64,000 bases of DNA, taken from the NCBI GenBank assembly GCA_903824665.1, contig CAIJXT010000019.1, positions 101,472 to 165,471 on the forward strand. Direction: 5' to 3'. Both the position numbers and the translations under genes were made by a program. The notes under the pieces are model-generated. The model was not told where the DNA came from and did not search any database. It saw nothing but the letters and a program-made list of their open reading frames with translations. Positions 1 through 64,000 of the stretch are shown here, piece by piece (position 1 is the stretch's first letter; the number at the start of each line of letters is the position of its first letter). This DNA comes from an uncultured Bacteroidota bacterium (GTDB lineage Bacteria; Bacteroidota; Bacteroidia; Chitinophagales; Chitinophagaceae).

Positions 1-3000
1 GAAGGACCGGCGCCGGAAGGGTATGCCTGCAAAGTGACGGGAGTGCCAGCGGTGACCGATAAGCCAGGAGTGGAAGCTATGACAACATGGGGCTCTGAAT
101 ACGGGGCGACACGGATGGTGACACCATCGCCGAAAGCAGTATCGGCGGTGCGGCACAGATAGTTGCTCACCATGGTACACCGAACAATGTCGCCATCGGC
201 AGGCTCGTAAGCATACCCGGATCCGGTAGTGGCAAATAAGCCATTCACACTCCAGTAAAAAGCAGGAGTGTACCCGCCCGCGGCAGGAATGGCAGTAAAG
301 TTGACTACTGTATGCTTACATACGGTATCACCGGGATCGAGTGCGAGGGTGACAGCAGGTGTGGCAACGGGCAACACGGTAAGCACCTTTGTGCCGGTAA
401 CATAGGGCAATGTAACGCATGAAGTATCGCTGGCCATGCGCACAGTGACAACATCACCATTGGCCGGGATGAAACTGTATGAAGCTGCACTGTCTACGAC
501 AACTCCGTTAACCTTCCACAAATACCCGGGAGCCAGGCCGCCGTAAACTGGCAGAGGCAGCAAGGTAACAGTAGTGCCGGGGCAGACGGTATCGTTAGGA
601 CTGGTGGCAATGCCCACGGAAGGTGTGACCAGCGGAACTACGGTAACGACAGCAGCACCACTCATGACACGGGTGCAACCGCTGGTAGCGTTAGTGGCCA
701 GTACAGTGTAAGTACCCCCAGGGGTGAGCGGACCAAAGCTAATAGGATAACCTGTTCCTGGGACATAACCTGAAACAGAGGCACCGTAGTATAGTACATA
801 ACTCACGCCGGGCTGTGAACTATCGACACCGATAGATACACCTGAACCGCCCGCACAATAATTACCGCCGCCAGTGACATTGAACACCAATGGCAATGGT
901 TCGACTGTAACTGTTTTGGTGGCATAGCAACCTGTGGAAGAGAGCACATAGCTGATCACCGCCGTACCCAATGATATAGGGGTAACAACACCAGTGACAG
1001 CACTAATGGACGCAATGAGGTTGTTGCTGCTGCTCCAGACACCGCCTGGCAAGGCATTGGTCATAGTAACGGTAGAACCTGTACAAATGTGCGGGTTGCC
1101 GATGATAGCCGGTGGTGTGGTATTTACCGTAACGACGCGTGTAACATAACAATTTGTAGGCAAGGCGTAACTAATGAATGCCGTACCCGCACTGATACCT
1201 GTGAGTATGCCGGTTAATGAGCCAATAGCTGCGGTACCAACGGCACCACTCATCCAGATACCGCCGGGAGTGGCATCGGTCTGTAATATCACGGATCCTT
1301 CACAGACACTATCAGGGCCAGTAATGGGTGCAGGAAGCGGGTGAACATCAATATGCAACACATTGAAACAACCTGTGCCCAGCATGTATGATATTACCGT
1401 GCTGCCGGCAGCTATTCCGGTAACAAGGCCAGTGGCCGCATTGACTGTGGCGATAGAAGGACTGGCAGATGACCAAGTACCACCAGGCACGGCATTGCCC
1501 AATAACGATGTCTGCGACTCACAGACATTGGGCGAACCAGAAATGACTGAAGGCAGCGGCAGGACTGTAACGATAAGATCGCGCATACAACCGGTCATGA
1601 CAGTATAGCTAACAGAGATAGTACCCGGTGTGATAGCAGTAACCACACCCGTTATGGGATTGATAGTGCCAACACCCGCAGCAGCCGGATCGCTGCTCCA
1701 CATGCCGCCGGGCAATGTATTGGTAAGATTAACGGCAAAACCAGCGCAGACAGTTGGGCCGCCAACTATAGGTGGCGGTATAGCCTCTATAGTCAACGCA
1801 ATAGTAGCAATACACCCTGTAGGCGCAGTGTAGGTAATGGTTACATTGCCGCCGGAAATGCCCATATAATCGCCCGTTGCGGCATCTATTGTCGCAACGG
1901 CAGGGTTACCACTCATCCAAGTGCCTCCAGGTGTAACATCTGAAAGATGGATAATTGCACCTACGCAAGCAACGGTAACACCGGTGATGGGTGCAGGAAG
2001 CGGATTGACTGTAACAGTGATGCTGCGCGTGCAGCCGGTGGTAAGTGAGTAATAGATTGTAGCTGTACCCAACGCTACACCATGAATGATACCGGTGGAT
2101 CCGATAGGTGCTACAAACGGATCGGAGCTGCTCCAGATACCGCCCGGGGTGGCATTGGTAAGCAAGGACGAAATACCCAAACACAACCCGGGATTACCTG
2201 CAATGGTATCGGGAAGCGGGTTGACAGTGATAGCTTTAGTGGCAAAACAACCAGTGGGCAGGGAATATGTGATCACGGCTGTGCCGCCTGCCATGCCGGT
2301 AACGGCACCAGAGGACGCGTTGACAGTAGCTGCAGTAATATTTCCGCTAGTCCATGTACCACCCGGCACACTTTGATTTAATGTAATGGTGGTGCCCTGA
2401 CAAAATACGGAGATACCTGTAATGGGTGCAGGCAGCATGTTGACACTAACTGTCTTTGTGGTGTAACAACCCGAACTGACCGTGTATGAAATAACAGCAG
2501 TGCCCACTGACATACCGAGCACCAAGCCCGAAACAGGATGGATAATAGCCACCGATGCATTGCTGCTGCTCCAGGTGCCTGAAGGTGTAGCGTTTGTGAG
2601 TGCGGTAGCTGCGCCATAACATAATGATGGATTGCCGGCTATGGTATCGGGCAAGGCATTGACAGTAACGACCACACTTGACAAGCAACCATTTGCCAGT
2701 GCATAAGTAATGCCTGATGTGCCTACTGATAGTGGAGAAACAACACCTGCCGATGAAACTGTTGCTACAGCCGGAGCACTACTGCTCCATGCGCCGCCAG
2801 CGGGCGACACAGACAATGGAGATGCATAGGTATTGCACAATGACTGGTTGCCGGTAATAGCTCCGGGCGCTGTGTTTACTGTAATATCGCGTGTGGTGAT
2901 ACAACCAGTACCCAGAGAATAGGTGATGGTAGCAGTACCGGCACTGACACCGGTTACGAGTCCGCCTGAGGCTGTAACAGATGCTACTAAAGGCTGGCTG

Positions 3001-6000
3001 CTACTCCATGCACCACTACCGCTGCTGGTGGTAAGTGTAGCCGAGCTGCCTGCGCAAATACTGCTAACACCTGATATAGTGGCCGGCAATGCATAGACCG
3101 TAACAATGACGGTGGTTACGCACAATCCCGGCATACTGTAAGAGATGGCAGATGTGCCTGCGGAAATACCCGTCACGATACCGGTTGTGGATACAGTAGC
3201 CACAGCGGGCGTACTGCTGCTCCATGTACCGCCAACGACGCTCTGTGTGAGTGTTGTAGTTGTGTTCTGGCAAAGAGAAGCACTACCGCCGATAGGATCT
3301 GGTGCGAGGTTGACTGTGACTGTCTTTGTTGCAAAGCAACCAGTGGTCAGGGTATAGCTGATGGTGGTCGTTCCGGCAGTGAGGCCAGTGGTAGCACCAA
3401 AAGTGGCCAGAATAGAAGAGACGGCCGGATTGCTGCTGCTCCATGTACCGGGCCCCGGACTGCTGGTAAACGCCACCCCGGTGCCAGTGCAATAATTTGA
3501 CGGGCCGACAATGGGAGAAGGTGGCGCATTAACCGTTACGACAACACTGATAGTACATGAACCCGGCATGGTGTAAGTAATACCTGCAGTCCCTGCTACA
3601 ATACCCGTGACAACACCTGAAGCAGAAACCGTAGCTACTGCAGGCGTACCACTACTCCAGGCACCACCTGCAACAGTCTGCGTCAATGATGTTGTAGTGT
3701 TCTCGCATAACGAAAGCGTGCCGGTAATTGGTGCCGGAGACTGGTTGACCGTCACTGGCTTTGTGGCTACGCAGCCGGTGGTCAGTGTGTAAATGATATT
3801 GGCAGTGCCTGCTGCAACACCTGTAGCTGCACCTGTTAGCGGAACAATGGAAGAAATGCCCGGGTTACTGCTGCTCCATGAGCCTGTGGAGGGACTGCTG
3901 GTAAATGTAGCACCGGCCCCTGTGCAGTATGCGGAAGGGCCTGAGATAGCTGATGGAAGGGGATTCACGGTTACAACAACAGCAGCAAAACAGCTACCCG
4001 GCATGGTGTAAGTAATGCCGGCTGTACCGGCAACTATACCTGTGACAACACCAGTAGCGGATACTGTTGCTACAGCAGGCACACCACTACTCCATACACC
4101 ACCTATGACGCTTTGGGTAAGGGTGGTAGTAGCATTGAGACATACTGATGGAATGCCGGAAATAGGAGCGGGAATGGCATTGACAGTAAGCGGGCGCGTA
4201 GCGGTACAACCCACGCCTGATGAATACGAGATGGTCGCAGTACCGGGAGCTATGCCACCAACCAAGCCTGTAACTGCATTGACCGTGGCGATGAGCGGAT
4301 GCGAACTACTCCATGCACCGCCGGGAGGAGTACTGGCAAAGGCAGATGTGGTGCCGGCACAAATGTTATTAGTACCGGTAACCGCACCTGGTGGTGCATT
4401 GACAGTAACGACAGCTGTAACAAAACAACCGGCGGCTGTTGTATAGGAAATGCGGGCTGTTCCGGCAATAAGTCCCGATACTACCCCACCAGTTGACACA
4501 CTGGCAGTGGCCGGAGCGCTGCTACTCCAGGCACCTGTTCCGGTAGCATTAGTAAGTGTAGTGGTAAACCCGACGCAAACAGTGCGCAGTCCGGCAATTG
4601 TATCTGGTAGTGGATTGACGGTAACGGTTCGGACTGTACTGGATGTGCATCCAATAGGATTTGACACAGTAAGCGTAACAACGTGTGTGCCGGGTAGGGT
4701 GAACGTATGGGCCACGGAGTATCCTGTGCCAGAGGCACTGCTGCCAAATGACCAAGCCCAAACGGAAGGAGCTGAATAGGTGGCGTATGAGGAGTCGGTG
4801 AAGGTAACAGAGCTACCCTGACAAACAGGGTTGGGGTTGATACGGAATTTAGCATTGAGCACGTCGACCTTTATCGTATCGGGGCTGATGCTGGAATTGG
4901 TACAACCGGTACTGTCGGTAAGAATCAACTTCGGTATATACTGGCCCGGTATGAGGTAGGTGTGGGAAATCGTATCGGCTGTAGACAGACCGGAAATGAA
5001 TCCGTCGCCGAAGTCCCAGATGAGACTGGCTACACTGCCCAGGGACGTGCTGAAATGCACGGGAAGCGGCGTGCAACCTGACATAGGCGTGTATGAAAAC
5101 GCTCCTGTATACCCGAAAATATTAACATTGCCATAGGCAGTATCTGTGCACCCTATGGAATTGTAAGCGACCAGTCTGATGGTATAATAGCCAGCAGCAG
5201 TATAGGGGCTGCTGGGGTTTGTTGCTACGGAAGAACTACTGTTTCCGAAGGACCAATTGTAGGATGCAGCACCAATACTTGCGTTTGTAAAAATGACATT
5301 GAGTGGGGGACATACTGCAAAAGTATCGCTCATTGTAAACGCAGCTACGGGTGACGGCGCCACAAAAATGTAATTGAGTAGTGTGGCAGTGTCTGTGCAA
5401 CCATGGCTCTCGATAGCGACCAGCCGAACGGTATATACGCCACCTGTGGCATACACATGATCGGGTGCAGTGAGTGTAGAAGTGTTACCATCGCCAAACA
5501 TCCAGAGATACGAAGTTGCAGCGGAAGAAACATTATTGAAATGAACAGCACTACCTACACAGACGTTGTTGATACTGGCATAAAATGATGCAGTGGGTCT
5601 GTAGACAGCGATTGGCACAACCGGTGAAGCATCGGTACAACCGATGCTGTCTGTGACAGTAAGGACCGCGTTGTATGTACCTGCAAGCGTATAGGTGTGT
5701 GCCGTTCCAGGTGTTGTCGCAGACAGTGTGACGCCATCGCCAAAAGTCCAATCATAAAATTTTAACCGACACTCGGGTATGCCGGTGCTGAGGTCGTTGA
5801 AATTGACAGGTAGTGGCCCACAGCCACTTGCAGGCACTGCGCTAAAGGCTGCAGTCGGGTTACCGACAAGAAGGTAGTCGTTTCGGGTGAGTGTGTCGAA
5901 ACAGCCCCGATCGTTTTTAATAATCAGCGTGATGTCGTGATAGCCGGGTCCGAAAGAAGCACTGATCTCATCCAATGTTGTATCTGCAAACAAAGCCCCG

Positions 6001-8183
6001 TTATCATACCATTTGTACCTTAACGCATCAGCACCAAGAATACCAGCGTTCAGCGTAATAACCTGACCTGCGCAAATAGTGGGATCGGGCGTGCTTAAAA
6101 ACACAGACGGCGGATCCAGATCTACCTCAATAGCAACAGTATCGCGGCATCCGCTGCCTGCATTGAAGGTGGTGAGTGTGGCATTGAAGGTTGATAACGA
6201 AGGGTAAAAGTGGACAGGATTTTTGATCGGCGAGGTGTTGCCATCTCCAAAAATCCAGAGTCGCGTGTCTGCACCCAGGGAGCTATCTCCGAATGCAATA
6301 CCGTTATTTGGCGTGCACAAATAATTAAACACCGGTACAGCATTTGGTGAATCGATGTAGATTACGGTTCTCACCTCCGGACTCGGGCAGCCATTGTGAT
6401 AAGCCCTGAGTTTAACGGTATCAATTCCAGGCACTTTAAATTTATGTACCCGGTTAGCGAATGACGCGTTACCGGTATCAAAATCGGTATTGCCATATAG
6501 CCACTTGTAAGTATTAGCTGTGCCGGTAACTGTGCTGGTGAAAACAACATTCTGGCCCGCACAGATGTGGGTTGGTACTGCGGTGAATACAACGGTGGGT
6601 GGCACTCCTGTGCGTACCTGAATGGTTCCGGTTTTGGTGCAACCATTGGATGTTGTTATTGTACAGTTTACATTAAAAGTGCCAACCGTGGAAAATGTGT
6701 GGGCGGGTGACGGCCCAGTAACGGCGGGTGAACCGTCGCCAAAGTTCCATGAGTAGCCTGTAATGGTATAGGGTACAGGAAGGAATACAGTTTCACTGCT
6801 CGCCGGTATGAAGGCAGTAGCAGAGACCGTATTTGTAAAGGTTGTTGTTAGTGGAATACACCCCAGATTCTGACTGGCACCAACTGTTACCGAAAGATTG
6901 AATATAGTATCTACCTTTTCGATCAGGCGAACGCAACCATTGCTGTTTGTTACCGTAAGTTTCACCGTATCGATACGACCAAAAGCGTAAGATTTGCTCG
7001 TGGTTACCCCTGTACCAGTACCGGTGCCCATAAACTGCCATAAAGTAGTGCAGCCCGGTGGAATAGTTGCCGCATAATTGACTGTTACCGGAGCGGGACA
7101 TGGAACTGTAGGTGTAATAGTAAAGGTTCCGGAAGGAATTGCATTGATTGTAACAGGACTGATGGTAGTATCGTAACAAATACCATCAGATACCACCAAC
7201 CGGGTATTAAAAACGCCTGGCAGTGCATATGCGTGTACTCCGTTTTCATCGGCAGAGGTAAACCCATCTCCAAAATCCCAGGTGCTGAACAAGTGCATCG
7301 CGCTGGTGTTGGTGAAAGTAACCGGACTGCCCTGACATCCCGGTGAGGGCGGCGTATAGCCGGCCGTTAAACCAGAGACGGTTACGTAATCGGTGATCAG
7401 CGAACTATCTATACAACCATGCCCATCAGTAACCCGAAGACGGACGGAGTAGCTACCCACCGTAGAATAACTGTGCACAGCATGTACAGAACTTGCAAAG
7501 AAACCATCTCCAAAGGACCAGTTGTGAAAAAGAGGAGAAAATCCACTGGAACTATTTGTAAACGAGACGGGAGCCGGGGGATTGCAGATATTGTTGCCGG
7601 TAGCAATGAAACTCACGGCCGGTGGGGTATAGACCTGTATAAAATTGTTTTTGCTCAGAGATCGGGAGCACCCCATGCTGTTGGTAGCAAAAAGCGTGAT
7701 AGTATAAAAACCCGGAGATGGATGCGTGTAAACAGGAGCGGCTAATGTAGAAGTGCTGCCATCGCCAAAATTCCATGAATAGGTAACGGGTCCAGGCGTG
7801 CCACCTGAGGTGGAATTAGAAAAGGTAACAGGCAGCCCGGGGCAAACAGTAGTATCGTCAGCAGCGAATGATACTACAGGCAACGGATAAACAGTCACTA
7901 CCATAGAATATGTGCTGGAGGCCGCACCATTGAACGCAGTGAGGGTGACGGTGTAGGTGCCTGCTGTAATATAGGCAGCTGAGGGGTCGCTCAATGAAGA
8001 AAAAGTACTGTTGCCCAGATTCCATGAATAGGTTACAGCATCTGAAGATGTGTTGGTAAAATGAACAATCAGGGGCGTACAACCCGACGCGTTGTCAACA
8101 CTGAATCCTGCTGTAACCCCACGTGAAACTGTGGGACAAAATGTGATGAGCGTGAAAAATAAAATATAAAATATTCGGGGCAT
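1..8183 (-). CDS. Giant secreted PKD-domain / Ig-like repeat surface protein (3' end outside window; probable T9SS cargo)
   Basis: Absent from the ORF track, apparently because it runs off the left edge. Manual spot translations at about 8117, 5780 and 59 share one minus frame. It has a signal-peptide-like N-terminus (..FYILFFTLITFCPTVSRG), about 14 PKD-type W-x-F-G-D/N motifs from 8020 to 4750, and about 17 repeats of 72-74 aa (GGxWSSS..ATV..G.V.G...GT..I.Y...GC) from 4600 to 930. Not every codon was checked, and the start was counted by hand. Confidence 0.85.
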   Translation of the reverse strand, partial: MPRIFYILFFTLITFCPTVSRGVTAGFSVDNASGCTPLIVHFTNTSSDAVTYSWNLGNSTFSSLSDPSAAYITAGTYTVTLTAFNGAASSTYSMVVTVYPLPVVSFAADDTTVCPGLPVTFSNSTSGGTPGPVTYSWNFGDGSTSTLAAPVYTHPSPGFYTITLFATNSMGCSRSLSKNNFIQVYTPPAVSFIATGNNICNPPAPVSFTNSSSGFSPLFHNWSFGDGFFASSVHAVHSYSTVGSYSVRLRVTDGHGCIDSSLITDYVTVSGLTAGYTPPSPGCQGSPVTFTNTSAMHLFSTWDFGDGFTSADENGVHAYALPGVFNTRLVVSDGICYDTTISPVTINAIPSGTFTITPTVPCPAPVTVNYAATIPPGCTTLWQFMGTGTGTGVTTSKSYAFGRIDTVKLTVTNSNGCVRLIEKVDTIFNLSVTVGASQNLGCIPLTTTFTNTVSATAFIPASSETVFLPVPYTITGYSWNFGDGSPAVTGPSPAHTFSTVGTFNVNCTITTSNGCTKTGTIQVRTGVPPTVVFTAVPTHICAGQNVVFTSTVTGTANTYKWLYGNTDFDTGNASFANRVHKFKVPGIDTVKLRAYHNGCPSPEVRTVIYIDSPNAVPVFNYLCTPNNGIAFGDSSLGADTRLWIFGDGNTSPIKNPVHFYPSLSTFNATLTTFNAGSGCRDTVAIEVDLDPPSVFLSTPDPTICAGQVITLNAGILGADALRYKWYDNGALFADTTLDEISASFGPGYHDITLIIKNDRGCFDTLTRNDYLLVGNPTAAFSAVPASGCGPLPVNFNDLSTGIPECRLKFYDWTFGDGVTLSATTPGTAHTYTLAGTYNAVLTVTDSIGCTDASPVVPIAVYRPTASFYASINNVCVGSAVHFNNVSSAATSYLWMFGDGNTSTLTAPDHVYATGGVYTVRLVAIESHGCTDTATLLNYIFVAPSPVAAFTMSDTFAVCPPLNVIFTNASIGAASYNWSFGNSSSSVATNPSSPYTAAGYYTIRLVAYNSIGCTDTAYGNVNIFGYTGAFSYTPMSGCTPLPVHFSTSLGSVASLIWDFGDGFISGLSTADTISHTYLIPGQYIPKLILTDSTGCTNSSISPDTIKVDVLNAKFRINPNPVCQGSSVTFTDSSYATYSAPSVWAWSFGSSASGTGYSVAHTFTLPGTHVVTLTVSNPIGCTSSTVRTVTVNPLPDTIAGLRTVCVGFTTTLTNATGTGAWSSSAPATASVSTGGVVSGLIAGTARISYTTAAGCFVTAVVTVNAPPGAVTGTNNICAGTTSAFASTPPGGAWSSSHPLIATVNAVTGLVGGIAPGTATISYSSGVGCTATRPLTVNAIPAPISGIPSVCLNATTTLTQSVIGGVWSSGVPAVATVSATGVVTGIVAGTAGITYTMPGSCFAAVVVTVNPLPSAISGPSAYCTGAGATFTSSPSTGSWSSSNPGISSIVPLTGAATGVAAGTANIIYTLTTGCVATKPVTVNQSPAPITGTLSLCENTTTSLTQTVAGGAWSSGTPAVATVSASGVVTGIVAGTAGITYTMPGSCTISVVVTVNAPPSPIVGPSNYCTGTGVAFTSSPGPGTWSSSNPAVSSILATFGATTGLTAGTTTISYTLTTGCFATKTVTVNLAPDPIGGSASLCQNTTTTLTQSVVGGTWSSSTPAVATVSTTGIVTGISAGTSAISYSMPGLCVTTVIVTVYALPATISGVSSICAGSSATLTTSSGSGAWSSSQPLVASVTASGGLVTGVSAGTATITYSLGTGCITTRDITVNTAPGAITGNQSLCNTYASPLSVSPAGGAWSSSAPAVATVSSAGVVSPLSVGTSGITYALANGCLSSVVVTVNALPDTIAGNPSLCYGAATALTNATPSGTWSSSNASVAIIHPVSGLVLGMSVGTAVISYTVSSGCYTTKTVSVNMLPAPITGISVFCQGTTITLNQSVPGGTWTSGNITAATVNASSGAVTGMAGGTAVITYSLPTGCFATKAITVNPLPDTIAGNPGLCLGISSLLTNATPGGIWSSSDPFVAPIGSTGIIHGVALGTATIYYSLTTGCTRSITVTVNPLPAPITGVTVACVGAIIHLSDVTPGGTWMSGNPAVATIDAATGDYMGISGGNVTITYTAPTGCIATIALTIEAIPPPIVGGPTVCAGFAVNLTNTLPGGMWSSDPAAAGVGTINPITGVVTAITPGTISVSYTVMTGCMRDLIVTVLPLPSVISGSPNVCESQTSLLGNAVPGGTWSSASPSIATVNAATGLVTGIAAGSTVISYMLGTGCFNVLHIDVHPLPAPITGPDSVCEGSVILQTDATPGGIWMSGAVGTAAIGSLTGILTGISAGTAFISYALPTNCYVTRVVTVNTTPPAIIGNPHICTGSTVTMTNALPGGVWSSSNNLIASISAVTGVVTPISLGTAVISYVLSSTGCYATKTVTVEPLPLVFNVTGGGNYCAGGSGVSIGVDSSQPGVSYVLYYGASVSGYVPGTGYPISFGPLTPGGTYTVLATNATSGCTRVMSGAAVVTVVPLVTPSVGIATSPNDTVCPGTTVTLLPLPVYGGLAPGYLWKVNGVVVDSAASYSFIPANGDVVTVRMASDTSCVTLPYVTGTKVLTVLPVATPAVTLALDPGDTVCKHTVVNFTAIPAAGGYTPAFYWSVNGLFATTGSGYAYEPADGDIVRCTMVSNYLCRTADTAFGDGVTIRVAPYSEPHVVIASTPGLSVTAGTPVTLQAYPSGAGP

Positions 8184-8433
8184 ACCGGTAAAATATGATT
8201 ACTTGACGCCTGAAAATACATCTTTTCAAGCAATCAAAAAAAATATTATACAGGCTGGTTTAGAGTTTTTTCAATACATTAACTATTAGTTAGTTCAGCT
8301 GTGCTCAATCGGGGAAAATAATACACATATTACTTTGCGCAATAACCAACTTTAAACCGTACCATGACAAGTGCCTCAGCGCACAAGACCCAAAAAACTG
8401 TGCATTTCCAGAAAAGGCTTTTTCAAACACTAG

Positions 8434-9024
8434 TCAGCATTGAATCTTCCTTTTTAACCCAACAAGTACTGAGGGCCATTCCTCTGCAATAATACTGTAC
8501 ATAGCAGTGTTGCGGTAAGCTCCATTTGCCCTGATCCGTTCGTTGCGGAGTATACCTTCAAACGTTGCTCCTATCCCTAATATCGCAGTACGGCTCCTAT
8601 GATTGTTCTCGTCGGTTACAAGTTGTACCCTTATTGTTTTCAGCACGTCAAAACAATAGGTCAGCATCAGCAATTTACATTCCCGGTTGTATCCGTTACG
8701 CCAGTAAGCCGGGTCATACCATGTCCACCCGATTTCGAGTTTTTTATGTTCCGGAAAAATATTGTGAAACATGGTGCTGCCAAATACTTTGCCTGTTTGC
8801 TTTTCAATAACAGTAAAGGGGTACTGTTCCCCGTTTGCCCGTTTCAACGCAGCACTTTCGAGGTGCTTGCGCAAAACAGCAGGATCAGCACCGTTTATAG
8901 ACACGAACTCCCAAATTTTTTCATCACTGCCGGCAAGAAGCAAATCGGAAAAATGAGCTCTATCAAGCGGTACCAGCCTTACTTTTTCTCCTTCCAAAAC
9001 AACAGGGTGGTTTATCCAGTTCAT
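8434..9024 (-). CDS. GNAT family N-acetyltransferase (RimJ/RimL-like)
   Basis: 196 aa; LEGEKVRLVPL, LEIGWTW, RSRTAILGIGATFEGILR, NTAMYSI typical of Acetyltransf_3. Confidence 0.85.
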   Translation of the reverse strand: MNWINHPVVLEGEKVRLVPLDRAHFSDLLLAGSDEKIWEFVSINGADPAVLRKHLESAALKRANGEQYPFTVIEKQTGKVFGSTMFHNIFPEHKKLEIGWTWYDPAYWRNGYNRECKLLMLTYCFDVLKTIRVQLVTDENNHRSRTAILGIGATFEGILRNERIRANGAYRNTAMYSIIAEEWPSVLVGLKRKIQC

Positions 9025-9069
9025 CGGTTAATATGTTTAAGTATCGATAGATTGATGTACTAAAAATAC

Positions 9070-9096
9070 AAAAGCGGGACAAAACGCCCCGCTTCT
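9070..9096 (-). terminator. Probable intrinsic terminator
   Basis: Minus strand AAGCGGG..CCCGCTTTT hairpin just after the stop of 9123..10046. Confidence 0.55.
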
Positions 9097-9122
9097 GAAT
9101 TATCAAATGTCAAAATCTGCGC

Positions 9123-10046
9123 TTATTCAACCATCAGTTTTTTCACGGCAACACCTGCATCATCAACGATCTGTACAAGATAGATACCCTGTGCTACACC
9201 TTTCAGGTCGAGCGTGAAGTTATTTTCACCTGAAATTGCTTTCTGTTCGGTAGTCTTCACGATTTTACCAGTCACATCTGTAAGGTTAATGGTTATTTGT
9301 TTCCTGCCGATACTATGGTAGTAAACAGTTGCAGTGCCCGAAGCCGGGTTAGGAAATACGGATGAAGAAGATCCCGGAGTTGCGACAGAAATAACGCCAC
9401 TAGGTACGGTACCGGTGAACGCGAGATCATCGGCATTGAGAAAGCTGCCAACAACTGCCGCAGCAGGATCGGCACTTGTGGAAAGAACTACAAGGCCCGT
9501 ATCGGGAGTTAACCCTGACATGTATTTCAGGGGCATTGTGAAACTTGCCCAAGTCATAACCATACCCGTTAGCGTACTATCAATTTTAGCTACAGTGTCC
9601 CGTTTGTTGAGTGATATGTTCCACTTTGTAAGAAATACTGCTACCCTGCCATGGTCTGCACCCTGACCCATGTGCTCCCACTTGCCGGTAAGGCTGGCAG
9701 GACGTGAAGTATATGGAAAACCACCGTCGACAGCAACAGAAAAAGGCGAAGGCACTACTGTTACATTACCGGATACCGCAATTCCGGGGGCAACAATGGT
9801 CAAAACTGCCTTTGCTTCAAGTTTTATAAACGCAGATCCGGCAGGTGCGCCTGTTGTGCCTTTGATACATGTGTATGCAGTGGACGCAAATCCATCTATA
9901 GTAGGATTCGCATTGCCCCATCCAGTAGGATTATCATAAGAACCGGTGCCTGCAGTAGTCCAGGTTTCGAAACCGGCATTGGGTATCTGCGCAAATGCTG
10001 ATAGCGTAAAGAGGGAAGCAGCAAAAAGTGTACAAATTTTTTTCAT
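9123..10046 (-). CDS. T9SS type A sorting domain protein with a carbohydrate-binding-like N-terminal domain
   Basis: Signal peptide, QIPNAGFETW start, C-terminal VFPNPASG..GIYLVQI..KKLMVE. Confidence 0.8.
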   Translation of the reverse strand: MKKICTLFAASLFTLSAFAQIPNAGFETWTTAGTGSYDNPTGWGNANPTIDGFASTAYTCIKGTTGAPAGSAFIKLEAKAVLTIVAPGIAVSGNVTVVPSPFSVAVDGGFPYTSRPASLTGKWEHMGQGADHGRVAVFLTKWNISLNKRDTVAKIDSTLTGMVMTWASFTMPLKYMSGLTPDTGLVVLSTSADPAAAVVGSFLNADDLAFTGTVPSGVISVATPGSSSSVFPNPASGTATVYYHSIGRKQITINLTDVTGKIVKTTEQKAISGENNFTLDLKGVAQGIYLVQIVDDAGVAVKKLMVE

Positions 10047-10231
10047 TTACGTTGATTTTTTAGGTGAGTGAAAAGTACAACAAATGTACATTTATAATCG
10101 TTTCAAAAAAATATTTTGCATATAATATTGTTTGTTACACTACCTGTATTCGCCTGCATGTGCAATTATTAATTGTAAAACAATAAACTACTTTTGTCTA
10201 TTGTCAAAACAACCTGTTTTGAAGAAAAAAC

Positions 10232-10618
10232 ATGTCGGAAAAAAACGAAAATAAAAACAAAACCGGTCCAAGATGGATTGAAAATCTGCACATTCTGCTG
10301 TGGCTGATAAAGGATACCTGCTGGGCGCTGGTGTGGAAACCGGGTGCAATGCTGATGATACTACCAACAATAAGTGTTGCATTCTACCTGCTGTACCATT
10401 CCAAACATAGCAAAACAGAACTGTTTCACAATGCAGCGGTATGCATGTGGATCATTGCCAACTCGATATGGATGACCGGTGAGTTCATCAACCATGATCT
10501 TCGCATGATCGCAGTTGTTTTTTTCTCTATAGGGTTAGCGCTATTGCTCATTTATTACACTGTGTATTTCAGGCGCGACCAACGAAATGAAAATACAAAG
10601 GTGGGGAATACCGAATAA
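10232..10618 (+). CDS. Small hypothetical membrane protein (about 4 TM)
   Basis: 128 aa with four hydrophobic segments. Confidence 0.65.
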   Translation: MSEKNENKNKTGPRWIENLHILLWLIKDTCWALVWKPGAMLMILPTISVAFYLLYHSKHSKTELFHNAAVCMWIIANSIWMTGEFINHDLRMIAVVFFSIGLALLLIYYTVYFRRDQRNENTKVGNTE

Positions 10619-10653
10619 TGGCCGGCTGCACCAGAACAGCAATGTAAAGGAAG

Positions 10654-11307
10654 CTATTTCGATACCGTCTTGGGCACTTTCTTCATCAGTTCGCTTTGCA
10701 CATACAGCTGATGCCTGTAGTTGGCCGAACCCTCCAAAATTTGAACCATTGCCTCAATCTCCATATCCCGGCCGGATGGGTCATAGTTTTGCCTGAGGTT
10801 ATTATTGAACATCAGCCCGACAGACTGCCATACCACTGCTGAAAAACCACTTTTCAATTCGCGAATAATGCTGTAACAATTCTGACCGGTCTGCCGGTTT
10901 ATCAACTTTATCAGCACATGCCCCTGATCTACGCTGAGATTCTTCAACGGCTCCTTGAAAGCGACATCCAGCTGTTTATCAATTCCCTTCAGGTATCTCC
11001 GCCTGTCGCGACGGCTGTCAAGCGTTTCGAGCGTGGTACCAACATCCTTCAGAATGGCTGCAGCGGTAATGGCATAAGGATAGACAACATAAATATCCCT
11101 GCGCAGGCGGTCTCGCCTGATACGGTCCTTGCCATCGATGTACATTCCGGTTCGCTCAAACTCGGGCAGGAATATAGTTGGGTAATTATGACCGTTGTAA
11201 ATAGTAGACCCCAACCTGATCGTATCATTAACAGACTCCTGTGCAGCGGCATTCAATGCAGCAGCAATCATCAGAAGAAAGAAGCCATATGTACGCTGTA
11301 TATGCAT
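10654..11307 (-). CDS. DUF4294 family protein
   Basis: VYPYA, LKNLSVDQGHVLIKLINRQTG, YDPSGRDMEIE; start placed at MHIQR, ahead of the signal peptide. Confidence 0.8.
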   Translation of the reverse strand: MHIQRTYGFFLLMIAAALNAAAQESVNDTIRLGSTIYNGHNYPTIFLPEFERTGMYIDGKDRIRRDRLRRDIYVVYPYAITAAAILKDVGTTLETLDSRRDRRRYLKGIDKQLDVAFKEPLKNLSVDQGHVLIKLINRQTGQNCYSIIRELKSGFSAVVWQSVGLMFNNNLRQNYDPSGRDMEIEAMVQILEGSANYRHQLYVQSELMKKVPKTVSK

Positions 11308-11439
11308 GCTGTTGCTCAATGTAAAATTCAGCAATTTTCGTGATAATAAACGCAGACACATCACTGAATATTGCTAATATGAAATGTTAATATTGAAATG
11401 TGGCATGATATTGGATACTGTCAGTTTAGTGCGAAACGA

Positions 11440-11447
11440 TACCTTTG
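11440..11447 (+). promoter_or_regulatory. Bacteroidota sigma-A -7 element (TACCTTTG)
   Basis: Matches TAnnTTTG, 10 nt before the ATG at 11458. Confidence 0.6.
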
Positions 11448-11457
11448 CACCTGGAAT

Positions 11458-11730
11458 ATGAACAAATTATTGATTGGAATTGGATTGGTGTTAGTATCAG
11501 GCATTTCGTCTTGCAGTAAGGAAGCACCCGTGCCGCTGACGCGCAGGCAGATACAAGAGCAAATAGACTCTATCACCCGCATAAGGGTAATGGAAGTAGA
11601 TGAAAGAGCAAAAAAGGATCTGGAACACCGGATAAAAATAGAAGTAAAAATAAAGGCCGACTCCATCTTGCAGGCAATGAAGACCGGCAAAACAGAAGAC
11701 ACCACCGCATTGCAACAAGCCAACGACTAA
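11458..11730 (+). CDS. Small lipoprotein
   Basis: MNKLLIGIGLVLVSGISSC lipoprotein signal. Confidence 0.7.
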   Translation: MNKLLIGIGLVLVSGISSCSKEAPVPLTRRQIQEQIDSITRIRVMEVDERAKKDLEHRIKIEVKIKADSILQAMKTGKTEDTTALQQAND

Positions 11731-11733
11731 AAT

Positions 11734-12147
11734 GTGAATCCACAGCTCCATTCATCGCCCGTACTTTACTTTGATGGTGTCTGCAACCTGTGTAACCGTT
11801 TTGTACAATTTGTAATACGGCGGGACAGAAAAAAAATATTCTTCTTTGGGCCTTTGCAGTCTGATGCCGGTACAAAGGCAATGCAGCAGGTAAAATTACC
11901 CAGCGACAAGCCCGGAAGTGTGATACTATTCAGCAACGGCAAGTACTACACACGATCAGCTGCGGCACTGCATACCTTTCAATTGCTGGGTGGTGGGTGG
12001 CAACTGCTATTTGTTTTTATTCTGATTCCGCCTTTCATCAGGGACGCCGTATATAACCTGATCGCACGCAACAGATACAAATGGTTTGGCAGGCAGGCAT
12101 CCTGTATGTTGCCGACAGCCGAGACCGCCAATCGTTTTGTTAACTAA
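11734..12147 (+). CDS. DCC1-like thiol-disulfide oxidoreductase (DUF393)
   Basis: YFDGVCNLCN (DxxCxxC), YNLIARNRYKWFGR..C. Confidence 0.9.
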   Translation: MNPQLHSSPVLYFDGVCNLCNRFVQFVIRRDRKKIFFFGPLQSDAGTKAMQQVKLPSDKPGSVILFSNGKYYTRSAAALHTFQLLGGGWQLLFVFILIPPFIRDAVYNLIARNRYKWFGRQASCMLPTAETANRFVN

Positions 12148-12188
12148 TTATTTTTCACTCAGCAATGTTAACTGTCTTAAATTTGGGT

Positions 12189-13643
12189 ATGATAGTGATT
12201 AAACGGTTTCTTACCGTGTTGCTGGTAATCCTGCTCGTGAATACAGCATACAGTCAGGAAGTAATTTATGCCCCCTACGACAAATTTGACTACCGTTCAG
12301 ATGCATATGCTGTTGTAGGGATGTGTGGAGGCAACCTTTATACCTATATCAGAAACGAGGAAGGATCGAGGCTGGACGCATATAACGACTCGATGGTAAA
12401 GGTCGCCACCGTGATTCTTGATTTTTTCCCACAACGGATCTATCAGGTGCGCTTTATTGCTTACCCCGATAAAATGATGGTGTTGTACCAGGCACTCGAA
12501 AGCAACAAAGTAGTACAGTATGCTGCACTGCTGGATGCCAATGGCCTGCTGATCAACAAACCGATTGAGATCAGCAGCACGAAAACAGGCATCTTTGGTG
12601 CAACGAAAAACTACTATTCCTCGTCATACTCGGACAACAAAAAGTCGATACTGATCTACACCGCAAATGATAAAGGCAGCTCTATAGAATTTGCGGGTAA
12701 GTGGCTGGATGAAAACGCCAAAATAACGAATCAATGCAAGCTCTCGTTTGAAACAGACAATGTACCAGAGCATGGCGAAGTGAATGTTGCCAATGATGGC
12801 ACCGTGTATATGGCTGCCTATACACCGATAGGATCAGAGAATTATGCAGATCAGTATTGGCTGCTGAAATTGAAACCGGGAGCGGATAAGTTTGAAGCTA
12901 CCGAACTGAAAATGGGTGACAAATTTGCTACCAGCGGGTATACCAGGGTGGACAACGTGAACAACAGAGTATACTTTGGCGGTTTTTATTCCAATGCCCG
13001 TAACGGCAACTTCGATGGCTTCATTTACGCATCATACGATATCAATTCAGGAGCTTTCACAAGCACCCGCTTTATCCCTTTCGGAAACGAACTGATTGCT
13101 GAGGCATCGAGAGGTCAGCGCAGGTACACTTTCGACAACTTTCTGGTAAGGCAATTGATTGTGAAAAATGACGGTGGATTTGTACTCATATCCGAATCGC
13201 ACTACGTAACCCAGCGCAGTAGCTATACACCGGGCTTTGGATACTACTCTTTCTACACACCCTACATGAATTCTCAGGTACGGGAATACCATTACAATGA
13301 AATAATGGCTTTGGCTTACGACAAAGATGGTGTAAAAGAATGGAATGCATTTATTCCCAAACAGCAATATTCGCAGGAAGATGAGGGTGTATTTTCATCG
13401 TATGCATTGCTGAACACCGGTGGTACACTTGCATTTCTGTTCAATGACTTCGACCCGCACCACTCGCGCATTCAGCTGGCCACACTCAGTGCAGATGGCA
13501 AAAAAGAGGTGCACGGCCTTGCGGCTGAAGGCATAGAGGTGCCAGATTGGCTGCCACGGTCTGCAAAGCAAGTGGCGGGACGTATTCTGCTGGTTCCCTG
13601 TTTCCACAAAAAACAAATTTGCTTTGCCAAAGTGAAATTCTGA
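12189..13643 (+). CDS. Secreted hypothetical protein (beta-rich)
   Basis: Long ORF with a signal peptide and no recognised domain; start could be 12165, 12189 or 12195; TAAATTTG at 12178-12185. Confidence 0.7.
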   Translation: MIVIKRFLTVLLVILLVNTAYSQEVIYAPYDKFDYRSDAYAVVGMCGGNLYTYIRNEEGSRLDAYNDSMVKVATVILDFFPQRIYQVRFIAYPDKMMVLYQALESNKVVQYAALLDANGLLINKPIEISSTKTGIFGATKNYYSSSYSDNKKSILIYTANDKGSSIEFAGKWLDENAKITNQCKLSFETDNVPEHGEVNVANDGTVYMAAYTPIGSENYADQYWLLKLKPGADKFEATELKMGDKFATSGYTRVDNVNNRVYFGGFYSNARNGNFDGFIYASYDINSGAFTSTRFIPFGNELIAEASRGQRRYTFDNFLVRQLIVKNDGGFVLISESHYVTQRSSYTPGFGYYSFYTPYMNSQVREYHYNEIMALAYDKDGVKEWNAFIPKQQYSQEDEGVFSSYALLNTGGTLAFLFNDFDPHHSRIQLATLSADGKKEVHGLAAEGIEVPDWLPRSAKQVAGRILLVPCFHKKQICFAKVKF

Positions 13644-13669
13644 CCAGAATTTCACTTTGGCAAAGCAAA
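13618..13669. repeat. Perfect 24-bp inverted repeat, probable bidirectional terminator
   Basis: tttgctttgccaaagtgaaattct-gacc-agaatttcactttggcaaagcaaa between convergent genes. Confidence 0.85.
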
Positions 13670-13695
13670 CCTACAAACAGGTGATCACCTGACAA

Positions 13696-16518
13696 CTATA
13701 CAGTAACCGGCGTACCGTTGATACCGGTTTTGGGGTTCTTAAACTCACCCTTACTTTTCCTTATGCGGCACGAAACAACCTTGTACTCAGGACACAATGC
13801 CTCCGAGTCGGAAATGCTGCTTGTGATATTGTTAAGCATAATTTCGGGGAAGTGAAAAGTGCTGCTCAAAATACCTGGCTTTACTTCGTCAGTTATCCTG
13901 GCTTTAATATCCACCTTTCCGCGGGGAGACTCCACGCACACCATATCGCCATCGTTGATAAGGTGTTTGGCGGCATCCTCAGCATTGATCAGTAACACAT
14001 CGTCGGTTACAATCAGCACATTGTTCGTTCTGCGGGTCATCGCTCCGCAATTGTAATGCTCCAGTTCTCTGTTGGTAGTGATGATGTAGGGATAGTCTTT
14101 TTCATTTTGCACAAGTTCTTCTGACTTCCTGTACTTATTGTGAATGAACCTACCCTTACCAATTTTGAAGGATTCTGTGTGAAGTATTTCGGTTCCTTTA
14201 CCTTCTTTGTTAACCGGCCATTGTTTACCATCGCTGCCAAGGGTATCCCAGGTGACTCCTTCAAAAAACGGTACTATTCTCGATACCTCTTCGAGTACCC
14301 ATTCGGGGTGATAGTCTGGTTGAGGATAGCCCATGCGATTCATGATATCCACCATAATCTGCCCATCACTCTTCGTACCCTCAATTGGCGCTACAACGGC
14401 GTTTACCCGCTGTATTCTCCGTTCGCCATTAGTAAACGTACCACTCTTCTCGAGAAACGAAGATGCAGGCAAAATGACAGTAGCCAGCTTGGCTGTTTCG
14501 GTCATAAACAACTCCTGAACGACAAACAATTCAAGCTCTTTTAAAGCCTTTACAACGTGTTGTGTATTGGGATCGGTCTGTGCCATATCCTCTCCTATCA
14601 CCCACATTGCTTTCATTTTTCCACTCAGCGCCGCATCGTACATCTGTGGGATCTTAAGACCGGCATAGTTGGGTAACTTAGCATTGTAAAATTCTTCGTA
14701 TTTTTTGTGGTATTCTGGTACAGACACATCAAAGTAGCCGGCACCCTGATAAGGCTGGCAACCCATGTCTGCTGACCCCTGTACATTGTTCTGACCGCGC
14801 AAAGGGTTTACCCCAACACCTGGCCGGCCCACATTACCAGTAATCATAGCCAGACTGGTGATCATCATTATTGTGAATGTACCCTGTGAATGTTCTGTAA
14901 CTCCTAGGCCATGAAATTCCATTGCATTTGGGGCGCTTGCATAGGCAATAGCAGCAGCGCGCACCAGCTGTTTATCTACTCCACAAATCCGCTCCAGCTC
15001 ATCGACATTTTGTGCAAGTATCTCCTGCTTAAATTCCTCATACCCCTCTGTCCTGTTTGCAATGAAATCTTTGTCTTCCCTACCCTCGCTGATGATGTAG
15101 TAGAGCATCATATTGAGCACAGCCATATTGGTGCCGGGACGCAATTGCAAATGGTATGTTGCATACTTTGCAAGCTCTGTACGGCGCGGATCAATAACGA
15201 TTGAAGTCTTACCACTCATCGCCACCTGCTTGAGTTTGGCACCGGTTACCGGATGTCCGTCGGTAGGGTTGGCACCGATCACCAGTATGCAGTCAGTAAG
15301 TTTCAGATCGCGTATAGAGTTGGTGGCAGCGCCGGTACCGAAGGTACGCTGCATGCCTATGGCCGTGGGCGAATGGCAGACGCGTGCGCAGCAATCTATG
15401 TTATTCGTTCCCATCACTGCACGTGTAAACTTCTGCATGAGGTAGTTCTCTTCATTCGTTCCACGAGAAGAAGATACACCTGCAAATGAATCGGGACCGT
15501 ACTTTTGTTTTATTTCTGTTAGTTTCTGAGTGATAAAATCATACGCTTCATCCCAGGTTGCCGGCACAAACTCGCCGTTGCGTTTTATCAGCGGGGTGCG
15601 CAGCCGGTCTTTGTGGTTATAGAATGAAAATGCATAACGGCCTTTGAGGCAGGTGTGACCCTGATTGGTATCGGCATCGTACGGTGCCTGAATTGATTTA
15701 ATCTTCCCACCTTTTACAGCAACTTCGAGGTTACAACCTACACCACAATAGGTGCATACCGTACGCACCTTTTCGTCTACCTGAATCGACTTGGACTCGA
15801 AGATGTCGGATATAGCGGATGTAGGACAAGCCTGCGCACAGGCACCACAGCTTACACAGTCGCTTTGCTCGAATGTAGTCTCCAGACTTTTTATGATGTG
15901 ACTATCAAAACCTCTGCCTCCCATGCTGAGTACGAACTGTCCCTGCACCTCGTCGCAGGCACGCACACAACGGAAACAATTGATGCATTTTGAAAAATCC
16001 GAGGTCATGTAGGCGTGACTCAGGTCTTTTTTCCTGTCCAGATGGTTCTTCCCTTCGGGGTAACGCACGTCGCGTATACCTACCTTAGCTGCAACCGACT
16101 GTAATTCGCAATTATTGTTGACCTCGCAGGTGAGGCAGTCGAGCGGGTGATCGGTAAGAACAAGCTCTACAATATTCTTGCGTAGTTTTTGAATTCGGTC
16201 TGATTCGGGATAAATGAACGAACCCGGCATTATAGGTGTATGGCAGGAAGCCATTGTTTTTACCGGTCCTCCTTTAGTAAGCGCCACATCTACACTGCAT
16301 ACTCTGCATGACCCGAAAGGATCGAGATTTGGTGCATCGCAAAGTGTGGGTACAGCATCCTTCCCAAAATGCCTGCGCATCACAGCCAGTATGGTGTCTC
16401 CCTCTTTTATTTCGTACGGTTGGTCATTGATATAGGCAACTTTGCCGGAAACCTTTGCCGGTTCATTGCCGGAACCACCAGAATTAGGCTTATTTTCCAC
16501 GAAATACTGCTTGCTCAT
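13696..16518 (-). CDS. fdhF: Formate dehydrogenase alpha subunit (FdhF/FdsA-type, Cys-ligated Mo/W-bisPGD, cytoplasmic)
   Basis: 2Fe-2S CDAP..SCRVC..C; HPLDCLTC..C; CINCFRCVRAC and CVSCGACAQACP; CTYCGVGC; active site CARVCH and LRGQNNVQG; no Tat signal; start placed at MSKQYF. Confidence 0.9.
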   Translation of the reverse strand: MSKQYFVENKPNSGGSGNEPAKVSGKVAYINDQPYEIKEGDTILAVMRRHFGKDAVPTLCDAPNLDPFGSCRVCSVDVALTKGGPVKTMASCHTPIMPGSFIYPESDRIQKLRKNIVELVLTDHPLDCLTCEVNNNCELQSVAAKVGIRDVRYPEGKNHLDRKKDLSHAYMTSDFSKCINCFRCVRACDEVQGQFVLSMGGRGFDSHIIKSLETTFEQSDCVSCGACAQACPTSAISDIFESKSIQVDEKVRTVCTYCGVGCNLEVAVKGGKIKSIQAPYDADTNQGHTCLKGRYAFSFYNHKDRLRTPLIKRNGEFVPATWDEAYDFITQKLTEIKQKYGPDSFAGVSSSRGTNEENYLMQKFTRAVMGTNNIDCCARVCHSPTAIGMQRTFGTGAATNSIRDLKLTDCILVIGANPTDGHPVTGAKLKQVAMSGKTSIVIDPRRTELAKYATYHLQLRPGTNMAVLNMMLYYIISEGREDKDFIANRTEGYEEFKQEILAQNVDELERICGVDKQLVRAAAIAYASAPNAMEFHGLGVTEHSQGTFTIMMITSLAMITGNVGRPGVGVNPLRGQNNVQGSADMGCQPYQGAGYFDVSVPEYHKKYEEFYNAKLPNYAGLKIPQMYDAALSGKMKAMWVIGEDMAQTDPNTQHVVKALKELELFVVQELFMTETAKLATVILPASSFLEKSGTFTNGERRIQRVNAVVAPIEGTKSDGQIMVDIMNRMGYPQPDYHPEWVLEEVSRIVPFFEGVTWDTLGSDGKQWPVNKEGKGTEILHTESFKIGKGRFIHNKYRKSEELVQNEKDYPYIITTNRELEHYNCGAMTRRTNNVLIVTDDVLLINAEDAAKHLINDGDMVCVESPRGKVDIKARITDEVKPGILSSTFHFPEIMLNNITSSISDSEALCPEYKVVSCRIRKSKGEFKNPKTGINGTPVTV

Positions 16519-17075
16519 AGTCTTGTGTTTTGTACAAGTTAAAACGATTACACACCGAACATCCCCATTAAAACTGGCTGCAGTCGCAATGACCCAACCA
16601 CGCAATTTCAAATATAACGAAATTTGAGAAAAAAACCGAAATACAGGTGTTATGAAGCTGCTTGCCTGAGCCAATTCCAATATGTCCGGATGGTTCTTTC
16701 TTTGATTTAACTATTTCAGAAAAACATCTACAATCCAGCATTCAATACCTAATTCCAGCCAACGTATTGCTACATTGGAAGGCATGTAAAACGGCCACCT
16801 ATGTCTATTCCTGAATAAATGCATCACAGCTACATTTCCGAACTACTCTATGACCAGGACCATCAGTCACACCTCTTCCATCAGAAAAAATACCATTTTT
16901 TTAAATTTTCATAGCTACTTCTTTATATAATATTGATCAAAATTTACTATCCATTGAAAACCATGACTAAGGTCAGGTTATTTTTAAAAGCAAACATGAT
17001 TTGCATCATAATTCACATCTAATACAAATCGCATTTTTGCTGTTACTAATAAATATTACCCAAACCAAAAACAAA

Positions 17076-18752
17076 ATGACTACCCAAAAACTCTCACCAC
17101 CGCAAAGACTCGTTGCACCGTACCTGATTTTTGGAATACTATATATTCTATTTTCAGATAAACTGGTGCGACTGGCATTCGCAAACAGCGATACGATTAC
17201 AACAGTGCAGACCTATAAGGGCCTTGCTTTTGTGATGCTTACCGGTGCATTGATCTATATGCTCTCGAAGGAATATACCAGCAAGGTCACTGAAGTAAGC
17301 CGAACAGCCGCGTTTCGTGATGAGTTCTACAGGGCGCTAATAGTGAACGCCGGCGACCTTACGATTCTGACGGACAGAAATAGTATCATGCAGTTTACCG
17401 GTCCGAGTATAACCAAATTGCTTGGTTATACAGACACAGAGCTGCTAAAAGTGAGTGTGTTCGAATTTGTACACCCTGCTGATCTTCAAAAATTGTTGAT
17501 CTTTCACGACGAAATTGTTGCACATCCCGATCATCTGTATACCTGCGAAACCAGAATTCGCCATAAAAACGGCGACTATCTCTGGATGGAGGGAACCATC
17601 ATCAACAAATTGAATGACCCAATAATTGGTGGAATCGTGACCACTGCCAGAATCACCAACGCAAGACGACTTGAAGAAGACAAGATCAAGGCTAGTGAAC
17701 GGTTATTCCGCTCTGCATTTGAGCAGGTAGCTGTGGGTATGGCCAATCTCAGCCTGGGCGGTGAATGGATCAGGATGAATGACCAGATCTGCAAGATAAC
17801 CGGCTATTCTCACGACGAATTGTCCGGGACCCGCTATGAAAAGCTTTACAACTCAGCATATCAGGCTGCAGCAATAACCGAGTTCCGCAACATAACAGGT
17901 GGTAAAAAGCAAGACCAATGCACCACAAGGAAATTTCTAAAAAAGGACGGCTCGTCGATCTGGGTTGAGTGCCTGCTAACACTGATATCTGATGAACAGC
18001 AACAACCGCTCTATATCGCCGTAGTTGTAAAAGATATTGACATGGCGCGCAGAACCGAGCATCAGCTGGAATACAGAAACAAAGAGCTGGATACCTTTAT
18101 CTACCGCTCCTCCCACGATCTGCGTGGCCCCATAACTACTTTAATGGGTTTGTCTGACATCGCCCGACTGGATGCGCCGGATGAAAAAACCAGGGACTAT
18201 TTTACGGATTGCTATAATGTGGCCAAGAAGATGGAAAAAACGCTCCGCGACCTTATGGCTGTAACCCAGATAAAGCAAGGCGCTGTGGTGATAAAAGAAA
18301 TAACGCCCAGAGCGCTGTTGTATACACACCTGAACTCCAAGAAGATAAATGGCTCATTGGGTGACATATCGCTATGTACAGAAGTAAATGATGATGCAAA
18401 ATACTATTCTGACGAATCTTTGTTTCGCCTGGTTGTAAGCCATCTGGTCGACAATGCGATAGCGTTCAGCAATCCATCAAAGGCGGCAAAAGTATTCGTC
18501 AGTATTCAGCAAAAAGATCAAAAGATCAATCTGATCGTGATGGACAATGGAATCGGTATTCCGGATGATGAGGCAGGGCAGATTTTCGACCTTTATTTCC
18601 GTGGGCGCAATGTACAACGAGGTAGCGGAATTGGCCTGTATCTGGTGAAATCTGCGATTGAAAAACTGGGCGGAACAATTGATGTTTCAAGTTCTGAGGA
18701 GACAGGAACCAAAGTAACTGTTTCTCTTCCCAACAAATTTCCTGTAAGCTGA
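17076..18752 (+). CDS. Membrane PAS-PAS sensor histidine kinase
   Basis: Two TM helices, two PAS/PAC domains (HKNGDYLW, KKDGSSIW), H-box SHDLRGP, DNGIGI and GSGIGLYLVK; start placed at MTTQK. Confidence 0.9.
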   Translation: MTTQKLSPPQRLVAPYLIFGILYILFSDKLVRLAFANSDTITTVQTYKGLAFVMLTGALIYMLSKEYTSKVTEVSRTAAFRDEFYRALIVNAGDLTILTDRNSIMQFTGPSITKLLGYTDTELLKVSVFEFVHPADLQKLLIFHDEIVAHPDHLYTCETRIRHKNGDYLWMEGTIINKLNDPIIGGIVTTARITNARRLEEDKIKASERLFRSAFEQVAVGMANLSLGGEWIRMNDQICKITGYSHDELSGTRYEKLYNSAYQAAAITEFRNITGGKKQDQCTTRKFLKKDGSSIWVECLLTLISDEQQQPLYIAVVVKDIDMARRTEHQLEYRNKELDTFIYRSSHDLRGPITTLMGLSDIARLDAPDEKTRDYFTDCYNVAKKMEKTLRDLMAVTQIKQGAVVIKEITPRALLYTHLNSKKINGSLGDISLCTEVNDDAKYYSDESLFRLVVSHLVDNAIAFSNPSKAAKVFVSIQQKDQKINLIVMDNGIGIPDDEAGQIFDLYFRGRNVQRGSGIGLYLVKSAIEKLGGTIDVSSSEETGTKVTVSLPNKFPVS

Positions 18753-18774
18753 AACATGATTACCAGAAAAGTCA

Positions 18775-19137
18775 TCAATATTGTCCGGTGCCCAGCATCA
18801 CGAGTGTGCAGGCTTCCTGAACCTTAATCCCTTGCTTTGACGCCATCTGCTCCAATTCTTCGTTCTCTGTACCGGGATTAAAAATGATGCGACGTGGCTT
18901 GAGACCCAGAATGTAATCGTAATATGCTTCCTGATTGTCGGGATTAAGATATAGCGTAACAGTATCAATCTCATCACTGGGAACGGGCTTATTTTCAATC
19001 TTAATACCATTGACATTGCCTGCCTGTTTACCAACGGCAACTACGTCGTGACCCTTTGCCTGCAGACGCAACATAGCCATGTTGCTATACCGACCAGGAT
19101 TCTCTGACGCGCCTAAAACCAGTGTTTTATTCTTCAT
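18775..19137 (-). CDS. CoA-binding protein (YccU-like)
   Basis: TLVLGASENPGRYS, IFNPGTEN, ACTLVML. Confidence 0.9.
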   Translation of the reverse strand: MKNKTLVLGASENPGRYSNMAMLRLQAKGHDVVAVGKQAGNVNGIKIENKPVPSDEIDTVTLYLNPDNQEAYYDYILGLKPRRIIFNPGTENEELEQMASKQGIKVQEACTLVMLGTGQY

Positions 19138-19216
19138 GGTGTCTTGGTTTGGAAAAGAACATAAAGTTACGCCGATCGCTGTTTACAGATTGTGAATATT
19201 CTTAGCCATTTTCGCC

Positions 19217-19993
19217 TCACAAGGACATTGCGACCATTTCAGCAATATCCAGCACCTTTACGCTGTCTTCTTTTTCTTTGTTCTTCACACCATCGGTAAG
19301 CATGGTGGTACAGAAAGGACAATTGGCGGCAATTATAGTAGCTCCGGTATCCAAGGCCTGTTCTGCTCTTTCAAAGTTGACACGGTTGGTGCCTGGCTCT
19401 TCCTCCTTAAACATCTGGGCACCACCGGCACCGCAGCACATACCATTGCTACGGCAGCGTTTCATCTCCACCAGTTCTGTATCGAATGCCTGAAGCACCT
19501 CTCGTGGCGCCTCGTATATGCCATTGCCACGTCCCAGATAACAGCTATCGTGGTAGGTGATTTTCTTTCCCTTGAAGGCACCACCATCTTTGAGTACAAT
19601 CTTGCCTTCGTTGAGCAATTGCTGAAGGAAAGTAGTGTGGTGCATTACTTCGTAGTTTCCTCCGAGCTTAGGGTATTCATTTTTGAAAATATTAAAGCAG
19701 TGCGGGCAAATGGTAACAACCTTCTTTATGCCGTATGCATTGAGGGTATTGATGTTGTTGTATGCCATCATCTGAAAAAGAAACTCATTACCTGCCCTTC
19801 GAGCCGGGTCACCGGTGCACATCTCTTCCTTGCCCAGAATTGCGAAGTGCACACCCACCTTGTCCAGAATTTGCGTGAATGCCCTTGTGATACGCTGAGC
19901 CCGCTGATCGAACGATCCGGCACAACCTACCCAGAACAACACTTCCGGCATCTCTCCACCCGCGGCATATTCTGCCATACTTTTTATTGCCAT
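19217..19993 (-). CDS. CCG-domain (Fe-S)-binding oxidoreductase subunit (GlpC/HdrD-like)
   Basis: WVGCAGSFD, CTGDPARRAG, CPHCFN, YHDSCYLGR, MCCGAGG, CPFC; start placed at MAIKS. Confidence 0.85.
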   Translation of the reverse strand: MAIKSMAEYAAGGEMPEVLFWVGCAGSFDQRAQRITRAFTQILDKVGVHFAILGKEEMCTGDPARRAGNEFLFQMMAYNNINTLNAYGIKKVVTICPHCFNIFKNEYPKLGGNYEVMHHTTFLQQLLNEGKIVLKDGGAFKGKKITYHDSCYLGRGNGIYEAPREVLQAFDTELVEMKRCRSNGMCCGAGGAQMFKEEEPGTNRVNFERAEQALDTGATIIAANCPFCTTMLTDGVKNKEKEDSVKVLDIAEMVAMSL

Positions 19994-20049
19994 GCTACTT
20001 GCTTTTTTTGTTTTTTGCAGATCCCTATCTGATACACACAATCAGTGCA

Positions 20050-21366
20050 TTACCCGTTTACCCAAGCGTCCCTGTCGTCCGGACTGAATTTCCAGGGGGC
20101 CATATTGTTTTCTATGTTCCCAAACATCAGATTCCATTCGCCGGGAGCACTGCTTTCTTCCATCACCAGATTGCGCCGCAGCTGCATAATGATATCCAGT
20201 GGGTCAATCATAACCGGACAAGCCTCAACACAAGCCTGACAGGTGGTACATGCGCGCAACTCCTCTACGGTAATATAACCATGTAACAGCGACTTGCCAT
20301 CGTCTTTAAATTCTTTGTTTTCTGTAATATTCCTACCCACTTCCTCCATACGGTCGCGGGTATCCATCATTATCTTCCGCGGTGATAATTTCTTGCCGGT
20401 CATATTAGCCGGACAAACCGAGGAACACCTTCCGCACTCTGTACAGGAGTAAGCGTCGAGCAAGTTTTTCCAACTAAGATCCTGCACATCTTTTGCACCA
20501 AAACGTGGTGGCGCAGCTGCTTCGGCAGTGGCTGCAGGGGCTTTGTCGGGCTCCATCATGTACAGCACTTCGTTCTGAATTTCTTTCATGTTCCGGGCCT
20601 CTCCCTGAGGTACTAGTTTGGAGTAATATGCATTGGGGAACGCAAGCAGTATGTGCAGGTGCTTGGAGTACGGCAGGTAGTTAAGAAACAGAAATACACC
20701 GATAATATGTAACCACCAGCAAGTACGCTCAATAGCCACCAACGCTCCGGCAGACATGCCTGAAAACATACCTGTAAGATGACCGGTAACCCAGAAAGAC
20801 TCTGTATGCGTGTAATGCTCGGCTCCCAGCTGCTGCAACGACAGATCTGCTGTATTCATGATCAGAAACAAAGACATCAGTACCACCTCGGTTACCAATA
20901 TCAGATTGGCATCGTTGCGCGGCCAGCCATTGAGCTCAGGCATGTTGAGTCTGCCAATCTTCAACACATTCCTGCGAATGAGGAAGACCACACAACCCAA
21001 CAAAACGAGAACAGCAAGGACTTCGAAAAAACCAACGAGAAAGGAATACAGCGCTCCCAGAGGTGGCGCAAAAATTCTATGAGCACCAGTGACACCGTCT
21101 ATAAAAATCTCCAGAATCTCTACGTTGATAATAACAAACCCTGCATAAACTGCAAGATGCAGCAAGGCCGGTATTGGTCGTTTGAACATTTTTTTCTGGC
21201 CCAGTGCCAGCAAAACCATGTTTTTCCAACGCTGGCTTTTATTGTCCGAAATTTCCTCATCGCGACCAAGCAATATATTGCGGCGCATCTCCGTAACCTT
21301 CTTCCAGAAAAAATAAACCGCTGCAATTGCAAGCGCTATAAATAATATCTGTTGTACTATCTGCAT
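20050..21366 (-). CDS. Membrane (Fe-S)-binding oxidoreductase subunit (FadF/HdrE-D-like N-terminal part)
   Basis: About 5 TM helices, SKHLH, CTECGRCSSVCP and CTTCQACVEACP; start placed at MQIVQQ. Confidence 0.85.
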   Translation of the reverse strand: MQIVQQILFIALAIAAVYFFWKKVTEMRRNILLGRDEEISDNKSQRWKNMVLLALGQKKMFKRPIPALLHLAVYAGFVIINVEILEIFIDGVTGAHRIFAPPLGALYSFLVGFFEVLAVLVLLGCVVFLIRRNVLKIGRLNMPELNGWPRNDANLILVTEVVLMSLFLIMNTADLSLQQLGAEHYTHTESFWVTGHLTGMFSGMSAGALVAIERTCWWLHIIGVFLFLNYLPYSKHLHILLAFPNAYYSKLVPQGEARNMKEIQNEVLYMMEPDKAPAATAEAAAPPRFGAKDVQDLSWKNLLDAYSCTECGRCSSVCPANMTGKKLSPRKIMMDTRDRMEEVGRNITENKEFKDDGKSLLHGYITVEELRACTTCQACVEACPVMIDPLDIIMQLRRNLVMEESSAPGEWNLMFGNIENNMAPWKFSPDDRDAWVNG

Positions 21367-21539
21367 CAGGCCAGCCAATTTTAACCCGAAAGTAACAGGT
21401 TTTAAGCCAAAAGTCAAAAATGCCCCATAGGTATTAACGATGTAGTGCTATGTCAGCCCGAATTTGGCTGAGAATCAATCAATTTGCACCATTATTTCTC
21501 TTTATTCGCTACATTGCCAGTAGATTGGGTACTATAACC

Positions 21540-24182
21540 ATGGCGCTCCGGATAATAGCTTGCACTTTTTGCCTTTTACTGTCGTACATATCGCTGCTTG
21601 CACAGGTTGCTGATACGCTACGTCTTCCGGATTCGACAAACCGGGTGGCCAAACCTGCGACTGACTCATTAGTGCTGGATACTACCCAACTCGTACTGCC
21701 TGACCCGATCATTCCCAAACAATCCACAGCGGCACGTAGCCAATCTGATCAAACCGGCTACACCATACATGGCAAGGTAGCTGATGGTGGTACGGGAGAG
21801 GGCATTCCGTTTGCGACAGTTTTCTTTCCACGAACACCTGTTGGTACAGTAGCTGATCTGGATGGCAACTTCATCCTCAAAATGGAATCCCTGCCGATGG
21901 ACACACTGTACGTGAATGCGATTGGGTACAAAAGCGCCAAACGGATTCTGAACAGGTCGCGCCACGAATACAACTTCATCATAGAGCTTGAGCGGTCTGT
22001 GACATCGCTGGGTGAAGTAACGATACATGCCGGAGAGGATCCTGCGATTACCCTGGTAAAGAAGATCATAGAAAGAAAACCCTATAACGACCCGGACCGG
22101 ACTGAGAACTATCGCTACGAAGCGTATAACCGGCTGGAAGCCGACCTGCAGCGCCTGACCAAGGACCAGTTTGAGAAAATACCGATCCTCAAGAAATATG
22201 GTTTTATCTACAACAACCTCGACACTGTATCTGAAACCCGCCCTTACCTGCCGCTATACCTCACTGAAACATTGTCTGACTACTACTTCAGGCGCAAACC
22301 CAAAAAGGTAAGAGAGGTGATTAAAGCCAGCATGGTGAAGGGTGTGAACAATGAAAATGTTGTAAAGTATCTCGGGACCTTTCACCAGAACCTGAACATC
22401 TACAAGAACTATGTACCCGTATTTGACAAGAAGTTTGTGAGTCCGGTGAGTGATGAGGGACTGCTGTTTTATAAATACAAAATACGGGATACACAGGTAG
22501 CCTATGGTCATAACATCATACTGGTACAGTACACCCCAAAACGGCCACTCGAAAGCTGCTTCACCGGTGACTTCTGGGTTGTAGATTCGGTGTTTGCCAT
22601 TCAGCGGATCAGCATGGAAATTGCCCGCGAGGTAAACATCAACTGGCTGGACCATGTAGCGCTGTATCAGGAATTTGCGCCGGTAGACAGTTTCTGGTTT
22701 TGTGTTAAGGACAAGTTCATAGCTGGTTTCTCGGCTTACAAATCGAAGAAGATGCCCGGCGTTATTGGCCGCAAGACAACTACCTATCACCATATCAAGA
22801 TCAACAGCGATACAGTGGACATCGCACTAGACGACCCGAAGGTGAAGCAGGACGTCATAAAACTGGACTCTGCCAAACATATGACCGACGCCTGGTGGCA
22901 GCAAAACCGGCCCGACACCCTGACCAAGAACGAAGCGGCAATATATAAGATGGTAGACACCATCAACGAGATGCCGATAACAACTGTCTACAAAAACCTG
23001 GTCACCTTTATCTCTACGGGAGTGAAAGATATAGGACCGGTACAACTAGGCCCCTACTTCTACCTTTACAGTTTCAACGCAATTGAAGGCAGCCGTTTTC
23101 GCCTGTCGCTGGGTACACCCCGTAGCCTGAAGAACTTTCAGTTTACAGGGTATGGTGCCTATGGCACCCGAGATGGCCGGTTTAAGTACGGCATCACCGG
23201 CCAATGGATGATCAAGCGAAACCCATGGACCTACCTGCAGGCCAGCTATGCACACGATGTAAGCCAGACTACCAACTACTATGATCAGGTAGGCGCTGAC
23301 AACATATTCAGTACACTGTTCAGGAAAGCCGGTGTACCATGGAAACTGGCATTTGCTGATGACAAACGTATAGAGTTCTACAAACAATATTTCAACGGAT
23401 TCAGCCACAAACTGATCCTCGACCACCGGGACTTCACGCCCTACAAGCCGCTGCCATTTGAAGGCATTTTCCACAATGCGAAGGGAGAACTATCGCGTAA
23501 TGTAGTGAGCGCCGAGGTGGGTGTAGACCTGCGTTTTGCCTATAAGGAAAAGTATCTTGAAGGCCAGTTCAAACGGGTGAGTGTAAAAAGCAAGTACCCG
23601 GTTGTGAGCCTGTCTGTGACGTCGGGTATAAAGGGTGTATTGGATGGCGCATACAGCTACCAGAAAGCACGCCTTGCAGTAACCGGACTCAATTATATAC
23701 CTCCTTTTGGCAGCCTGTATTACAATGTTTTTGCGGGCAAGTACAATGGGACCCTACCTTATCCGCTGTTGGAGATCCATCCGGGCAACGAGTACTACTA
23801 TTATAATAAGTATGCGTTCCAGATGATGAACAACTATGAATTTCTGAGCGACCAATATGTTGGTTTCAATACTGAACACAATTTTGGCGGAGGGATATTC
23901 AACAGAATACCTGTGTTGAAGAAACTGAAGTTCCGCCAGTTCTGGACCGCAAAGGGCGTTGTAGGGTCGCTGAGCGAGGCCAATCAGAAACTGAATCTGG
24001 ATCGTGGCTATGCGTTCCGTACACTGAAGGGGTCACCGTACCTGGAATTGGGCACCGGAGTCTCCAATATATTGCAGGTGGGCCGTATAGATTTTGTGTG
24101 GCGGGTGACGCCGAAACCAATAGCAACAGAAGCCAAATGGCGCTATTTCGGCATTTTCGGCAGTGTGAAATTTGAGTTTTAA
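21540..24182 (+). CDS. Carboxypeptidase-regulatory-like domain plus DUF5686 outer membrane protein
   Basis: GKVADGGTGEGIPFATV..DLDGNF, YEAYNRLEAD, C-terminal barrel ending VKFEF. Confidence 0.85.
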   Translation: MALRIIACTFCLLLSYISLLAQVADTLRLPDSTNRVAKPATDSLVLDTTQLVLPDPIIPKQSTAARSQSDQTGYTIHGKVADGGTGEGIPFATVFFPRTPVGTVADLDGNFILKMESLPMDTLYVNAIGYKSAKRILNRSRHEYNFIIELERSVTSLGEVTIHAGEDPAITLVKKIIERKPYNDPDRTENYRYEAYNRLEADLQRLTKDQFEKIPILKKYGFIYNNLDTVSETRPYLPLYLTETLSDYYFRRKPKKVREVIKASMVKGVNNENVVKYLGTFHQNLNIYKNYVPVFDKKFVSPVSDEGLLFYKYKIRDTQVAYGHNIILVQYTPKRPLESCFTGDFWVVDSVFAIQRISMEIAREVNINWLDHVALYQEFAPVDSFWFCVKDKFIAGFSAYKSKKMPGVIGRKTTTYHHIKINSDTVDIALDDPKVKQDVIKLDSAKHMTDAWWQQNRPDTLTKNEAAIYKMVDTINEMPITTVYKNLVTFISTGVKDIGPVQLGPYFYLYSFNAIEGSRFRLSLGTPRSLKNFQFTGYGAYGTRDGRFKYGITGQWMIKRNPWTYLQASYAHDVSQTTNYYDQVGADNIFSTLFRKAGVPWKLAFADDKRIEFYKQYFNGFSHKLILDHRDFTPYKPLPFEGIFHNAKGELSRNVVSAEVGVDLRFAYKEKYLEGQFKRVSVKSKYPVVSLSVTSGIKGVLDGAYSYQKARLAVTGLNYIPPFGSLYYNVFAGKYNGTLPYPLLEIHPGNEYYYYNKYAFQMMNNYEFLSDQYVGFNTEHNFGGGIFNRIPVLKKLKFRQFWTAKGVVGSLSEANQKLNLDRGYAFRTLKGSPYLELGTGVSNILQVGRIDFVWRVTPKPIATEAKWRYFGIFGSVKFEF

Positions 24183-24221
24183 TCAACGGCTTCGCAGTCA
24201 ACAGCACAAATGTGCTCATCC

Positions 24222-24971
24222 CTATTTCTTTACCGGTGGCGCGGCCTGCTTCATCACCGGAATTTCCTTACGAACAGGTATCAGTGCTTTTTTTGATGCC
24301 GGAATAATTTTTGGTGCACCCTGTACTGGTTTTGCTGTGGCTGGCTTTGGCTCGGCTTTAACTGCTGCTGCAGGCGGATTAGCTTCTGACTTCGCAGGCA
24401 TCAGTGATGCTTTCTCAGCGGTTTTGGGCGCAGCAGATTTTACAACAACTTTCTTTTTCTTCACTGCCTTCTTTTTGGCTACCGGCTCTTCTGTTCTGAT
24501 CCGGTCGGACTGATTGTATGGTGTTTCGTGCTGATCGGGGTTCTGGTAGACCATGATCTCGTATACTTTCTCGGCCTGCAGATAACCTGAGAAAATAACC
24601 TGCACATCCTGTATGCGCTTGCTGTTGCAGATATAACTTACAGATTTGTCTGCTGCCAATTCTTTGTCGCACAGGCTTGCAATTGCTGCCTTGATCTTAT
24701 TGTAATCCTTTGCGTTATCGGTCTGGTACACTACATAACATTCGTTGCGATTGATAATGCATGTAGTATAAAACTCACCATTGACTGCATACCTATGGTA
24801 ATAGTGGTCCTCATTTGCCCGGTCGAAAGATTTTGCCTGCAGGAAGTAAGTAAGTTCATCTTCTTTGTTGCATATCTTTTTGTTCTCGAGTATTTGCATA
24901 AATATGCTGTGCTGGCCATAAGCCATGACGCACGATACGAACAGCGACAGGAATAAGAACATTCTTTTCAT
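24222..24971 (-). CDS. Secreted hypothetical protein with a Lys/Ala/Pro-rich C-terminal tail
   Basis: Signal peptide; tail KKKAVKKKKVVVKSAAPKTAEKA..PAAAVKAEPKPATAKP. Confidence 0.7.
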   Translation of the reverse strand: MKRMFLFLSLFVSCVMAYGQHSIFMQILENKKICNKEDELTYFLQAKSFDRANEDHYYHRYAVNGEFYTTCIINRNECYVVYQTDNAKDYNKIKAAIASLCDKELAADKSVSYICNSKRIQDVQVIFSGYLQAEKVYEIMVYQNPDQHETPYNQSDRIRTEEPVAKKKAVKKKKVVVKSAAPKTAEKASLMPAKSEANPPAAAVKAEPKPATAKPVQGAPKIIPASKKALIPVRKEIPVMKQAAPPVKK

Positions 24972-25085
24972 AAAAAATCCGTTATTTCACTCAAAGCTAT
25001 AAAAGTAAATCTGATTATTGTAATGGACCACCGGTATTCTTGCTGCCGGACACTGCCCTGCTCACCCACAAAAAACAAAGCAAAA

Positions 25086-25511
25086 ATGGATCAATTCCCT
25101 GTAAAACTACCGCTGAGAATAGACTGGAGCGAGATGGATCTTTTTGGTCATATCAACAATGTTGCCTACTTCAAATACATACAGGCATCGCGTGTGCACT
25201 ACTGGGAGCTGACAGGCGTTGCTGCCACTTTTCACCAAACCCGGATTGGTCCGATTCTGCTTTCGACCAATTGTCAGTTTATCAAACCGCTGCATTACCC
25301 GGGCAATATAGTGGTGGAAAGCAGGGTGGAGTTTATAAAAACCACCAGCTTCGGGATACACCACCGCATATTGAACCCTGCGGGCGAAGTGGCTGCCGAG
25401 GCGCATGATGTAATTGTAAACTACGACTTTGAGAAAGATGAAAAAACGCCGATTTCTGACGTCTTCAAACAAGCTGTAAGCCGAATACAAGGTGACGGTA
25501 ATGTCGGATGA
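25086..25511 (+). CDS. Acyl-CoA thioesterase (YbgC/FadM hotdog fold)
   Basis: IDWSEMDLFGHINNVAYFKY. Confidence 0.9.
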   Translation: MDQFPVKLPLRIDWSEMDLFGHINNVAYFKYIQASRVHYWELTGVAATFHQTRIGPILLSTNCQFIKPLHYPGNIVVESRVEFIKTTSFGIHHRILNPAGEVAAEAHDVIVNYDFEKDEKTPISDVFKQAVSRIQGDGNVG

Positions 25512-26179
25512 CAACGTTGCTATAGTGATCAATATATTTTCGACACGATAAAGCATTCTGAAGTTAGGGAGTTTGTGTGGTTCTGGTTGTAATTTGAAAA
25601 TTGCGCACTTTGTGGAAATTTTTTTCAAAAATCCTATTCATCTGATTATCAATACTTTATGTTTTCATTTTTGCGCACTTTTTGCTCACTTTTGCTCACT
25701 GAAATTTTTTAATGTTTCAAAAATGCGCAAAGTGACTGCGACTAGCATACCGTTAAATGGATGTGCTGCACGATAAAGGTCTGCTGAATATACAATTGTA
25801 ACAAACCCAATTTTGATGATAGCACGCCTGCTGTATATCACAGACAGTATTGTGGATATGATAAAAACTCAAACCCTAGGCAGGTAAGGGGTTGGTGGGA
25901 TTTTGACTAGTATTTTTTCAGTTGTGTGGACGGCAGTTTAATTTTTTAAATATTCAGGTGACGACAGGGAGGTTGTAGCAGTACCCGAAAGTGGCAAAAG
26001 CGCATCTGTTCGGGAGCGAGACAACAAGAAAGAACAAACAAGGACAAAGCGCCCTATTAGCCACCCAAGCGGATAATGCTAACTGCAGTAGATCTGGCCT
26101 GAACGACAAACGGACGTCTCATTGATTTGTTAATTTTTTCAATAACGGCGTGGACGCATTGTTAAAATCAACGTTACTG

Positions 26180-26187
26180 TACTTTTG
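26180..26187 (+). promoter_or_regulatory. Sigma-A -7 element (TACTTTTG)
   Basis: TAnnTTTG 17 nt before the receptor ATG. Confidence 0.55.
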
Positions 26188-26204
26188 CACCTCAATTATC
26201 ATCC

Positions 26205-28547
26205 ATGCGCTTTTTCCTGATCACACTATCTACCCTATTGTTTGTACCGGTTTTGTTATTTGCACAGAAAGTATCGCTGAGTGGGTATATGCGCGACAAA
26301 GCGACGGGAGAATCGCTGATAGCAGGGACGATCTATATAAAAGAAGCGTCGCAGGGTGCTACAACCAACAACTATGGTTTCTACTCGGTGACCGTACCGG
26401 CAGGCAAGTACACCGTTATTTACTCGTATGTGGGCTACAACCCCATGGTATTGGAAATGGACCTGTCGGCAAATCTGAGTTACAATGCCGAACTGTCTAA
26501 TGGTACGACGATGAAGGAAGTGAAGATCACGGCCGGGCGGAAAGACGATCATGTTAAGAATGCAGAGATGGGTACGGTAAGTCTTTCGATAGGCCGTATA
26601 AAGACATTGCCGGTGTTGTTTGGTGAGGTAGATATATTGAAAACGCTGCAGCTACTGCCCGGAGTACAATCTGCAGGTGAGGGCAATTCGGGGTTTTACG
26701 TGCGTGGTGGTGGTCCGGACCAGAACCTGGTGCTGCTGGACGACGCAGTGGTGTACAATACAGGCCATTTGTTTGGGTTCTTCTCAGTCTTCAACGGCGA
26801 TGCGATAAAGGATGTAACACTGATAAAGGGCGGTGCCCCTGCCAACTATGGCGGCAGACTGTCGTCGGTGGTGGATGTGTCGATGAAGGAGGGTAATCTG
26901 AAGGAGTATCATGCAGAGGGCGGTATAGGGCTTATCGCATCGCGGCTGACACTGGAAGGCCCGATTAAGAAAGAGCGAGGCTCGTTTATGGTATCGGGCA
27001 GGCGCACGTATATCGATATCCTTGCCCGTCCGTTTTCGAAGGCATTGGAAAACACGGGATACTACTTCTACGACGCCAACCTGAAAGCCAACTATAAACT
27101 GGGCGAAAATGACCGATTGTACCTGAGTGGGTATACCGGTGTGGACAAATTTAAGTTTGCCAACTCCCGTGGCTCGTTCAGGGCAGATATACCCTGGGGT
27201 AACAATACGGCGACACTGCGCTGGAACCACCAGTTTAACGACAAGCTGTTCTCTAACACAACATTGGTGTATAATGATTACAATTTCGCCTCTAACTTCA
27301 GTGTAAACACATTTGCGGTACGGCTGTCGTCGGGTATAAAGGACTATAATGCGAAAACGGATTTTGACTATTATACCTCGCACAACCACCACATAAAAAC
27401 CGGTGCTGCCTATACGCACCATACCTTTACACCCAACCAGGTTTCGGGTCAGCTGGATACAATAAAACTGGAACCGAACAATGCCTATGTAAAGTACGCA
27501 CACGAGGCCGGGGTGTATGTGCTGGACGAGTTTGAACCGACCGACTGGCTAAAGATCAACGCGGGTTTGCGCTACTCGTGGTTTGGGCAAACGGGGCCTT
27601 ATATGGGGTACAAATTTGACGCTGCCGGCAATATAAATGATAGCACCAAGTATGCCAAGGGCGACCTTGTAAAAACGTATGGTGGCTGGGAGCCGAGATT
27701 GAATCTGCGGTTTGCGCTGAACGATGCGTCATCAATAAAAACGAGTGTATCGCAAACGTATCAGTACATACATCTGGTAACGAACAACGGATCGACGCTG
27801 CCTACGGATGTGTGGGCACCAAGCACCTACCTGGTGAGGCCACAGCAGGCCAGGCAATACTCTGCCGGCTACTTTCACAACTTTCTGGATGACCAGCTGG
27901 AGACCTCTGTAGAGGTGTATTACAAAGACATGAAAAACCAGTTGCAGTACCGTGAGGGGTATACCCCAAACACGCTACGCGACCCTGAGTTGGAATACGT
28001 TTTCGGGAAGGGTACTGCTTATGGTGCCGAGTTTTTTGTAAACAAGACAAAAGGAAAATTCACGGGATGGATAGGCTATACCCTGGCGTGGACCTATCAG
28101 ATATTTGAGAAACTGAACAATGGCGAGAAATTCCCGCTGAAGTATGACCGCAGGCACGACGTATCGGCGGTAGGTACGTATACGTTCAACAAAAAATGGA
28201 CAGTGTCCGGCGTGTTTGTATTTGGCTCAGGCAATGCAATAACGCTACCTACCGCTTACTACTTTATAGACGGACAACTGGTGCAATTGTACAGCAACGT
28301 GAATGCCTATCGTGTGCCAGCCTACCACCGGCTGGACCTATCGGCGACGTATACACCGCAGCACAGCAAACCACGCCGCTGGCAGGGAAGCTGGGCATTC
28401 TCTGTGTACAATGTATACAACCGTAAGAATCCGTACTTCCTGTACGTAGACAACTCTGGCACGGTAGGAAACGGCATAGACATCAAGGTATACCAGGTGT
28501 ATATACTGCCCATTATTCCGGCGATTACCTACAACTTCAAATTCTAA
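26205..28547 (+). CDS. TonB-dependent receptor (carboxypeptidase-reg N-domain, plug, barrel)
   Basis: TNNYGFYS, LQLLPGV, FYVRGGGPDQNL, YGGRLSSV, C-terminal YNFKF. Confidence 0.92.
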   Translation: MRFFLITLSTLLFVPVLLFAQKVSLSGYMRDKATGESLIAGTIYIKEASQGATTNNYGFYSVTVPAGKYTVIYSYVGYNPMVLEMDLSANLSYNAELSNGTTMKEVKITAGRKDDHVKNAEMGTVSLSIGRIKTLPVLFGEVDILKTLQLLPGVQSAGEGNSGFYVRGGGPDQNLVLLDDAVVYNTGHLFGFFSVFNGDAIKDVTLIKGGAPANYGGRLSSVVDVSMKEGNLKEYHAEGGIGLIASRLTLEGPIKKERGSFMVSGRRTYIDILARPFSKALENTGYYFYDANLKANYKLGENDRLYLSGYTGVDKFKFANSRGSFRADIPWGNNTATLRWNHQFNDKLFSNTTLVYNDYNFASNFSVNTFAVRLSSGIKDYNAKTDFDYYTSHNHHIKTGAAYTHHTFTPNQVSGQLDTIKLEPNNAYVKYAHEAGVYVLDEFEPTDWLKINAGLRYSWFGQTGPYMGYKFDAAGNINDSTKYAKGDLVKTYGGWEPRLNLRFALNDASSIKTSVSQTYQYIHLVTNNGSTLPTDVWAPSTYLVRPQQARQYSAGYFHNFLDDQLETSVEVYYKDMKNQLQYREGYTPNTLRDPELEYVFGKGTAYGAEFFVNKTKGKFTGWIGYTLAWTYQIFEKLNNGEKFPLKYDRRHDVSAVGTYTFNKKWTVSGVFVFGSGNAITLPTAYYFIDGQLVQLYSNVNAYRVPAYHRLDLSATYTPQHSKPRRWQGSWAFSVYNVYNRKNPYFLYVDNSGTVGNGIDIKVYQVYILPIIPAITYNFKF

Positions 28548-28554
28548 ACAGCAA

Positions 28555-31500
28555 CTACTCTAGGATCACAACCCGGCCGGTATAGTCGCCATCGGTGGAT
28601 CTGAGGGTAAGTGTGTATACCCCATTGGGGATACCGAAAACAGAAAACTGCGTTACACCGTCGGACGACGGCATATCGAAAGTGGAGGTCGCTACAACTT
28701 TCCCAGCAACATCGGTAAGCGACAGCTCACCAATGAATGCGGTGCTTTTAGTGTACCGTATATTGAGTACCCGGGATGCCGGATTGGGATAGTGGTTGAA
28801 GATCGCCATCGGCTTAGCGGTAACTGTTACTGCAAGCGTTTCGAAGGCGCCACACCCGTTTGAAGCGGTTTCGGAATAGGTAATTATCGCCGATCCCAGA
28901 GCCCGCCCTGTAACTACACCCCATTGGTCTATTGTAACAACCGATGAATCGCTTGCTGACCACACACCTGATGGTGCCCTGCCACGGAGTTCAACGGTTT
29001 TACCGGCTACTATTACCGATTTCCCTGTGATGGGTGTAAGCTGGGGCACCGGCAGCACAGTGATATTGGCTGTTTTGACCCCAGTACCGCACCCGTCGGT
29101 AACGGAATACGCAACCTGTGTGGTACCAACGGCAATACAGGTGAGCGTGCCCATAGCATCAATCGTCGCAATGGAGGTATCGGCAACGGACCAGACTCCG
29201 CCTGCAACAGGATTGGAAAACGATACCAATTTGCCCATGCACTGCGATGCCATGCCGATAATGTAGCCTGTATATGGGCTGGAACTGCCCGTAACATTGG
29301 TGACCGCAGAAACGGCACCACAAACACCAGTGACGGTATACGAGATTTTTGCAGTACCTGCAGCACGTATCAGTGCGACACCAGACTGATCGACGGTGGC
29401 AATAGCAGTGTCGCTGGTGCTCCATACACCACCCGGTACTGTAGCAGAGATTACTTTGGTGTCGCCCGGGCAGCCAGATCCACCGCCGGAAAGTGTACCA
29501 GGATCTGCGGGAGCAAGTATCTGAATAGTAGCGGTATCGGTTGCGACGCCACAGCTATTGGTAAAACTATAGGTAATCAATGCAGTACCAACATTTATGC
29601 CCCTGATACGACCAGATGACAACATACTGACATTGCCCGATGTACTACTCAAATAGCCGCCCGAAGGGTTGCCAAACCAAGTCACCTCTGCATCTTTGCA
29701 GACATAAGAACCAGAAGGTACGATTTGTGCCTGTGGCAGCGGGTTGACAGTAACAGCAGATGTAGCATGAATGAGACCACAGGCGGTGCTTTTTGAATAA
29801 GATATGGTAACAGACCCTTGCGCCACGCCGATCACAGTACCAGCGGTGCCAATAGTAACATTAGTGTTTGACGCGCTCCAGGTGCCACCGGTGGTGCTGA
29901 CCCAAAATGGACTAGTAGTATCGCCAACACAAACGTTGCTGGCGCCAGAAATACTTATGGTTGATGGAGCAACTACAGACAGGTTGACCTGAATAATAGC
30001 AGTATCGGTGCCGTCGCTTATGCGTACCCTAAAATTATCGCCGCCAGAGTACCCTGATACAGGGGTGTAGACAACACCAGCGGGAGCAACTGCCGCACCT
30101 GTAGATACTGCTGTAGCGGGAAATCCGGAAAGTGAGCCATGAATAGGCCCAGACAGCACAGACCATGTGAGCGGATCACCAATGTCGCCATCAGTGACCG
30201 TAAGCAACGTATCGACAGGAACGCCGGGTGATGATCTGCAAACCTGCACTGGTGAAGTGGACGCACCCTTTACAAAAACAGGCGGCTTATCGATGATCAC
30301 GGGCAGGCAGCAAATGGACCGGATTGCGACTGCCTGCTGTGAAAAATAGAGCTTACCATCAGGCGAAACTGTAATTGCGGCTGCCGAAATGTTTGCTGCC
30401 ATGGCAGAACCATTGTCGCCGGTGTAACCAGCCAAACCAGTACCTGCAATGACAGAGAGGTAATTATAGATATCGTAACGGCTTATTGTAGCGTTGTTGG
30501 AGCAGTACAGGTTACCCATGGTGTCGACAGCAATCAATGAACCAATTGCTGCAATTGATTTGATAACGCCTGCTGCATTTACTTTGCGGATGGTGCTACC
30601 GGCTATGTACACATTTCCTTTGTTGTCGGCGGCAAGGCCAATGGGGTTGTTGAGTCCGGCGGCTGTCGCGGGTCCGCCATCGCCTGACGCTGTGCTACTG
30701 CCGTTGCCTGCAAAAGTAGTGATGATGCTCGTAGCAGCATCGACACTGCGAATACGCTTCAACGTATTGTCTGCGATGAATACATTGCCTGCCGTATCTA
30801 CGGCAACTGCGTGTACCGAGAACTGGGCAGCTGTTGCGGGACCACCATCACCCATACCTGCAGTGCCTCCACCAGCAAATGTAGTGATGACACCGGAGGA
30901 GGACACCTTTCGCACGCGATTGCCGCCAGCCATAGCTATGTATAGATTGCCCTGCTTATCTACTGCGATGATTTCAGGTTTTTCGATAGCTGCAGCTGTA
31001 GCCTGTCCGCCATCACCATAAAATCCGGCTATGCCATTGCCTGCATATGTTTTCAGGATGCCGGAAGCTGTGACCATCCTAACACGATTATTGTTTTTAT
31101 CGGCAAAATATACGTTACCAGCACCATCTGCAGCAATGCCGCCTATTGCATTTGCCTGCAAGAGCAACGGCGAGCCACCGTCGCCACTATAACCCGTAAG
31201 CGCCAGACCATTTCCACTAACAGAAATGATCATTCCTGAAGTCGATATCTTTCTGATGCGATTCGCAGTACCATCTGCCAGATAGATGTTTCCGGCACCA
31301 TCGACGGCGATATCGTCGGGGGGAACCGAAGTAGCTGTTGCCGGAACACCATCGCCTGCATAGCCATAGCCGCCGTTGCCAGCGACAGTAAATATGGCAC
31401 CTGCCAAAGTGATCTTGCGGATACGCCGGTAGGTGTAATCGGACAGGAGTATTTCTCCGGAAGCGTTTACCCTGATAGAAAGCGGCTCCATACGGGCCAG

Positions 31501-32241
31501 TGTGGCCGGACCCGCTTCGCCCAACACACTTCCGCCTCCGGCTATGGTTGTAATGACACCAGCCGCATCCACTTTCCGAATACGGCCGTTGCGGTTTTCT
31601 GCAATCAGCAGTTGACCTGAATTATTGAAAGCGACACCGATGGGGTGATCGAGTGTAGCAAGGTGAGCCGGGCCACCGTCGCCGACAAAACCCGGCAAGC
31701 CATTGCCTGCGATTGTGGAAATGATGCCCGAAGTGTTTACTTTTCTGACTCTCAGGTTGGCATAATCTGCGATGAAAATATTGCCGAACGCATCGATAGC
31801 AACATCGTAGGGGTTCATTCCGGCTAGCGTTGCCAAACCACCATCGCCACTATATCCACCAGACCCACTGCCGGCAACGATCGTAGTCACCCCACCAGGG
31901 GTCTTTTTTTTGACCTGCTGCCCTGAAACAAAATACCAATTTCCACCAGCATCGAAAACACCCTTTCCGCCGTCTGAAATTGTCCGCAAGATACCTGTTG
32001 ATGGATCAAGCATCCGAGTGCGCCGGCCGGAAATGATGTCGTCACCGAAGTATACTTTGTCTGCAGGGTCTGTGATTACAAAGGAATTGATGACAGACCG
32101 CCCATAAATACTGGCGATAGTATCGTCGCCAATACCACCGGCAAATGTTGTAATAGTTTGTGCTGCAGAAGGCGTAGCTGTGGATGCGTAAATAATAAGC
32201 GTGCATACCAAGGCAAAACGGGTAAAAGAACGGCAACTCAT
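28555..32241 (-). CDS. T9SS surface protein: NHL repeats, cadherin-like domain, Ig-like repeats and CTD
   Basis: Repeated GYSGDGG.A..A...P..IAVD..GN.Y.AD; GGxWSxS..ATV..G Ig repeats; HYPNPASRVLNI..GVYTLTL. Confidence 0.88.
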   Translation of the reverse strand: MSCRSFTRFALVCTLIIYASTATPSAAQTITTFAGGIGDDTIASIYGRSVINSFVITDPADKVYFGDDIISGRRTRMLDPSTGILRTISDGGKGVFDAGGNWYFVSGQQVKKKTPGGVTTIVAGSGSGGYSGDGGLATLAGMNPYDVAIDAFGNIFIADYANLRVRKVNTSGIISTIAGNGLPGFVGDGGPAHLATLDHPIGVAFNNSGQLLIAENRNGRIRKVDAAGVITTIAGGGSVLGEAGPATLARMEPLSIRVNASGEILLSDYTYRRIRKITLAGAIFTVAGNGGYGYAGDGVPATATSVPPDDIAVDGAGNIYLADGTANRIRKISTSGMIISVSGNGLALTGYSGDGGSPLLLQANAIGGIAADGAGNVYFADKNNNRVRMVTASGILKTYAGNGIAGFYGDGGQATAAAIEKPEIIAVDKQGNLYIAMAGGNRVRKVSSSGVITTFAGGGTAGMGDGGPATAAQFSVHAVAVDTAGNVFIADNTLKRIRSVDAATSIITTFAGNGSSTASGDGGPATAAGLNNPIGLAADNKGNVYIAGSTIRKVNAAGVIKSIAAIGSLIAVDTMGNLYCSNNATISRYDIYNYLSVIAGTGLAGYTGDNGSAMAANISAAAITVSPDGKLYFSQQAVAIRSICCLPVIIDKPPVFVKGASTSPVQVCRSSPGVPVDTLLTVTDGDIGDPLTWSVLSGPIHGSLSGFPATAVSTGAAVAPAGVVYTPVSGYSGGDNFRVRISDGTDTAIIQVNLSVVAPSTISISGASNVCVGDTTSPFWVSTTGGTWSASNTNVTIGTAGTVIGVAQGSVTISYSKSTACGLIHATSAVTVNPLPQAQIVPSGSYVCKDAEVTWFGNPSGGYLSSTSGNVSMLSSGRIRGINVGTALITYSFTNSCGVATDTATIQILAPADPGTLSGGGSGCPGDTKVISATVPGGVWSTSDTAIATVDQSGVALIRAAGTAKISYTVTGVCGAVSAVTNVTGSSSPYTGYIIGMASQCMGKLVSFSNPVAGGVWSVADTSIATIDAMGTLTCIAVGTTQVAYSVTDGCGTGVKTANITVLPVPQLTPITGKSVIVAGKTVELRGRAPSGVWSASDSSVVTIDQWGVVTGRALGSAIITYSETASNGCGAFETLAVTVTAKPMAIFNHYPNPASRVLNIRYTKSTAFIGELSLTDVAGKVVATSTFDMPSSDGVTQFSVFGIPNGVYTLTLRSTDGDYTGRVVILE

Positions 32242-32453
32242 ATGGGAGCATTTAAAAACTGAGTATAAAAGGCTACTGAAAATTAAGCCATTTTACGGTA
32301 ATTCTATGCACGTTTTATGCTATTTGTTTCAGCACTTTTGTGCCATAGCGCCACCCAATAACTCTCAGTTAATAAAAAAACACAAATTACCTATTTTAGC
32401 ATCGTTGCTCAATTGGCACATCAGAAAATTCGGTTTGAATAATACGGAATAGC

Positions 32454-34694
32454 CTACTGCACAAAAATCTCATCGCAAGCAATCATTGGCTTTTTGTTGT
32501 CGCGGAAGCGCCAGGAAGGCAGGGCTGTACTGTTTGTAGCCGTAACCCGCATATACCTTGCTTTTGCCTTTGCTTCGGCCTGAAAAAGTTTTACCGTTTT
32601 TTCGTAGTGCTCATCGGGTGCCGGATTGGTAAAGGATGCAAATGAGCGATAAGTAATCCCATCATCAGAAACCTCTACACTGATGGCAGGTGGCAGAAAT
32701 ATCCAATGCCGGGGATCGTGGAGAAAGTGCATTTTCAAGCCAGTGATGTTTTTGGCAACACCCAAATCGATGGTTGCCACCATATCTGTGCCATAAAAGC
32801 AAAGCCAATTGTAGCTGAAATCATTGTAACCCGGAGTGCCATCGACAAGTGTGCGACTGCCCTTGGCAGGATAATCTTCGGCAAAAGGAAACTTGAGTGT
32901 AACCTTTGCTCCGGTGGCAATAGTAGGTGTAACACCCGCAGCAAAAATGGCATCCCATTCGGCCATGTATTGGTCCGGGTTGAGGCCACCCTCGGACAGT
33001 TCTGTAACCTTTGCTTTTTTACAATTGGCAACAAAATTTGCAACCTTTTGCCTGAGGCCGGGTTTCACCGACCATGCGCCTTTGTCGTCCTGTACAAATA
33101 CACCGAATTTCTCGACACCATAGAACTTTGCCTGCTGCAGAACAGTGTACTCGAGTGGTAAACGGGCACGAACGATGCGTTCTGCATATTCGGGCTTGTT
33201 GCCTACGGCACCTTCTGCTGCATCGAAAATCTGGCTGTATGCATCGAGCTTGTCGGGAGAGAGGTAGGTGTTCCATTCGTTGACCGGATTGCCATAGATA
33301 TCCAGCTTGCGCTTTGACTGGCCCATGTTGTCGTGTATCTGACCTATGTACTGGAGCATAAATTTTGCAGCAGGGCCATAATAGTCGTTGAGAAAAACTT
33401 CGGTAAGGTCCTTGATATCGGCCTTATCGTCAATAAGTAACCGGGCGGTAAGGTAACTACGCAGTTCTGCCCACTCGCCATAGGTATCGCCACTGCCTTG
33501 CGCAAAAACCCCTTTGATACCATTCTCTTTATAAAACTGCATATTGGGCTGCAGGGTGAGCAGGTTGGGGAAAGGTGCGAGGTAGCTGGTAAACTGGGTG
33601 ATATAGTCCCACACAAAAAGGTTGCCTGTAAGTGCACGCCAAGCCTTCACATCATTACGAAAGCCAGCGGCTGACCCTTCGGTGGTAAGCGGCTGATCGC
33701 GGTAAGCATCGATATTGCTGAGAAAAACATACACATTTGCTGCTGGTTTCAGTGTCTTTGGAGCACGATGGGTGTAGCCATAAGCCAGTGTGGTAATCTT
33801 CTGGTCGGGAAACTCTTTTGCGACACGATTGACGAATTTGATAAGCGAGCCCGCCGGGCTGCCTTGTTCATCGTCTGTTGCCTTACACTTCTCACACTCG
33901 CAATAGCCAATGTCGTCGTTGGGGCTGATGGACCAATACAGCGCATCGGGATTTACGGTTATTCGCTTTCTGAGCTCTGCGGTTGTGATCACAAACACAT
34001 CTTCGTTGCTGAGGCAAAGCTGCGAAGGTTGCCTTACACCTTTCACCAGCGCATAATATTCAGGATGTTTTTTGAAGTACATGCCTGCGGGAACCAGCTT
34101 GTCGTAAGAATGCCCCCAAAGCCCCCAAAGGTCCTCGAACTGCTGCAGCTTATTCCATTCGAGGTATTCGGCATCGCGGGACGCGGGATAATAAGATTCC
34201 CGGTATTCGAATTGTGGTCTTCCCTCCTCTTTAAGGTTTGAAGGAATAATAACCTGCTTGCTCTGGCGTACTATTGCCGGTGCATCAGCTACCTTTCTGC
34301 AACCCAGGTATTTCTCAATAAACGTGTACACACCGTAAATGAGGCCCTTACCACTGCCCCCACAAATGAGCAGGTCTTTGCCCACCATTTGTATGCGGTA
34401 GCTCTCATGGGGCAATTTGCCCAATATAGCCTGCGCCTCTTTTTTTGTGTGCCCGATATAGATCGCATTTCCGATTATGGAACTGCCCTCCTGCGTGATC
34501 AGCAATGGCCTTCCGGACACCCGGCGGATGTAGTCCTGAAGTACTTTGGCAGCCTTCATTTCGGCGGGACTTGCGTCAACAGGAACGATGATAGAATAGG
34601 CGGCATTCTGGTCGGCGATAACCACCTCCTGCGCATTACCGCTGCAAGAGCTCACTGCCAGCAACAACAATATAAACCTGTAAAACAATTTCAT
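32454..34694 (-). CDS. DUF4838 domain lipoprotein with a glycoside-hydrolase-like N-domain and C-terminal F5/8 type C domain
   Basis: LAVSSC lipobox, HPEYYALVKG, LCLSN, SISPND..YCECEKC, TLAY, WDY; C-terminal LVDG..W..F..TIDLG. Confidence 0.8.
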   Translation of the reverse strand: MKLFYRFILLLLAVSSCSGNAQEVVIADQNAAYSIIVPVDASPAEMKAAKVLQDYIRRVSGRPLLITQEGSSIIGNAIYIGHTKKEAQAILGKLPHESYRIQMVGKDLLICGGSGKGLIYGVYTFIEKYLGCRKVADAPAIVRQSKQVIIPSNLKEEGRPQFEYRESYYPASRDAEYLEWNKLQQFEDLWGLWGHSYDKLVPAGMYFKKHPEYYALVKGVRQPSQLCLSNEDVFVITTAELRKRITVNPDALYWSISPNDDIGYCECEKCKATDDEQGSPAGSLIKFVNRVAKEFPDQKITTLAYGYTHRAPKTLKPAANVYVFLSNIDAYRDQPLTTEGSAAGFRNDVKAWRALTGNLFVWDYITQFTSYLAPFPNLLTLQPNMQFYKENGIKGVFAQGSGDTYGEWAELRSYLTARLLIDDKADIKDLTEVFLNDYYGPAAKFMLQYIGQIHDNMGQSKRKLDIYGNPVNEWNTYLSPDKLDAYSQIFDAAEGAVGNKPEYAERIVRARLPLEYTVLQQAKFYGVEKFGVFVQDDKGAWSVKPGLRQKVANFVANCKKAKVTELSEGGLNPDQYMAEWDAIFAAGVTPTIATGAKVTLKFPFAEDYPAKGSRTLVDGTPGYNDFSYNWLCFYGTDMVATIDLGVAKNITGLKMHFLHDPRHWIFLPPAISVEVSDDGITYRSFASFTNPAPDEHYEKTVKLFQAEAKAKARYMRVTATNSTALPSWRFRDNKKPMIACDEIFVQ

Positions 34695-34784
34695 GTCAAA
34701 AAATCTATTTAAGTATTTTGCTGAAAAATCCCGCAGCAATCAGGGCAAATTCTTTCACCGCATTAAAGGGTGTTGCTGTCCCGT

Positions 34785-37676
34785 TTAAAATCTTCGCTGT
34801 AACATGACATAAATGTCATACTGATTTCTGAAAATTGCTTCATTCTGCTTGATATTGTACCAAGACGCACTAATGTTGAACGTGGTAAGGTAGTGTATCT
34901 GGCGGCGGTACCCTACACCACAGCTAATTGTCTTGAATGTGGCAACCTGACTGAGAAAGTAGTTGGTACTGAAATCGTCTGGTACGTTACCATAGCCGGC
35001 TATAGCTGTGAAGTATTCGGTACGGTTCTCGCTCAGGTAATACCTGGTAGAGAATATTGCGGAGTAGTAGGTAGCGCGGATAGAATCGCGGTAAACCAGT
35101 GATTGCTGATATACTTTGAGATTGAGGAAAAAGTCCTTTATCTCCCGCGAAATGCCGACCACGGGTGATGTCATAGTTCCGCCGCTCAATTCCAAATACC
35201 TTATACCCAACTCGCCGGAATATCCCTTGTTGAAACCACGATTGATCGAATACCCCGCTTTAACTCTGGGAAAGATAAACACGTCGGGCGAATAAGCTCC
35301 GAGTGCATAGGAATACCATTTCTTGTTGTGATTGTAGTACAGATCCGATTCGAACTGGAAGCCGGTTCCGGTGGTACGCCCGGCATAGTTGAGCCTGAGG
35401 TTCCAAACACCACGATTAAAACGGCGTGAATACTGCACAGTGGCAATACTATTGATCTTGGGCAGATTGGTAGCATCAACGATACGCGAATGGAGGTAGA
35501 ACAAGCCAATATCATTGCGCAGCCTGTGTGCGAACAACATGGCGGCATAGTCGGTATGCTTGGGGTGAAGCGTCATCTTGGCGAGCGTATCGGCAGTGCG
35601 CCAGGCCTGCTCATAGTTTTTCTGCGCCTCGAATACCTCTGCTTTACGATACAGGAAAAACGGATTCTGCGGATAATAACGTCTTCCCCTATCGAGCAAA
35701 ACAAGCGCAGTGTCGAACTGCTTGAGGTCGTAAAGGAGATTGATGGTGTAATACAACGGGATAGTGTCTTTAGGAGCAACGGCAAGTGCTTCGTAGAATT
35801 CGGCAAGTGCGCTGTCTTTCTTTTCTGCAGTGATGTACTCCCTGCCGGATCCGATGCGCTGGTCTACGTACGCACCGCGGTAACGGGAGTTGTAAGGGAA
35901 CATTCTATACAGCGGTCCCGATATCTCGTAAGCGGTGCGGTATTGTGCAGCCTCGGCATACACCAGCGATTTGCGAAACAGAAAGTCTTTAGACTCGGGG
36001 TAATATTTAAGACCCTGGTCCACGAAATATAATGCGGAGTCAAAGTCTTTAATGGCACTCTCGATATTGATGATATAGTTGAGCGCATCTACATTGTCGG
36101 GTTGCTTATCGAGGACCTCCTTAAGTACCCTGAGTGTATTGTAATAATCGTCGTACTGCATGGATTGCCTGCCTGCAGCGAGCGACTGTTCTATGAGGCT
36201 TGCCAGATATTGCCTGTTTTCAGGGTGTGCTTCGAGCAATTGTTTGGATATCTGTGCGGCATCAGAGTAGCGCTGGTAGCCCTCGTACACAACGGCTTTT
36301 TTGAACAGCAGATTCTCGTCGTTTGGATAAAATGAAAGCGCCTCATCAATGGTACGCAATGCATCATCAAATCGCTTCTGAGCGGTATATACATTGATCA
36401 GGTAGTTAATTGCAGCAACATTAGAACGGTCGTAAAAAAGTACGGACTTTAGTGCCACAACGGCACTATCGTACTCCATTTCATTCATAAATTGTTTTGC
36501 GGCCAGCGTGCGCAACTCAAGATAGTTGGCGCGGTTTGGCGCGTTGGGATTGTCTTTAAACATCATTTCTGCGATCTGCGATGCTGCGCCATATCGCTTC
36601 ATACTTTCGAGGATGCCCATTTTCTTTTTCAGCAACTCGTAATCGGCAGAATTCTGTTTCAATCCGAAGTTGATCCATTGCAGGGCCTCGTTGTACATGC
36701 CTCTGCTGAACGCTATACTGATGGTATAATTGAGTGCTTCCCTGTTTCCGGGCTCGCGCTCCAGAATACCGCTGAACAGCAGGTAGGGGTCTGTGTTCAT
36801 ATAGAACCGACCCGCAGTAAGGCGGATGTAGGTACTGAGCCGCAACACATCACTGTTTGTAGGGAACAATTTCAGCAGCTTATTCACAACTTCTATGGCC
36901 TCTACATAACGTGACATTGCCTCGAGTATAGATACCTTTTTCATGAGGTACTCGTAGGAATTGGGTGTAGACTGCAGGGCTCGGTTGGTGTAAGCCAGCG
37001 AACTTTCGTAGTTGCCCGAGCGGATATCGAGCGCAAATATGGCTGTAAGGGCTTCTTTATTCAACGGATCCTGTTCGAGCACAGCTTCATAAGCCCGCTT
37101 GGCGATCTCTATGTACCCCCTGTGGGAATATTGCCGGGCTACGGACAGCTTGTAATCGAGGTAAACACTTCGGATAAAGGGATCGGCAGAAAACCGCTCG
37201 AACAGGTAATCTGCCAGCCGGTTGCTTTCGATCCAGTCTCCCATTTTTACGTAGATATTCAGCTTCTTCAGTAGTATGTCGCGATCGTTGGGGAAATACT
37301 TCAAGCCCATATCAGCATACTCCAATGCCTGCAGGTAGTTACATGCCTGATCCTCCATATTTACCAGGTATATGTAGGCATCCCTGTACCTGGGGTTCTT
37401 CTGAATTACATAGTTCAGTTCAAGGCGGGAGCTATCTACCTTGCCGGCAAGCGCGAATGCGTGACCGAGCAAAAGGTGGATATCCAGGTTCTTTGGGGAG
37501 ATGTCGATAGCCTTGTTGCACAAGTTGATGGCTTTCTGATAGTGTTTCAGCTCTATCTCCCGTTTGGCCTCGTTGTACAGATTATCTGAAGATTCGATCA
37601 TCTTCAGCCATTGGCCCTGCGCCTGAACACTGCACAGGAGCACCATTAAAAATATCAACAGGGGGGTTAATCTCAT
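34785..37676 (-). CDS. TPR-repeat protein with a C-terminal YaiO-type outer membrane beta-barrel (PgaA/NfrA-like architecture)
   Basis: Signal peptide, about 700 aa of TPR-like helical repeats, about 240 aa of alternating aromatic strands ending LQRRF. Confidence 0.8.
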   Translation of the reverse strand: MRLTPLLIFLMVLLCSVQAQGQWLKMIESSDNLYNEAKREIELKHYQKAINLCNKAIDISPKNLDIHLLLGHAFALAGKVDSSRLELNYVIQKNPRYRDAYIYLVNMEDQACNYLQALEYADMGLKYFPNDRDILLKKLNIYVKMGDWIESNRLADYLFERFSADPFIRSVYLDYKLSVARQYSHRGYIEIAKRAYEAVLEQDPLNKEALTAIFALDIRSGNYESSLAYTNRALQSTPNSYEYLMKKVSILEAMSRYVEAIEVVNKLLKLFPTNSDVLRLSTYIRLTAGRFYMNTDPYLLFSGILEREPGNREALNYTISIAFSRGMYNEALQWINFGLKQNSADYELLKKKMGILESMKRYGAASQIAEMMFKDNPNAPNRANYLELRTLAAKQFMNEMEYDSAVVALKSVLFYDRSNVAAINYLINVYTAQKRFDDALRTIDEALSFYPNDENLLFKKAVVYEGYQRYSDAAQISKQLLEAHPENRQYLASLIEQSLAAGRQSMQYDDYYNTLRVLKEVLDKQPDNVDALNYIINIESAIKDFDSALYFVDQGLKYYPESKDFLFRKSLVYAEAAQYRTAYEISGPLYRMFPYNSRYRGAYVDQRIGSGREYITAEKKDSALAEFYEALAVAPKDTIPLYYTINLLYDLKQFDTALVLLDRGRRYYPQNPFFLYRKAEVFEAQKNYEQAWRTADTLAKMTLHPKHTDYAAMLFAHRLRNDIGLFYLHSRIVDATNLPKINSIATVQYSRRFNRGVWNLRLNYAGRTTGTGFQFESDLYYNHNKKWYSYALGAYSPDVFIFPRVKAGYSINRGFNKGYSGELGIRYLELSGGTMTSPVVGISREIKDFFLNLKVYQQSLVYRDSIRATYYSAIFSTRYYLSENRTEYFTAIAGYGNVPDDFSTNYFLSQVATFKTISCGVGYRRQIHYLTTFNISASWYNIKQNEAIFRNQYDIYVMLQRRF

Positions 37677-37793
37677 TTTCTGCTTTTTAAAAACCAGCTG
37701 ATAAAACGCCGGCTGTAACTACTTATTCGTTTCTTAAATATAGTCAATACCCATCAGGTACTGTTGGCAAACAACCCGACAAGCGTATGCGTA

Positions 37794-39347
37794 CTAATTT
37801 GCAGCAGCAACCTCTCCCTTCTTTTTGGGCTGCATACCAAAACCCTGCCGCTGCATGTTGCCCCAGACGTGTTTACGCCCGGTAATAAAGTTGAAGTACC
37901 CTTTGATTGCAAAGAACATGATGAGCGGATGGTAAATAAATGGCTCCAGAAAAGCCATCAGACACAATCCAATAGTTTCGCCCCAGGTTTTGTAGTACTT
38001 AAATGTGATCTGGTCCCACAACAGCGCCAGTGTAGTGATCATTACCGAGTAGGTATAAACGAACACAATGAGAATGATAGCAAAGGGCCAGTTGATCTGC
38101 CCGGTAACAATCAGGTATATATAGAACAACACACCGGTAAACTCTACGATAGGTGCGAGCAATTCGTACATGAACGCATAAGGGAATACAATGAGTCCCA
38201 AACGCCCGTAACGCGGATTGAAGATGATCTTGCGGTGGATACTCATGATCTGTGCCAATCCTCTGCCCCAGCGTGACCGCTGCCGGCCAAACACCTTCAA
38301 CGTTGTAGGTCCTTCGGTCCAGCAGAGGGTACTTGGTACGTATTTAACAGCGTACTTTTTCTTATTGTCCTTCATGTAGGCGCACATACGTGTCACCATG
38401 TCCATATCTTCACCAAAGGACTTGGAGTCATATCCGCCGGCTTTTACCGCTACTTCCTTGTCGAACATACCCAGACCACCAGATACATTGGGAACGGAGT
38501 TGATGAGGTCCCAGCCCATTTTGCCGAGCATGTAAGCACGTATGTACTCCATCTCCTGAAAACGCGGTATGAGCCTGCGTGGCGGGCGCACACGTATCAT
38601 AAGCCCCTCGTCCACATCGCAAGAATTGACCATGCGCAAAGTGGCCCCGGACGCGATGACCCTTTTATAATCTTCGACAATGTGCACATATCCGCATTCG
38701 GTACAGGGATCACCCACCTCTTTCACCTTGGTGGTCTCTTCGTCCATAAATGGCTTGATGAGTTTTATCAGCGTGTCCTTATCGAGAATACAATCCACAT
38801 CGGTACACAAAAAATACTCGAAAGAGGAGATATTGATACCGGCATTGGATGCGTCGGCCTTGCTCTTGCCATTTACTTTATCAACCACAACCAGCTTGTC
38901 GTAGGCGCGGTTGGTAGACTTGAAAATACGCTTTATGGGTTGACAGTTGAGCTTCTCTCTGAAGGCATACTCTACGTGCACCAATTCAAACTCATCAATG
39001 AGTTTTTCCAGTGTTTCGTCGGTACTGCCGTCATTTACAATTATCACCTCAAACTTGGGATAGTTGAACGTAAGCAGCGACCGCACATTGGAGATAATGG
39101 TAACACCCTCGTTGTACGCGGGCGCAATTACTGATATACCCGGCGCCAGGGGAGACTCTACGATAATATTAAAATCGATGGATGCATTTTTCTTCATGTA
39201 CCGCTGAATGGACATCAGCGACATGATGGCCAGCAGAGCGTATGCCATAAGCAGCGAGGTTCCGTAAATGAACACAGCAGACTGGTAGAACACACCTACT
39301 GTGTCCCAAAACGCACCACCAGAAAAAAAACTATAAAAAAAACCCAT
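37794..39347 (-). CDS. Processive GT2 glycosyltransferase (PgaC/IcaA-like), copy 2
   Basis: APAYNE, NDGSTD, KSKADA, TDVDC, GEDM, QRSRW; N- and C-terminal TM helices. Confidence 0.9.
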   Translation of the reverse strand: MGFFYSFFSGGAFWDTVGVFYQSAVFIYGTSLLMAYALLAIMSLMSIQRYMKKNASIDFNIIVESPLAPGISVIAPAYNEGVTIISNVRSLLTFNYPKFEVIIVNDGSTDETLEKLIDEFELVHVEYAFREKLNCQPIKRIFKSTNRAYDKLVVVDKVNGKSKADASNAGINISSFEYFLCTDVDCILDKDTLIKLIKPFMDEETTKVKEVGDPCTECGYVHIVEDYKRVIASGATLRMVNSCDVDEGLMIRVRPPRRLIPRFQEMEYIRAYMLGKMGWDLINSVPNVSGGLGMFDKEVAVKAGGYDSKSFGEDMDMVTRMCAYMKDNKKKYAVKYVPSTLCWTEGPTTLKVFGRQRSRWGRGLAQIMSIHRKIIFNPRYGRLGLIVFPYAFMYELLAPIVEFTGVLFYIYLIVTGQINWPFAIILIVFVYTYSVMITTLALLWDQITFKYYKTWGETIGLCLMAFLEPFIYHPLIMFFAIKGYFNFITGRKHVWGNMQRQGFGMQPKKKGEVAAAN

Positions 39348-39379
39348 ACTTAAAATAATATTTCAAACAAAACCTTACT

Positions 39380-40858
39380 CTATGTTGCCGCCGGAGTAGG
39401 ATTTGGTGTACTCTTAGGCTTATTATCGGTTGTTTTCTTGAAACCTGCCCGCTGCATATTGCCCCAACTGTGTTTGCGATTGGTAAGCTGAAAATAGTAC
39501 CCTCTCAATGCAAACACTACAATCAGCGGATGGTAAATAAGCATCTCCACAAACACCATGAGCACAATACGCACTACATCTTTCCAGGTTTTATAATACT
39601 GAAAGGTGAGCTGATCCCACAGAACGGACAATGATGATATCATCACAGAATAGGTATACACGAAAATGAGCAGGATAATGGCATAGGGCCAATTGACCAG
39701 ACCAAAGTAGATAAGGAAGAGGTAATAGATGATACCCAGAAACTCGATGACCGGTGCCATGAGCTCAAAAAAGAAATTGTAGGGGAACACAATCATACCT
39801 ACCCTGCCATATGCCGGGTTGAACAACATTTTCTTATGGGCGAGCATCAGCTGCAACAATCCTCTGGCCCACCGGGTACGCTGGCGCATAAAGATCTTTA
39901 CTGAGGTGGGGCCTTCGGTCCAGCAGAGTGTATTGGGTATGTACCGAACGGCTGCATCGATTTTGTTGTCGTAGACGTAACGCGACATGCGCATACGCAA
40001 CTCCATATCTTCTCCAAAAGATGCCGGATCGTATCCGCCGGCTTTAACAGCAATCTCTTTGTCGAACATGCCCAAACCTCCGGACACGTTGGGTACGGCA
40101 TTGATATAACTCCAACCCATTTTGCCGAGCACGAACGAGCGAATGTACTCCAGCTCCTGAAACCTGGCCAGCAATGGCCGGGGTGCTTTGATCTTCAACA
40201 AAACGCCCTCATCTACCTCGCAGGAATTTGCCATACGCAATGTAGCACCGGTGGCGATCACACGTTTGTGTTCTTCCTCCATCATGGGCCTTATGAGCAT
40301 CTGTAGGGTTTGCTCATGCAGAATACAATCCACATCTGTACAAAGGAAGTAAGGGAATTGAGAAACATTTATACCCACATTGGTCGCATCTGCCTTAGAC
40401 TTTCCATTTTCTTTGTCAACTACAACCAGCTTGGCATAAGCCTCATCCTTCGATTTGTATACGCCTCTCACCGGTTTGGCTGACAGTTTTACGTCGTAAG
40501 CGAAATCTACCTTTACCAGCGAAAACTCACGGACTACTTTCTCCAGCGTATCATCCGTACTACCGTCGTTGATGATGATCACCTCATAATTGGGATAGTC
40601 GAAAGTGAGTAGCGAACGTACATTACTGATGATGGTCAAACCTTCGTTGAAAGCGGGTGCGATCACCGAAATGCCGGGAGCCAGGGGTGAACCAACAATA
40701 ACCTTGTAGTCGGTATAACTCTCTTTGCGCAGAAACAGCCTTATATTCAGGAAAGAAAGCACGGCCAACATGGCGTAAATCATCAACAAGGCGACACCGT
40801 ATATAAATACGGTGGTTTCAAAAAAGGCCGAGGCATATTCTACGAAAGTTTCGCCCAT
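39380..40858 (-). CDS. Processive GT2 glycosyltransferase (PgaC/IcaA-like), copy 1
   Basis: APAFNE, NDGSTD, KSKADA, TDVDC, GEDM, QRTRW; ATG overlaps the upstream TGA. Confidence 0.9.
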   Translation of the reverse strand: MGETFVEYASAFFETTVFIYGVALLMIYAMLAVLSFLNIRLFLRKESYTDYKVIVGSPLAPGISVIAPAFNEGLTIISNVRSLLTFDYPNYEVIIINDGSTDDTLEKVVREFSLVKVDFAYDVKLSAKPVRGVYKSKDEAYAKLVVVDKENGKSKADATNVGINVSQFPYFLCTDVDCILHEQTLQMLIRPMMEEEHKRVIATGATLRMANSCEVDEGVLLKIKAPRPLLARFQELEYIRSFVLGKMGWSYINAVPNVSGGLGMFDKEIAVKAGGYDPASFGEDMELRMRMSRYVYDNKIDAAVRYIPNTLCWTEGPTSVKIFMRQRTRWARGLLQLMLAHKKMLFNPAYGRVGMIVFPYNFFFELMAPVIEFLGIIYYLFLIYFGLVNWPYAIILLIFVYTYSVMISSLSVLWDQLTFQYYKTWKDVVRIVLMVFVEMLIYHPLIVVFALRGYYFQLTNRKHSWGNMQRAGFKKTTDNKPKSTPNPTPAAT

Positions 40859-42012
40859 CAATTCTTAATTAGTGGGTTTAAACAATGCTTGATAATCAGC
40901 TGATTCTCCTCGTAGGTCATTTCCATCAATTCCTCAACCAGCAATCTGGAATTCTGCGAATTGTGCCTGATAATGGCTCGTGCGGCGTTCATCCTGATAT
41001 CGAAGTTGGAGGAATAGAGAAACTCGGTTTTGAGAAACTCAAGATACTTGCCCGAAGCAATTGCACCCATGGCTTTCAATATCTCTAACTGACAATTCAG
41101 CGGCTGATGGTTGTAAATCCGGGACATTTTTTCTTCTGCAGCCTCGGCAGACAATTTACCCAAACAGCTGATCGCATCTGCTCTGAAATAGTGGTCTTTA
41201 TTGTTTAGCAACTCCATAACGGCCGGGATAGCACTTTGCTGATCGTAATGTGCTATCAACTTCAGACAAAAAGATACAATGCTTTTGTTGGTAGAGTAAC
41301 TCACCCAACGGGAGAAGTTGGGAATGGCGATATCTTTGGTTGTGGTGATAATCTTGAACATTTCCAGCTGGTCCCAGGGCAGCAATGGCTCTGTAGCGAT
41401 GTCAAAAAACTTGAACGGTTCATTTTTGCTGAGCTGAATATAGGCGTTGCGGGCCGCTGCACGGAGCGATGAATTGGTACTGTTGGTAAGCGGCAGGATG
41501 GTTACGTCTGAAATGGTAATATCCATCTGGGTCAGCTCAACCACCGCTTTGATCTTTTTCTCCCAGCGCATGGTCTTCATTTTCGCAAAGGAATCTTTCT
41601 GCAGATCCATGTCGATGTAAAGTTTGCGCAACAACTCACCCACCTCTCCCCTGAAATTTTTCCGGTATTGAATCAGTGTATCGATAAGTATCTGTCTTAC
41701 GAATGGCTTTTTGTATATTTTATTGGAGAGTGCTACCGGGTCGAATTCGATTTCTTCGATGGGTATATCCCGTCCCATCTGTTCATTGAGCAAAACCTGC
41801 TCAGTGATCATTTCCTCGATGATAGGACTGATGAAAGCTACCCTTTTCTCGTGTACATAGCTGCGGTAACGCTTGTACATAATAGCACTGTATGCCACAA
41901 TAGTAGCCACAATAGCAATAATAATGAATGCGAGTGCTATCTCAATGAAAAGTGGGAGCAAACTAAATTGCTCATACGCCTGGAATAAGAGGTCGACCAG
42001 ATCTTTCCACAT
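40858..42012 (-). CDS. Membrane-anchored HEAT-repeat protein
   Basis: One N-terminal TM helix, then helical repeats (LRAAARNAYIQL, FRADAISCLGKL, IRMNAARAI). Confidence 0.8.
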   Translation of the reverse strand: MWKDLVDLLFQAYEQFSLLPLFIEIALAFIIIAIVATIVAYSAIMYKRYRSYVHEKRVAFISPIIEEMITEQVLLNEQMGRDIPIEEIEFDPVALSNKIYKKPFVRQILIDTLIQYRKNFRGEVGELLRKLYIDMDLQKDSFAKMKTMRWEKKIKAVVELTQMDITISDVTILPLTNSTNSSLRAAARNAYIQLSKNEPFKFFDIATEPLLPWDQLEMFKIITTTKDIAIPNFSRWVSYSTNKSIVSFCLKLIAHYDQQSAIPAVMELLNNKDHYFRADAISCLGKLSAEAAEEKMSRIYNHQPLNCQLEILKAMGAIASGKYLEFLKTEFLYSSNFDIRMNAARAIIRHNSQNSRLLVEELMEMTYEENQLIIKHCLNPLIKN

Positions 42013-42021
42013 GTACTGATA

Positions 42022-42423
42022 TTATTTTTTCTTGGTAACCAACTTAGTATTGCTGTTCCTGTTGGCGAGTAATTTTCTGATTCTGATCATCAATTCTCCT
42101 GCCATAATTGGTTTTTTCAGGTAATCGTCTGCGCCGAGCCTGAATGCCTCCGTGATTGTTTCTTCGTTTCCGACAGATGAACAAACGATAATACCTACAT
42201 GACGCTTCAGCATATTACTTCTCAAACGACTCACCACCTCAAGTCCGTTGGCATAAGGCATCATCAGGTCGGTAATAACTACATCATATTGTTCGTTATC
42301 CAACTTTTCAAATGCTTCTTTGCCGTCCTTGGCCGTAATTACTTCATGCCCGTCTTTTCTCAGGATATTCCTGATCGCTTTAAGCATTATATCATCGTCC
42401 TCTATTACTAATATGTTCGACAT
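42022..42423 (-). CDS. Single-domain response regulator (receiver only)
   Basis: ILVIEDD, TDLMMP (phospho-Asp), SS, ADDYLKKP; no output domain. Confidence 0.92.
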   Translation of the reverse strand: MSNILVIEDDDIMLKAIRNILRKDGHEVITAKDGKEAFEKLDNEQYDVVITDLMMPYANGLEVVSRLRSNMLKRHVGIIVCSSVGNEETITEAFRLGADDYLKKPIMAGELMIRIRKLLANRNSNTKLVTKKK

Positions 42424-42816
42424 AGCTGTTGAAGGCTTTTCACTCTAAATTTGACAGTGTTGGTTCCGACACTTTACAGTGCCGTGTTTTCTAACGCAAA
42501 TATCCGCTTTATTATCTTAACAATATCAGCATTTACATGACATTAACTAAAAAATGCTAATAGTTAACACACAAGGAAAATTCAGTTTATACAGGGCTTT
42601 CCAGCTGTTCGCGCCTAGGTACAATCATTTGCATCTAAACAATATTAACTATTTCGGGCGAGGATATCGCAAAATAAATTTTCTAAATTTTAAATTGCAG
42701 ATAAAAAACCGACAACATATCAACTTTAATATCACATAAACAAATTGACTGTCAGCTACTTGTGTAGCAAAACCTGTTCTAATGACGTTTAAAGACGGTA
42801 ATCAACCATTTTCAAT

Positions 42817-43830
42817 CTATGATTCCAGCAGGTCTACCAACTCTTCTACACGATTTGCTGTAACAACTCGAGGAAAAGGCAGATTCTTTGAAGCCATGAT
42901 CTGCTCTACTGCCTGTGCAATAGCCACCGGACTGGCCTGATTGAAGGTCAGTGTGGGGGTGACTACATCATGAACATATTCTAGATCTGATGCCAATATT
43001 TTCATACCGCTTTCGGCAGCCTCTATAAGGGGTAAGCCAAAACTCTCCATAATAGACGGAAAGATCAGATAAGGACAATTGAAGTAAAGGTCTCTTGGAT
43101 CCACATAAACGTGGTTCACAATCCGGGCACCTTGCTCATTCAGCTGTCTTACACGTTCCAGAAAACCGGGTGCAGTGTCATCAATCGTTACATGTAGTTT
43201 GGGCGTTTTACCCTGCGACAACAAGTAAGCCCAGGCATCCAGCAGGGCCGGGTAATTTTTTTGAGGCGATGGGTTGCTGATAAACACAAATTCGTCAGCA
43301 GGACGCTGATCAAACGGCAGACCGCCACCGGCGTACTTTTTATTGTCGTAAAACGGTATGGTGAGGCAATGTGCGTTATCCTTTAACCCGAGTGCTACCA
43401 ACTGATGCACCATGTGTGGTGTCTGCACAATGTAATAGCCGGTATTCCGGTTGTACATTTTGATAAACAGATACTTGATGTATTGCCCCCAAAACATTCG
43501 TTTGAATTTCTGTTTTGGTGCTTCCAGCAATTTCTGGTTATGCATATAGGTATAAACAGGAACGCCCATATTTACAGGCGGCGGAATGTTTGCAAAGCAA
43601 AACACCTTGCTGAACCTGCCCTTCTCCTTTTTGTAATACTTGATCCTGTCACTTATTTTATTGGGAATAACAATATAATTTGTTGTCAGCGCGGCGGGTC
43701 GTTCGAAGCGCGGATCGAGCAGAAAAAAGAAATTATCGCGCCCCGGACGCTTGAGTATGGTTTCAATAAGGTATTGCAGCAGTACGGCTCCCCCACCCTT
43801 GTTAATGAATAATGCATCGATCAGTACCAT
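42817..43830 (-). CDS. GT4 (GT-B) glycosyltransferase
   Basis: QKNYPALL, FPSIMESFGLPLIEA (EX7E); start overlaps the upstream stop. Confidence 0.88.
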   Translation of the reverse strand: MVLIDALFINKGGGAVLLQYLIETILKRPGRDNFFFLLDPRFERPAALTTNYIVIPNKISDRIKYYKKEKGRFSKVFCFANIPPPVNMGVPVYTYMHNQKLLEAPKQKFKRMFWGQYIKYLFIKMYNRNTGYYIVQTPHMVHQLVALGLKDNAHCLTIPFYDNKKYAGGGLPFDQRPADEFVFISNPSPQKNYPALLDAWAYLLSQGKTPKLHVTIDDTAPGFLERVRQLNEQGARIVNHVYVDPRDLYFNCPYLIFPSIMESFGLPLIEAAESGMKILASDLEYVHDVVTPTLTFNQASPVAIAQAVEQIMASKNLPFPRVVTANRVEELVDLLES

Positions 43831-44615
43831 CAGCCTTTTTCTTTTTTTAACCGGTTGAATTGTCTTTTTATTTTTAGAAACTGCGGATAGGACGGAGTGG
43901 TATAGTGACCGCCCTTACCCTGGGGCTTTGCGTTGAAAAAATAGCGGTCAAAATGGGCAAATACGGTGAGCAGGCCCCGGACTGAGGCGTCGAAAAGGCG
44001 GGCATAGTTAAAAGCTACGGTATCATCCAGTGTTGACCTGAACACAATCGGCACTTTTTCCTGCAGCACAATTTCACCGGTATCTATGTTCTTGTCAATT
44101 TTGTGAATGGTATAGCCTGTCTCTGCTGACCCATTGTAGAGTTGCCAGATGATACTTTGGGCATTCTGGTATTGTGGCAATATTTCGTGGTGTACATTCA
44201 GCATACCATATCTGGGAATACCGAACACTCTGGCAGAAATATACCCATTGCCGAGGCTGAGCCCGATATCGGCACCTGACTCGCGAAACAATTGCTGTGT
44301 CAGTTCGCTGTTCGTGTACGGTACGTTCCGGAAAGGAATATTGTGCTTTTCGCAGAACATACGGGCACTTTCAATAGTACAATACTGTTTTACGTCTTCA
44401 TTATACCATTTACGCATCTTTATACCGTTGAGCGCACCTAAAGGACCAATCTTGAATACTTTTTTAAGCCGCCTGATTCGGTGATTCTTCCGCACCGGTG
44501 GCGGCCCAGTGCTTACCACCACCATAGCGATCTCAATGCCGGCAGCACCGTATAATACCGGCAGGTGGTGCCCGGTGGTGCCGTACTCAGAAGTAGTAAG
44601 TATGATCACTTTCAT
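43830..44615 (-). CDS. Formyltransferase family protein (sugar N-formyltransferase-like)
   Basis: LNVHHEILPQYQ, TGYTIHKIDKNIDTGEI: the catalytic Asn/His/Asp pattern of the formyl_trans_N fold. Confidence 0.8.
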   Translation of the reverse strand: MKVIILTTSEYGTTGHHLPVLYGAAGIEIAMVVVSTGPPPVRKNHRIRRLKKVFKIGPLGALNGIKMRKWYNEDVKQYCTIESARMFCEKHNIPFRNVPYTNSELTQQLFRESGADIGLSLGNGYISARVFGIPRYGMLNVHHEILPQYQNAQSIIWQLYNGSAETGYTIHKIDKNIDTGEIVLQEKVPIVFRSTLDDTVAFNYARLFDASVRGLLTVFAHFDRYFFNAKPQGKGGHYTTPSYPQFLKIKRQFNRLKKEKG

Positions 44616-45490
44616 AGCAGGCCCGGGGGATAAATGTTGTTTGTGGTGTTTGCGTTCTTCGCGTTATTGACAAGGAAGTATAGTATGTGATTGATGTTCC
44701 AACCCAGAACAGTGTGATCGCGGCGGATACACAACTGATCTCTGGCAATTGGCGACACCTGAGCGATATGGCATCCACGCTCTGCCGTAGCACAGGTGGT
44801 GAAGCCAGCCTCGAAAACCGCCTTACGCCCCACATTGCTGAAGTGAAAAAACCTGCCAAAAGGAAATGCAAAATGCTGCACGCCTCCGCACCGCTCAGTG
44901 AGTATCTTGAATGTCTGGTGCATATCGTCCCTGATTTGCTGTTCCCCGGTTGCTGCAATGTTGATGTGCATCATGGTATGGCTACCAATTTCGTGGCCCC
45001 ATGCCTGCAGGCGGCTCACCTCTTCCCAGTTGAGAAACGCAACCGGAGGGAACCTCAATGTATCGGTGCAAAACTTGCTGATCCGGTCAAAATCTGTTTC
45101 ACCTACTATACCCGGATTGACAAAGAAACAAGCTTTTGCCCCATACTCGTTGAGGATTTCAGCTGCCCTGAGGTTATTATGCAAGCCGTCGTCAGAGCTA
45201 AAAGTAATATAAGGTCTGTCGATATTGCCAGACAAAACCCTGTTTACCGCCTCGCCATAGCTGATAAAATGATGGTCGCGACTTAGTATCCTGAGCAGCT
45301 CATGAAAATGTTGTTCCTCGTCGGCAAAAAGGTGATGAATGTACAGGAACTGTACCCGGGGTTTCTTCAGCAACTGCTGGTTTGCGAGCGCAGCCAGCCC
45401 TGTCAGTGCCAGGTTACGGGCATAACTTTTCAGGGTTTTCTTCTTCAGCTGTTCCAGTGCGCCGTATGATGTTATCAGTCTGCTGTCCAT
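44612..45490 (-). CDS. Polysaccharide deacetylase (NodB/CE4)
   Basis: FSSDDG, HEIGSHTMMH, FAFPFG. Confidence 0.88.
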   Translation of the reverse strand: MDSRLITSYGALEQLKKKTLKSYARNLALTGLAALANQQLLKKPRVQFLYIHHLFADEEQHFHELLRILSRDHHFISYGEAVNRVLSGNIDRPYITFSSDDGLHNNLRAAEILNEYGAKACFFVNPGIVGETDFDRISKFCTDTLRFPPVAFLNWEEVSRLQAWGHEIGSHTMMHINIAATGEQQIRDDMHQTFKILTERCGGVQHFAFPFGRFFHFSNVGRKAVFEAGFTTCATAERGCHIAQVSPIARDQLCIRRDHTVLGWNINHILYFLVNNAKNANTTNNIYPPGLL

Positions 45491-45520
45491 TTTTGATATC
45501 TTACTTCACTTTTGCTGGTT

Positions 45521-46624
45521 TTATGCCCAGGGTATCTCCGGTTTACTTTTCCCATTGTATACGCTGTCCAGTATTTGCAGGTAGTATAGGGCACCGGCTT
45601 CGCCACTTAGCGATCTGCCGGCCAGCTCTTTTATGGTTTCAGGGTCTGCAAACCCATTGCCAGCGAGCATGATATCTATAGCTTTGCTGCAACTACCCTG
45701 CTCACACCAGTCAAATGTAACGCCATTATACTTCTCTTTTATGGCCCAGCTGACACCACACTTATTGCTGCAAATCGCTTTCAGACCATTGAGCAGCCCT
45801 TCGCTCACTATTACGCCCCATCCATCTTTTTTCACACTGGGCAGCACCACCCAGTCGTACCGGGCGTATTGCTGTATCAGTTCGTTGTACGGGAGAAACG
45901 GGAAGAAATTTACTTTTCCGGCAGCACTGCTTTGCGCTACAAACTGCTTCAGGGCAGCCTCATCGGGTCCGCTGCCATAGATGTCCAATGAATACGCTCC
46001 ATTTTGAGCGGAGGCCAGCTCTGCAACAAACCGCGAAATACCTTTTCCCTCCTCTATCCGGCCGGCATATATGATCCGTGTTGTTCCGGCAGGTGGTGCC
46101 GGTTTTGCGGCAGGCACAGGTACACTCACAAAGTAAGCCCATGGAAAAACCCGATCTGCCCTAAACCCGAGACGGGTATAAGTAGCCACACCCTCTCTGC
46201 CAACAGCCAGAAAAAAATCGATATGCCGGAAGTAAAACAAACGCAGGTATTGATATTTGAGATCGCGGAGTTTTCCTTTTATTCCCGAACGTTCATACGG
46301 TTCAGACAAGGAGCCCATCCTGGCCTTTCGCTTTGCCCCTTCTTCCAGGGCCATAGTCATCATCTGCCCCACCCGAATGCCACCCAAAATATGCACAGCA
46401 TCTTTGTTTGCATCAAATATTTCGCAAATTTCCTGCTTTGATGGACTCACTGTTATCGAAACGCCTTCAATTTTGGGTACTTCCCAACCCATGTTCTTCC
46501 GGTAAGGAGTGATTTCATTTTCAACTACCATCAGTACCTTCTGTACTTCCGGCTGCTTTGCCAGTGCCTCCAGAAAGGTTTTCTGATGAATGCTGATAAT
46601 ACCCTGCCAGAAAATAAGTGTCAT
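45521..46624 (-). CDS. GT4 (GT-B) glycosyltransferase
   Basis: IYAGRIEEGKG, VLPS..DGWGVIVSEGL. Confidence 0.85.
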   Translation of the reverse strand: MTLIFWQGIISIHQKTFLEALAKQPEVQKVLMVVENEITPYRKNMGWEVPKIEGVSITVSPSKQEICEIFDANKDAVHILGGIRVGQMMTMALEEGAKRKARMGSLSEPYERSGIKGKLRDLKYQYLRLFYFRHIDFFLAVGREGVATYTRLGFRADRVFPWAYFVSVPVPAAKPAPPAGTTRIIYAGRIEEGKGISRFVAELASAQNGAYSLDIYGSGPDEAALKQFVAQSSAAGKVNFFPFLPYNELIQQYARYDWVVLPSVKKDGWGVIVSEGLLNGLKAICSNKCGVSWAIKEKYNGVTFDWCEQGSCSKAIDIMLAGNGFADPETIKELAGRSLSGEAGALYYLQILDSVYNGKSKPEIPWA

Positions 46625-46666
46625 ACCTGATATATTTCAATTTGAGTGCCGCCGGCAATGGTACTG

Positions 46667-48145
46667 CTAAGGATTGATTTTGTAAATGCTGCAGGAATAG
46701 CTTTCGCTGATTTTGTAGGGCAACTTCTGAATGAGCCGGTGAAACAGGCTTTTGCTATCCTGAATTTCTACCGTGGCTACCAGCGAATAATTGTTTTCTG
46801 CAAGTTTCTTCTCATAATATTCACGGGCGCCACTATACTTGTTTACAATAAAGTAGTCGTACTTGTTGTCAAAGAAATACTTCATTTTTTTGTCCCAATT
46901 ATCTCCGTTCTCGCCCAAACTGATAAACGAGCAGTTGTTGTTTCGGGAGATGTAGTAGTACTGAAAGTCACCCACTACACGCGAGCCGGGTTGTATGTGT
47001 TTTGCTATGAGCGATGCGTTGTAATTGGGATCGCGCTGCTGCATACTGGAAAAGATAAATAACGCCTTGAAAATAAATATCATGCCGAAGAAACACCCAA
47101 CCGCATAAGTAGCAATTTTGAATGGGCGGCTGCTGTACCATTGCATGGTTACTCCCACTATGAGCATCATAAGAAAAGGATCGGCCAGTGCAAAATAGCG
47201 CCCGGACAAACCACCTGTAACTACCAGCAGGAAGGAAATGATGACGGGAACAGTGATCAGAATTAAACTGCTCTGCTGCTTTATTGCTCTGTTTTTCACA
47301 AGTATGAGAAACGATAGCAGTGCGTAAGCATATATAACAATGTAATAACTCCATCTGAATTTGGAACCCAGGCCAACGTGCGTCTGTACCAGTTCTGAAT
47401 GGGTATTGTAGTAAATATAATTAGCAATACTGCCAAATGCCCAATAGATCCAGATATAGTAAACGGCGATAAAACCCACGAAAAGGGCGGCATATTTCGG
47501 GAAGACATATGTCATTCTCCGTCCGGTGTTTTCGCTGTCCCACATTTCGTAAAGGAAGCCAAAAATGTACACCGAAAAGCCAAAAAGTATACGGGGCGTA
47601 GTGAGTACTGCACCTGCAAGCAAAACCCCTGCACCCAGCGCAAATGGCAAAAAACTGCGCACGGACCCGGGTACAGCACGGACAAAAACAAGGTATGACG
47701 CCAAAAAAAAGAACAATGTCATAAAGTCCATGCGGCCCGAATGCAGGAACTGATTAAAATTGGGTTCGAGCGCTATGATGCCAATAGTAAATATGGCTAC
47801 GTGCTGGCTGAATTTAAGATGCCTGCAGATCTTGTAAACCAGCCATAGGTCTATCAGGCCAAAAATGAACCCATTGAGCCGGATATTGAAAATTCCAAAA
47901 CCGATGGTCTTGATTACAAATGCCTGAAAAATAAAATACAATGGCCCGTAAACATATTTCTGATCTGGCAATACCAGAATCCTGTTGGTTTCGTAAAAAG
48001 TATGATCCTTTGCATATGACTCTGCTATAGCGGCAAAAGATACCTCGTCGAACCAGGGAATAGGTGAGTAAATCAGCGTAATAAGATGGTAAACAATATA
48101 TACCGCTAACGATGAAATTAATACTATTTTTAATTTTTTGTCCAT
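46667..48145 (-). CDS. GT-C fold membrane glycosyltransferase (ArnT/PMT-like)
   Basis: WFDE motif after the first TM, more than 10 hydrophobic segments; start placed at MDKKLK. Confidence 0.75.
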   Translation of the reverse strand: MDKKLKIVLISSLAVYIVYHLITLIYSPIPWFDEVSFAAIAESYAKDHTFYETNRILVLPDQKYVYGPLYFIFQAFVIKTIGFGIFNIRLNGFIFGLIDLWLVYKICRHLKFSQHVAIFTIGIIALEPNFNQFLHSGRMDFMTLFFFLASYLVFVRAVPGSVRSFLPFALGAGVLLAGAVLTTPRILFGFSVYIFGFLYEMWDSENTGRRMTYVFPKYAALFVGFIAVYYIWIYWAFGSIANYIYYNTHSELVQTHVGLGSKFRWSYYIVIYAYALLSFLILVKNRAIKQQSSLILITVPVIISFLLVVTGGLSGRYFALADPFLMMLIVGVTMQWYSSRPFKIATYAVGCFFGMIFIFKALFIFSSMQQRDPNYNASLIAKHIQPGSRVVGDFQYYYISRNNNCSFISLGENGDNWDKKMKYFFDNKYDYFIVNKYSGAREYYEKKLAENNYSLVATVEIQDSKSLFHRLIQKLPYKISESYSCSIYKINP

Positions 48146-48406
48146 GGTCCTATTGTTGCAGCCCCGCCTGCCTGTAAAAACGGCAAAAGGTAATTTGGCA
48201 ATAAAGATAGAAATTTTTCGTTCCGCGGTCCGATGGTTCTGCAAAAGCAATGTGTTTTGAAACAGACTCGGTCTTTAGCTGAAATACTGTCACTGGAAAA
48301 CAGGCATAGGTGGAAATCAAAAAAGACGGTTTCCACACACTACTAACAACCTGCATTTTAACGTTATAATGCTGACTTTTCAATACTTTTTACCGCCTTA
48401 AAAGAG

Positions 48407-48414
48407 TATATTTG
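48407..48414 (+). promoter_or_regulatory. Sigma-A -7 element of gyrA (TATATTTG)
   Basis: TAnnTTTG 23 nt before the ATG. Confidence 0.65.
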
Positions 48415-48437
48415 CAATTCTTATTTCTAAAACTTTT

Positions 48438-51125
48438 ATGGATCAAAACAACGAGGATCTGTTACCGCAGGGACTACCTGAGGAAACGAATAAAATAATA
48501 CCAATCAACATAGAAGAACAGATGAAGACCGCCTACATAGATTATTCTATGTCGGTGATCGTGGGCAGAGCACTGCCCGATGTACGGGATGGCCTCAAGC
48601 CGGTACACAGGCGCGTGCTCTTTGCGATGCACGAACTGGGCAATACCTTCAACAAACCATATAAAAAGTGCGCCCGTATAGTGGGTGAGGTACTGGGTAA
48701 GTATCACCCGCACGGTGATACCGCGGTATATGATGCTATGGTGCGTATGGCGCAGCCATGGAGTATGCGATACATGATGGTAGATGGCCAGGGTAACTAC
48801 GGCAGTCAGGATGGTGACAACCCGGCGGCAATGCGTTATACTGAAGCTCGTATGCTGCGCCTGGGCGAAGCAATGATGGATGACATCGACAAGGAGACTG
48901 TAGATTTCGCACTCAACTTTGATGATTCACTGCAGGAACCTACAGTACTGCCTACACGCATACCGTCTTTGCTGGTCAATGGATCGTCGGGGATTGCGGT
49001 AGGTATGGCTACCAACATGATGCCACACAACCTTACAGAGGTTATAGATGGCTGCCTTGCTTACATAGACAACCGGGAGATCACTATTGATGAACTGATG
49101 AAGTTTGTGAAGGCTCCCGATTTCCCAACTGGAGGCATTATTTATGGCATAGAAGGCATCAAGCAGGGAATGCATACCGGGCGCGGACGTGTGGTACTGC
49201 GCGGAAAGGTCACTGTAGAGAATACGAAGAATGGCAAGGAAATGATTGTGATCACGGAAGTACCTTATCAGGTAAGCCGCGATGCACTAGCCGAGAAAAT
49301 AGGATCGCTCGTCAACAACAAGATCATAGACGGCATCACGCACGTAGCCAACGAATCGAATAAGGAAGGAACCAGAATTGTTGTGGAACTGCGCAGGGAT
49401 GCTGTAGCACAGGTAATCATCAATCAGCTGTACAAATACAGCGAGCTGCAAACATCTTATGGTATCAACAACGTAGCACTGGTAAAAGGCAGGCCACGTA
49501 CACTGAACCTGAAGGACCTTATATCAGAATTTGTTGCGTTCCGCCATGAAGTGGTGGTTCGGCGTACACAGTTCGAACTGAAGGAAGCGAAGAAAAGAGC
49601 CCACATACTGGAAGGCTACCTGATAGCACTGGATCACCTGGATGAGGTTATCAGGCTGATTCGTAACTCTGCCAACCCTGAAATAGCAAAAGACGGACTG
49701 ATCACCCAGTTTGGTATGTCAGAGATTCAGGCCAAAGCAGTATTGGAGCTTCGCCTGCAACGCCTTACGGGCATGGAGCGCGACAAGATACGCGAAGAAC
49801 ATGCAGAGTTGATGAAACTGATCGCCCATCTGGAAGCTATACTCGGAGACGAAGCGCTCAGGTTCCAGATTATTAAAGACGAACTGGCTGATGTGCAGAA
49901 GCGTTTCGGTGATGAACGCAAGAGCGAGATACACTACATGGCTGATGAAATGCGTATAGAAGACCTCATCGAAAAAGAAGATGTGGTGATCACTATATCG
50001 CACCTTGGCTATATTAAACGCACGTCGACAGACGAATACCGGTCTCAGCGCCGCGGCGGCCGTGGTGCTATGGGCGGGCGCACACGTCAGGAAGACTATA
50101 TTGAGCACCTGTTCATCGCGTCTACTCACCATACGCTGATGTTCTTTACAGAAAAGGGCAGGTGTTTCTGGCTGAAGGTATACGAAATACCAGAAGCAGA
50201 TAAGAATGGCAAAGGCAGGGCAATACAGAACATGATTCAGATCCCGTCGGATGATAAGATCCGGACGGTAATAGATGTACCAAGGCTCGATGATGAAGAA
50301 TTCCTGGAAAAGCACTCTGTAGTATTGTGTACCAAGAAGGGCATCATCAAAAAGACCAGGCTAGAGGATTTCAGCCGTCCGCGTGCTAATGGTGTAATCG
50401 CAATAACCATTGAAGAGGGCGACCGACTGCTAGACGTATCGCTGGCAGAAAATGACCAGTGTTACATCATGATGGCTGTAAAAAGCGGCAGAGCGGTATG
50501 CTTCAGGGATGATAAAGTAAGACCAACCGGCAGAGGCGCGATAGGCGTATTTGGTATAGAACTGGAGAACGACGATGATGAAGTGATAGGCATGATATGC
50601 CTGCCGAAAAAGGACATCAATAAACAGATACTGGTGGTGTCTGAAAACGGATTAGGTAAACGTACTCCTTTCCTCGAAGAGGCTAGTGATGCAGAAATAA
50701 AGGAAGAAGCACACAACCTTGTAACCGTAACGGATGAAGAAGGTGTAGAAAAGAACTATGTACTCTCTTACCGCATCACCAACAGAGGAGGCAAGGGTGT
50801 AAAAACAATCAATATTACCGAGAAGACCGGCGCTCTGGTGGGACTGCTTTCGGTGGAAGAAAAGGATGACCTGATGATCACCTGCGAATCTGGTGTGACC
50901 ATACGTATGAAAGTATCATCGATCCGTGAAGCCGGCCGTGCCACGCAGGGCGTAAAACTCATCAACATTGATGGCGGTGACAAAATTGCAGCAATAGCCA
51001 GTATCAGAGACCACGAAGATGACGAGGTGACTGATCCAGAAACGGCAACAGACGGCGAAGCGCAAGCACCTGATGACACGACTGATAATAGCGCAACAGA
51101 AGAAACACCTGCAACAGAAGAGTAA
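48438..51125 (+). CDS. gyrA: DNA gyrase subunit A
   Basis: RALPDVRDGLKPVHRR, YHPHGD, AAMRYTEA, GyrA-box QRRGGRG, acidic tail. Confidence 0.97.
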   Translation: MDQNNEDLLPQGLPEETNKIIPINIEEQMKTAYIDYSMSVIVGRALPDVRDGLKPVHRRVLFAMHELGNTFNKPYKKCARIVGEVLGKYHPHGDTAVYDAMVRMAQPWSMRYMMVDGQGNYGSQDGDNPAAMRYTEARMLRLGEAMMDDIDKETVDFALNFDDSLQEPTVLPTRIPSLLVNGSSGIAVGMATNMMPHNLTEVIDGCLAYIDNREITIDELMKFVKAPDFPTGGIIYGIEGIKQGMHTGRGRVVLRGKVTVENTKNGKEMIVITEVPYQVSRDALAEKIGSLVNNKIIDGITHVANESNKEGTRIVVELRRDAVAQVIINQLYKYSELQTSYGINNVALVKGRPRTLNLKDLISEFVAFRHEVVVRRTQFELKEAKKRAHILEGYLIALDHLDEVIRLIRNSANPEIAKDGLITQFGMSEIQAKAVLELRLQRLTGMERDKIREEHAELMKLIAHLEAILGDEALRFQIIKDELADVQKRFGDERKSEIHYMADEMRIEDLIEKEDVVITISHLGYIKRTSTDEYRSQRRGGRGAMGGRTRQEDYIEHLFIASTHHTLMFFTEKGRCFWLKVYEIPEADKNGKGRAIQNMIQIPSDDKIRTVIDVPRLDDEEFLEKHSVVLCTKKGIIKKTRLEDFSRPRANGVIAITIEEGDRLLDVSLAENDQCYIMMAVKSGRAVCFRDDKVRPTGRGAIGVFGIELENDDDEVIGMICLPKKDINKQILVVSENGLGKRTPFLEEASDAEIKEEAHNLVTVTDEEGVEKNYVLSYRITNRGGKGVKTINITEKTGALVGLLSVEEKDDLMITCESGVTIRMKVSSIREAGRATQGVKLINIDGGDKIAAIASIRDHEDDEVTDPETATDGEAQAPDDTTDNSATEETPATEE

Positions 51126-51183
51126 TAAAGGTTTTAAACTTTGAAATAAAAAACGCAATTTGCAATCACAATTCAGAACAAAA

Positions 51184-52449
51184 ATGAAAAAAACGATATT
51201 GATCGCGGCGGCCATCGGGTTCACATTGCCGGGTATTGCTCAGGACAAATATGTAGTCAGTGCCAATCTTGCCCTGAAAGCCCAGAACTTTGATGAGGCT
51301 AAAACAGAAATAGACAAAGCAATGGCCAATCCGGAAACGAAGGAAAAGCCGAAAGCACTGTTCTCTAAAGCCCAGATATACTTCTCGCTGCAGAACGTGG
51401 AAAAGTACAGGGGCTCAAACCCATACCGCGAAGGCCTGCAGTCTACGCTGAAACTTGTAGAGGTGAAACCAGACTACGAAAAAGCAAGTGTAGACCAGAT
51501 GCTGATGCTGGGCGGCTTCCTGTCGTACAACGACGGTGTGAAAGCCTACAACGAAAAGAAATACAGTGAGTCTGTAGAGATGATGAAAACTGTAACCAAA
51601 ATTGGCGAAATGGGCGGCGGTAAGCGCTTTGAAAAACTGCCCGTAAACATGCAGCGCCAGATGGATACAGTAGTTGCTGATGCCTATCTTACAATGGCCA
51701 ACAGCGTATACTATGCCGGAGATATGGAAGGTGCAATACCACTGTTGACGAAAGTGAAGGCCAACCCTATCAGGAGAATACCATCGGTATACGAATGCCT
51801 GATAGATGCCTATGCCAAGCAGAACAATACAGCAATGGAACTGGCTACAATAGAAGAAGGCCGTAAAACATTTCCGAACGATGTGATCATCCGCAATTAT
51901 GAACTGAATTATTACATCAAAGCCGGTAAGCTGGATGAGCTGATCAAGAAACTGGAAGAAGCCGCTGTTAAAGAACCCAACAATGCCGACATTTTGTACA
52001 ACCTTGCCTCTACCTACCTGGGTATGGCAAACCCCAAAGACGGCAAAAAACCAGCAAACGCTGCTGAGTTGTATGCAAAGTCTGAAGATGCTTTCACGCG
52101 TGCACTGCGTATAACGCCAGACAACTCGGGGATCAATTACAATTTCGGTGCACTTTATTTTAATCAGGCCACTGACTTCAACGATCAGATCAATGCGATA
52201 ACCGGCTCATCTAAAGCTGATCAGGACAAATACGAAGACCTGAAGAAAAAACGCGATGCGCTGTTTATTAAAGGCACTCCGTATTTCGAAAAAGCATTTG
52301 CTGTACTGAGCCCTACTGAAGACAAACTGAAGGGAGTGGATCTGGCAACGTACAAGTCGACGCTGATAGCGCTTAACAAGATATATGCGCTGCAGAGTAA
52401 GCTGGACAAGGCCGCAGACATGAAGAAAAGACTTGATCTGCTGAACTAA
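51184..52449 (+). CDS. Secreted TPR-repeat protein
   Basis: Signal peptide MKKTILIAAAIG, TPR-like helices (EPNNADILYNLA, PDNSGINYNFG); this neighbour of gyrA is common in Bacteroidota. Confidence 0.85.
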   Translation: MKKTILIAAAIGFTLPGIAQDKYVVSANLALKAQNFDEAKTEIDKAMANPETKEKPKALFSKAQIYFSLQNVEKYRGSNPYREGLQSTLKLVEVKPDYEKASVDQMLMLGGFLSYNDGVKAYNEKKYSESVEMMKTVTKIGEMGGGKRFEKLPVNMQRQMDTVVADAYLTMANSVYYAGDMEGAIPLLTKVKANPIRRIPSVYECLIDAYAKQNNTAMELATIEEGRKTFPNDVIIRNYELNYYIKAGKLDELIKKLEEAAVKEPNNADILYNLASTYLGMANPKDGKKPANAAELYAKSEDAFTRALRITPDNSGINYNFGALYFNQATDFNDQINAITGSSKADQDKYEDLKKKRDALFIKGTPYFEKAFAVLSPTEDKLKGVDLATYKSTLIALNKIYALQSKLDKAADMKKRLDLLN

Positions 52450-52470
52450 ACACCAAGCAGTGAATCAACA

Positions 52471-52505
52471 AAAAATGCCGCGCTATGATGAAGCGCGGCA
52501 TTTTT
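52471..52505. terminator. Bidirectional intrinsic terminator
   Basis: aaaaatgccgcgct-atgatga-agcgcggcattttt between convergent genes. Confidence 0.85.
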
Positions 52506-52641
52506 GTTTTTGGAGATGTATAAAGTAACGGTCGCCAAGAAAATTGGCCTCATCTAATACATAATCAGAAATATCGTAGCAAACATCCGAAAGACAGATG
52601 GAACGGATGTGAGAAATGGCAATTGTCAACCGGAGTACAAA

Positions 52642-53718
52642 TCAGTATTCCTGCCCTTTGTAGAAAACACGGAACATATTCTGTCCCATCTGGTACTGAA
52701 TCACATCATAGTTGAGCTGCCAGTTGGTGAGCTCAGCATTGGTTACATCGTACAACTCGCCTTCAGAGAATAAACGCAGCGTATTGCCGTAGTTGACGTA
52801 GGCCAGTGAATTGTACTGAATGATCATGTTGGCAGGGTAATAATTATCAATGGTGGTTACTTCTCCTTTGTAAAACACTTTGAGCATATTGCTCTGATCT
52901 TTGAAAGCAACGATGTTGTCTGTAACCTGATAATTACCGCTCATGAATCCGACAGAGCGGGCACTGTCGGCATAGAAAATCTTGAAGTAACCATCGGCAG
53001 TAACATAGGCAACCACATTGTCACCAGCTTTGTAAGACTTTGGTGCGAAGTCGTCGAGTATGAAAGTCTTGCCATTGTGAAATACCTTGAATTTGCGGTC
53101 TGCGTCGACATAAGCTACGGTGTTGCGCCCTACCTCGAAACCACTAACGGGATAGTCTTCCTGCGACAACAGCTCGCCATGGAAGAATATCCTGAACTGG
53201 TTGGCGAAATTATTGTACGCAATTATGTTGTCGGTGACCTTGATACTGGACAATGTAGAATCGGCAAAATAGTTCTCGATGTTGAAAATCTGCCCCCGGT
53301 AATATGCCTTGTAAGCACCTTTGTAGCTATCGAGATACAAAATAAGGCTATCGGCAACGAAGTACTGATCACAGACACCTGTGAGGTTCTTTACTACTCC
53401 GTTCTCGAATACATTCAGCGACTTCTGGTTAAGGAATGCCACCAGATTGTCGGTAGCGAAATATGCATTGGTGAAGCCAATGTTGACTGGGGTGACACGG
53501 TTGTTGTAGTATATTTTGAATGAACGGGAATTGTCGAGATACGGGATAGCGGTGCGACCAATCTTCATACTGGTAGGTGGCAGGAAATCTATCTTACGGA
53601 TCATTCCTTTGTCCCAAACCATTACCTGATTCTGATTGTCGATAAACGAGCCTAATTGTGCTTGCACAGGGGAAAGTCCGGTAACAATGAATAGTAAGCT
53701 GAATAGCAAAAGCCGCAT
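52642..53718 (-). CDS. Secreted hypothetical beta-repeat protein
   Basis: Signal peptide and about nine repeats of roughly 38 aa (D/N-N-x-V-A-Y..F-K-I/V-F-Y-x-G). Confidence 0.8.
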   Translation of the reverse strand: MRLLLFSLLFIVTGLSPVQAQLGSFIDNQNQVMVWDKGMIRKIDFLPPTSMKIGRTAIPYLDNSRSFKIYYNNRVTPVNIGFTNAYFATDNLVAFLNQKSLNVFENGVVKNLTGVCDQYFVADSLILYLDSYKGAYKAYYRGQIFNIENYFADSTLSSIKVTDNIIAYNNFANQFRIFFHGELLSQEDYPVSGFEVGRNTVAYVDADRKFKVFHNGKTFILDDFAPKSYKAGDNVVAYVTADGYFKIFYADSARSVGFMSGNYQVTDNIVAFKDQSNMLKVFYKGEVTTIDNYYPANMIIQYNSLAYVNYGNTLRLFSEGELYDVTNAELTNWQLNYDVIQYQMGQNMFRVFYKGQEY

Positions 53719-53823
53719 ACCCTAAAACAATTTTGCTGTAATTTAAGTATTTAAAACGAAAACTGCGCCGCTACACAAATACTCAAAATGCAATAACGCG
53801 GGCGTGTAAGACAATATTGCTGC

Positions 53824-53882
53824 AAAAAAAAAGCCAGCCTGAGAACAGGCCAGCCCCTATAAACCCTATCACTATGAAAACT
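53824..53882 (-). ncRNA. Putative small RNA, copy 1 (about 55-60 nt)
   Basis: Upstream TTTG (53917-53914), 19 nt, TAACTTTG (53894-53887); ends in hairpin GCUGGCCUG-UUCU-CAGGCUGGC plus U9. Confidence 0.6.
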
Positions 53883-54006
53883 GTCGCAAAGTTACTGACA
53901 ATCGCAGTATTTGCAAATATTATTTCAATATTTTTAGGACACGTCTTAAATAAAAAGCCAGCCTGAGAACAGGCCAGCCCCTATAAACCCTATCACCATG
54001 AAAACT
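53828..54006. repeat. Two 55-nt direct repeats (53828-53882 and 53952-54006), 54/55 identical
   Basis: aaaaagccagcctgagaacaggccagcccctataaaccctatcac(t/c)atgaaaact twice, period 124 nt. Confidence 0.95.
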
Positions 54007-54045
54007 TCTTTATATAAACAAGAATGCTTTATTATTTTATCGGGC
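53952..54045 (-). ncRNA. Putative small RNA, copy 2 (about 94 nt)
   Basis: Upstream TTTG (54081-54078), 20 nt, TATATTTG (54057-54050); same 3' core, hairpin and U5. Confidence 0.55.
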
Positions 54046-54141
54046 TATGCAAATATACTGTTACAATTGAATTTTCACAAAATTTTTGGAAATATTTTAA
54101 CGTAAATAACAAATAATTGCAAACGATTGGTTATCGAAGGC

Positions 54142-54699
54142 CTATTTTTTCTTTTTTGGAGAGAACATAGCCAGCATTCTGCGTCCTTCCATCTTTGGCA
54201 TGGACTCCAATGCACCAAACTCTGCCATACGCTCAGCAAACTTCAGCAGCAACAATTCACCTCTTTCCTGAAACATAATCGCACGACCCTTGAACTGCAC
54301 ATAGCACTTCACCTTATTACCATCCTGCAGAAACTTCTCGGCGTGTTTTGCCTTGAAATCAAAATCATGGTCATCGGTATTGGGTGTGAAGCGTATTTCC
54401 TTCAGTTCGGACTGCTTGGCTTTTGCTTTCTGCTCCTTGTCCTTTTTCTTCTTCTCGTACAGGAATTTTTTGTAATCGATCACCCTGCATACCGGAGGCA
54501 CTGCATTGGGTGATATTTCTACCAGATCTACTTCCTGGTCAGCAGCCATCTTGAGTGCCTGTGCCAGCGGGTAAATACCGGGTTCAATGTCCTCTCCTAT
54601 TACGCGCACTTCGGGCGCTGTAATTTCATTGTTTAGGCGGTGTTCGTTCTGCGGAACCCTGGGCCTGAAGAAAGGTTTTGCTTTTGGTCTTTTCTGCAT
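54142..54699 (-). CDS. infC: Translation initiation factor IF-3
   Basis: HRLNNEITAPEVRVIG, DLVEISP, PPVCRVIDY, KEIRF, FKGRA. Confidence 0.96.
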   Translation of the reverse strand: MQKRPKAKPFFRPRVPQNEHRLNNEITAPEVRVIGEDIEPGIYPLAQALKMAADQEVDLVEISPNAVPPVCRVIDYKKFLYEKKKKDKEQKAKAKQSELKEIRFTPNTDDHDFDFKAKHAEKFLQDGNKVKCYVQFKGRAIMFQERGELLLLKFAERMAEFGALESMPKMEGRRMLAMFSPKKKK

Positions 54700-54788
54700 T
54701 AACTGTTTTTATGGTTATCAGACAAAATTAGAATATTTGTTTATCAAACAGACATATACTGCGTACAATTTTTTGGAATATTTTGAGC

Positions 54789-56741
54789 TTAATCTGCTTT
54801 TCTTTTTCCCTTCATCTGCTCTGTAACAATGTTGCGTATCTCTGCGCTGAAATCGTCGACAGGCAGGGCTCCTTTATCACCTTCACCATGTTTGCGGACA
54901 GAAACAGTGCCGTCGGCTGCCTCTTTCTCTCCAACTATCAGCATGTATGGAGTTTTCATCAGCTCTGTGTCCCTGATCTTTCTGCCTATTTTTTCACTAC
55001 GTTCGTCGATCTCAGCACGTACATCCGCAGCCTTGAGACGGGCCATTACGTTGTTAGCGTATTCGCTATACTTGTCGCTGATGGGGAGTACCATTACCTG
55101 CAGCGGTGCCAGCCACAGGGGCAAGTTGCCACCACAATGCTCGAGCAACACCGCAATGAAACGCTCCATGCTGCCAAAGGGCGCGCGGTGGATCATAACA
55201 GGGCGTTTGCGGCTATTGTCTACATCCACATACTCTAGTTCGAAGCGCTCAGGAAGATTGTAATCTACCTGAATTGTACCGAGCTGCCATTTGCGTCCCA
55301 GTGCGTCGCGCACCATGAAGTCGAGTTTGGGACCATAAAATGCGGCCTCGCCATATTCGATCACGGTTTTCAGTCCCTTATCATTTGCAGCATCAATGAT
55401 TGCCTGCTCTGCAATAGCCCAATTTTCCTCGCTGCCTATGTATTTGCTGCGATCTTCCTGATCGCGGAGGGATATCTGAGCCGTATATTCGGTAAAACCG
55501 AGTGACTCGAACACATACAACACGAGGTCGATAACTTTTTTGAACTCACCAGAAACTTGCTCTGGCATACAAAACAGATGGGCATCATCCTGAGTAAACC
55601 CGCGCACACGGGTGAGCCCGTGCAACTCGCCGCGCTGCTCGTAGCGATACACCGTACCGAACTCGGCAAGGCGCAACGGAAGGTCTTTGTAGGACCGTGG
55701 TGATGATTTATAAATTTCGCAATGGTGCGGACAATTCATGGGTTTTAGCATAAACTCCTCACCGTCCTGTGGGGTGGTTATGGGCCGGAAGCTATCCTTG
55801 CCATACTTCTCCCAGTGACCACTGGTGACATACAACTGCTTGCTGCCAATGTGGGGCGTAATCACGGGCAAGTAACCGGACTCCATCTGAGCTTTCTGCA
55901 GGAACTGCTGTAAGCGTTCGCGCAGCATAGCACCCTTGGGGAGCCACAGGGGCAAACCACTTCCAACTTTTTCGGAGAATGTAAACAACTCCAATTCTTT
56001 ACCCAGCTTGCGGTGATCTCTCTTACGCGCTTCTTCGAGCAGAGCGAGGTATTCGTCGAGCTCCTTTTGCGCAGGGAAAGTGATACCGTAAATGCGGGTA
56101 AGCATTTTGTTCTTCTCATTGCCGCGCCAGTATGCGCCTGCAATATTGGTAAGCTTTACGGCCTTTATAACACCAGTTGCGGGTATGTGGGGGCCACGGC
56201 AGAGGTCGGTAAAATTGCCCTGAGTATAAAAAGTGATAGAACCATCTGCAAGACCCTCAAGGAGCTCGAGTTTGTACTGATCACCTTTTTCGGTGAAGTA
56301 GGCTATTGCCTTATCTTTTGGCACATCTTCGCGTACATAAGCACTGTTGGTACGCGCGAGTTCCTTCATTTTATCTTCAATCTTCTTCAGGTCTTCGTCG
56401 CCTATGGTACGCCCATCGAGGTCGATATCATAATAAAAACCACTTTCGATGGCAGGTCCGATACCGAATTTCACGCCAGGATAGAGAACCTCCAGGGCCT
56501 CGGCCATCAGGTGGGCAGAAGAATGCCAGAAAGTAGATTTGGCATTTTTATCGTCCCAGGTAAGCAACCGCAAAGAAACATTGCTGTTTATGGGTCGTGC
56601 GGAATCCCACACTTCGCCGTTTACCTCGGCAGCAAGCACCTTGCGTGCCAGGCCTTCGCTAATAGATTTTGCCACATCTGCGGCACTTGTTCCTGCGGCA
56701 TACTCCCGTATGGAGCCATCAGGTAATGTAATCTGGATCAT
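54789..56741 (-). CDS. thrS: Threonine--tRNA ligase
   Basis: TGS domain, [44 protein letters not shown]. Confidence 0.97.
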
Positions 56742-56792
56742 AATCTCTAACTGATTCTATGGCAAAAACATACAGACGTTTTAGCCGGATGC

Positions 56793-56800
56793 CAAAAGTA
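56793..56800 (-). promoter_or_regulatory. Sigma-A -7 element of thrS (TACTTTTG)
   Basis: caaaagta on + strand, 51 nt upstream of the start. Confidence 0.55.
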
Positions 56801-57027
56801 GTAAGTATTAAGTACATTTTGGTAAAATGTACGATGGAAGCAAAACAAATGCCAATAGCGGCCGAAAGCCCACTCCGATAGATGAAAACGGGCAGGTTAC
56901 CACCTGCCATTGCAGAAACAACCAACAAAGGTCAATACGTCGCTGACGATGCGGTATTTTCACTATTTTCGGAGGTGTGAACAGTATATAGGCACAAACA
57001 ACCGACAAACAAATACATACTCAGCAT

Positions 57028-57516
57028 ATGAAACTAACAACTGAAATTGCCAAACACTTCAGAGGAGTACATACCGGCGGCAACTGGACCTGCTCTAATC
57101 TGAAAGACAATGTAGCTGATGTAACCTGGCAGCAGGCAACAACCCAAGTGTATGGGCTCAACACCATTGCGACGCTGGTGTACCACACCAACTATTTTGT
57201 AAGTGCCGTTTTGCAGGTACTGCGGGGTGAGCCACTGAATGCGCATGATAAATACAGCTTTGACCATCCCCCTATACAGTCGCAGGAGGACTGGGAACAC
57301 ATGTGTGCAAAAGCACTGGCTGATGCTGCAGCATTTGCCGATCTGGTGGAACTGCTACCGGATGAGCGCCTTTGGGAACCCTTTACCGATGAAAAGTACG
57401 GAAACTACTATCGGAATATTCATGGTATAATAGAGCATACACACTACCACCTGGGGCAGATAGCCGTGGTGAAGAAAATACTGCAGCAGCAATCAGCAGC
57501 GGCATCCAATACTTAA
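57028..57516 (+). CDS. DinB/YfiT superfamily protein (DUF1572-like)
   Basis: NTIATLVYH, HGIIEHTHYHLGQI. Confidence 0.8.
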   Translation: MKLTTEIAKHFRGVHTGGNWTCSNLKDNVADVTWQQATTQVYGLNTIATLVYHTNYFVSAVLQVLRGEPLNAHDKYSFDHPPIQSQEDWEHMCAKALADAAAFADLVELLPDERLWEPFTDEKYGNYYRNIHGIIEHTHYHLGQIAVVKKILQQQSAAASNT

Positions 57517-57568
57517 TGATCGTGTGATTACAACGCCAAAAGGGGATTCCCAAAAACCAACTACCACT

Positions 57569-58711
57569 ATGAAAACCATACAAATCGTGACCCTACTATC
57601 GTTTTGGGTAATAGGTGCCCGGGCTGACAGTAAATATCACCCCATCACGCTCTCTCTGACCACTGAAAAGCAAAGCTATTATGAGGGCGAAAAAGTGACC
57701 TTTCTTGTCAGGATAACCAATACCGACAAAGAAAGGGCCTATCCGGTATTGGTGCCTGCGAACAAGCATACAGGACGGAAGCTCTACTGCCTGAACGTAT
57801 ATGACAAAGCCAACAACACCCTGCTGCTGCGGTATGCCGAAGACTCAAATATGCCTATGCACGTGCAAGACAGCGGCACCATAGGCGTCAGGTACCTGAA
57901 ACCCGGGGAGCAGGTGGTGATACCTATATATTGGAATGACGACACCAATAAATACCGCACAGAAGTGAGCTCTCACCACAGCTTTGGGTTGCCGCTGTTT
58001 GCCGGAATGTACAAGGTGAATGTATGCTACAATCCGAATGGCACAGTTGAAGGTGATAGCATATATGCCTACTACAATGACTCTGAAACAGAAATTCCTG
58101 CTGATAAACTGGCAATGCCGGGTAATGGTGACCAAAGCAACTTCTGCACACTGCGAATACGAAAATCCCCCAAAAAGGATATTACTATAGAAGGCGTAAC
58201 GTACTATACACAGCAAGACAGTGAGCGGCAATTCTGGTGGTATTACACAGACAGTATTGGTAATGGCGGTACAAATACCCGGTTGGTGCATCTGACCAAC
58301 TTACCGATTGACAGTTTCACATTGCGCAGCAACGAATACTATTACAGCCACTTCACAGACAAATACGGTACATACATAAAACGATTTGATGATGGTGATG
58401 TTCAGGAATACCGGAGGTATACTGACTACTGCCCGGAGGAGCTTTTGACGGAACGGTATAACGACCAAAAACAAAAAATATACTATGCTACAAAACTGCC
58501 CGACGGCCGGCATTACAACGTTCGTTACCACCAGCCGGGTGGCAAAAAGGACCAGGAAATGTACTACTCGCCAAATGGCACTAAGTGTGAAACGATCAAG
58601 TATATATACAATAAGGCCGGCGAATTTGTGAAAACCAAAAAATCATTGACTACTCCGTGTATCTATAACCTGGAGACCGGAAAAAGCTACCATTTGACAA
58701 CGGAATTGTAG
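57569..58711 (+). CDS. Secreted hypothetical protein (N-terminal Ig-like segment, Tyr-rich C-terminus)
   Basis: MKTIQIVTLLSFWVIGARA signal; LSLTTEKQSYYEGEKVTFLVRITN. Confidence 0.7.
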   Translation: MKTIQIVTLLSFWVIGARADSKYHPITLSLTTEKQSYYEGEKVTFLVRITNTDKERAYPVLVPANKHTGRKLYCLNVYDKANNTLLLRYAEDSNMPMHVQDSGTIGVRYLKPGEQVVIPIYWNDDTNKYRTEVSSHHSFGLPLFAGMYKVNVCYNPNGTVEGDSIYAYYNDSETEIPADKLAMPGNGDQSNFCTLRIRKSPKKDITIEGVTYYTQQDSERQFWWYYTDSIGNGGTNTRLVHLTNLPIDSFTLRSNEYYYSHFTDKYGTYIKRFDDGDVQEYRRYTDYCPEELLTERYNDQKQKIYYATKLPDGRHYNVRYHQPGGKKDQEMYYSPNGTKCETIKYIYNKAGEFVKTKKSLTTPCIYNLETGKSYHLTTEL

Positions 58712-58740
58712 CAGCAACAGAATGCACGAGCGCAGACTGC

Positions 58741-60588
58741 TTAGTTTTTGATGAATTTGCGCGTATCAGATATTGATGCATTCATAGATTTAAGAATATA
58801 CACCCCCGCTGGTAACCTGCTGATGTCGATAGTGGCCCTGGAGGACGCAACGGACTGCCTGTGCACCACTACCCCACTGATTGTCATCACACAAACTTCC
58901 CCCTGATTCAGGTTTTCGACCGTGATCTGGTCTGTTGCCGGATTGGGGTAAATATTCAATGCCCTGGCAGCCGACAACTGTGTAACACCCGATGGTGATG
59001 ACAGTGTATTGCGGGTGGTATTGGTAACCACTGGCGGGTTAAGGTCGAAATAGATGTATCCGGTATTGCGAATTTGAGTACCTATAGGAAGACCGGGATG
59101 CAACTTGACACTGAACTGCACTGCACCATGGCTGGCGGGCTCATTGCTGATACTATCAGGTAAATTGATATTGGCAAAAGTGAACTGAACAATGTTTGGT
59201 GCCAGCCACTTTGGTGTCATTTTATGGGTGCTGCCCAGCACTTTAAGACTTTCAGGATCTATGTCGGCGTCGAGTGTGTCAATAATCTTCACATCAAACG
59301 CTGGTGCACTTCCGGTGTTCTGAAAATGGATGGTGTACAGGAGGGTATCCTGATCGCCAGAAATAAAGCCTTCCGGGCCGGTTCCTTTTGGACTTACCTC
59401 TTTCATGTTGGGGTCGTAAGAATAGACAACAGGAAAACAAAACGAATAATCGTTGTTTGCAGGATTGATATCGGTAGCTGGTATGTTTGAAAATACCCGG
59501 AAACAGAGCGTATCTCCAGCTACTACGGTAGCATCGGGAGTGAGGTGTATGCCGGCAAGGAAACTATTCCAATAGCCTGCACCCGAGACATTGGTAAGGC
59601 CGGTATAATTCCAGATGAGGGTATCGCCACTAACCGCATCAGCGGGATGTGTACTAAGGGCAGGATCGTATGTGACATGCGGGTCTTTGACGAGCTTCAT
59701 CTGACCTGAGGCAGGGCTGCAACCCGTATTGCTGACATAAGGATGTAACAGAAAGGAGGTATGCAACCGCACCGAACCAGGCGACAAAGCACCACACTGC
59801 ACATCTACATTGCTGGTGCACAGGAAAGGAAAATCAGCCCCGGTGCCCGGCAACGATGTGAATACGTATGGACCAGCAAAGCAAGAGCCAACATTGTAAA
59901 TGAAATAATAGTAAGAAGGAACAGAGAGCGTGCAGGAGGTCATCCAGGATTTCTGCGCGAGGATACTGTATGCTGCACCGCTGGAACTGCCGGAATAATT
60001 ATTGATGCCTGAACCCGGGGCAGCGTAGACCTCTGTAAGCAACAAATGCCCGAATGGAAAAAGCAATGCGTCATCACCAGCATCGTAAACGCAGTTGCCA
60101 TTGTTGTCGGAAAAAGTGTGGCCAGAAACAGTGCTGTATTCGCAGGGATCGGTAACAAGCAAACTGTCGGGTGCTCCGGTTGCAATCAGCGTATCGAGTC
60201 CGGCGGCGACTTTTTTGATTGCATAATAGGTCATGGAATGGGCATAACCGCCAGTAATGCTGTAGTCGTGCAGACCGTAGTAGGATCCGGATGAGCTGCT
60301 GGCCCCACCTGCGTTGGTAACAAACGACCAGGGCGAAACTCCAGAAGTATTGGTAAAAGTACCGACAACAGATGCGGAGTTGGTGTCTACCACATAAACT
60401 GTCTGGCCTGTGTAAGAGCTATCTACTGTGATGTGGTAATATACAAATACATTGGTGACACAGGCATTTGAGTCGTGTGCCATAGAATCTGTGACTGTAA
60501 CAGAGAGATGTCCGGTAGTAAACGTTTGTGCGAATAGGCCCGCAACAAAAGACAGCAGGAAGGATAGTGTGAGTGCGAGTTTTTTCAT
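58741..60588 (-). CDS. T9SS type A sorting domain protein with a DUF11/DUF7619-like module
   Basis: DINPANN, SYDPNMKEVSP, YTIHFQNTG, IYFDLNPPVVTN, IYPNPATD..GVYIL. Confidence 0.88.
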   Translation of the reverse strand: MKKLALTLSFLLSFVAGLFAQTFTTGHLSVTVTDSMAHDSNACVTNVFVYYHITVDSSYTGQTVYVVDTNSASVVGTFTNTSGVSPWSFVTNAGGASSSSGSYYGLHDYSITGGYAHSMTYYAIKKVAAGLDTLIATGAPDSLLVTDPCEYSTVSGHTFSDNNGNCVYDAGDDALLFPFGHLLLTEVYAAPGSGINNYSGSSSGAAYSILAQKSWMTSCTLSVPSYYYFIYNVGSCFAGPYVFTSLPGTGADFPFLCTSNVDVQCGALSPGSVRLHTSFLLHPYVSNTGCSPASGQMKLVKDPHVTYDPALSTHPADAVSGDTLIWNYTGLTNVSGAGYWNSFLAGIHLTPDATVVAGDTLCFRVFSNIPATDINPANNDYSFCFPVVYSYDPNMKEVSPKGTGPEGFISGDQDTLLYTIHFQNTGSAPAFDVKIIDTLDADIDPESLKVLGSTHKMTPKWLAPNIVQFTFANINLPDSISNEPASHGAVQFSVKLHPGLPIGTQIRNTGYIYFDLNPPVVTNTTRNTLSSPSGVTQLSAARALNIYPNPATDQITVENLNQGEVCVMTISGVVVHRQSVASSRATIDISRLPAGVYILKSMNASISDTRKFIKN

Positions 60589-61063
60589 AAGGCATGCTTT
60601 AGGTAGGCGGAATGTATATAAAAGGAAAAAATTACACCATATTACAGCCGCTTGTTCTCCTGAAAATTAACGACCGGTTAGTATAACAGACCGACGTAGT
60701 GTACAAACAGTTGGGTGTTTATTGAAAATATTAATTTGACAACGAATATTATACCTGTAAATGCAAAATAGAGCCAGGAAAATCCGGAATTGCGCACTTT
60801 TGGACAAAATTTTGGAAAACCGCCTAAAAGACACAAACATTTCATTTTCAATTACTTACACTATAACTATTTTCTAATTTTTGCGCAAAAATTGCGCACT
60901 TTTTTCCACCGGGGTACCTGCTTTGCGCAATATTTGGGGTATTTTATGGTAGTGCCTGTTCAATATATAAAACTACTGGCGACTGATAACAATACTTTAC
61001 AGCTACCCCGAGCAGCATACGTGGCACAAAAATTGTGGCTAGAAAGAATAAACAGCAAAAACC

Positions 61064-61522
61064 ATGCCGATAATGACACCGAAAACCCTACTAGTGACAA
61101 CCCTTGTGTGGTTGCTGGCATGTGGCGCCTGCAAGAAAAAAGATAACGAGACGCCACCGGCAGCCGCGATAACGGATGGTATGGCCGGTGTACGAAACTG
61201 GCATGGCAACCACTACTACGATGCCTCCGGGATTCACTTCCCAACGCCGGTACATGAATTCAGCTATTTTCCGGATACGTCGTTTGCGGTAACGATAATA
61301 GATGACACGACGATACAGGCGATGGGAACGACCTACATGTACCAGCAAACAGACAGTGCCAAACAGATTCACTTTTTCGGCACTGCGTACTTTTATTACG
61401 AATATGGAATGGGTACCGGAGTAGCCTACTATTACGCGAAAGACAGCATAGTGCATTGCCACGGTGACCGGCATGGCACCAGTGACCAATGGACGCTAAG
61501 AGATCTTTGGTACACGTATTGA
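61064..61522 (+). CDS. Hypothetical lipoprotein
   Basis: LLACGACKKKD lipoprotein signal. Confidence 0.7.
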   Translation: MPIMTPKTLLVTTLVWLLACGACKKKDNETPPAAAITDGMAGVRNWHGNHYYDASGIHFPTPVHEFSYFPDTSFAVTIIDDTTIQAMGTTYMYQQTDSAKQIHFFGTAYFYYEYGMGTGVAYYYAKDSIVHCHGDRHGTSDQWTLRDLWYTY

Positions 61523-61848
61523 GTAAAAATAACGTCACCTGAACATTGCGGTGATTGCCGGTGAGGTATGTAGCTATACTAATTCGGGCATGAACAATGC
61601 GGAAGAACGATTCATAATGCCCTCATGCTCTTCAATTGAACCGCTAATGACGCTGATTTTCACCTGATTTTTTCGTTGATTTCGTTGGCCGCCTGGTGAA
61701 ATTATATTAAAAAAGAGGGCCAAACACTACGTGTGCAGCGTGTACAATTGCCCATGGCATCAAGGTGCAAAATTTTAATTTGGATAATATTTGATAGTGT
61801 TGCATTTTGTAATATCTTTGAACTATTACCAATCAAAAATCAACCTCC

Positions 61849-62739
61849 ATGAACCATTTTATCATTTGTTATTTCACTGCATTTTTTTGCATATCCACAT
61901 TGGCATACGGTCAGGGTACTGCGGTAAACACCACCGGGGACGCCGCACACAATTCTGCCATGCTGGATGTATCATCGAATAACCAGGGCGTACTGGTGCC
62001 CAGAATGCTTTCATCACAGCGCATAGCAATCAGCAGCCCGGCCACAGGACTGCTAGTGTACCAGACAAATTCACCTGCAGGTTTCTATTTTTACAATGGG
62101 ACAGATTGGGTATCGCTCAGTACCAGCGCAACAGGGACCGCCGGCGGGGACCTTACAGGCACCTACCCTAACCCAACAATTAGTTCCGGAGCAATAACTA
62201 CCGGAAAAATAGCAGACAATGCAGTAACGACAGCCAAGATTAGCGCAACGGGCACCGCAGGTCCTACAACATACCTGCGCGGCGACGGATCGTGGAGCAC
62301 ACCTGCGGGTGGCGGAAGCAGTACAACAAGCTGTGAGCTTTTGGTCAAGATGTCAGCAACGCAAAATATTGCAGCTTCGACACTGGATACGATCCGTTTC
62401 AATGACCCAATCGTTTCGCCGACCGTCGGATCTTTCAATTCCTCGACTTATGGCTATACCGTAGGCGCAACTGGCAACTACCTGATTAATATAGTTATCA
62501 ATGGCACATCTGTGACCGGGTGTGCGCCGGTAGTCATGGTCAATTCAGTGCAGACCGAGTTTGGTTATTCATTCGCTCTTGCGGCTCTAACCCCATACCC
62601 GCTCCGCAACAATATGACTGTAGTGAAACGGCTTAACGCAGGTGACGTAGTGAAAATATTAGGATACAACGGAAATCCAACAACAACAACCGTACTCACC
62701 GGAGGAGGGCCTTCGTCTTTTTCAATTGTAAAACTGTAG
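61849..62739 (+). CDS. Secreted protein with fibre-like repeats and a C1q/TNF-like C-terminal domain
   Basis: SAMLDVSSNNQGVLVPRM..GLLVYQT..GFYFYNG; GGDLTGTYPNPTI; FNSSTYGYTVGATGNYLI..LNAGDVV. Confidence 0.7.
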   Translation: MNHFIICYFTAFFCISTLAYGQGTAVNTTGDAAHNSAMLDVSSNNQGVLVPRMLSSQRIAISSPATGLLVYQTNSPAGFYFYNGTDWVSLSTSATGTAGGDLTGTYPNPTISSGAITTGKIADNAVTTAKISATGTAGPTTYLRGDGSWSTPAGGGSSTTSCELLVKMSATQNIAASTLDTIRFNDPIVSPTVGSFNSSTYGYTVGATGNYLINIVINGTSVTGCAPVVMVNSVQTEFGYSFALAALTPYPLRNNMTVVKRLNAGDVVKILGYNGNPTTTTVLTGGGPSSFSIVKL

Positions 62740-62893
62740 AAGGATTAGCCTGGAATTATTAACGCGCAGCCATTTTCTACTTGTCTTTTCTGGTCACCTT
62801 AGCTGCCATCGGGCATCTACTGGCATTTTGTTGGAAGTGATGGAGCCCAAATTTCGTGCAATCGCCTGTTGGCGTAACAGATACCTTTAGGAA

Positions 62894-63322
62894 ATGGAAG
62901 TACAGGACGATATCAGAACATACATTGACACCTTGCCAGAACCCAAGCGCAGTGAAATGCAGGCACTGCATGAGCTGATACAGGCATTGTGCCCGGGATG
63001 CAAACTCTGGTATCAGGATGGTAGGAACAGCGATGGCAAAACGATAAGTAATCCGAATATCGGGTACGGATCGTACACTATAAAGTATGCCAATGGCACA
63101 ACGAAGGAGGCCTTCAGAATAGGCATAAGTGCGAATACCACCGGGATATCGGTATATATACTGGGGCTAAAGGACAAGGCTTTTTTGGCCAGCACTTATG
63201 GAAAGGCTCTGGGCAAGGGAAGCGTGACGGGGTATTGCATAAAGTTTAAGACGCTGAAAGACATTAATACCAACGTGCTTGCGGCTGCAATACGGTATGG
63301 GTTTGAGGCTGGGAATGAATAA
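62894..63322 (+). CDS. DUF1801 domain protein
   Basis: YIDTLPEPKRSEMQALHELI, IGYGSYTIKY, GKGSVTGYCIKFK. Confidence 0.8.
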   Translation: MEVQDDIRTYIDTLPEPKRSEMQALHELIQALCPGCKLWYQDGRNSDGKTISNPNIGYGSYTIKYANGTTKEAFRIGISANTTGISVYILGLKDKAFLASTYGKALGKGSVTGYCIKFKTLKDINTNVLAAAIRYGFEAGNE

Positions 63323-63355
63323 TGTAGTGATAATTTCAAAAAATATGGAGACACA

Positions 63356-63385
63356 AAAAAGCCTCACATTGCTGTGAGGCTTTTT
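63356..63385. terminator. Bidirectional intrinsic terminator
   Basis: aaaaagcctcaca-ttgc-tgtgaggcttttt between the DUF1801 gene and the tRNA 3' end. Confidence 0.88.
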
Positions 63386-63386
63386 G

Positions 63387-63460
63387 CGGACTGGACGGGA
63401 CTCGAACCCGCGACCTCCGCCGTGACAGGGCGGCATTCTAACCGACTGAACTACCAATCC
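63387..63460 (-). tRNA. tRNA-Asp (GTC)
   Basis: GGATTGGTAGTTCAGTCGGTTAGAATGCCGCCCTGTCACGGCGGAGGTCGCGGGTTCGAGTCCCGTCCAGTCCG; CCA not encoded; TATATTTG at 63483-63476 upstream. Confidence 0.97.
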
Positions 63461-63574
63461 TGATCGTTCGGGGTGCAAATATAGGTCGATTTTTGGAAAA
63501 AGGAAAATTGTTTTGAAAAATACAAACATAAATTTTCGCGTAATCCATGACCTTCTTTGCAGGCAAGCCAAACG

Positions 63575-64000
63575 CTAGTTGTCGAGGCGTACCTCGAACA
63601 GCTTTGGCCAATTTTTGCCGGTGATGAAAATGCGGTTGGAGGCAGCATCGTAGGCGATACCATTGAGCACATCGGGGCCATCTTCGCGGCCAGAGAACGG
63701 AGGTATGCCCGCCTGCTGCCGGATAGCAGAAAGGTCGGCACGACCTACTACCTTGCCTGTGAGCGTGTCTATCTTCAGTATGATATCGGCACGCCACTGA
63801 TTGGCATAGATATACCCTTTGATGAGCTCCAGTTCGTTGATTTCGTTTACGGGTCCACGCTCATCTGTGACGGGCAATTGCTTTACTACTTTGGATGTGG
63901 CTGGATCTGTGAAGTACAACGTGCTGCCACCATCGCAGAATATGAGGTGTGTACCATTATTGGTCATCCCCCAACCCTCCTGTGTATGAAAGGGAAAGGA
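63575..64000 (-). CDS. Glutaminyl-peptide cyclotransferase (5' end outside window)
   Basis: EGWGMTNNG..DG, NELE, YANQW, VLNGIAYD, TGKNWPKLFEV. Confidence 0.9.
   Translation of the reverse strand, partial: SFPFHTQEGWGMTNNGTHLIFCDGGSTLYFTDPATSKVVKQLPVTDERGPVNEINELELIKGYIYANQWRADIILKIDTLTGKVVGRADLSAIRQQAGIPPFSGREDGPDVLNGIAYDAASNRIFITGKNWPKLFEVRLDN

Follow-up and report, generated by a model that had tools for sequence, protein, structure and literature searches.

A stand-alone receiver and a membrane-anchored HEAT protein as probable phosphorylation-dependent controllers of an exopolysaccharide synthase in Bacteroidota

Here we describe a gene cluster from bacteria without the usual c-di-GMP signal, in which phosphorylation acting through a stand-alone receiver and a membrane-anchored HEAT protein probably controls a processive GT2 synthase. 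Such control is made probable by the position of both proteins beside the synthase in the sampled Bacteroidota clusters. The cluster lies in a window of 64,000 nt (positions 101,472 to 165,471 of the forward strand of contig CAIJXT010000019.1, assembly GCA_903824665.1) from an uncultured member of the Chitinophagaceae (Bacteroidota). Its genes run in the order receiver, HEAT protein, GT2, GT2, TPR/YaiO outer-membrane barrel, and DUF4838 (GH163/185-like) lipoprotein, all on the minus strand, as are the window coordinates given below. The receiver and HEAT genes are the first two of the operon. Upstream of the receiver gene lie 393 bp of intergenic DNA (42424..42816), the widest spacing between genes here and the likely site of the operon promoter region. 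A scan for sigma-70 promoters and terminators returned fewer sites than shuffled sequence, and therefore no promoter was assigned.

The two synthases are copy a (39380..40858, 492 aa from the ATG at 40858) and copy b (37794..39347, 517 aa). Both match Pfam GT2 families and contain the D, DxD, GED, and QRxRW motifs of processive enzymes, which read NDGS, TDVDC, GED, and QRTRW in copy a and NDGS, TDVDC, GED, and QRSRW in copy b. Copy a has one N-terminal and three C-terminal membrane-like segments and is missing from about two dozen related loci. Copy b is kept in all relatives, and matches to it were found in 82/401 sampled Bacteroidota genomes (E<=1e-40). Neither copy qualifies as a PgaC/IcaA poly-beta-1,6-GlcNAc synthase (TIGR03937), with 107.7 bits for copy a and 114.3 bits for copy b against an equivalog cut-off of 422.3. 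The outer-membrane exporter candidate (34785..37676, 963 aa) has a signal peptide, a long TPR region (Pfam TPR_19, E 2.6e-37), and a C-terminal YaiO-type beta-barrel (Pfam YaiO, E 1.1e-28; NCBIfam OMP_YaiO_dom, 61.2 bits, cut-off 32). The PgaA export porin family (TIGR03939) was rejected for this protein at 51.8 bits against an equivalog cut-off of 366.65, the barrel matching YaiO instead. The last gene (32454..34739) encodes a probable lipoprotein glycoside hydrolase with a GH20b-like N-domain, DUF4838 (E 1.9e-90), and an F5/8 type C domain; its true start is probably the Met at ~34694 (MKLFYRFILLLLAVSSC). The exporter and hydrolase genes are both syntenic in relatives. The enzymology of DUF4838 is of the GH163/GH185 type and hexosaminidase-like (PMC10570127). 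With its membrane GT2s, TPR and beta-barrel exporter, and predicted periplasmic polymer-modifying or polymer-cleaving enzyme, the operon is by gene content of the synthase-dependent exopolysaccharide secretion type. The combination of PgaC-like GT2s, TPR/YaiO barrel, and DUF4838 lipoprotein suggests that the polymer is beta-linked and contains HexNAc.

The first gene of the operon (42022..42423, read from 42423 to 42022) encodes a protein of 133 aa. Residues 4-115 match Pfam Response_reg (PF00072; E 2.4e-29, 102.2 bits against a cut-off of 30.2), and no output domain or second Pfam family above its cut-off was found in the protein. The phosphorylation residues are all in place, namely D9/D10, D52 (in VVITDLMMP), S82, Y101, and K104-P105. 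Among 98 operon-linked orthologs, D52 is conserved in 97, K104 in 98, S/T82 in 97, and Y/F101 in 96, and each of D9, D10, D52, S82, Y101, and K104 is kept in 87-98 of the 98. By fold match and pocket residues, this ORF is a stand-alone receiver, a single-domain response regulator with Asp52 as its predicted phospho-acceptor.

The HEAT protein (40858..42012, 384 aa) matches Pfam HEAT_2 (PF13646) with 34.4 bits against a cut-off of 27.7. Its one hydrophobic segment covers approximately residues 21-45, with KRYRSYVHEKR coming after it, and nowhere else in the 384 residues was a membrane segment seen. A positive-inside charge bias at this segment is found in 96/98 sequences. In some relatives a signal peptide and a periplasmic SPOR or LysM domain come ahead of the membrane helix, an arrangement that puts the HEAT domain after it in the cytoplasm (approximately residues 75-384 of the protein described here). 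On these two lines of evidence the HEAT domain is cytoplasmic, and the protein is predicted to be a single-pass inner-membrane protein, N-out/C-in, with a HEAT/ARM solenoid. An AlphaFold2 model from a 98-sequence alignment (pLDDT 95.7, pTM 0.85) has a long helix at residues 21-74 and an all-alpha solenoid at residues 103-383; it superseded a poor single-sequence model (pLDDT 50.5). A Foldseek comparison of the model with the PDB returned generic repeat matches only (alphaRep, ARM, importin, and PP2A repeats), from designed or eukaryotic proteins, and so the fold says nothing about function. Identity as a phycobilin lyase or NblB-type protein was set aside, as CpcE and NblB scored 19.6 and 19.5 bits against NCBIfam equivalog cut-offs of 330 and 300, a generic repeat similarity. 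The 30 long HEAT-family members scanned have extensions consisting of SPOR, LysM, extra HEAT repeats, or nothing known, and none is a receiver-HEAT or HEAT-GT2 fusion.

The HEAT stop codon and the copy a start codon overlap by one base in TGATG (aatTGATGggc), and 9 nt separate the receiver stop from the HEAT ATG. Among related loci, the GT2 ATG overlaps at this junction in 50 and lies <=12 nt away in 22 more (72 total). A previous sequence-only reading of this DNA had given the coordinates of both genes exactly. It had described a receiver with an intact phosphorylation pocket and no output domain, and a membrane-anchored HEAT protein translationally coupled to the first GT2, all of which is borne out by the family matches, residue conservation, hydrophobic segment, and codon overlap above. 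A periplasmic HEAT domain, which it had named as a finding that would speak against it, was looked for, and the charge bias and the SPOR/LysM relatives put the domain on the cytoplasmic side. Its designation of the first GT2 as the HEAT partner applies here and does not extend beyond this lineage, since about two dozen close relatives have a single GT2.

The strict order receiver, HEAT, one to three GT2s, TPR/YaiO, and DUF4838 is seen in 74 Chitinophagaceae loci, and the receiver-HEAT-GT2 trio is kept in all 72 that could be evaluated. A second word-based homolog search (alignment A2) returned mostly close orthologs. In a first set of 25 distant loci, with HEAT identities of 21-45%, a receiver of 113-157 aa is found in the cluster in 24. 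A second set consisted of 20 loci chosen because a whole-genome HEAT search had missed the HEAT gene there. In each of these 20 apparent HEAT-negatives, the ORF immediately ahead of the GT2 proved to be a divergent HEAT-family member (18 by a custom HMM, one by Pfam, and one inferred from a sister locus), and 19 have the receiver, the last contig stopping at the HEAT gene. The co-occurrence analysis that the sequence-only reading had proposed as a check thus gives an in-cluster receiver in 72/72 close and 43/45 distant loci, with the contig ending at the HEAT gene in the remaining two. No GT2 cluster with a receiver and no HEAT gene, or with a HEAT gene and no receiver, was found in the sample. 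Stand-alone receivers number 16 in 4.73 Mb, or approximately one per 296 kb, and given this background the co-occurrence led us to reject chance adjacency. These gene neighborhoods support the conclusion that both receiver and HEAT protein are inherited together with the GT2 synthase as its dedicated partners.

The input to the receiver appears to be a phosphorelay. Directly upstream of it in relatives are HisKA-HATPase-REC-Hpt genes (loci L118, L120, and L127), with PAS-HK-REC-REC genes nearby at L121 and L126, REC-HK and a CHASE3 hybrid HK at L152 and L154, and a stand-alone Hpt overlapping the receiver start at L105. A hybrid HK-REC-Hpt or stand-alone Hpt adjoining the receiver in relatives indicates that a real phosphorelay input exists. 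There is no kinase or Hpt gene within the 64-kb window, and all five Hpt matches in the genome lie on other contigs, with a REC plus Hpt pair on contig C9. A LytTR-type regulator is found near one locus, L138. Many single-domain receivers are phosphate sinks or shuttles, and it could be argued that this one never touches the machine and is a relay intermediate or sink, with the real output being transcription of this or other operons. The multi-step relays of relatives, with several REC domains nearby, and the regulator at L138 would fit such a role. Across the 45 distant loci, however, the stand-alone receiver is conserved and no DNA-binding regulator is, and it is hard to explain why a sink would be retained phylum-wide in a structural operon while kinases come and go. 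We therefore regard this role as improbable.

To our knowledge, c-di-GMP is the activating signal in all synthase-dependent exopolysaccharide systems that have been studied well (cellulose, alginate, Pel, and PNAG). The c-di-GMP receptors of such systems include the PilZ domains of BcsA and Alg44 and the degenerate GGDEF domains of PelD and PssE. Searches of the 99.4%-complete genome for GGDEF and PilZ, the two domain types covered, found neither, while control genomes gave matches; the usual c-di-GMP route is thus not available. Neither domain was found in the 32 trio-bearing genomes of the same class. The class as sampled is almost wholly without GGDEF, with two positive genomes, and so this absence is not specific to trio carriers. 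In one lineage (L136 and L139), a degenerate GGDEF domain with its RxxD site intact is joined to the operon-type receiver in a single protein; PelD and PssE likewise retain this site. A PelD-type receptor reading of the fusion was set aside, as the degenerate domain is the sole GGDEF in those genomes and a c-di-GMP role there is doubtful. The cluster resembles the BcsA, Alg44, PelD, and PssE systems in having an operon-encoded, dedicated signal-receiving module, here proposed to gate polymerization. It differs in coming from a genome with no PilZ and no GGDEF, and by domain content it is not a c-di-GMP-gated synthase system of the PilZ or degenerate GGDEF/PelD type.

With slightly better than even confidence, we propose that an exopolysaccharide machine of the synthase-dependent type, widespread in Bacteroidota, has the receiver and the HEAT protein as its regulatory and accessory subunits, and that phosphorylation switches synthesis at the enzyme. 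The machine would comprise PgaC-like processive GT2 synthases (one to three), the TPR/YaiO outer-membrane barrel, and the DUF4838 hexosaminidase-like lipoprotein. Made in step with the GT2 through the overlapping stop and start codons, the HEAT protein may form a complex with it in which its membrane helix packs on those of the synthase and its solenoid lies next to the catalytic domain in the cytoplasm, in a role resembling that of PgaD with PgaC. The stand-alone receiver would be the last acceptor of a His-Asp phosphorelay whose kinases adjoin it in relatives. Phosphorylation of Asp52 would then alter how it binds the HEAT-GT2 complex, the HEAT solenoid being the simplest docking site, and so turn polymerization on or off at the enzyme. 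This phospho-switch would stand in for c-di-GMP, for which the organism has neither the usual synthesis domains nor the usual sensing domains. The sequence-only reading had likewise suggested that binding of the phospho-receiver to the HEAT scaffold gives two-component control at the enzyme, and the gene neighborhoods, HEAT topology, kinase linkage, and lack of GGDEF and PilZ support this in part. The fuller version, in which a multistep phosphorelay ends in the receiver docking on synthase-bound, membrane-anchored HEAT, and phosphorylation rather than c-di-GMP gates polymerization in a distinct, phylum-wide class of machine, is put forward tentatively, at somewhat short of even confidence.

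The docking site is the step at which the genomic evidence divides. HEAT-GT2 adjacency is fixed, whereas among distant loci the receiver gene may precede HEAT, precede YaiO, or come last in the operon, and so genomics cannot tell whether the partner of the receiver is HEAT or GT2. This mobility would suit a phospho-receiver acting directly on the GT2, with HEAT as a constitutive structural co-subunit or a localization or tethering factor; the peptidoglycan-binding SPOR and LysM domains of HEAT relatives fit tethering or localizing, and direct contact between receiver and enzyme has a precedent in EpsW-EpsZ, described below. We consider direct action on the GT2 unlikely, though worth keeping in view, because the receiver gene immediately precedes HEAT in 72/72 close and most distant loci, HEAT solenoids are typical protein-docking surfaces, and the cytoplasmic part of HEAT is extremely conserved among relatives, beyond the needs of a passive tether, with a conserved surface at approximately residues 170-260. 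The sign of the effect is likewise not fixed by the sequence data, and HEAT could restrain the synthase, or act in chain-length control or termination, with the receiver lifting or strengthening that action. Small proteins that inhibit a glycosyltransferase partner do exist, HfiA of Caulobacter reportedly being one for HfsJ, but strict translational coupling and universal HEAT/GT2 co-occurrence resemble those of an obligate subunit more than those of an inhibitor the cell could do without, and we give a role opposite or other than activation little weight.

We found no published description of a receiver-HEAT-GT2 module in the literature. The closest precedent is in Myxococcus xanthus, in which the single-domain response regulator EpsW, whose gene is found among polysaccharide genes, is phosphorylated and as EpsW~P activates the membrane biosynthetic enzyme EpsZ post-translationally by direct contact, below dedicated signaling (PMC12802240). 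EpsZ belongs to a Wzx/Wzy pathway as its phosphoglycosyl transferase, in contrast to the processive GT2 synthase here, and the EpsW-EpsZ pair has no HEAT partner and takes its input from the Dif chemosensory system. M. xanthus is also a proteobacterium-like myxobacterium with c-di-GMP signaling, unlike the GGDEF- and PilZ-free genome described here.

In the PgaABCD system of E. coli, the PgaC-PgaD complex is stabilized by c-di-GMP. Our cluster shares its plan, in which a processive, membrane-embedded GT2 is accompanied by a small membrane co-subunit (proposed here, too, to be required for synthesis), a TPR and beta-barrel exporter, a periplasmic polymer-processing enzyme, and (as proposed here) control at the enzyme. 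However, the GT2s reach 108-114 bits against the PgaC_IcaA cut-off of 422 and the exporter 52 against the PgaA cut-off of 367, the barrel is of the YaiO type, and DUF4838 takes the place of the deacetylase PgaB. Where E. coli has the two-helix PgaD, the cluster has a HEAT solenoid with one membrane helix, and the proposed signal is a phospho-receiver instead of c-di-GMP. In SypE-SypA of Vibrio fischeri, a two-component input reportedly controls Syp polysaccharide below the level of transcription, as is proposed here. SypE differs in that it combines its receiver with domains for serine kinase and phosphatase activity and acts on a STAS protein, in a Wzx/Wzy-like pathway with neither HEAT nor a GT2 synthase. 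PgaABCD and the c-di-GMP receptors of synthase systems have been reviewed (PMC8461298).

If the fuller version is correct, the cluster would encode the first processive GT2 synthase gated by phosphorylation and a functional replacement for c-di-GMP in a class without it. It would also add a second case, in another type of pathway, in which a single-domain response regulator acts on a polysaccharide enzyme directly. Because the module is present in about a fifth of the sampled Bacteroidota genomes, including easily worked genera (carriers include Flavobacterium johnsoniae and Chitinophaga pinensis), the question is approachable by standard genetics. For a class whose sampled members are almost without c-di-GMP-making domains, the receiver and HEAT protein offer a concrete, genetically testable hypothesis for how the matrix may be controlled at the level of the enzyme.

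The window operon comprises six genes arranged head to tail on the minus strand, starting downstream of a 393-bp gap. The first encodes a stand-alone receiver of 133 aa (42423-42022), and its stop lies 9 nt from the ATG of a 384-aa HEAT protein (42012-40858). These are followed by two PgaC-like glycosyltransferases, GT2a (40858-39380) and GT2b (39347-37794), a 963-aa TPR protein with a C-terminal YaiO-type β-barrel (37676-34785), and a 761-aa protein containing a GH20b-like N-domain, DUF4838, and an F5/8 type C domain (34739-32454). The start of the latter is most likely an internal Met, after which there is a lipoprotein-type signal. GT2a and GT2b are paralogs with approximately 60% identity, and both contain the NDGS, TDVDC, GED, and QR[TS]RW motifs of processive membrane synthases, with one hydrophobic segment at the N-terminus and three at the C-terminus. 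Families GH163 and GH185 have DUF4838 as their catalytic domain, and these enzymes are hexosaminidase-like, with the acetamido group of the substrate taking part in catalysis (PMC10570127). Combined with the weak resemblance of the GT2s to PgaC, this suggests that the polymer is β-linked and contains HexNAc. The overall plan is common to the PgaABCD, Bcs, Pel, and Alg systems, but the accessories differ (YaiO barrel, DUF4838, HEAT, and receiver), and the specific Pga models all score far below their cut-offs here. Just 3′ of the operon is a 1228-aa NHL/β-propeller and Ig-domain protein with a T9SS C-terminal sorting domain (28555-32241, minus strand). Upstream, a separate minus-strand string (42817-48250) encodes GT4, formyltransferase-like, polysaccharide deacetylase, GT4, and PMT_2 (GT-C) proteins; since the GT4 homolog in relatives is several kb off and on the opposite strand, this string falls outside the conserved module.

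Response_reg is the sole match in the receiver (E 2.4e-29), and the domain search found no output domain. The phosphorylation pocket is complete, with D9, D10, D52 (in TDLMMP), S82, Y101, and K104-P105, and is conserved across 98 operon-linked orthologs (D9 in 96, D10 in 87, D52 in 97, S/T82 in 97, Y/F101 in 96, and K104 in 98). This bears out the sequence-only reading, which had described an intact pocket without an output domain. The same reading had the HEAT protein anchored in the membrane and translationally coupled to the first GT2, and here too it holds: there is a single hydrophobic segment at approximately residues 21-45, and the HEAT TGA and GT2 ATG have an A in common. The protein scores above the HEAT_2 cut-off, and its AlphaFold2 model, made from a 98-sequence alignment (pLDDT 95.7, pTM 0.85), consists of a long helix (residues 21-74) and an α-solenoid (103-383), for which Foldseek returned generic solenoid matches only.

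Four long family members contain SPOR domains before the membrane helix (P0165, P0172, P0188, and P0200), and two contain LysM domains in this position (P0228 and P0244). In these forms, a cleavable-looking signal peptide is N-terminal of the domains and an Arg/Lys run comes after the helix. SPOR and LysM domains bind peptidoglycan, which places them in the periplasm, and with one membrane helix between, this domain order implies that the HEAT region must be cytoplasmic. The charge bias agrees: in 98 family members, Lys and Arg number 5.4 on average in the 20 residues C-terminal of the segment versus 0.76 in the 15 residues before it, with the bias in this direction in 96 of 98 sequences and a second hydrophobic segment in only one. 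A periplasmic HEAT domain, named earlier as the finding that would count against phospho-receiver binding to a HEAT scaffold, is thus unsupported. A further role of the HEAT protein may be to place the synthase with respect to the cell wall or septum. Some relatives have long C-terminal extensions of further HEAT repeats, and the HEAT proteins of loci L118-L120 span 693-931 aa.

HMMER, run exhaustively against 1.84 billion representatives, gave 120 HEAT family members at E<1e-30. Of 401 evenly sampled Bacteroidota genomes, 70 matched the HEAT profile and 82 matched GT2b. Among close relatives, using one genome per species, we compared 74 Chitinophagaceae loci (Nemorincola, Flavipsychrobacter, Taibaiella, and Chitinophaga). 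The receiver gene is immediately 5′ of HEAT in all 72 loci with upstream sequence, and GT2, TPR/YaiO, and DUF4838 genes come next wherever the contig goes on. Across the related loci, an ATG most often overlaps the HEAT stop (50 loci, at -1, -4, -8, or -11), and in 22 more it is at most 12 nt away; in single-GT2 relatives, HEAT is often followed by a 60-1500 nt gap. Close loci contain one to three GT2 copies, with three in L057 and L058. GT2a is absent from about two dozen, which have a GT2b-type gene alone (L024, L027, L030-L032, L035, L039-L046, L048, L050-L053, L055, L056, L068, L070, and L071); GT2b is therefore the core synthase, and GT2a is a lineage-specific duplicate. Two tandem stand-alone receiver genes precede HEAT in L042, L045, L047, L050, L051, L053, L057, and L058. 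In Chitinophaga sedimenti (L074, 9558-13425), the module looks degraded, with partial and widely spaced matches to receiver, HEAT, and GT2.

In 25 more distant loci (20 genome and 5 metagenome, HEAT identity 21-45%), GT2 always directly follows HEAT, and 24 have a stand-alone receiver of 113-157 aa within the cluster; in the exception, the contig runs out at the HEAT gene. The receiver position varies: before HEAT in some, before YaiO in L105, L134, and L135, and at the far operon end in the second cluster of L123, L130, L131, and L132. A further 20 loci came from genomes that were GT2-positive and HEAT-negative in the whole-genome search. In 18 of these, a divergent HEAT-family ORF just 5′ of GT2 was recovered by a local HMM search, Pfam identified one in L150, and L155 has an unannotated gap whose size fits the HEAT gene at the same place in its sister locus L154. 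Of the 20, 19 have a receiver, and the remaining contig stops at the HEAT gene. Stand-alone receivers in the window's genome number 16 over 4.73 Mb, or about one per 296 kb. Against this background, the receiver in the approximately 17-kb neighborhoods of 43/45 distant loci, despite changes in gene order, is not due to chance, though these loci are phylogenetically related. The co-occurrence proposed as a check is thus found in both sets, with HEAT-GT2 adjacency fixed. A second cluster type (L117-L120, L122-L127, and L133) has a large PF00884 membrane protein (sulfatase/LtaS/phosphoethanolamine-transferase superfamily) in place of DUF4838, and PF00884-GT2 fusions of 1144-1260 aa occur in L127 (9052-12486), L130 (4177-7959), L128, and L129, which suggests that the polymer is modified in this subtype. 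In metagenome locus L108, a CotH-domain protein (3456-4769) lies between the YaiO and LysM-HEAT genes.

A HisKA-HATPase-REC-Hpt gene is directly upstream of the receiver in L118, L120, and L127, and PAS-HisKA-HATPase-REC-REC is beside it in L121 and L126. In L105, the gene for a 104-aa Hpt protein ends with a stop that overlaps the start of the receiver, and L152, L154, and L155 have a REC-HisKA-HATPase protein and, in addition, a CHASE3 hybrid kinase. Because kinase or Hpt genes adjoin it, the receiver in these relatives is the predicted end point of a His-Asp relay. In the window, no kinase or Hpt gene is adjacent to the receiver, and the five Hpt matches in the genome are all on other contigs. 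As a lead, contig C9 (95889-96679) encodes a stand-alone receiver (136 aa), the second-best genome match to the operon-receiver profile, and then a stand-alone Hpt (122 aa); this pair may be part of a relay feeding the operon receiver.

As judged from gene context and conserved residues, these comparisons show that receiver, HEAT, and GT2 go together, with HEAT-GT2 the tightest pair, and that the receiver is putatively phosphorylatable and kinase-fed. The receiver and HEAT protein very probably serve as dedicated components of the synthase machine. That control is post-translational, through the phosphorylated receiver, we consider reasonably likely, while the HEAT solenoid is a tentative candidate for the direct docking site; none of 30 long HEAT-family forms is a receiver-HEAT or HEAT-GT2 fusion. 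The original interpretation is supported in part, by a dedicated, co-inherited trio, a cytoplasmic HEAT region, and kinase linkage in relatives; its "first" GT2 is a lineage-specific copy, with GT2b the core. The nearest mechanistic precedent is in Myxococcus xanthus, where EpsW~P stimulates the phosphoglycosyl transferase EpsZ (PMC12802240), though this involves another enzyme class and pathway, without a HEAT partner. No description of a receiver-HEAT-GT2 module was found in the full-text literature, a search that most subscription-journal papers fall outside.

GGDEF and PilZ had no match in the 99.4%-complete window genome, with control genomes positive. GGDEF occurs in 212 of the 401 sampled genomes, only 2 of which are from the window's own class, and is absent from all 32 trio-bearing genomes of that class. 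Its absence is therefore a property of the class and not specific to trio carriers. In one outlying genus, the operon-type receiver forms the C-terminal part of REC-GGDEF-REC proteins (L136, 4907-6532; L139, 4567-6354), with a degenerate GGDEF motif (GRWEADTF or GRWTSDTF) and RxxD kept five residues upstream. We did not adopt a c-di-GMP receptor role for this domain, as it is the sole GGDEF in each genome. With GGDEF almost absent from the sampled members of the class, the synthase-dependent systems of the window's class could not be gated in the classical way. Leaving the receiver's direct partner open, we lean toward a model in which the phosphorylated receiver would gate the polysaccharide synthase at the enzyme, in place of c-di-GMP.

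Follow-up and report, generated by a model that had tools for sequence, protein, structure and literature searches.

Tandem small RNA genes with a predicted anti-start-codon 5′ region, encoded downstream of infC in Chitinophagaceae

Between infC, the gene for translation initiation factor IF-3, and a gene for a secreted 10-bladed beta-propeller protein, the window (that is, the whole stretch of 64,000 nucleotides analysed here, from an uncultured member of the Chitinophagaceae) carries two direct repeats, 53824-53882 and 53948-54006, which are 59 nt long each and 97% identical (Table 1). The window contains precisely two occurrences of a 40-nt core of the repeat, where 0 would be expected, and the whole 4.73-Mb genome holds no full copies beyond these two. 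In most bacteria infC is followed by rpmI and rplT. Here the position 3′ of infC is occupied by the repeat pair instead of rpmI-rplT; as rplT lies on a separate contig (C15:137119-137469, noted with infC at 54142-54699), the usual infC-rpmI-rplT operon is split in this genome.

Table 1 Features of the locus and of the best predicted target in the window
Feature	Position	Strand	Remarks
Secreted 10-bladed beta-propeller protein, downstream neighbour	52642..53718	-	PF21734; syntenic partner
sRNA copy 1 (‘A-type’)	53824..53882	-	~58 nt predicted; nt 1 = 53882
Copy 1 free 5′ region	53881-53858 (nt 2-25)	-	GUUUUCAUAGUGAUAGGGUUUAUA
Copy 1 terminator stem-loop	53858-53829, core 53854-53833	-	U run 53832-53824
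Copy 1 promoter	53887..53917	-	-33 TTTG 53917-53914, 19-nt spacer, -7 TAACTTTG 53894-53887
sRNA copy 2 body (‘G-type’)	53948..54006	-	nt 1 = 54006
Copy 2 free region	54005-53982	-	GUUUUCAUGGUGAUAGGGUUUAUA
Copy 2 terminator core	53978-53957	-	Then UUUUUAUUU; first terminator downstream of infC
Copy 2 promoter and leader	54007..54081	-	-33 TTTG 54081-54078, 20-nt spacer, -7 TATATTTG 54057-54050
infC (IF-3), upstream neighbour	54142..54699	-	Pfam IF3_N + IF3_C; transcript would enter copy 2 terminator
thrS	54789-56741	-	First in minus-strand order thrS, infC, copy 2, copy 1, propeller
Start region of 381-aa exported protein, predicted target	57548..57577	+	12 contiguous nt + further pairs to seed

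Read on the minus strand, both copies have the sequence AGUUUUCAU(A/G)GUGAUAGGGUUUAUAGGGG, followed by GCUGGCCUG-UUCU-CAGGCUGGC and a U run. RNA folding of this strand predicts that the 5′ region (24 nt in both copies, GUUUUCAU(A/G)GUGAUAGGGUUUAUA) is unpaired and that a hairpin of 9 core pairs, or 13 with its extension, follows; hairpin and U run together scored as terminator-like. The fold is stronger on the minus strand (-17.9 kcal/mol) than on the plus strand (-9.7 kcal/mol), where two G-U pairs become A/C mismatches. In copy 1, 4 nt separate the -7 box from A53882, which is the repeat boundary, and A53882 or G53881 is the predicted start. In copy 2, the body is preceded by a leader of ~40 nt, variable over ~35 nt and then ending in a conserved AUAAAGA (54013-54007) just 5′ of the body, and the predicted primary transcript is ~95-99 nt long; a hairpin in this leader folds in the sequence itself and was not consistent by eye across an alignment of 18 species. 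No terminator was found in the interval between infC and copy 2, and because the hairpin of copy 2 is the first terminator after infC, this RNA could also come from the infC 3′ UTR. The layout agrees with the first-pass annotation of this DNA, which had described near-identical tandem units, a complete Bacteroidota promoter on the minus strand for each (with 19- or 20-nt spacing and the start of copy 1 at the repeat boundary), and a hairpin that pairs fully on the minus strand only and is followed by a U run. Taken as a set, these features go well beyond what chance would produce.

BLAST located the element in 23 of 24 congeners, each of which has 1-8 matches of 89-100% identity (partial, weaker matches being left out of this count), and in none of 16 further families within the order. 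When public genomes were scanned for the exact pattern, more than 119 loci came up, and those with a name belong to Flavipsychrobacter, Taibaiella, Nemorincola or Chitinophagaceae, bar two evidently mis-binned contigs. These two (L108 and L122) carry thrS, infC, the sRNAs and the propeller gene, are filed under metagenome-assembled genomes of Bordetella parapertussis and Azovibrio restrictus, and are almost certainly mis-binned Chitinophagaceae. A covariance model of the family (R1), searched at a threshold of at least 50 bits, found it in 27 genomes from 26 of 150 Chitinophagaceae genera, with 1-11 copies each, and no copy was found in the IMG/VR viral contigs. By these searches the family is confined to the Chitinophagaceae, unlike the FopS sRNAs of the Bacteroidales. 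One complete genome from another genus of the family (G086) holds 11 copies, including four diverged ones (a CCUAUUAC variant) within 5 kb (G086:C1:2495155-2500143) and a fifth, differently diverged, ~15 kb from the four (G086:C1 2514764).

The gene order thrS-infC-G-type-A-type-propeller is kept in dozens of genomes, and synteny of the tandem pair extends over Flavipsychrobacter, Taibaiella and Nemorincola. Within the syntenic set, amino-acid identity falls to 78% for IF-3 and 54% for the propeller protein, whereas the sRNA bodies stay at ~100% nucleotide identity. Across the 18 aligned species the 55-nt bodies do not vary at all, free variation being found in the flanks and in the spacer (117-450 nt), and the -33 TTTG and -7 TAnnTTTG boxes are in register for both copies. 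Of 89 A-type copies in other genomes, 58 carry a TAnnTTT[GAC] box whose end precedes nt 1 by 3-5 nt (mostly 4); among the 214 instances surveyed, TTTG, where present, lies 19-20 nt upstream of the -7 box in 81 cases. The hairpin is 99.7% paired, with three pairs changed on both sides, and none of 500 shuffles reached the observed percentage paired, both-side changes or covariation score. In the most distant genera it is replaced by an unrelated self-complementary sequence, and GUUUUCAU(A/G)GUGAUAGGGUUUAUA is unchanged. An invariant 5′ region, a replaceable hairpin and a placed promoter together point to three things under selection: the unpaired 5′ region, the presence of a terminator whatever its sequence, and a promoter position that makes the RNA begin at the 5′ region. 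This is the signature expected of a trans-acting sRNA gene. On the basis of this comparison, the units are a real and strongly conserved sRNA gene family of the Chitinophagaceae, with a core tandem pair fixed 3′ of infC. The first-pass annotation had read the units as independently promoted, terminator-ended sRNA genes of the minus strand belonging to a paralogous family and had made this depend, among other things, on conservation of seed and promoter in relatives; the comparative evidence bears out that reading, as the 5′ region is unchanged in 26 genera and the boxes are in register.

Two readings in which the units have no trans function fit this pattern poorly. If the pair were cis-acting (that is, a duplicated infC terminator or an attenuating leader of the propeller gene), its constant position, flanked by infC and the propeller gene in the same orientation, and the place of the copy 2 hairpin as first terminator after infC would be accounted for; the conserved promoter of each individual unit, selection on the unpaired 5′ region alongside free replacement of the hairpin, and the existence of solo copies in unrelated contexts would not, and the 5′ region is C-poor and cannot form an antiterminator pairing with the G-rich stem. 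We therefore regard a cis-acting role as unlikely. Spread by mobile elements of a short MITE- or REP-like repeat that is selfish or mobile and has no regulatory role would be in line with the 1 to 11 copies per genome and with solo copies that often lie in variable or defence-like regions. The copies nonetheless lack both terminal inverted repeats and target-site duplications, the syntenic location of the core pair is constant in dozens of genomes, promoter and terminator keep their register, and viral contigs in IMG/VR lack the element, so that this origin seems highly improbable.

The two copies differ in the nucleotide after CAU, which is A in copy 1 and G in copy 2, and this difference is itself conserved across the genus. 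G-type copies linked to infC have their promoter 38-49 nt upstream of the body, whereas G-type copies elsewhere have it directly at the seed. In the leader, each position of AAAGA is conserved in 65-70 of 72 copies, with one free nucleotide adjoining it before the body; the RNA may be processed at AUAAAGA, or the pairing region may extend into it. In a minority of the paralogues, GAUAGGGUUUAUAGGGG and the hairpin are retained and a -7 box takes the place of UUUUCAU (L051-L053, L061, L062, L064, L111, L154 and L175), so that the shortened RNA would start at about nt 13; such 5′-shortened paralogues suggest that the RNA has a second functional segment. Solo copies have unrelated surroundings: some follow an HU gene, others an ATPase gene, others are found near restriction-modification genes, and some adjoin HsdM-like and Dnd-like genes. 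Those found 3′ of an HU-family gene in two genomes (L048 and L050) and 3′ of a 395-aa ATPase-like gene in four (L042, L046, L047 and L049) could be paralogues linked to 3′ UTRs. The genome studied here also has, at C11:97190-97250, a degenerate sense copy (GUGUUUCAUAGUGAUAGUGCUCAUAGGUG) directly 3′ of the terminator of a TonB-dependent receptor and without a hairpin of its own, which looks like a decayed paralogue.

The A/G position and the conserved leader block also bear on whether the units might encode peptides. Copy 2 could be a tiny mRNA in which AUAAAGA, at -14 to -8, drives translation of a hydrophobic peptide (MVIGFIGAGLFSGWLF...), with copy 1, which has AUA for AUG, as its non-coding paralogue: the conserved A-rich block lies at the position of a Bacteroidota translation enhancer, and the AUG of the G-type coincides in position with the AUA of the A-type. 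Against this, the three codon positions do not differ in their invariance, the frame crosses the terminator and would leave the terminated RNA without a stop codon, the peptide in other genera changes after six residues or ends at 7-13 aa, and many G-type promoters sit directly at the seed and thus allow no leader; we consider a coding function very unlikely. The opposite strand offers a further candidate, namely a type I toxin-antitoxin system in which the minus-strand RNAs are antitoxins and plus-strand open reading frames (MKTVAKLLTIAVFANIISIFLGHVLNKKPA, MKTSLYKQE...) are toxins. These frames have their start right on the complement of the seed, one of the two encodes a hydrophobic product, and tandem duplication is common in type I systems. 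We rejected this candidate, which we find hardly credible, because the opposite-strand frames of 143 distinct copies have a median length of 12-15 aa, many being shorter than 15 aa, with nothing conserved past Met-Lys-Thr, and because they run through variable promoter and spacer DNA.

The free 5′ region is the exact complement of CCCCUAUAAACCCUAUCAC(U/C)AUGAAAACU, that is, of a start codon with AAA at -11 to -13 and with Lys and Thr codons after it, and genes of this genome are A-rich at -11 to -13. We crudely called 3555 genes and folded nt 1-27 of the sRNA against positions -30 to +20 of 3549 of them. Eight start regions reached -22 kcal/mol or below, compared with 1.9 ± 1.7 for 60 shuffled sRNAs (no shuffle reached 8), and four start-anchored perfect runs of at least 12 nt were observed where 1.0 was expected. 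This excess of strong start-region duplexes is modest, and much of it follows from how common AUGAAA is, as the first-pass annotation had warned when it called target matches weak evidence. A test for 7-mer enrichment upstream of genes gave 146 occurrences (113 expected), with a strand asymmetry that G-poor leaders explain. Exact and wobble-pattern target searches in the same genome gave counts near those of permuted controls, and near-perfect complements of the core across 28 sRNA-bearing genomes did not exceed a reversed-pattern control in frequency (~17 against 12).

Top candidates from the folding were two secreted proteins with T9SS tails, a DUF4190 membrane protein, a DMT_6 transporter and several phage-like genes. 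Leading predicted start regions of this genome include those of C19:211339-212286, C20:6318-7847 and C4:21866-22264. Within the window, the best candidate is the start region at 57569 (duplex -22.5 kcal/mol, rank 11 of 3549); the complements first reported at this start, which CACTATGAAAAC spans, and at the minus-strand start at 19137, spanned by CACCATGAA, do exist. No orthologues of the 381-aa gene at 57569 were detectable, the complementarity in DMT_6 was absent from its orthologues even within the genus, and relatives of the Mu-gp36-like gene kept only fragments of the motif. The neighbouring propeller gene is not a predicted target, its start region ranking 3241 of 3549 for pairing. The genome encodes one true SusC and 14 TonB-dependent receptors, and in silico their start regions rank at random, from 471 to 3536 of 3549. 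Exported proteins, on which the first-pass annotation had called Met-Lys start codons common, were not significantly enriched among the predicted targets beyond this trivial effect once Met-Lys starts were controlled for. The first-pass interpretation is thus borne out in part, for the sRNA genes, the paralogous family and the anti-start seed. Clustering of predicted targets was not significant in the formal gene set. A six-gene phage-like cluster of this genome (C15:230638-236195, minus strand) includes Terminase-like and Mu Gp36-like genes; post hoc, three of its genes have duplexes of -22 to -26 kcal/mol and a fourth one of -18.1 kcal/mol, two of the three repeat AUUAAACCCUAUCAUU just before the start codon, and in a second species AAAACCUAUCACUAUG is still present at a Terminase_5-like mobile-element gene despite a differing N-terminus. 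Such post hoc observations are a hint that mobile-element genes may be among the targets. A search with conserved 16S and 23S motifs found no rRNA gene in the assembly. Two RRM_1 proteins are encoded in the genome.

Scanning positions 52500-55500 against Rfam (E up to 10) returned no family at threshold; matches to STnc340, DUF3800-I and VqmR were discarded as driven by the terminator alone. BTncRNA_FopS (RF04319) gave weak full-length matches of 21.5 and 19.3 bits against a gathering cut-off of 56, and when the whole genome was scanned with this model the top two matches were the two copies. By the Rfam criterion the pair is not a member of FopS. FopS sRNAs have been described in B. thetaiotaomicron as 14 paralogues of ~65-70 nt with canonical promoters, whose seed R1′ pairs beside the start codon of susC mRNAs and blocks translation in vitro; the 5′ portion of FopS sRNAs is bound by the RRM protein RbpB, which acts against them (PMC11697453). 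GibS, from the same species, has the R1 seed as well and represses mRNAs that lack a Shine-Dalgarno sequence by pairing over their start codons (PMC7366714). That RNAs with the same seed core repress at start codons (PMC11697453, PMC7366714) supports the original proposal that the free 5′ part of the units is an anti-start-codon seed.

FopS-type loci fetched with the pattern TGTTTTTCATNGTATTAGATTTAAGG show exact conservation in many Bacteroidales families. The 26-nt FopS 5′ sequence UGUUUUUCAUNGUAUUAGAUUUAAGG is exactly conserved beyond the Bacteroidaceae (loci L277-L356), in Prevotella/Segatella, Muribaculaceae, Paludibacter, Dysgonomonas, Parabacteroides and Proteiniphilum. Among 128 FopS copies, the free position, which is the same site as the A/G position here, is A in 64 and G in 64, and the -7 box lies at a fixed distance before the RNA in 120. 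The Chitinophagaceae model R1 picks the FopS copy in nearly all of 17 loci with scores of 10-14 bits, each match being individually marginal; the two families are reciprocal best matches of each other's covariance models, the RF04319 matches being sub-threshold and the R1 scores marginal. In 401 genomes of the class, a pattern scan for the shared skeleton recovered only two recurrent types, the Chitinophagaceae and the FopS version, and nothing intermediate; two further matches, each single and unlike the other, appear to be due to chance, and the reversed control gave 0 hits.

Both groups have a 5′-terminal unstructured seed core, GUUUU(U)CAU(A/G)GU, with A/G dimorphism after CAU, and the FopS R1/R1′ element UUUUCAUGGU is identical to the copies here in the model alignment. 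Both also have a canonical TTTG/TAnnTTTG promoter (sigma-ABfr type) ending 4-5 nt before the RNA, only a Rho-independent terminator after the seed, several copies per genome, a length of 58-70 nt (copy 1, at a predicted 58 nt, is slightly shorter than the ~65-70 nt of FopS), and both intergenic and 3′-UTR-linked copies. They differ in the sequence after the seed (GAUAGGGUUUAUAGGGG here, AUUAGAUUUAAGGUUAA in FopS), in the extended seed (FopS AUUAGAUUUAAGG is missing here, with GAUAGGGUUUAUAGG in its place), in the fixed infC-linked tandem pair of the Chitinophagaceae, and in that susC-like starts of polysaccharide utilization loci (PULs), the targets of FopS, are in silico not predicted targets here. 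GibS resembles the pair in its long single-stranded 5′ seed (R1, shared with FopS), but is a longer RNA that contains internal hairpins and, as R2, a second seed, and its gene is single-copy with a non-canonical promoter. Whole 5′ regions of FopS and the pair are more alike than shuffles (p ~0.01), whereas similarity in the part after the seed is not significant (p ~0.19). The shared architecture, seed core and dimorphic site make common descent with FopS plausible, homology beyond the seed not being statistically supported, and the Chitinophagaceae sRNAs are of one kind with FopS and GibS and, by analogy, most likely act through the same masking of start regions. The sibling sRNAs of Proteobacteria (OmrA/OmrB, Qrr1-4) are likewise tandem or multicopy, with an identical 5′ seed and a divergent remainder, and pair at translation start regions; they are Hfq-dependent RNAs of another phylum that target Shine-Dalgarno regions, and their sequences are unrelated. 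No description of the Chitinophagaceae family was found in the literature searched, and the family is previously undescribed. Its novelty, which the first-pass annotation had tied to the outcome of an Rfam search, holds in that no family is matched at threshold and is weakened, not removed, by the sub-threshold match to RF04319.

Taking these observations together, we think it probable that the two units are regulatory sRNA genes of one family that act in trans by pairing across start codons. The genome comparisons establish that the units are genes, with a promoter, a terminator and a 5′ region under selective constraint; base-pairing repression of translation is the best-supported mechanism by analogy, given that FopS experimentally blocks translation initiation at start codons. 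In this mechanism, each gene would be transcribed from its own housekeeping-type Bacteroidota promoter and end at its intrinsic terminator, with copy 1 giving an RNA of ~58 nt that would open directly with the conserved single-stranded region and copy 2 one of ~95-99 nt with a variable leader. The working part would be the unstructured GUUUUCAU(A/G)GUGAUAGGGUUUAUA, the reverse complement of a start region without Shine-Dalgarno sequence (A-rich at -11 to -13, then AUG AAA AC), through which the RNAs would pair in trans across the start codons of several mRNAs and block binding of the 30S subunit, possibly with mRNA decay as a secondary effect. The nucleotide after CAU would select U (A-type), or C or U (G-type), at position -1 of the target, and with such selectivity the paralogues would cover different but overlapping target sets. 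One of the two encoded RRM-type RNA-binding proteins may modulate this pairing.

Some observations sit less easily with start-codon pairing. Invariance of 24 nt over 26 genera exceeds that of a usual seed and could be explained by a conserved protein or RNA partner, the duplex excess is small, no functional class is enriched, and the complementarity in the DMT_6 and Mu-gp36-like genes is not, or only partly, kept. These RNAs might instead mainly bind or titrate a protein (for example, an RRM-type protein similar to RbpB or a component of the initiation machinery), with the 24 nt as its recognition site and mRNA pairing secondary. Such a role would account for the invariance of all 24 nt, for the absence of a conserved mRNA target among those tested and for paralogues that keep GAUAGGGUUUAUAGGGG without UUUUCAU, and it would be in keeping with the two RRM_1 proteins and with the binding of RbpB to the 5′ portion of FopS (PMC11697453). 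On the other hand, the CAU seed and A/G dimorphism are common to FopS, in which mRNA pairing has been demonstrated, protein binding is compatible with pairing and may coexist with it, and sequence alone cannot give a partner. We assign protein binding as the main function a minor though appreciable probability, and favour start-codon pairing.

A broader scenario can be envisioned in which the FopS and Chitinophagaceae sRNAs are two branches of an ancient Bacteroidota ‘anti-start-codon’ superfamily, whose 5′ end (GUUUUCAU, A or G) mimics the complement of the phylum’s initiation region without Shine-Dalgarno sequence. The A/G difference would then represent a system of two alleles, kept to match the nucleotide that precedes AUG, and the infC-coupled core pair would set a global initiation threshold on AUG-AAA mRNAs, possibly including those of mobile-element genes; through its coupling to infC, the output of the pair would rise with IF-3 transcription. 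We offer this scenario as a speculation that is doubtful in its full extent.

In summary, an invariant stretch of 24 nt and a fixed position next to infC are unusual and need explaining. Nearly all that is known of post-transcriptional control in Bacteroidota comes from gut Bacteroides, and the locus adds a testable family from an environmental lineage (Flavipsychrobacter, Taibaiella, Nemorincola and ~25 further genera). As the genome has a single SusC and neither SusC nor the TonB-dependent receptors are predicted targets, the family could reveal what such sRNAs regulate outside PULs. The seed and A/G dimorphism shared with FopS and GibS suggest that masking of start codons may be a phylum-wide answer to translation without Shine-Dalgarno sequences.
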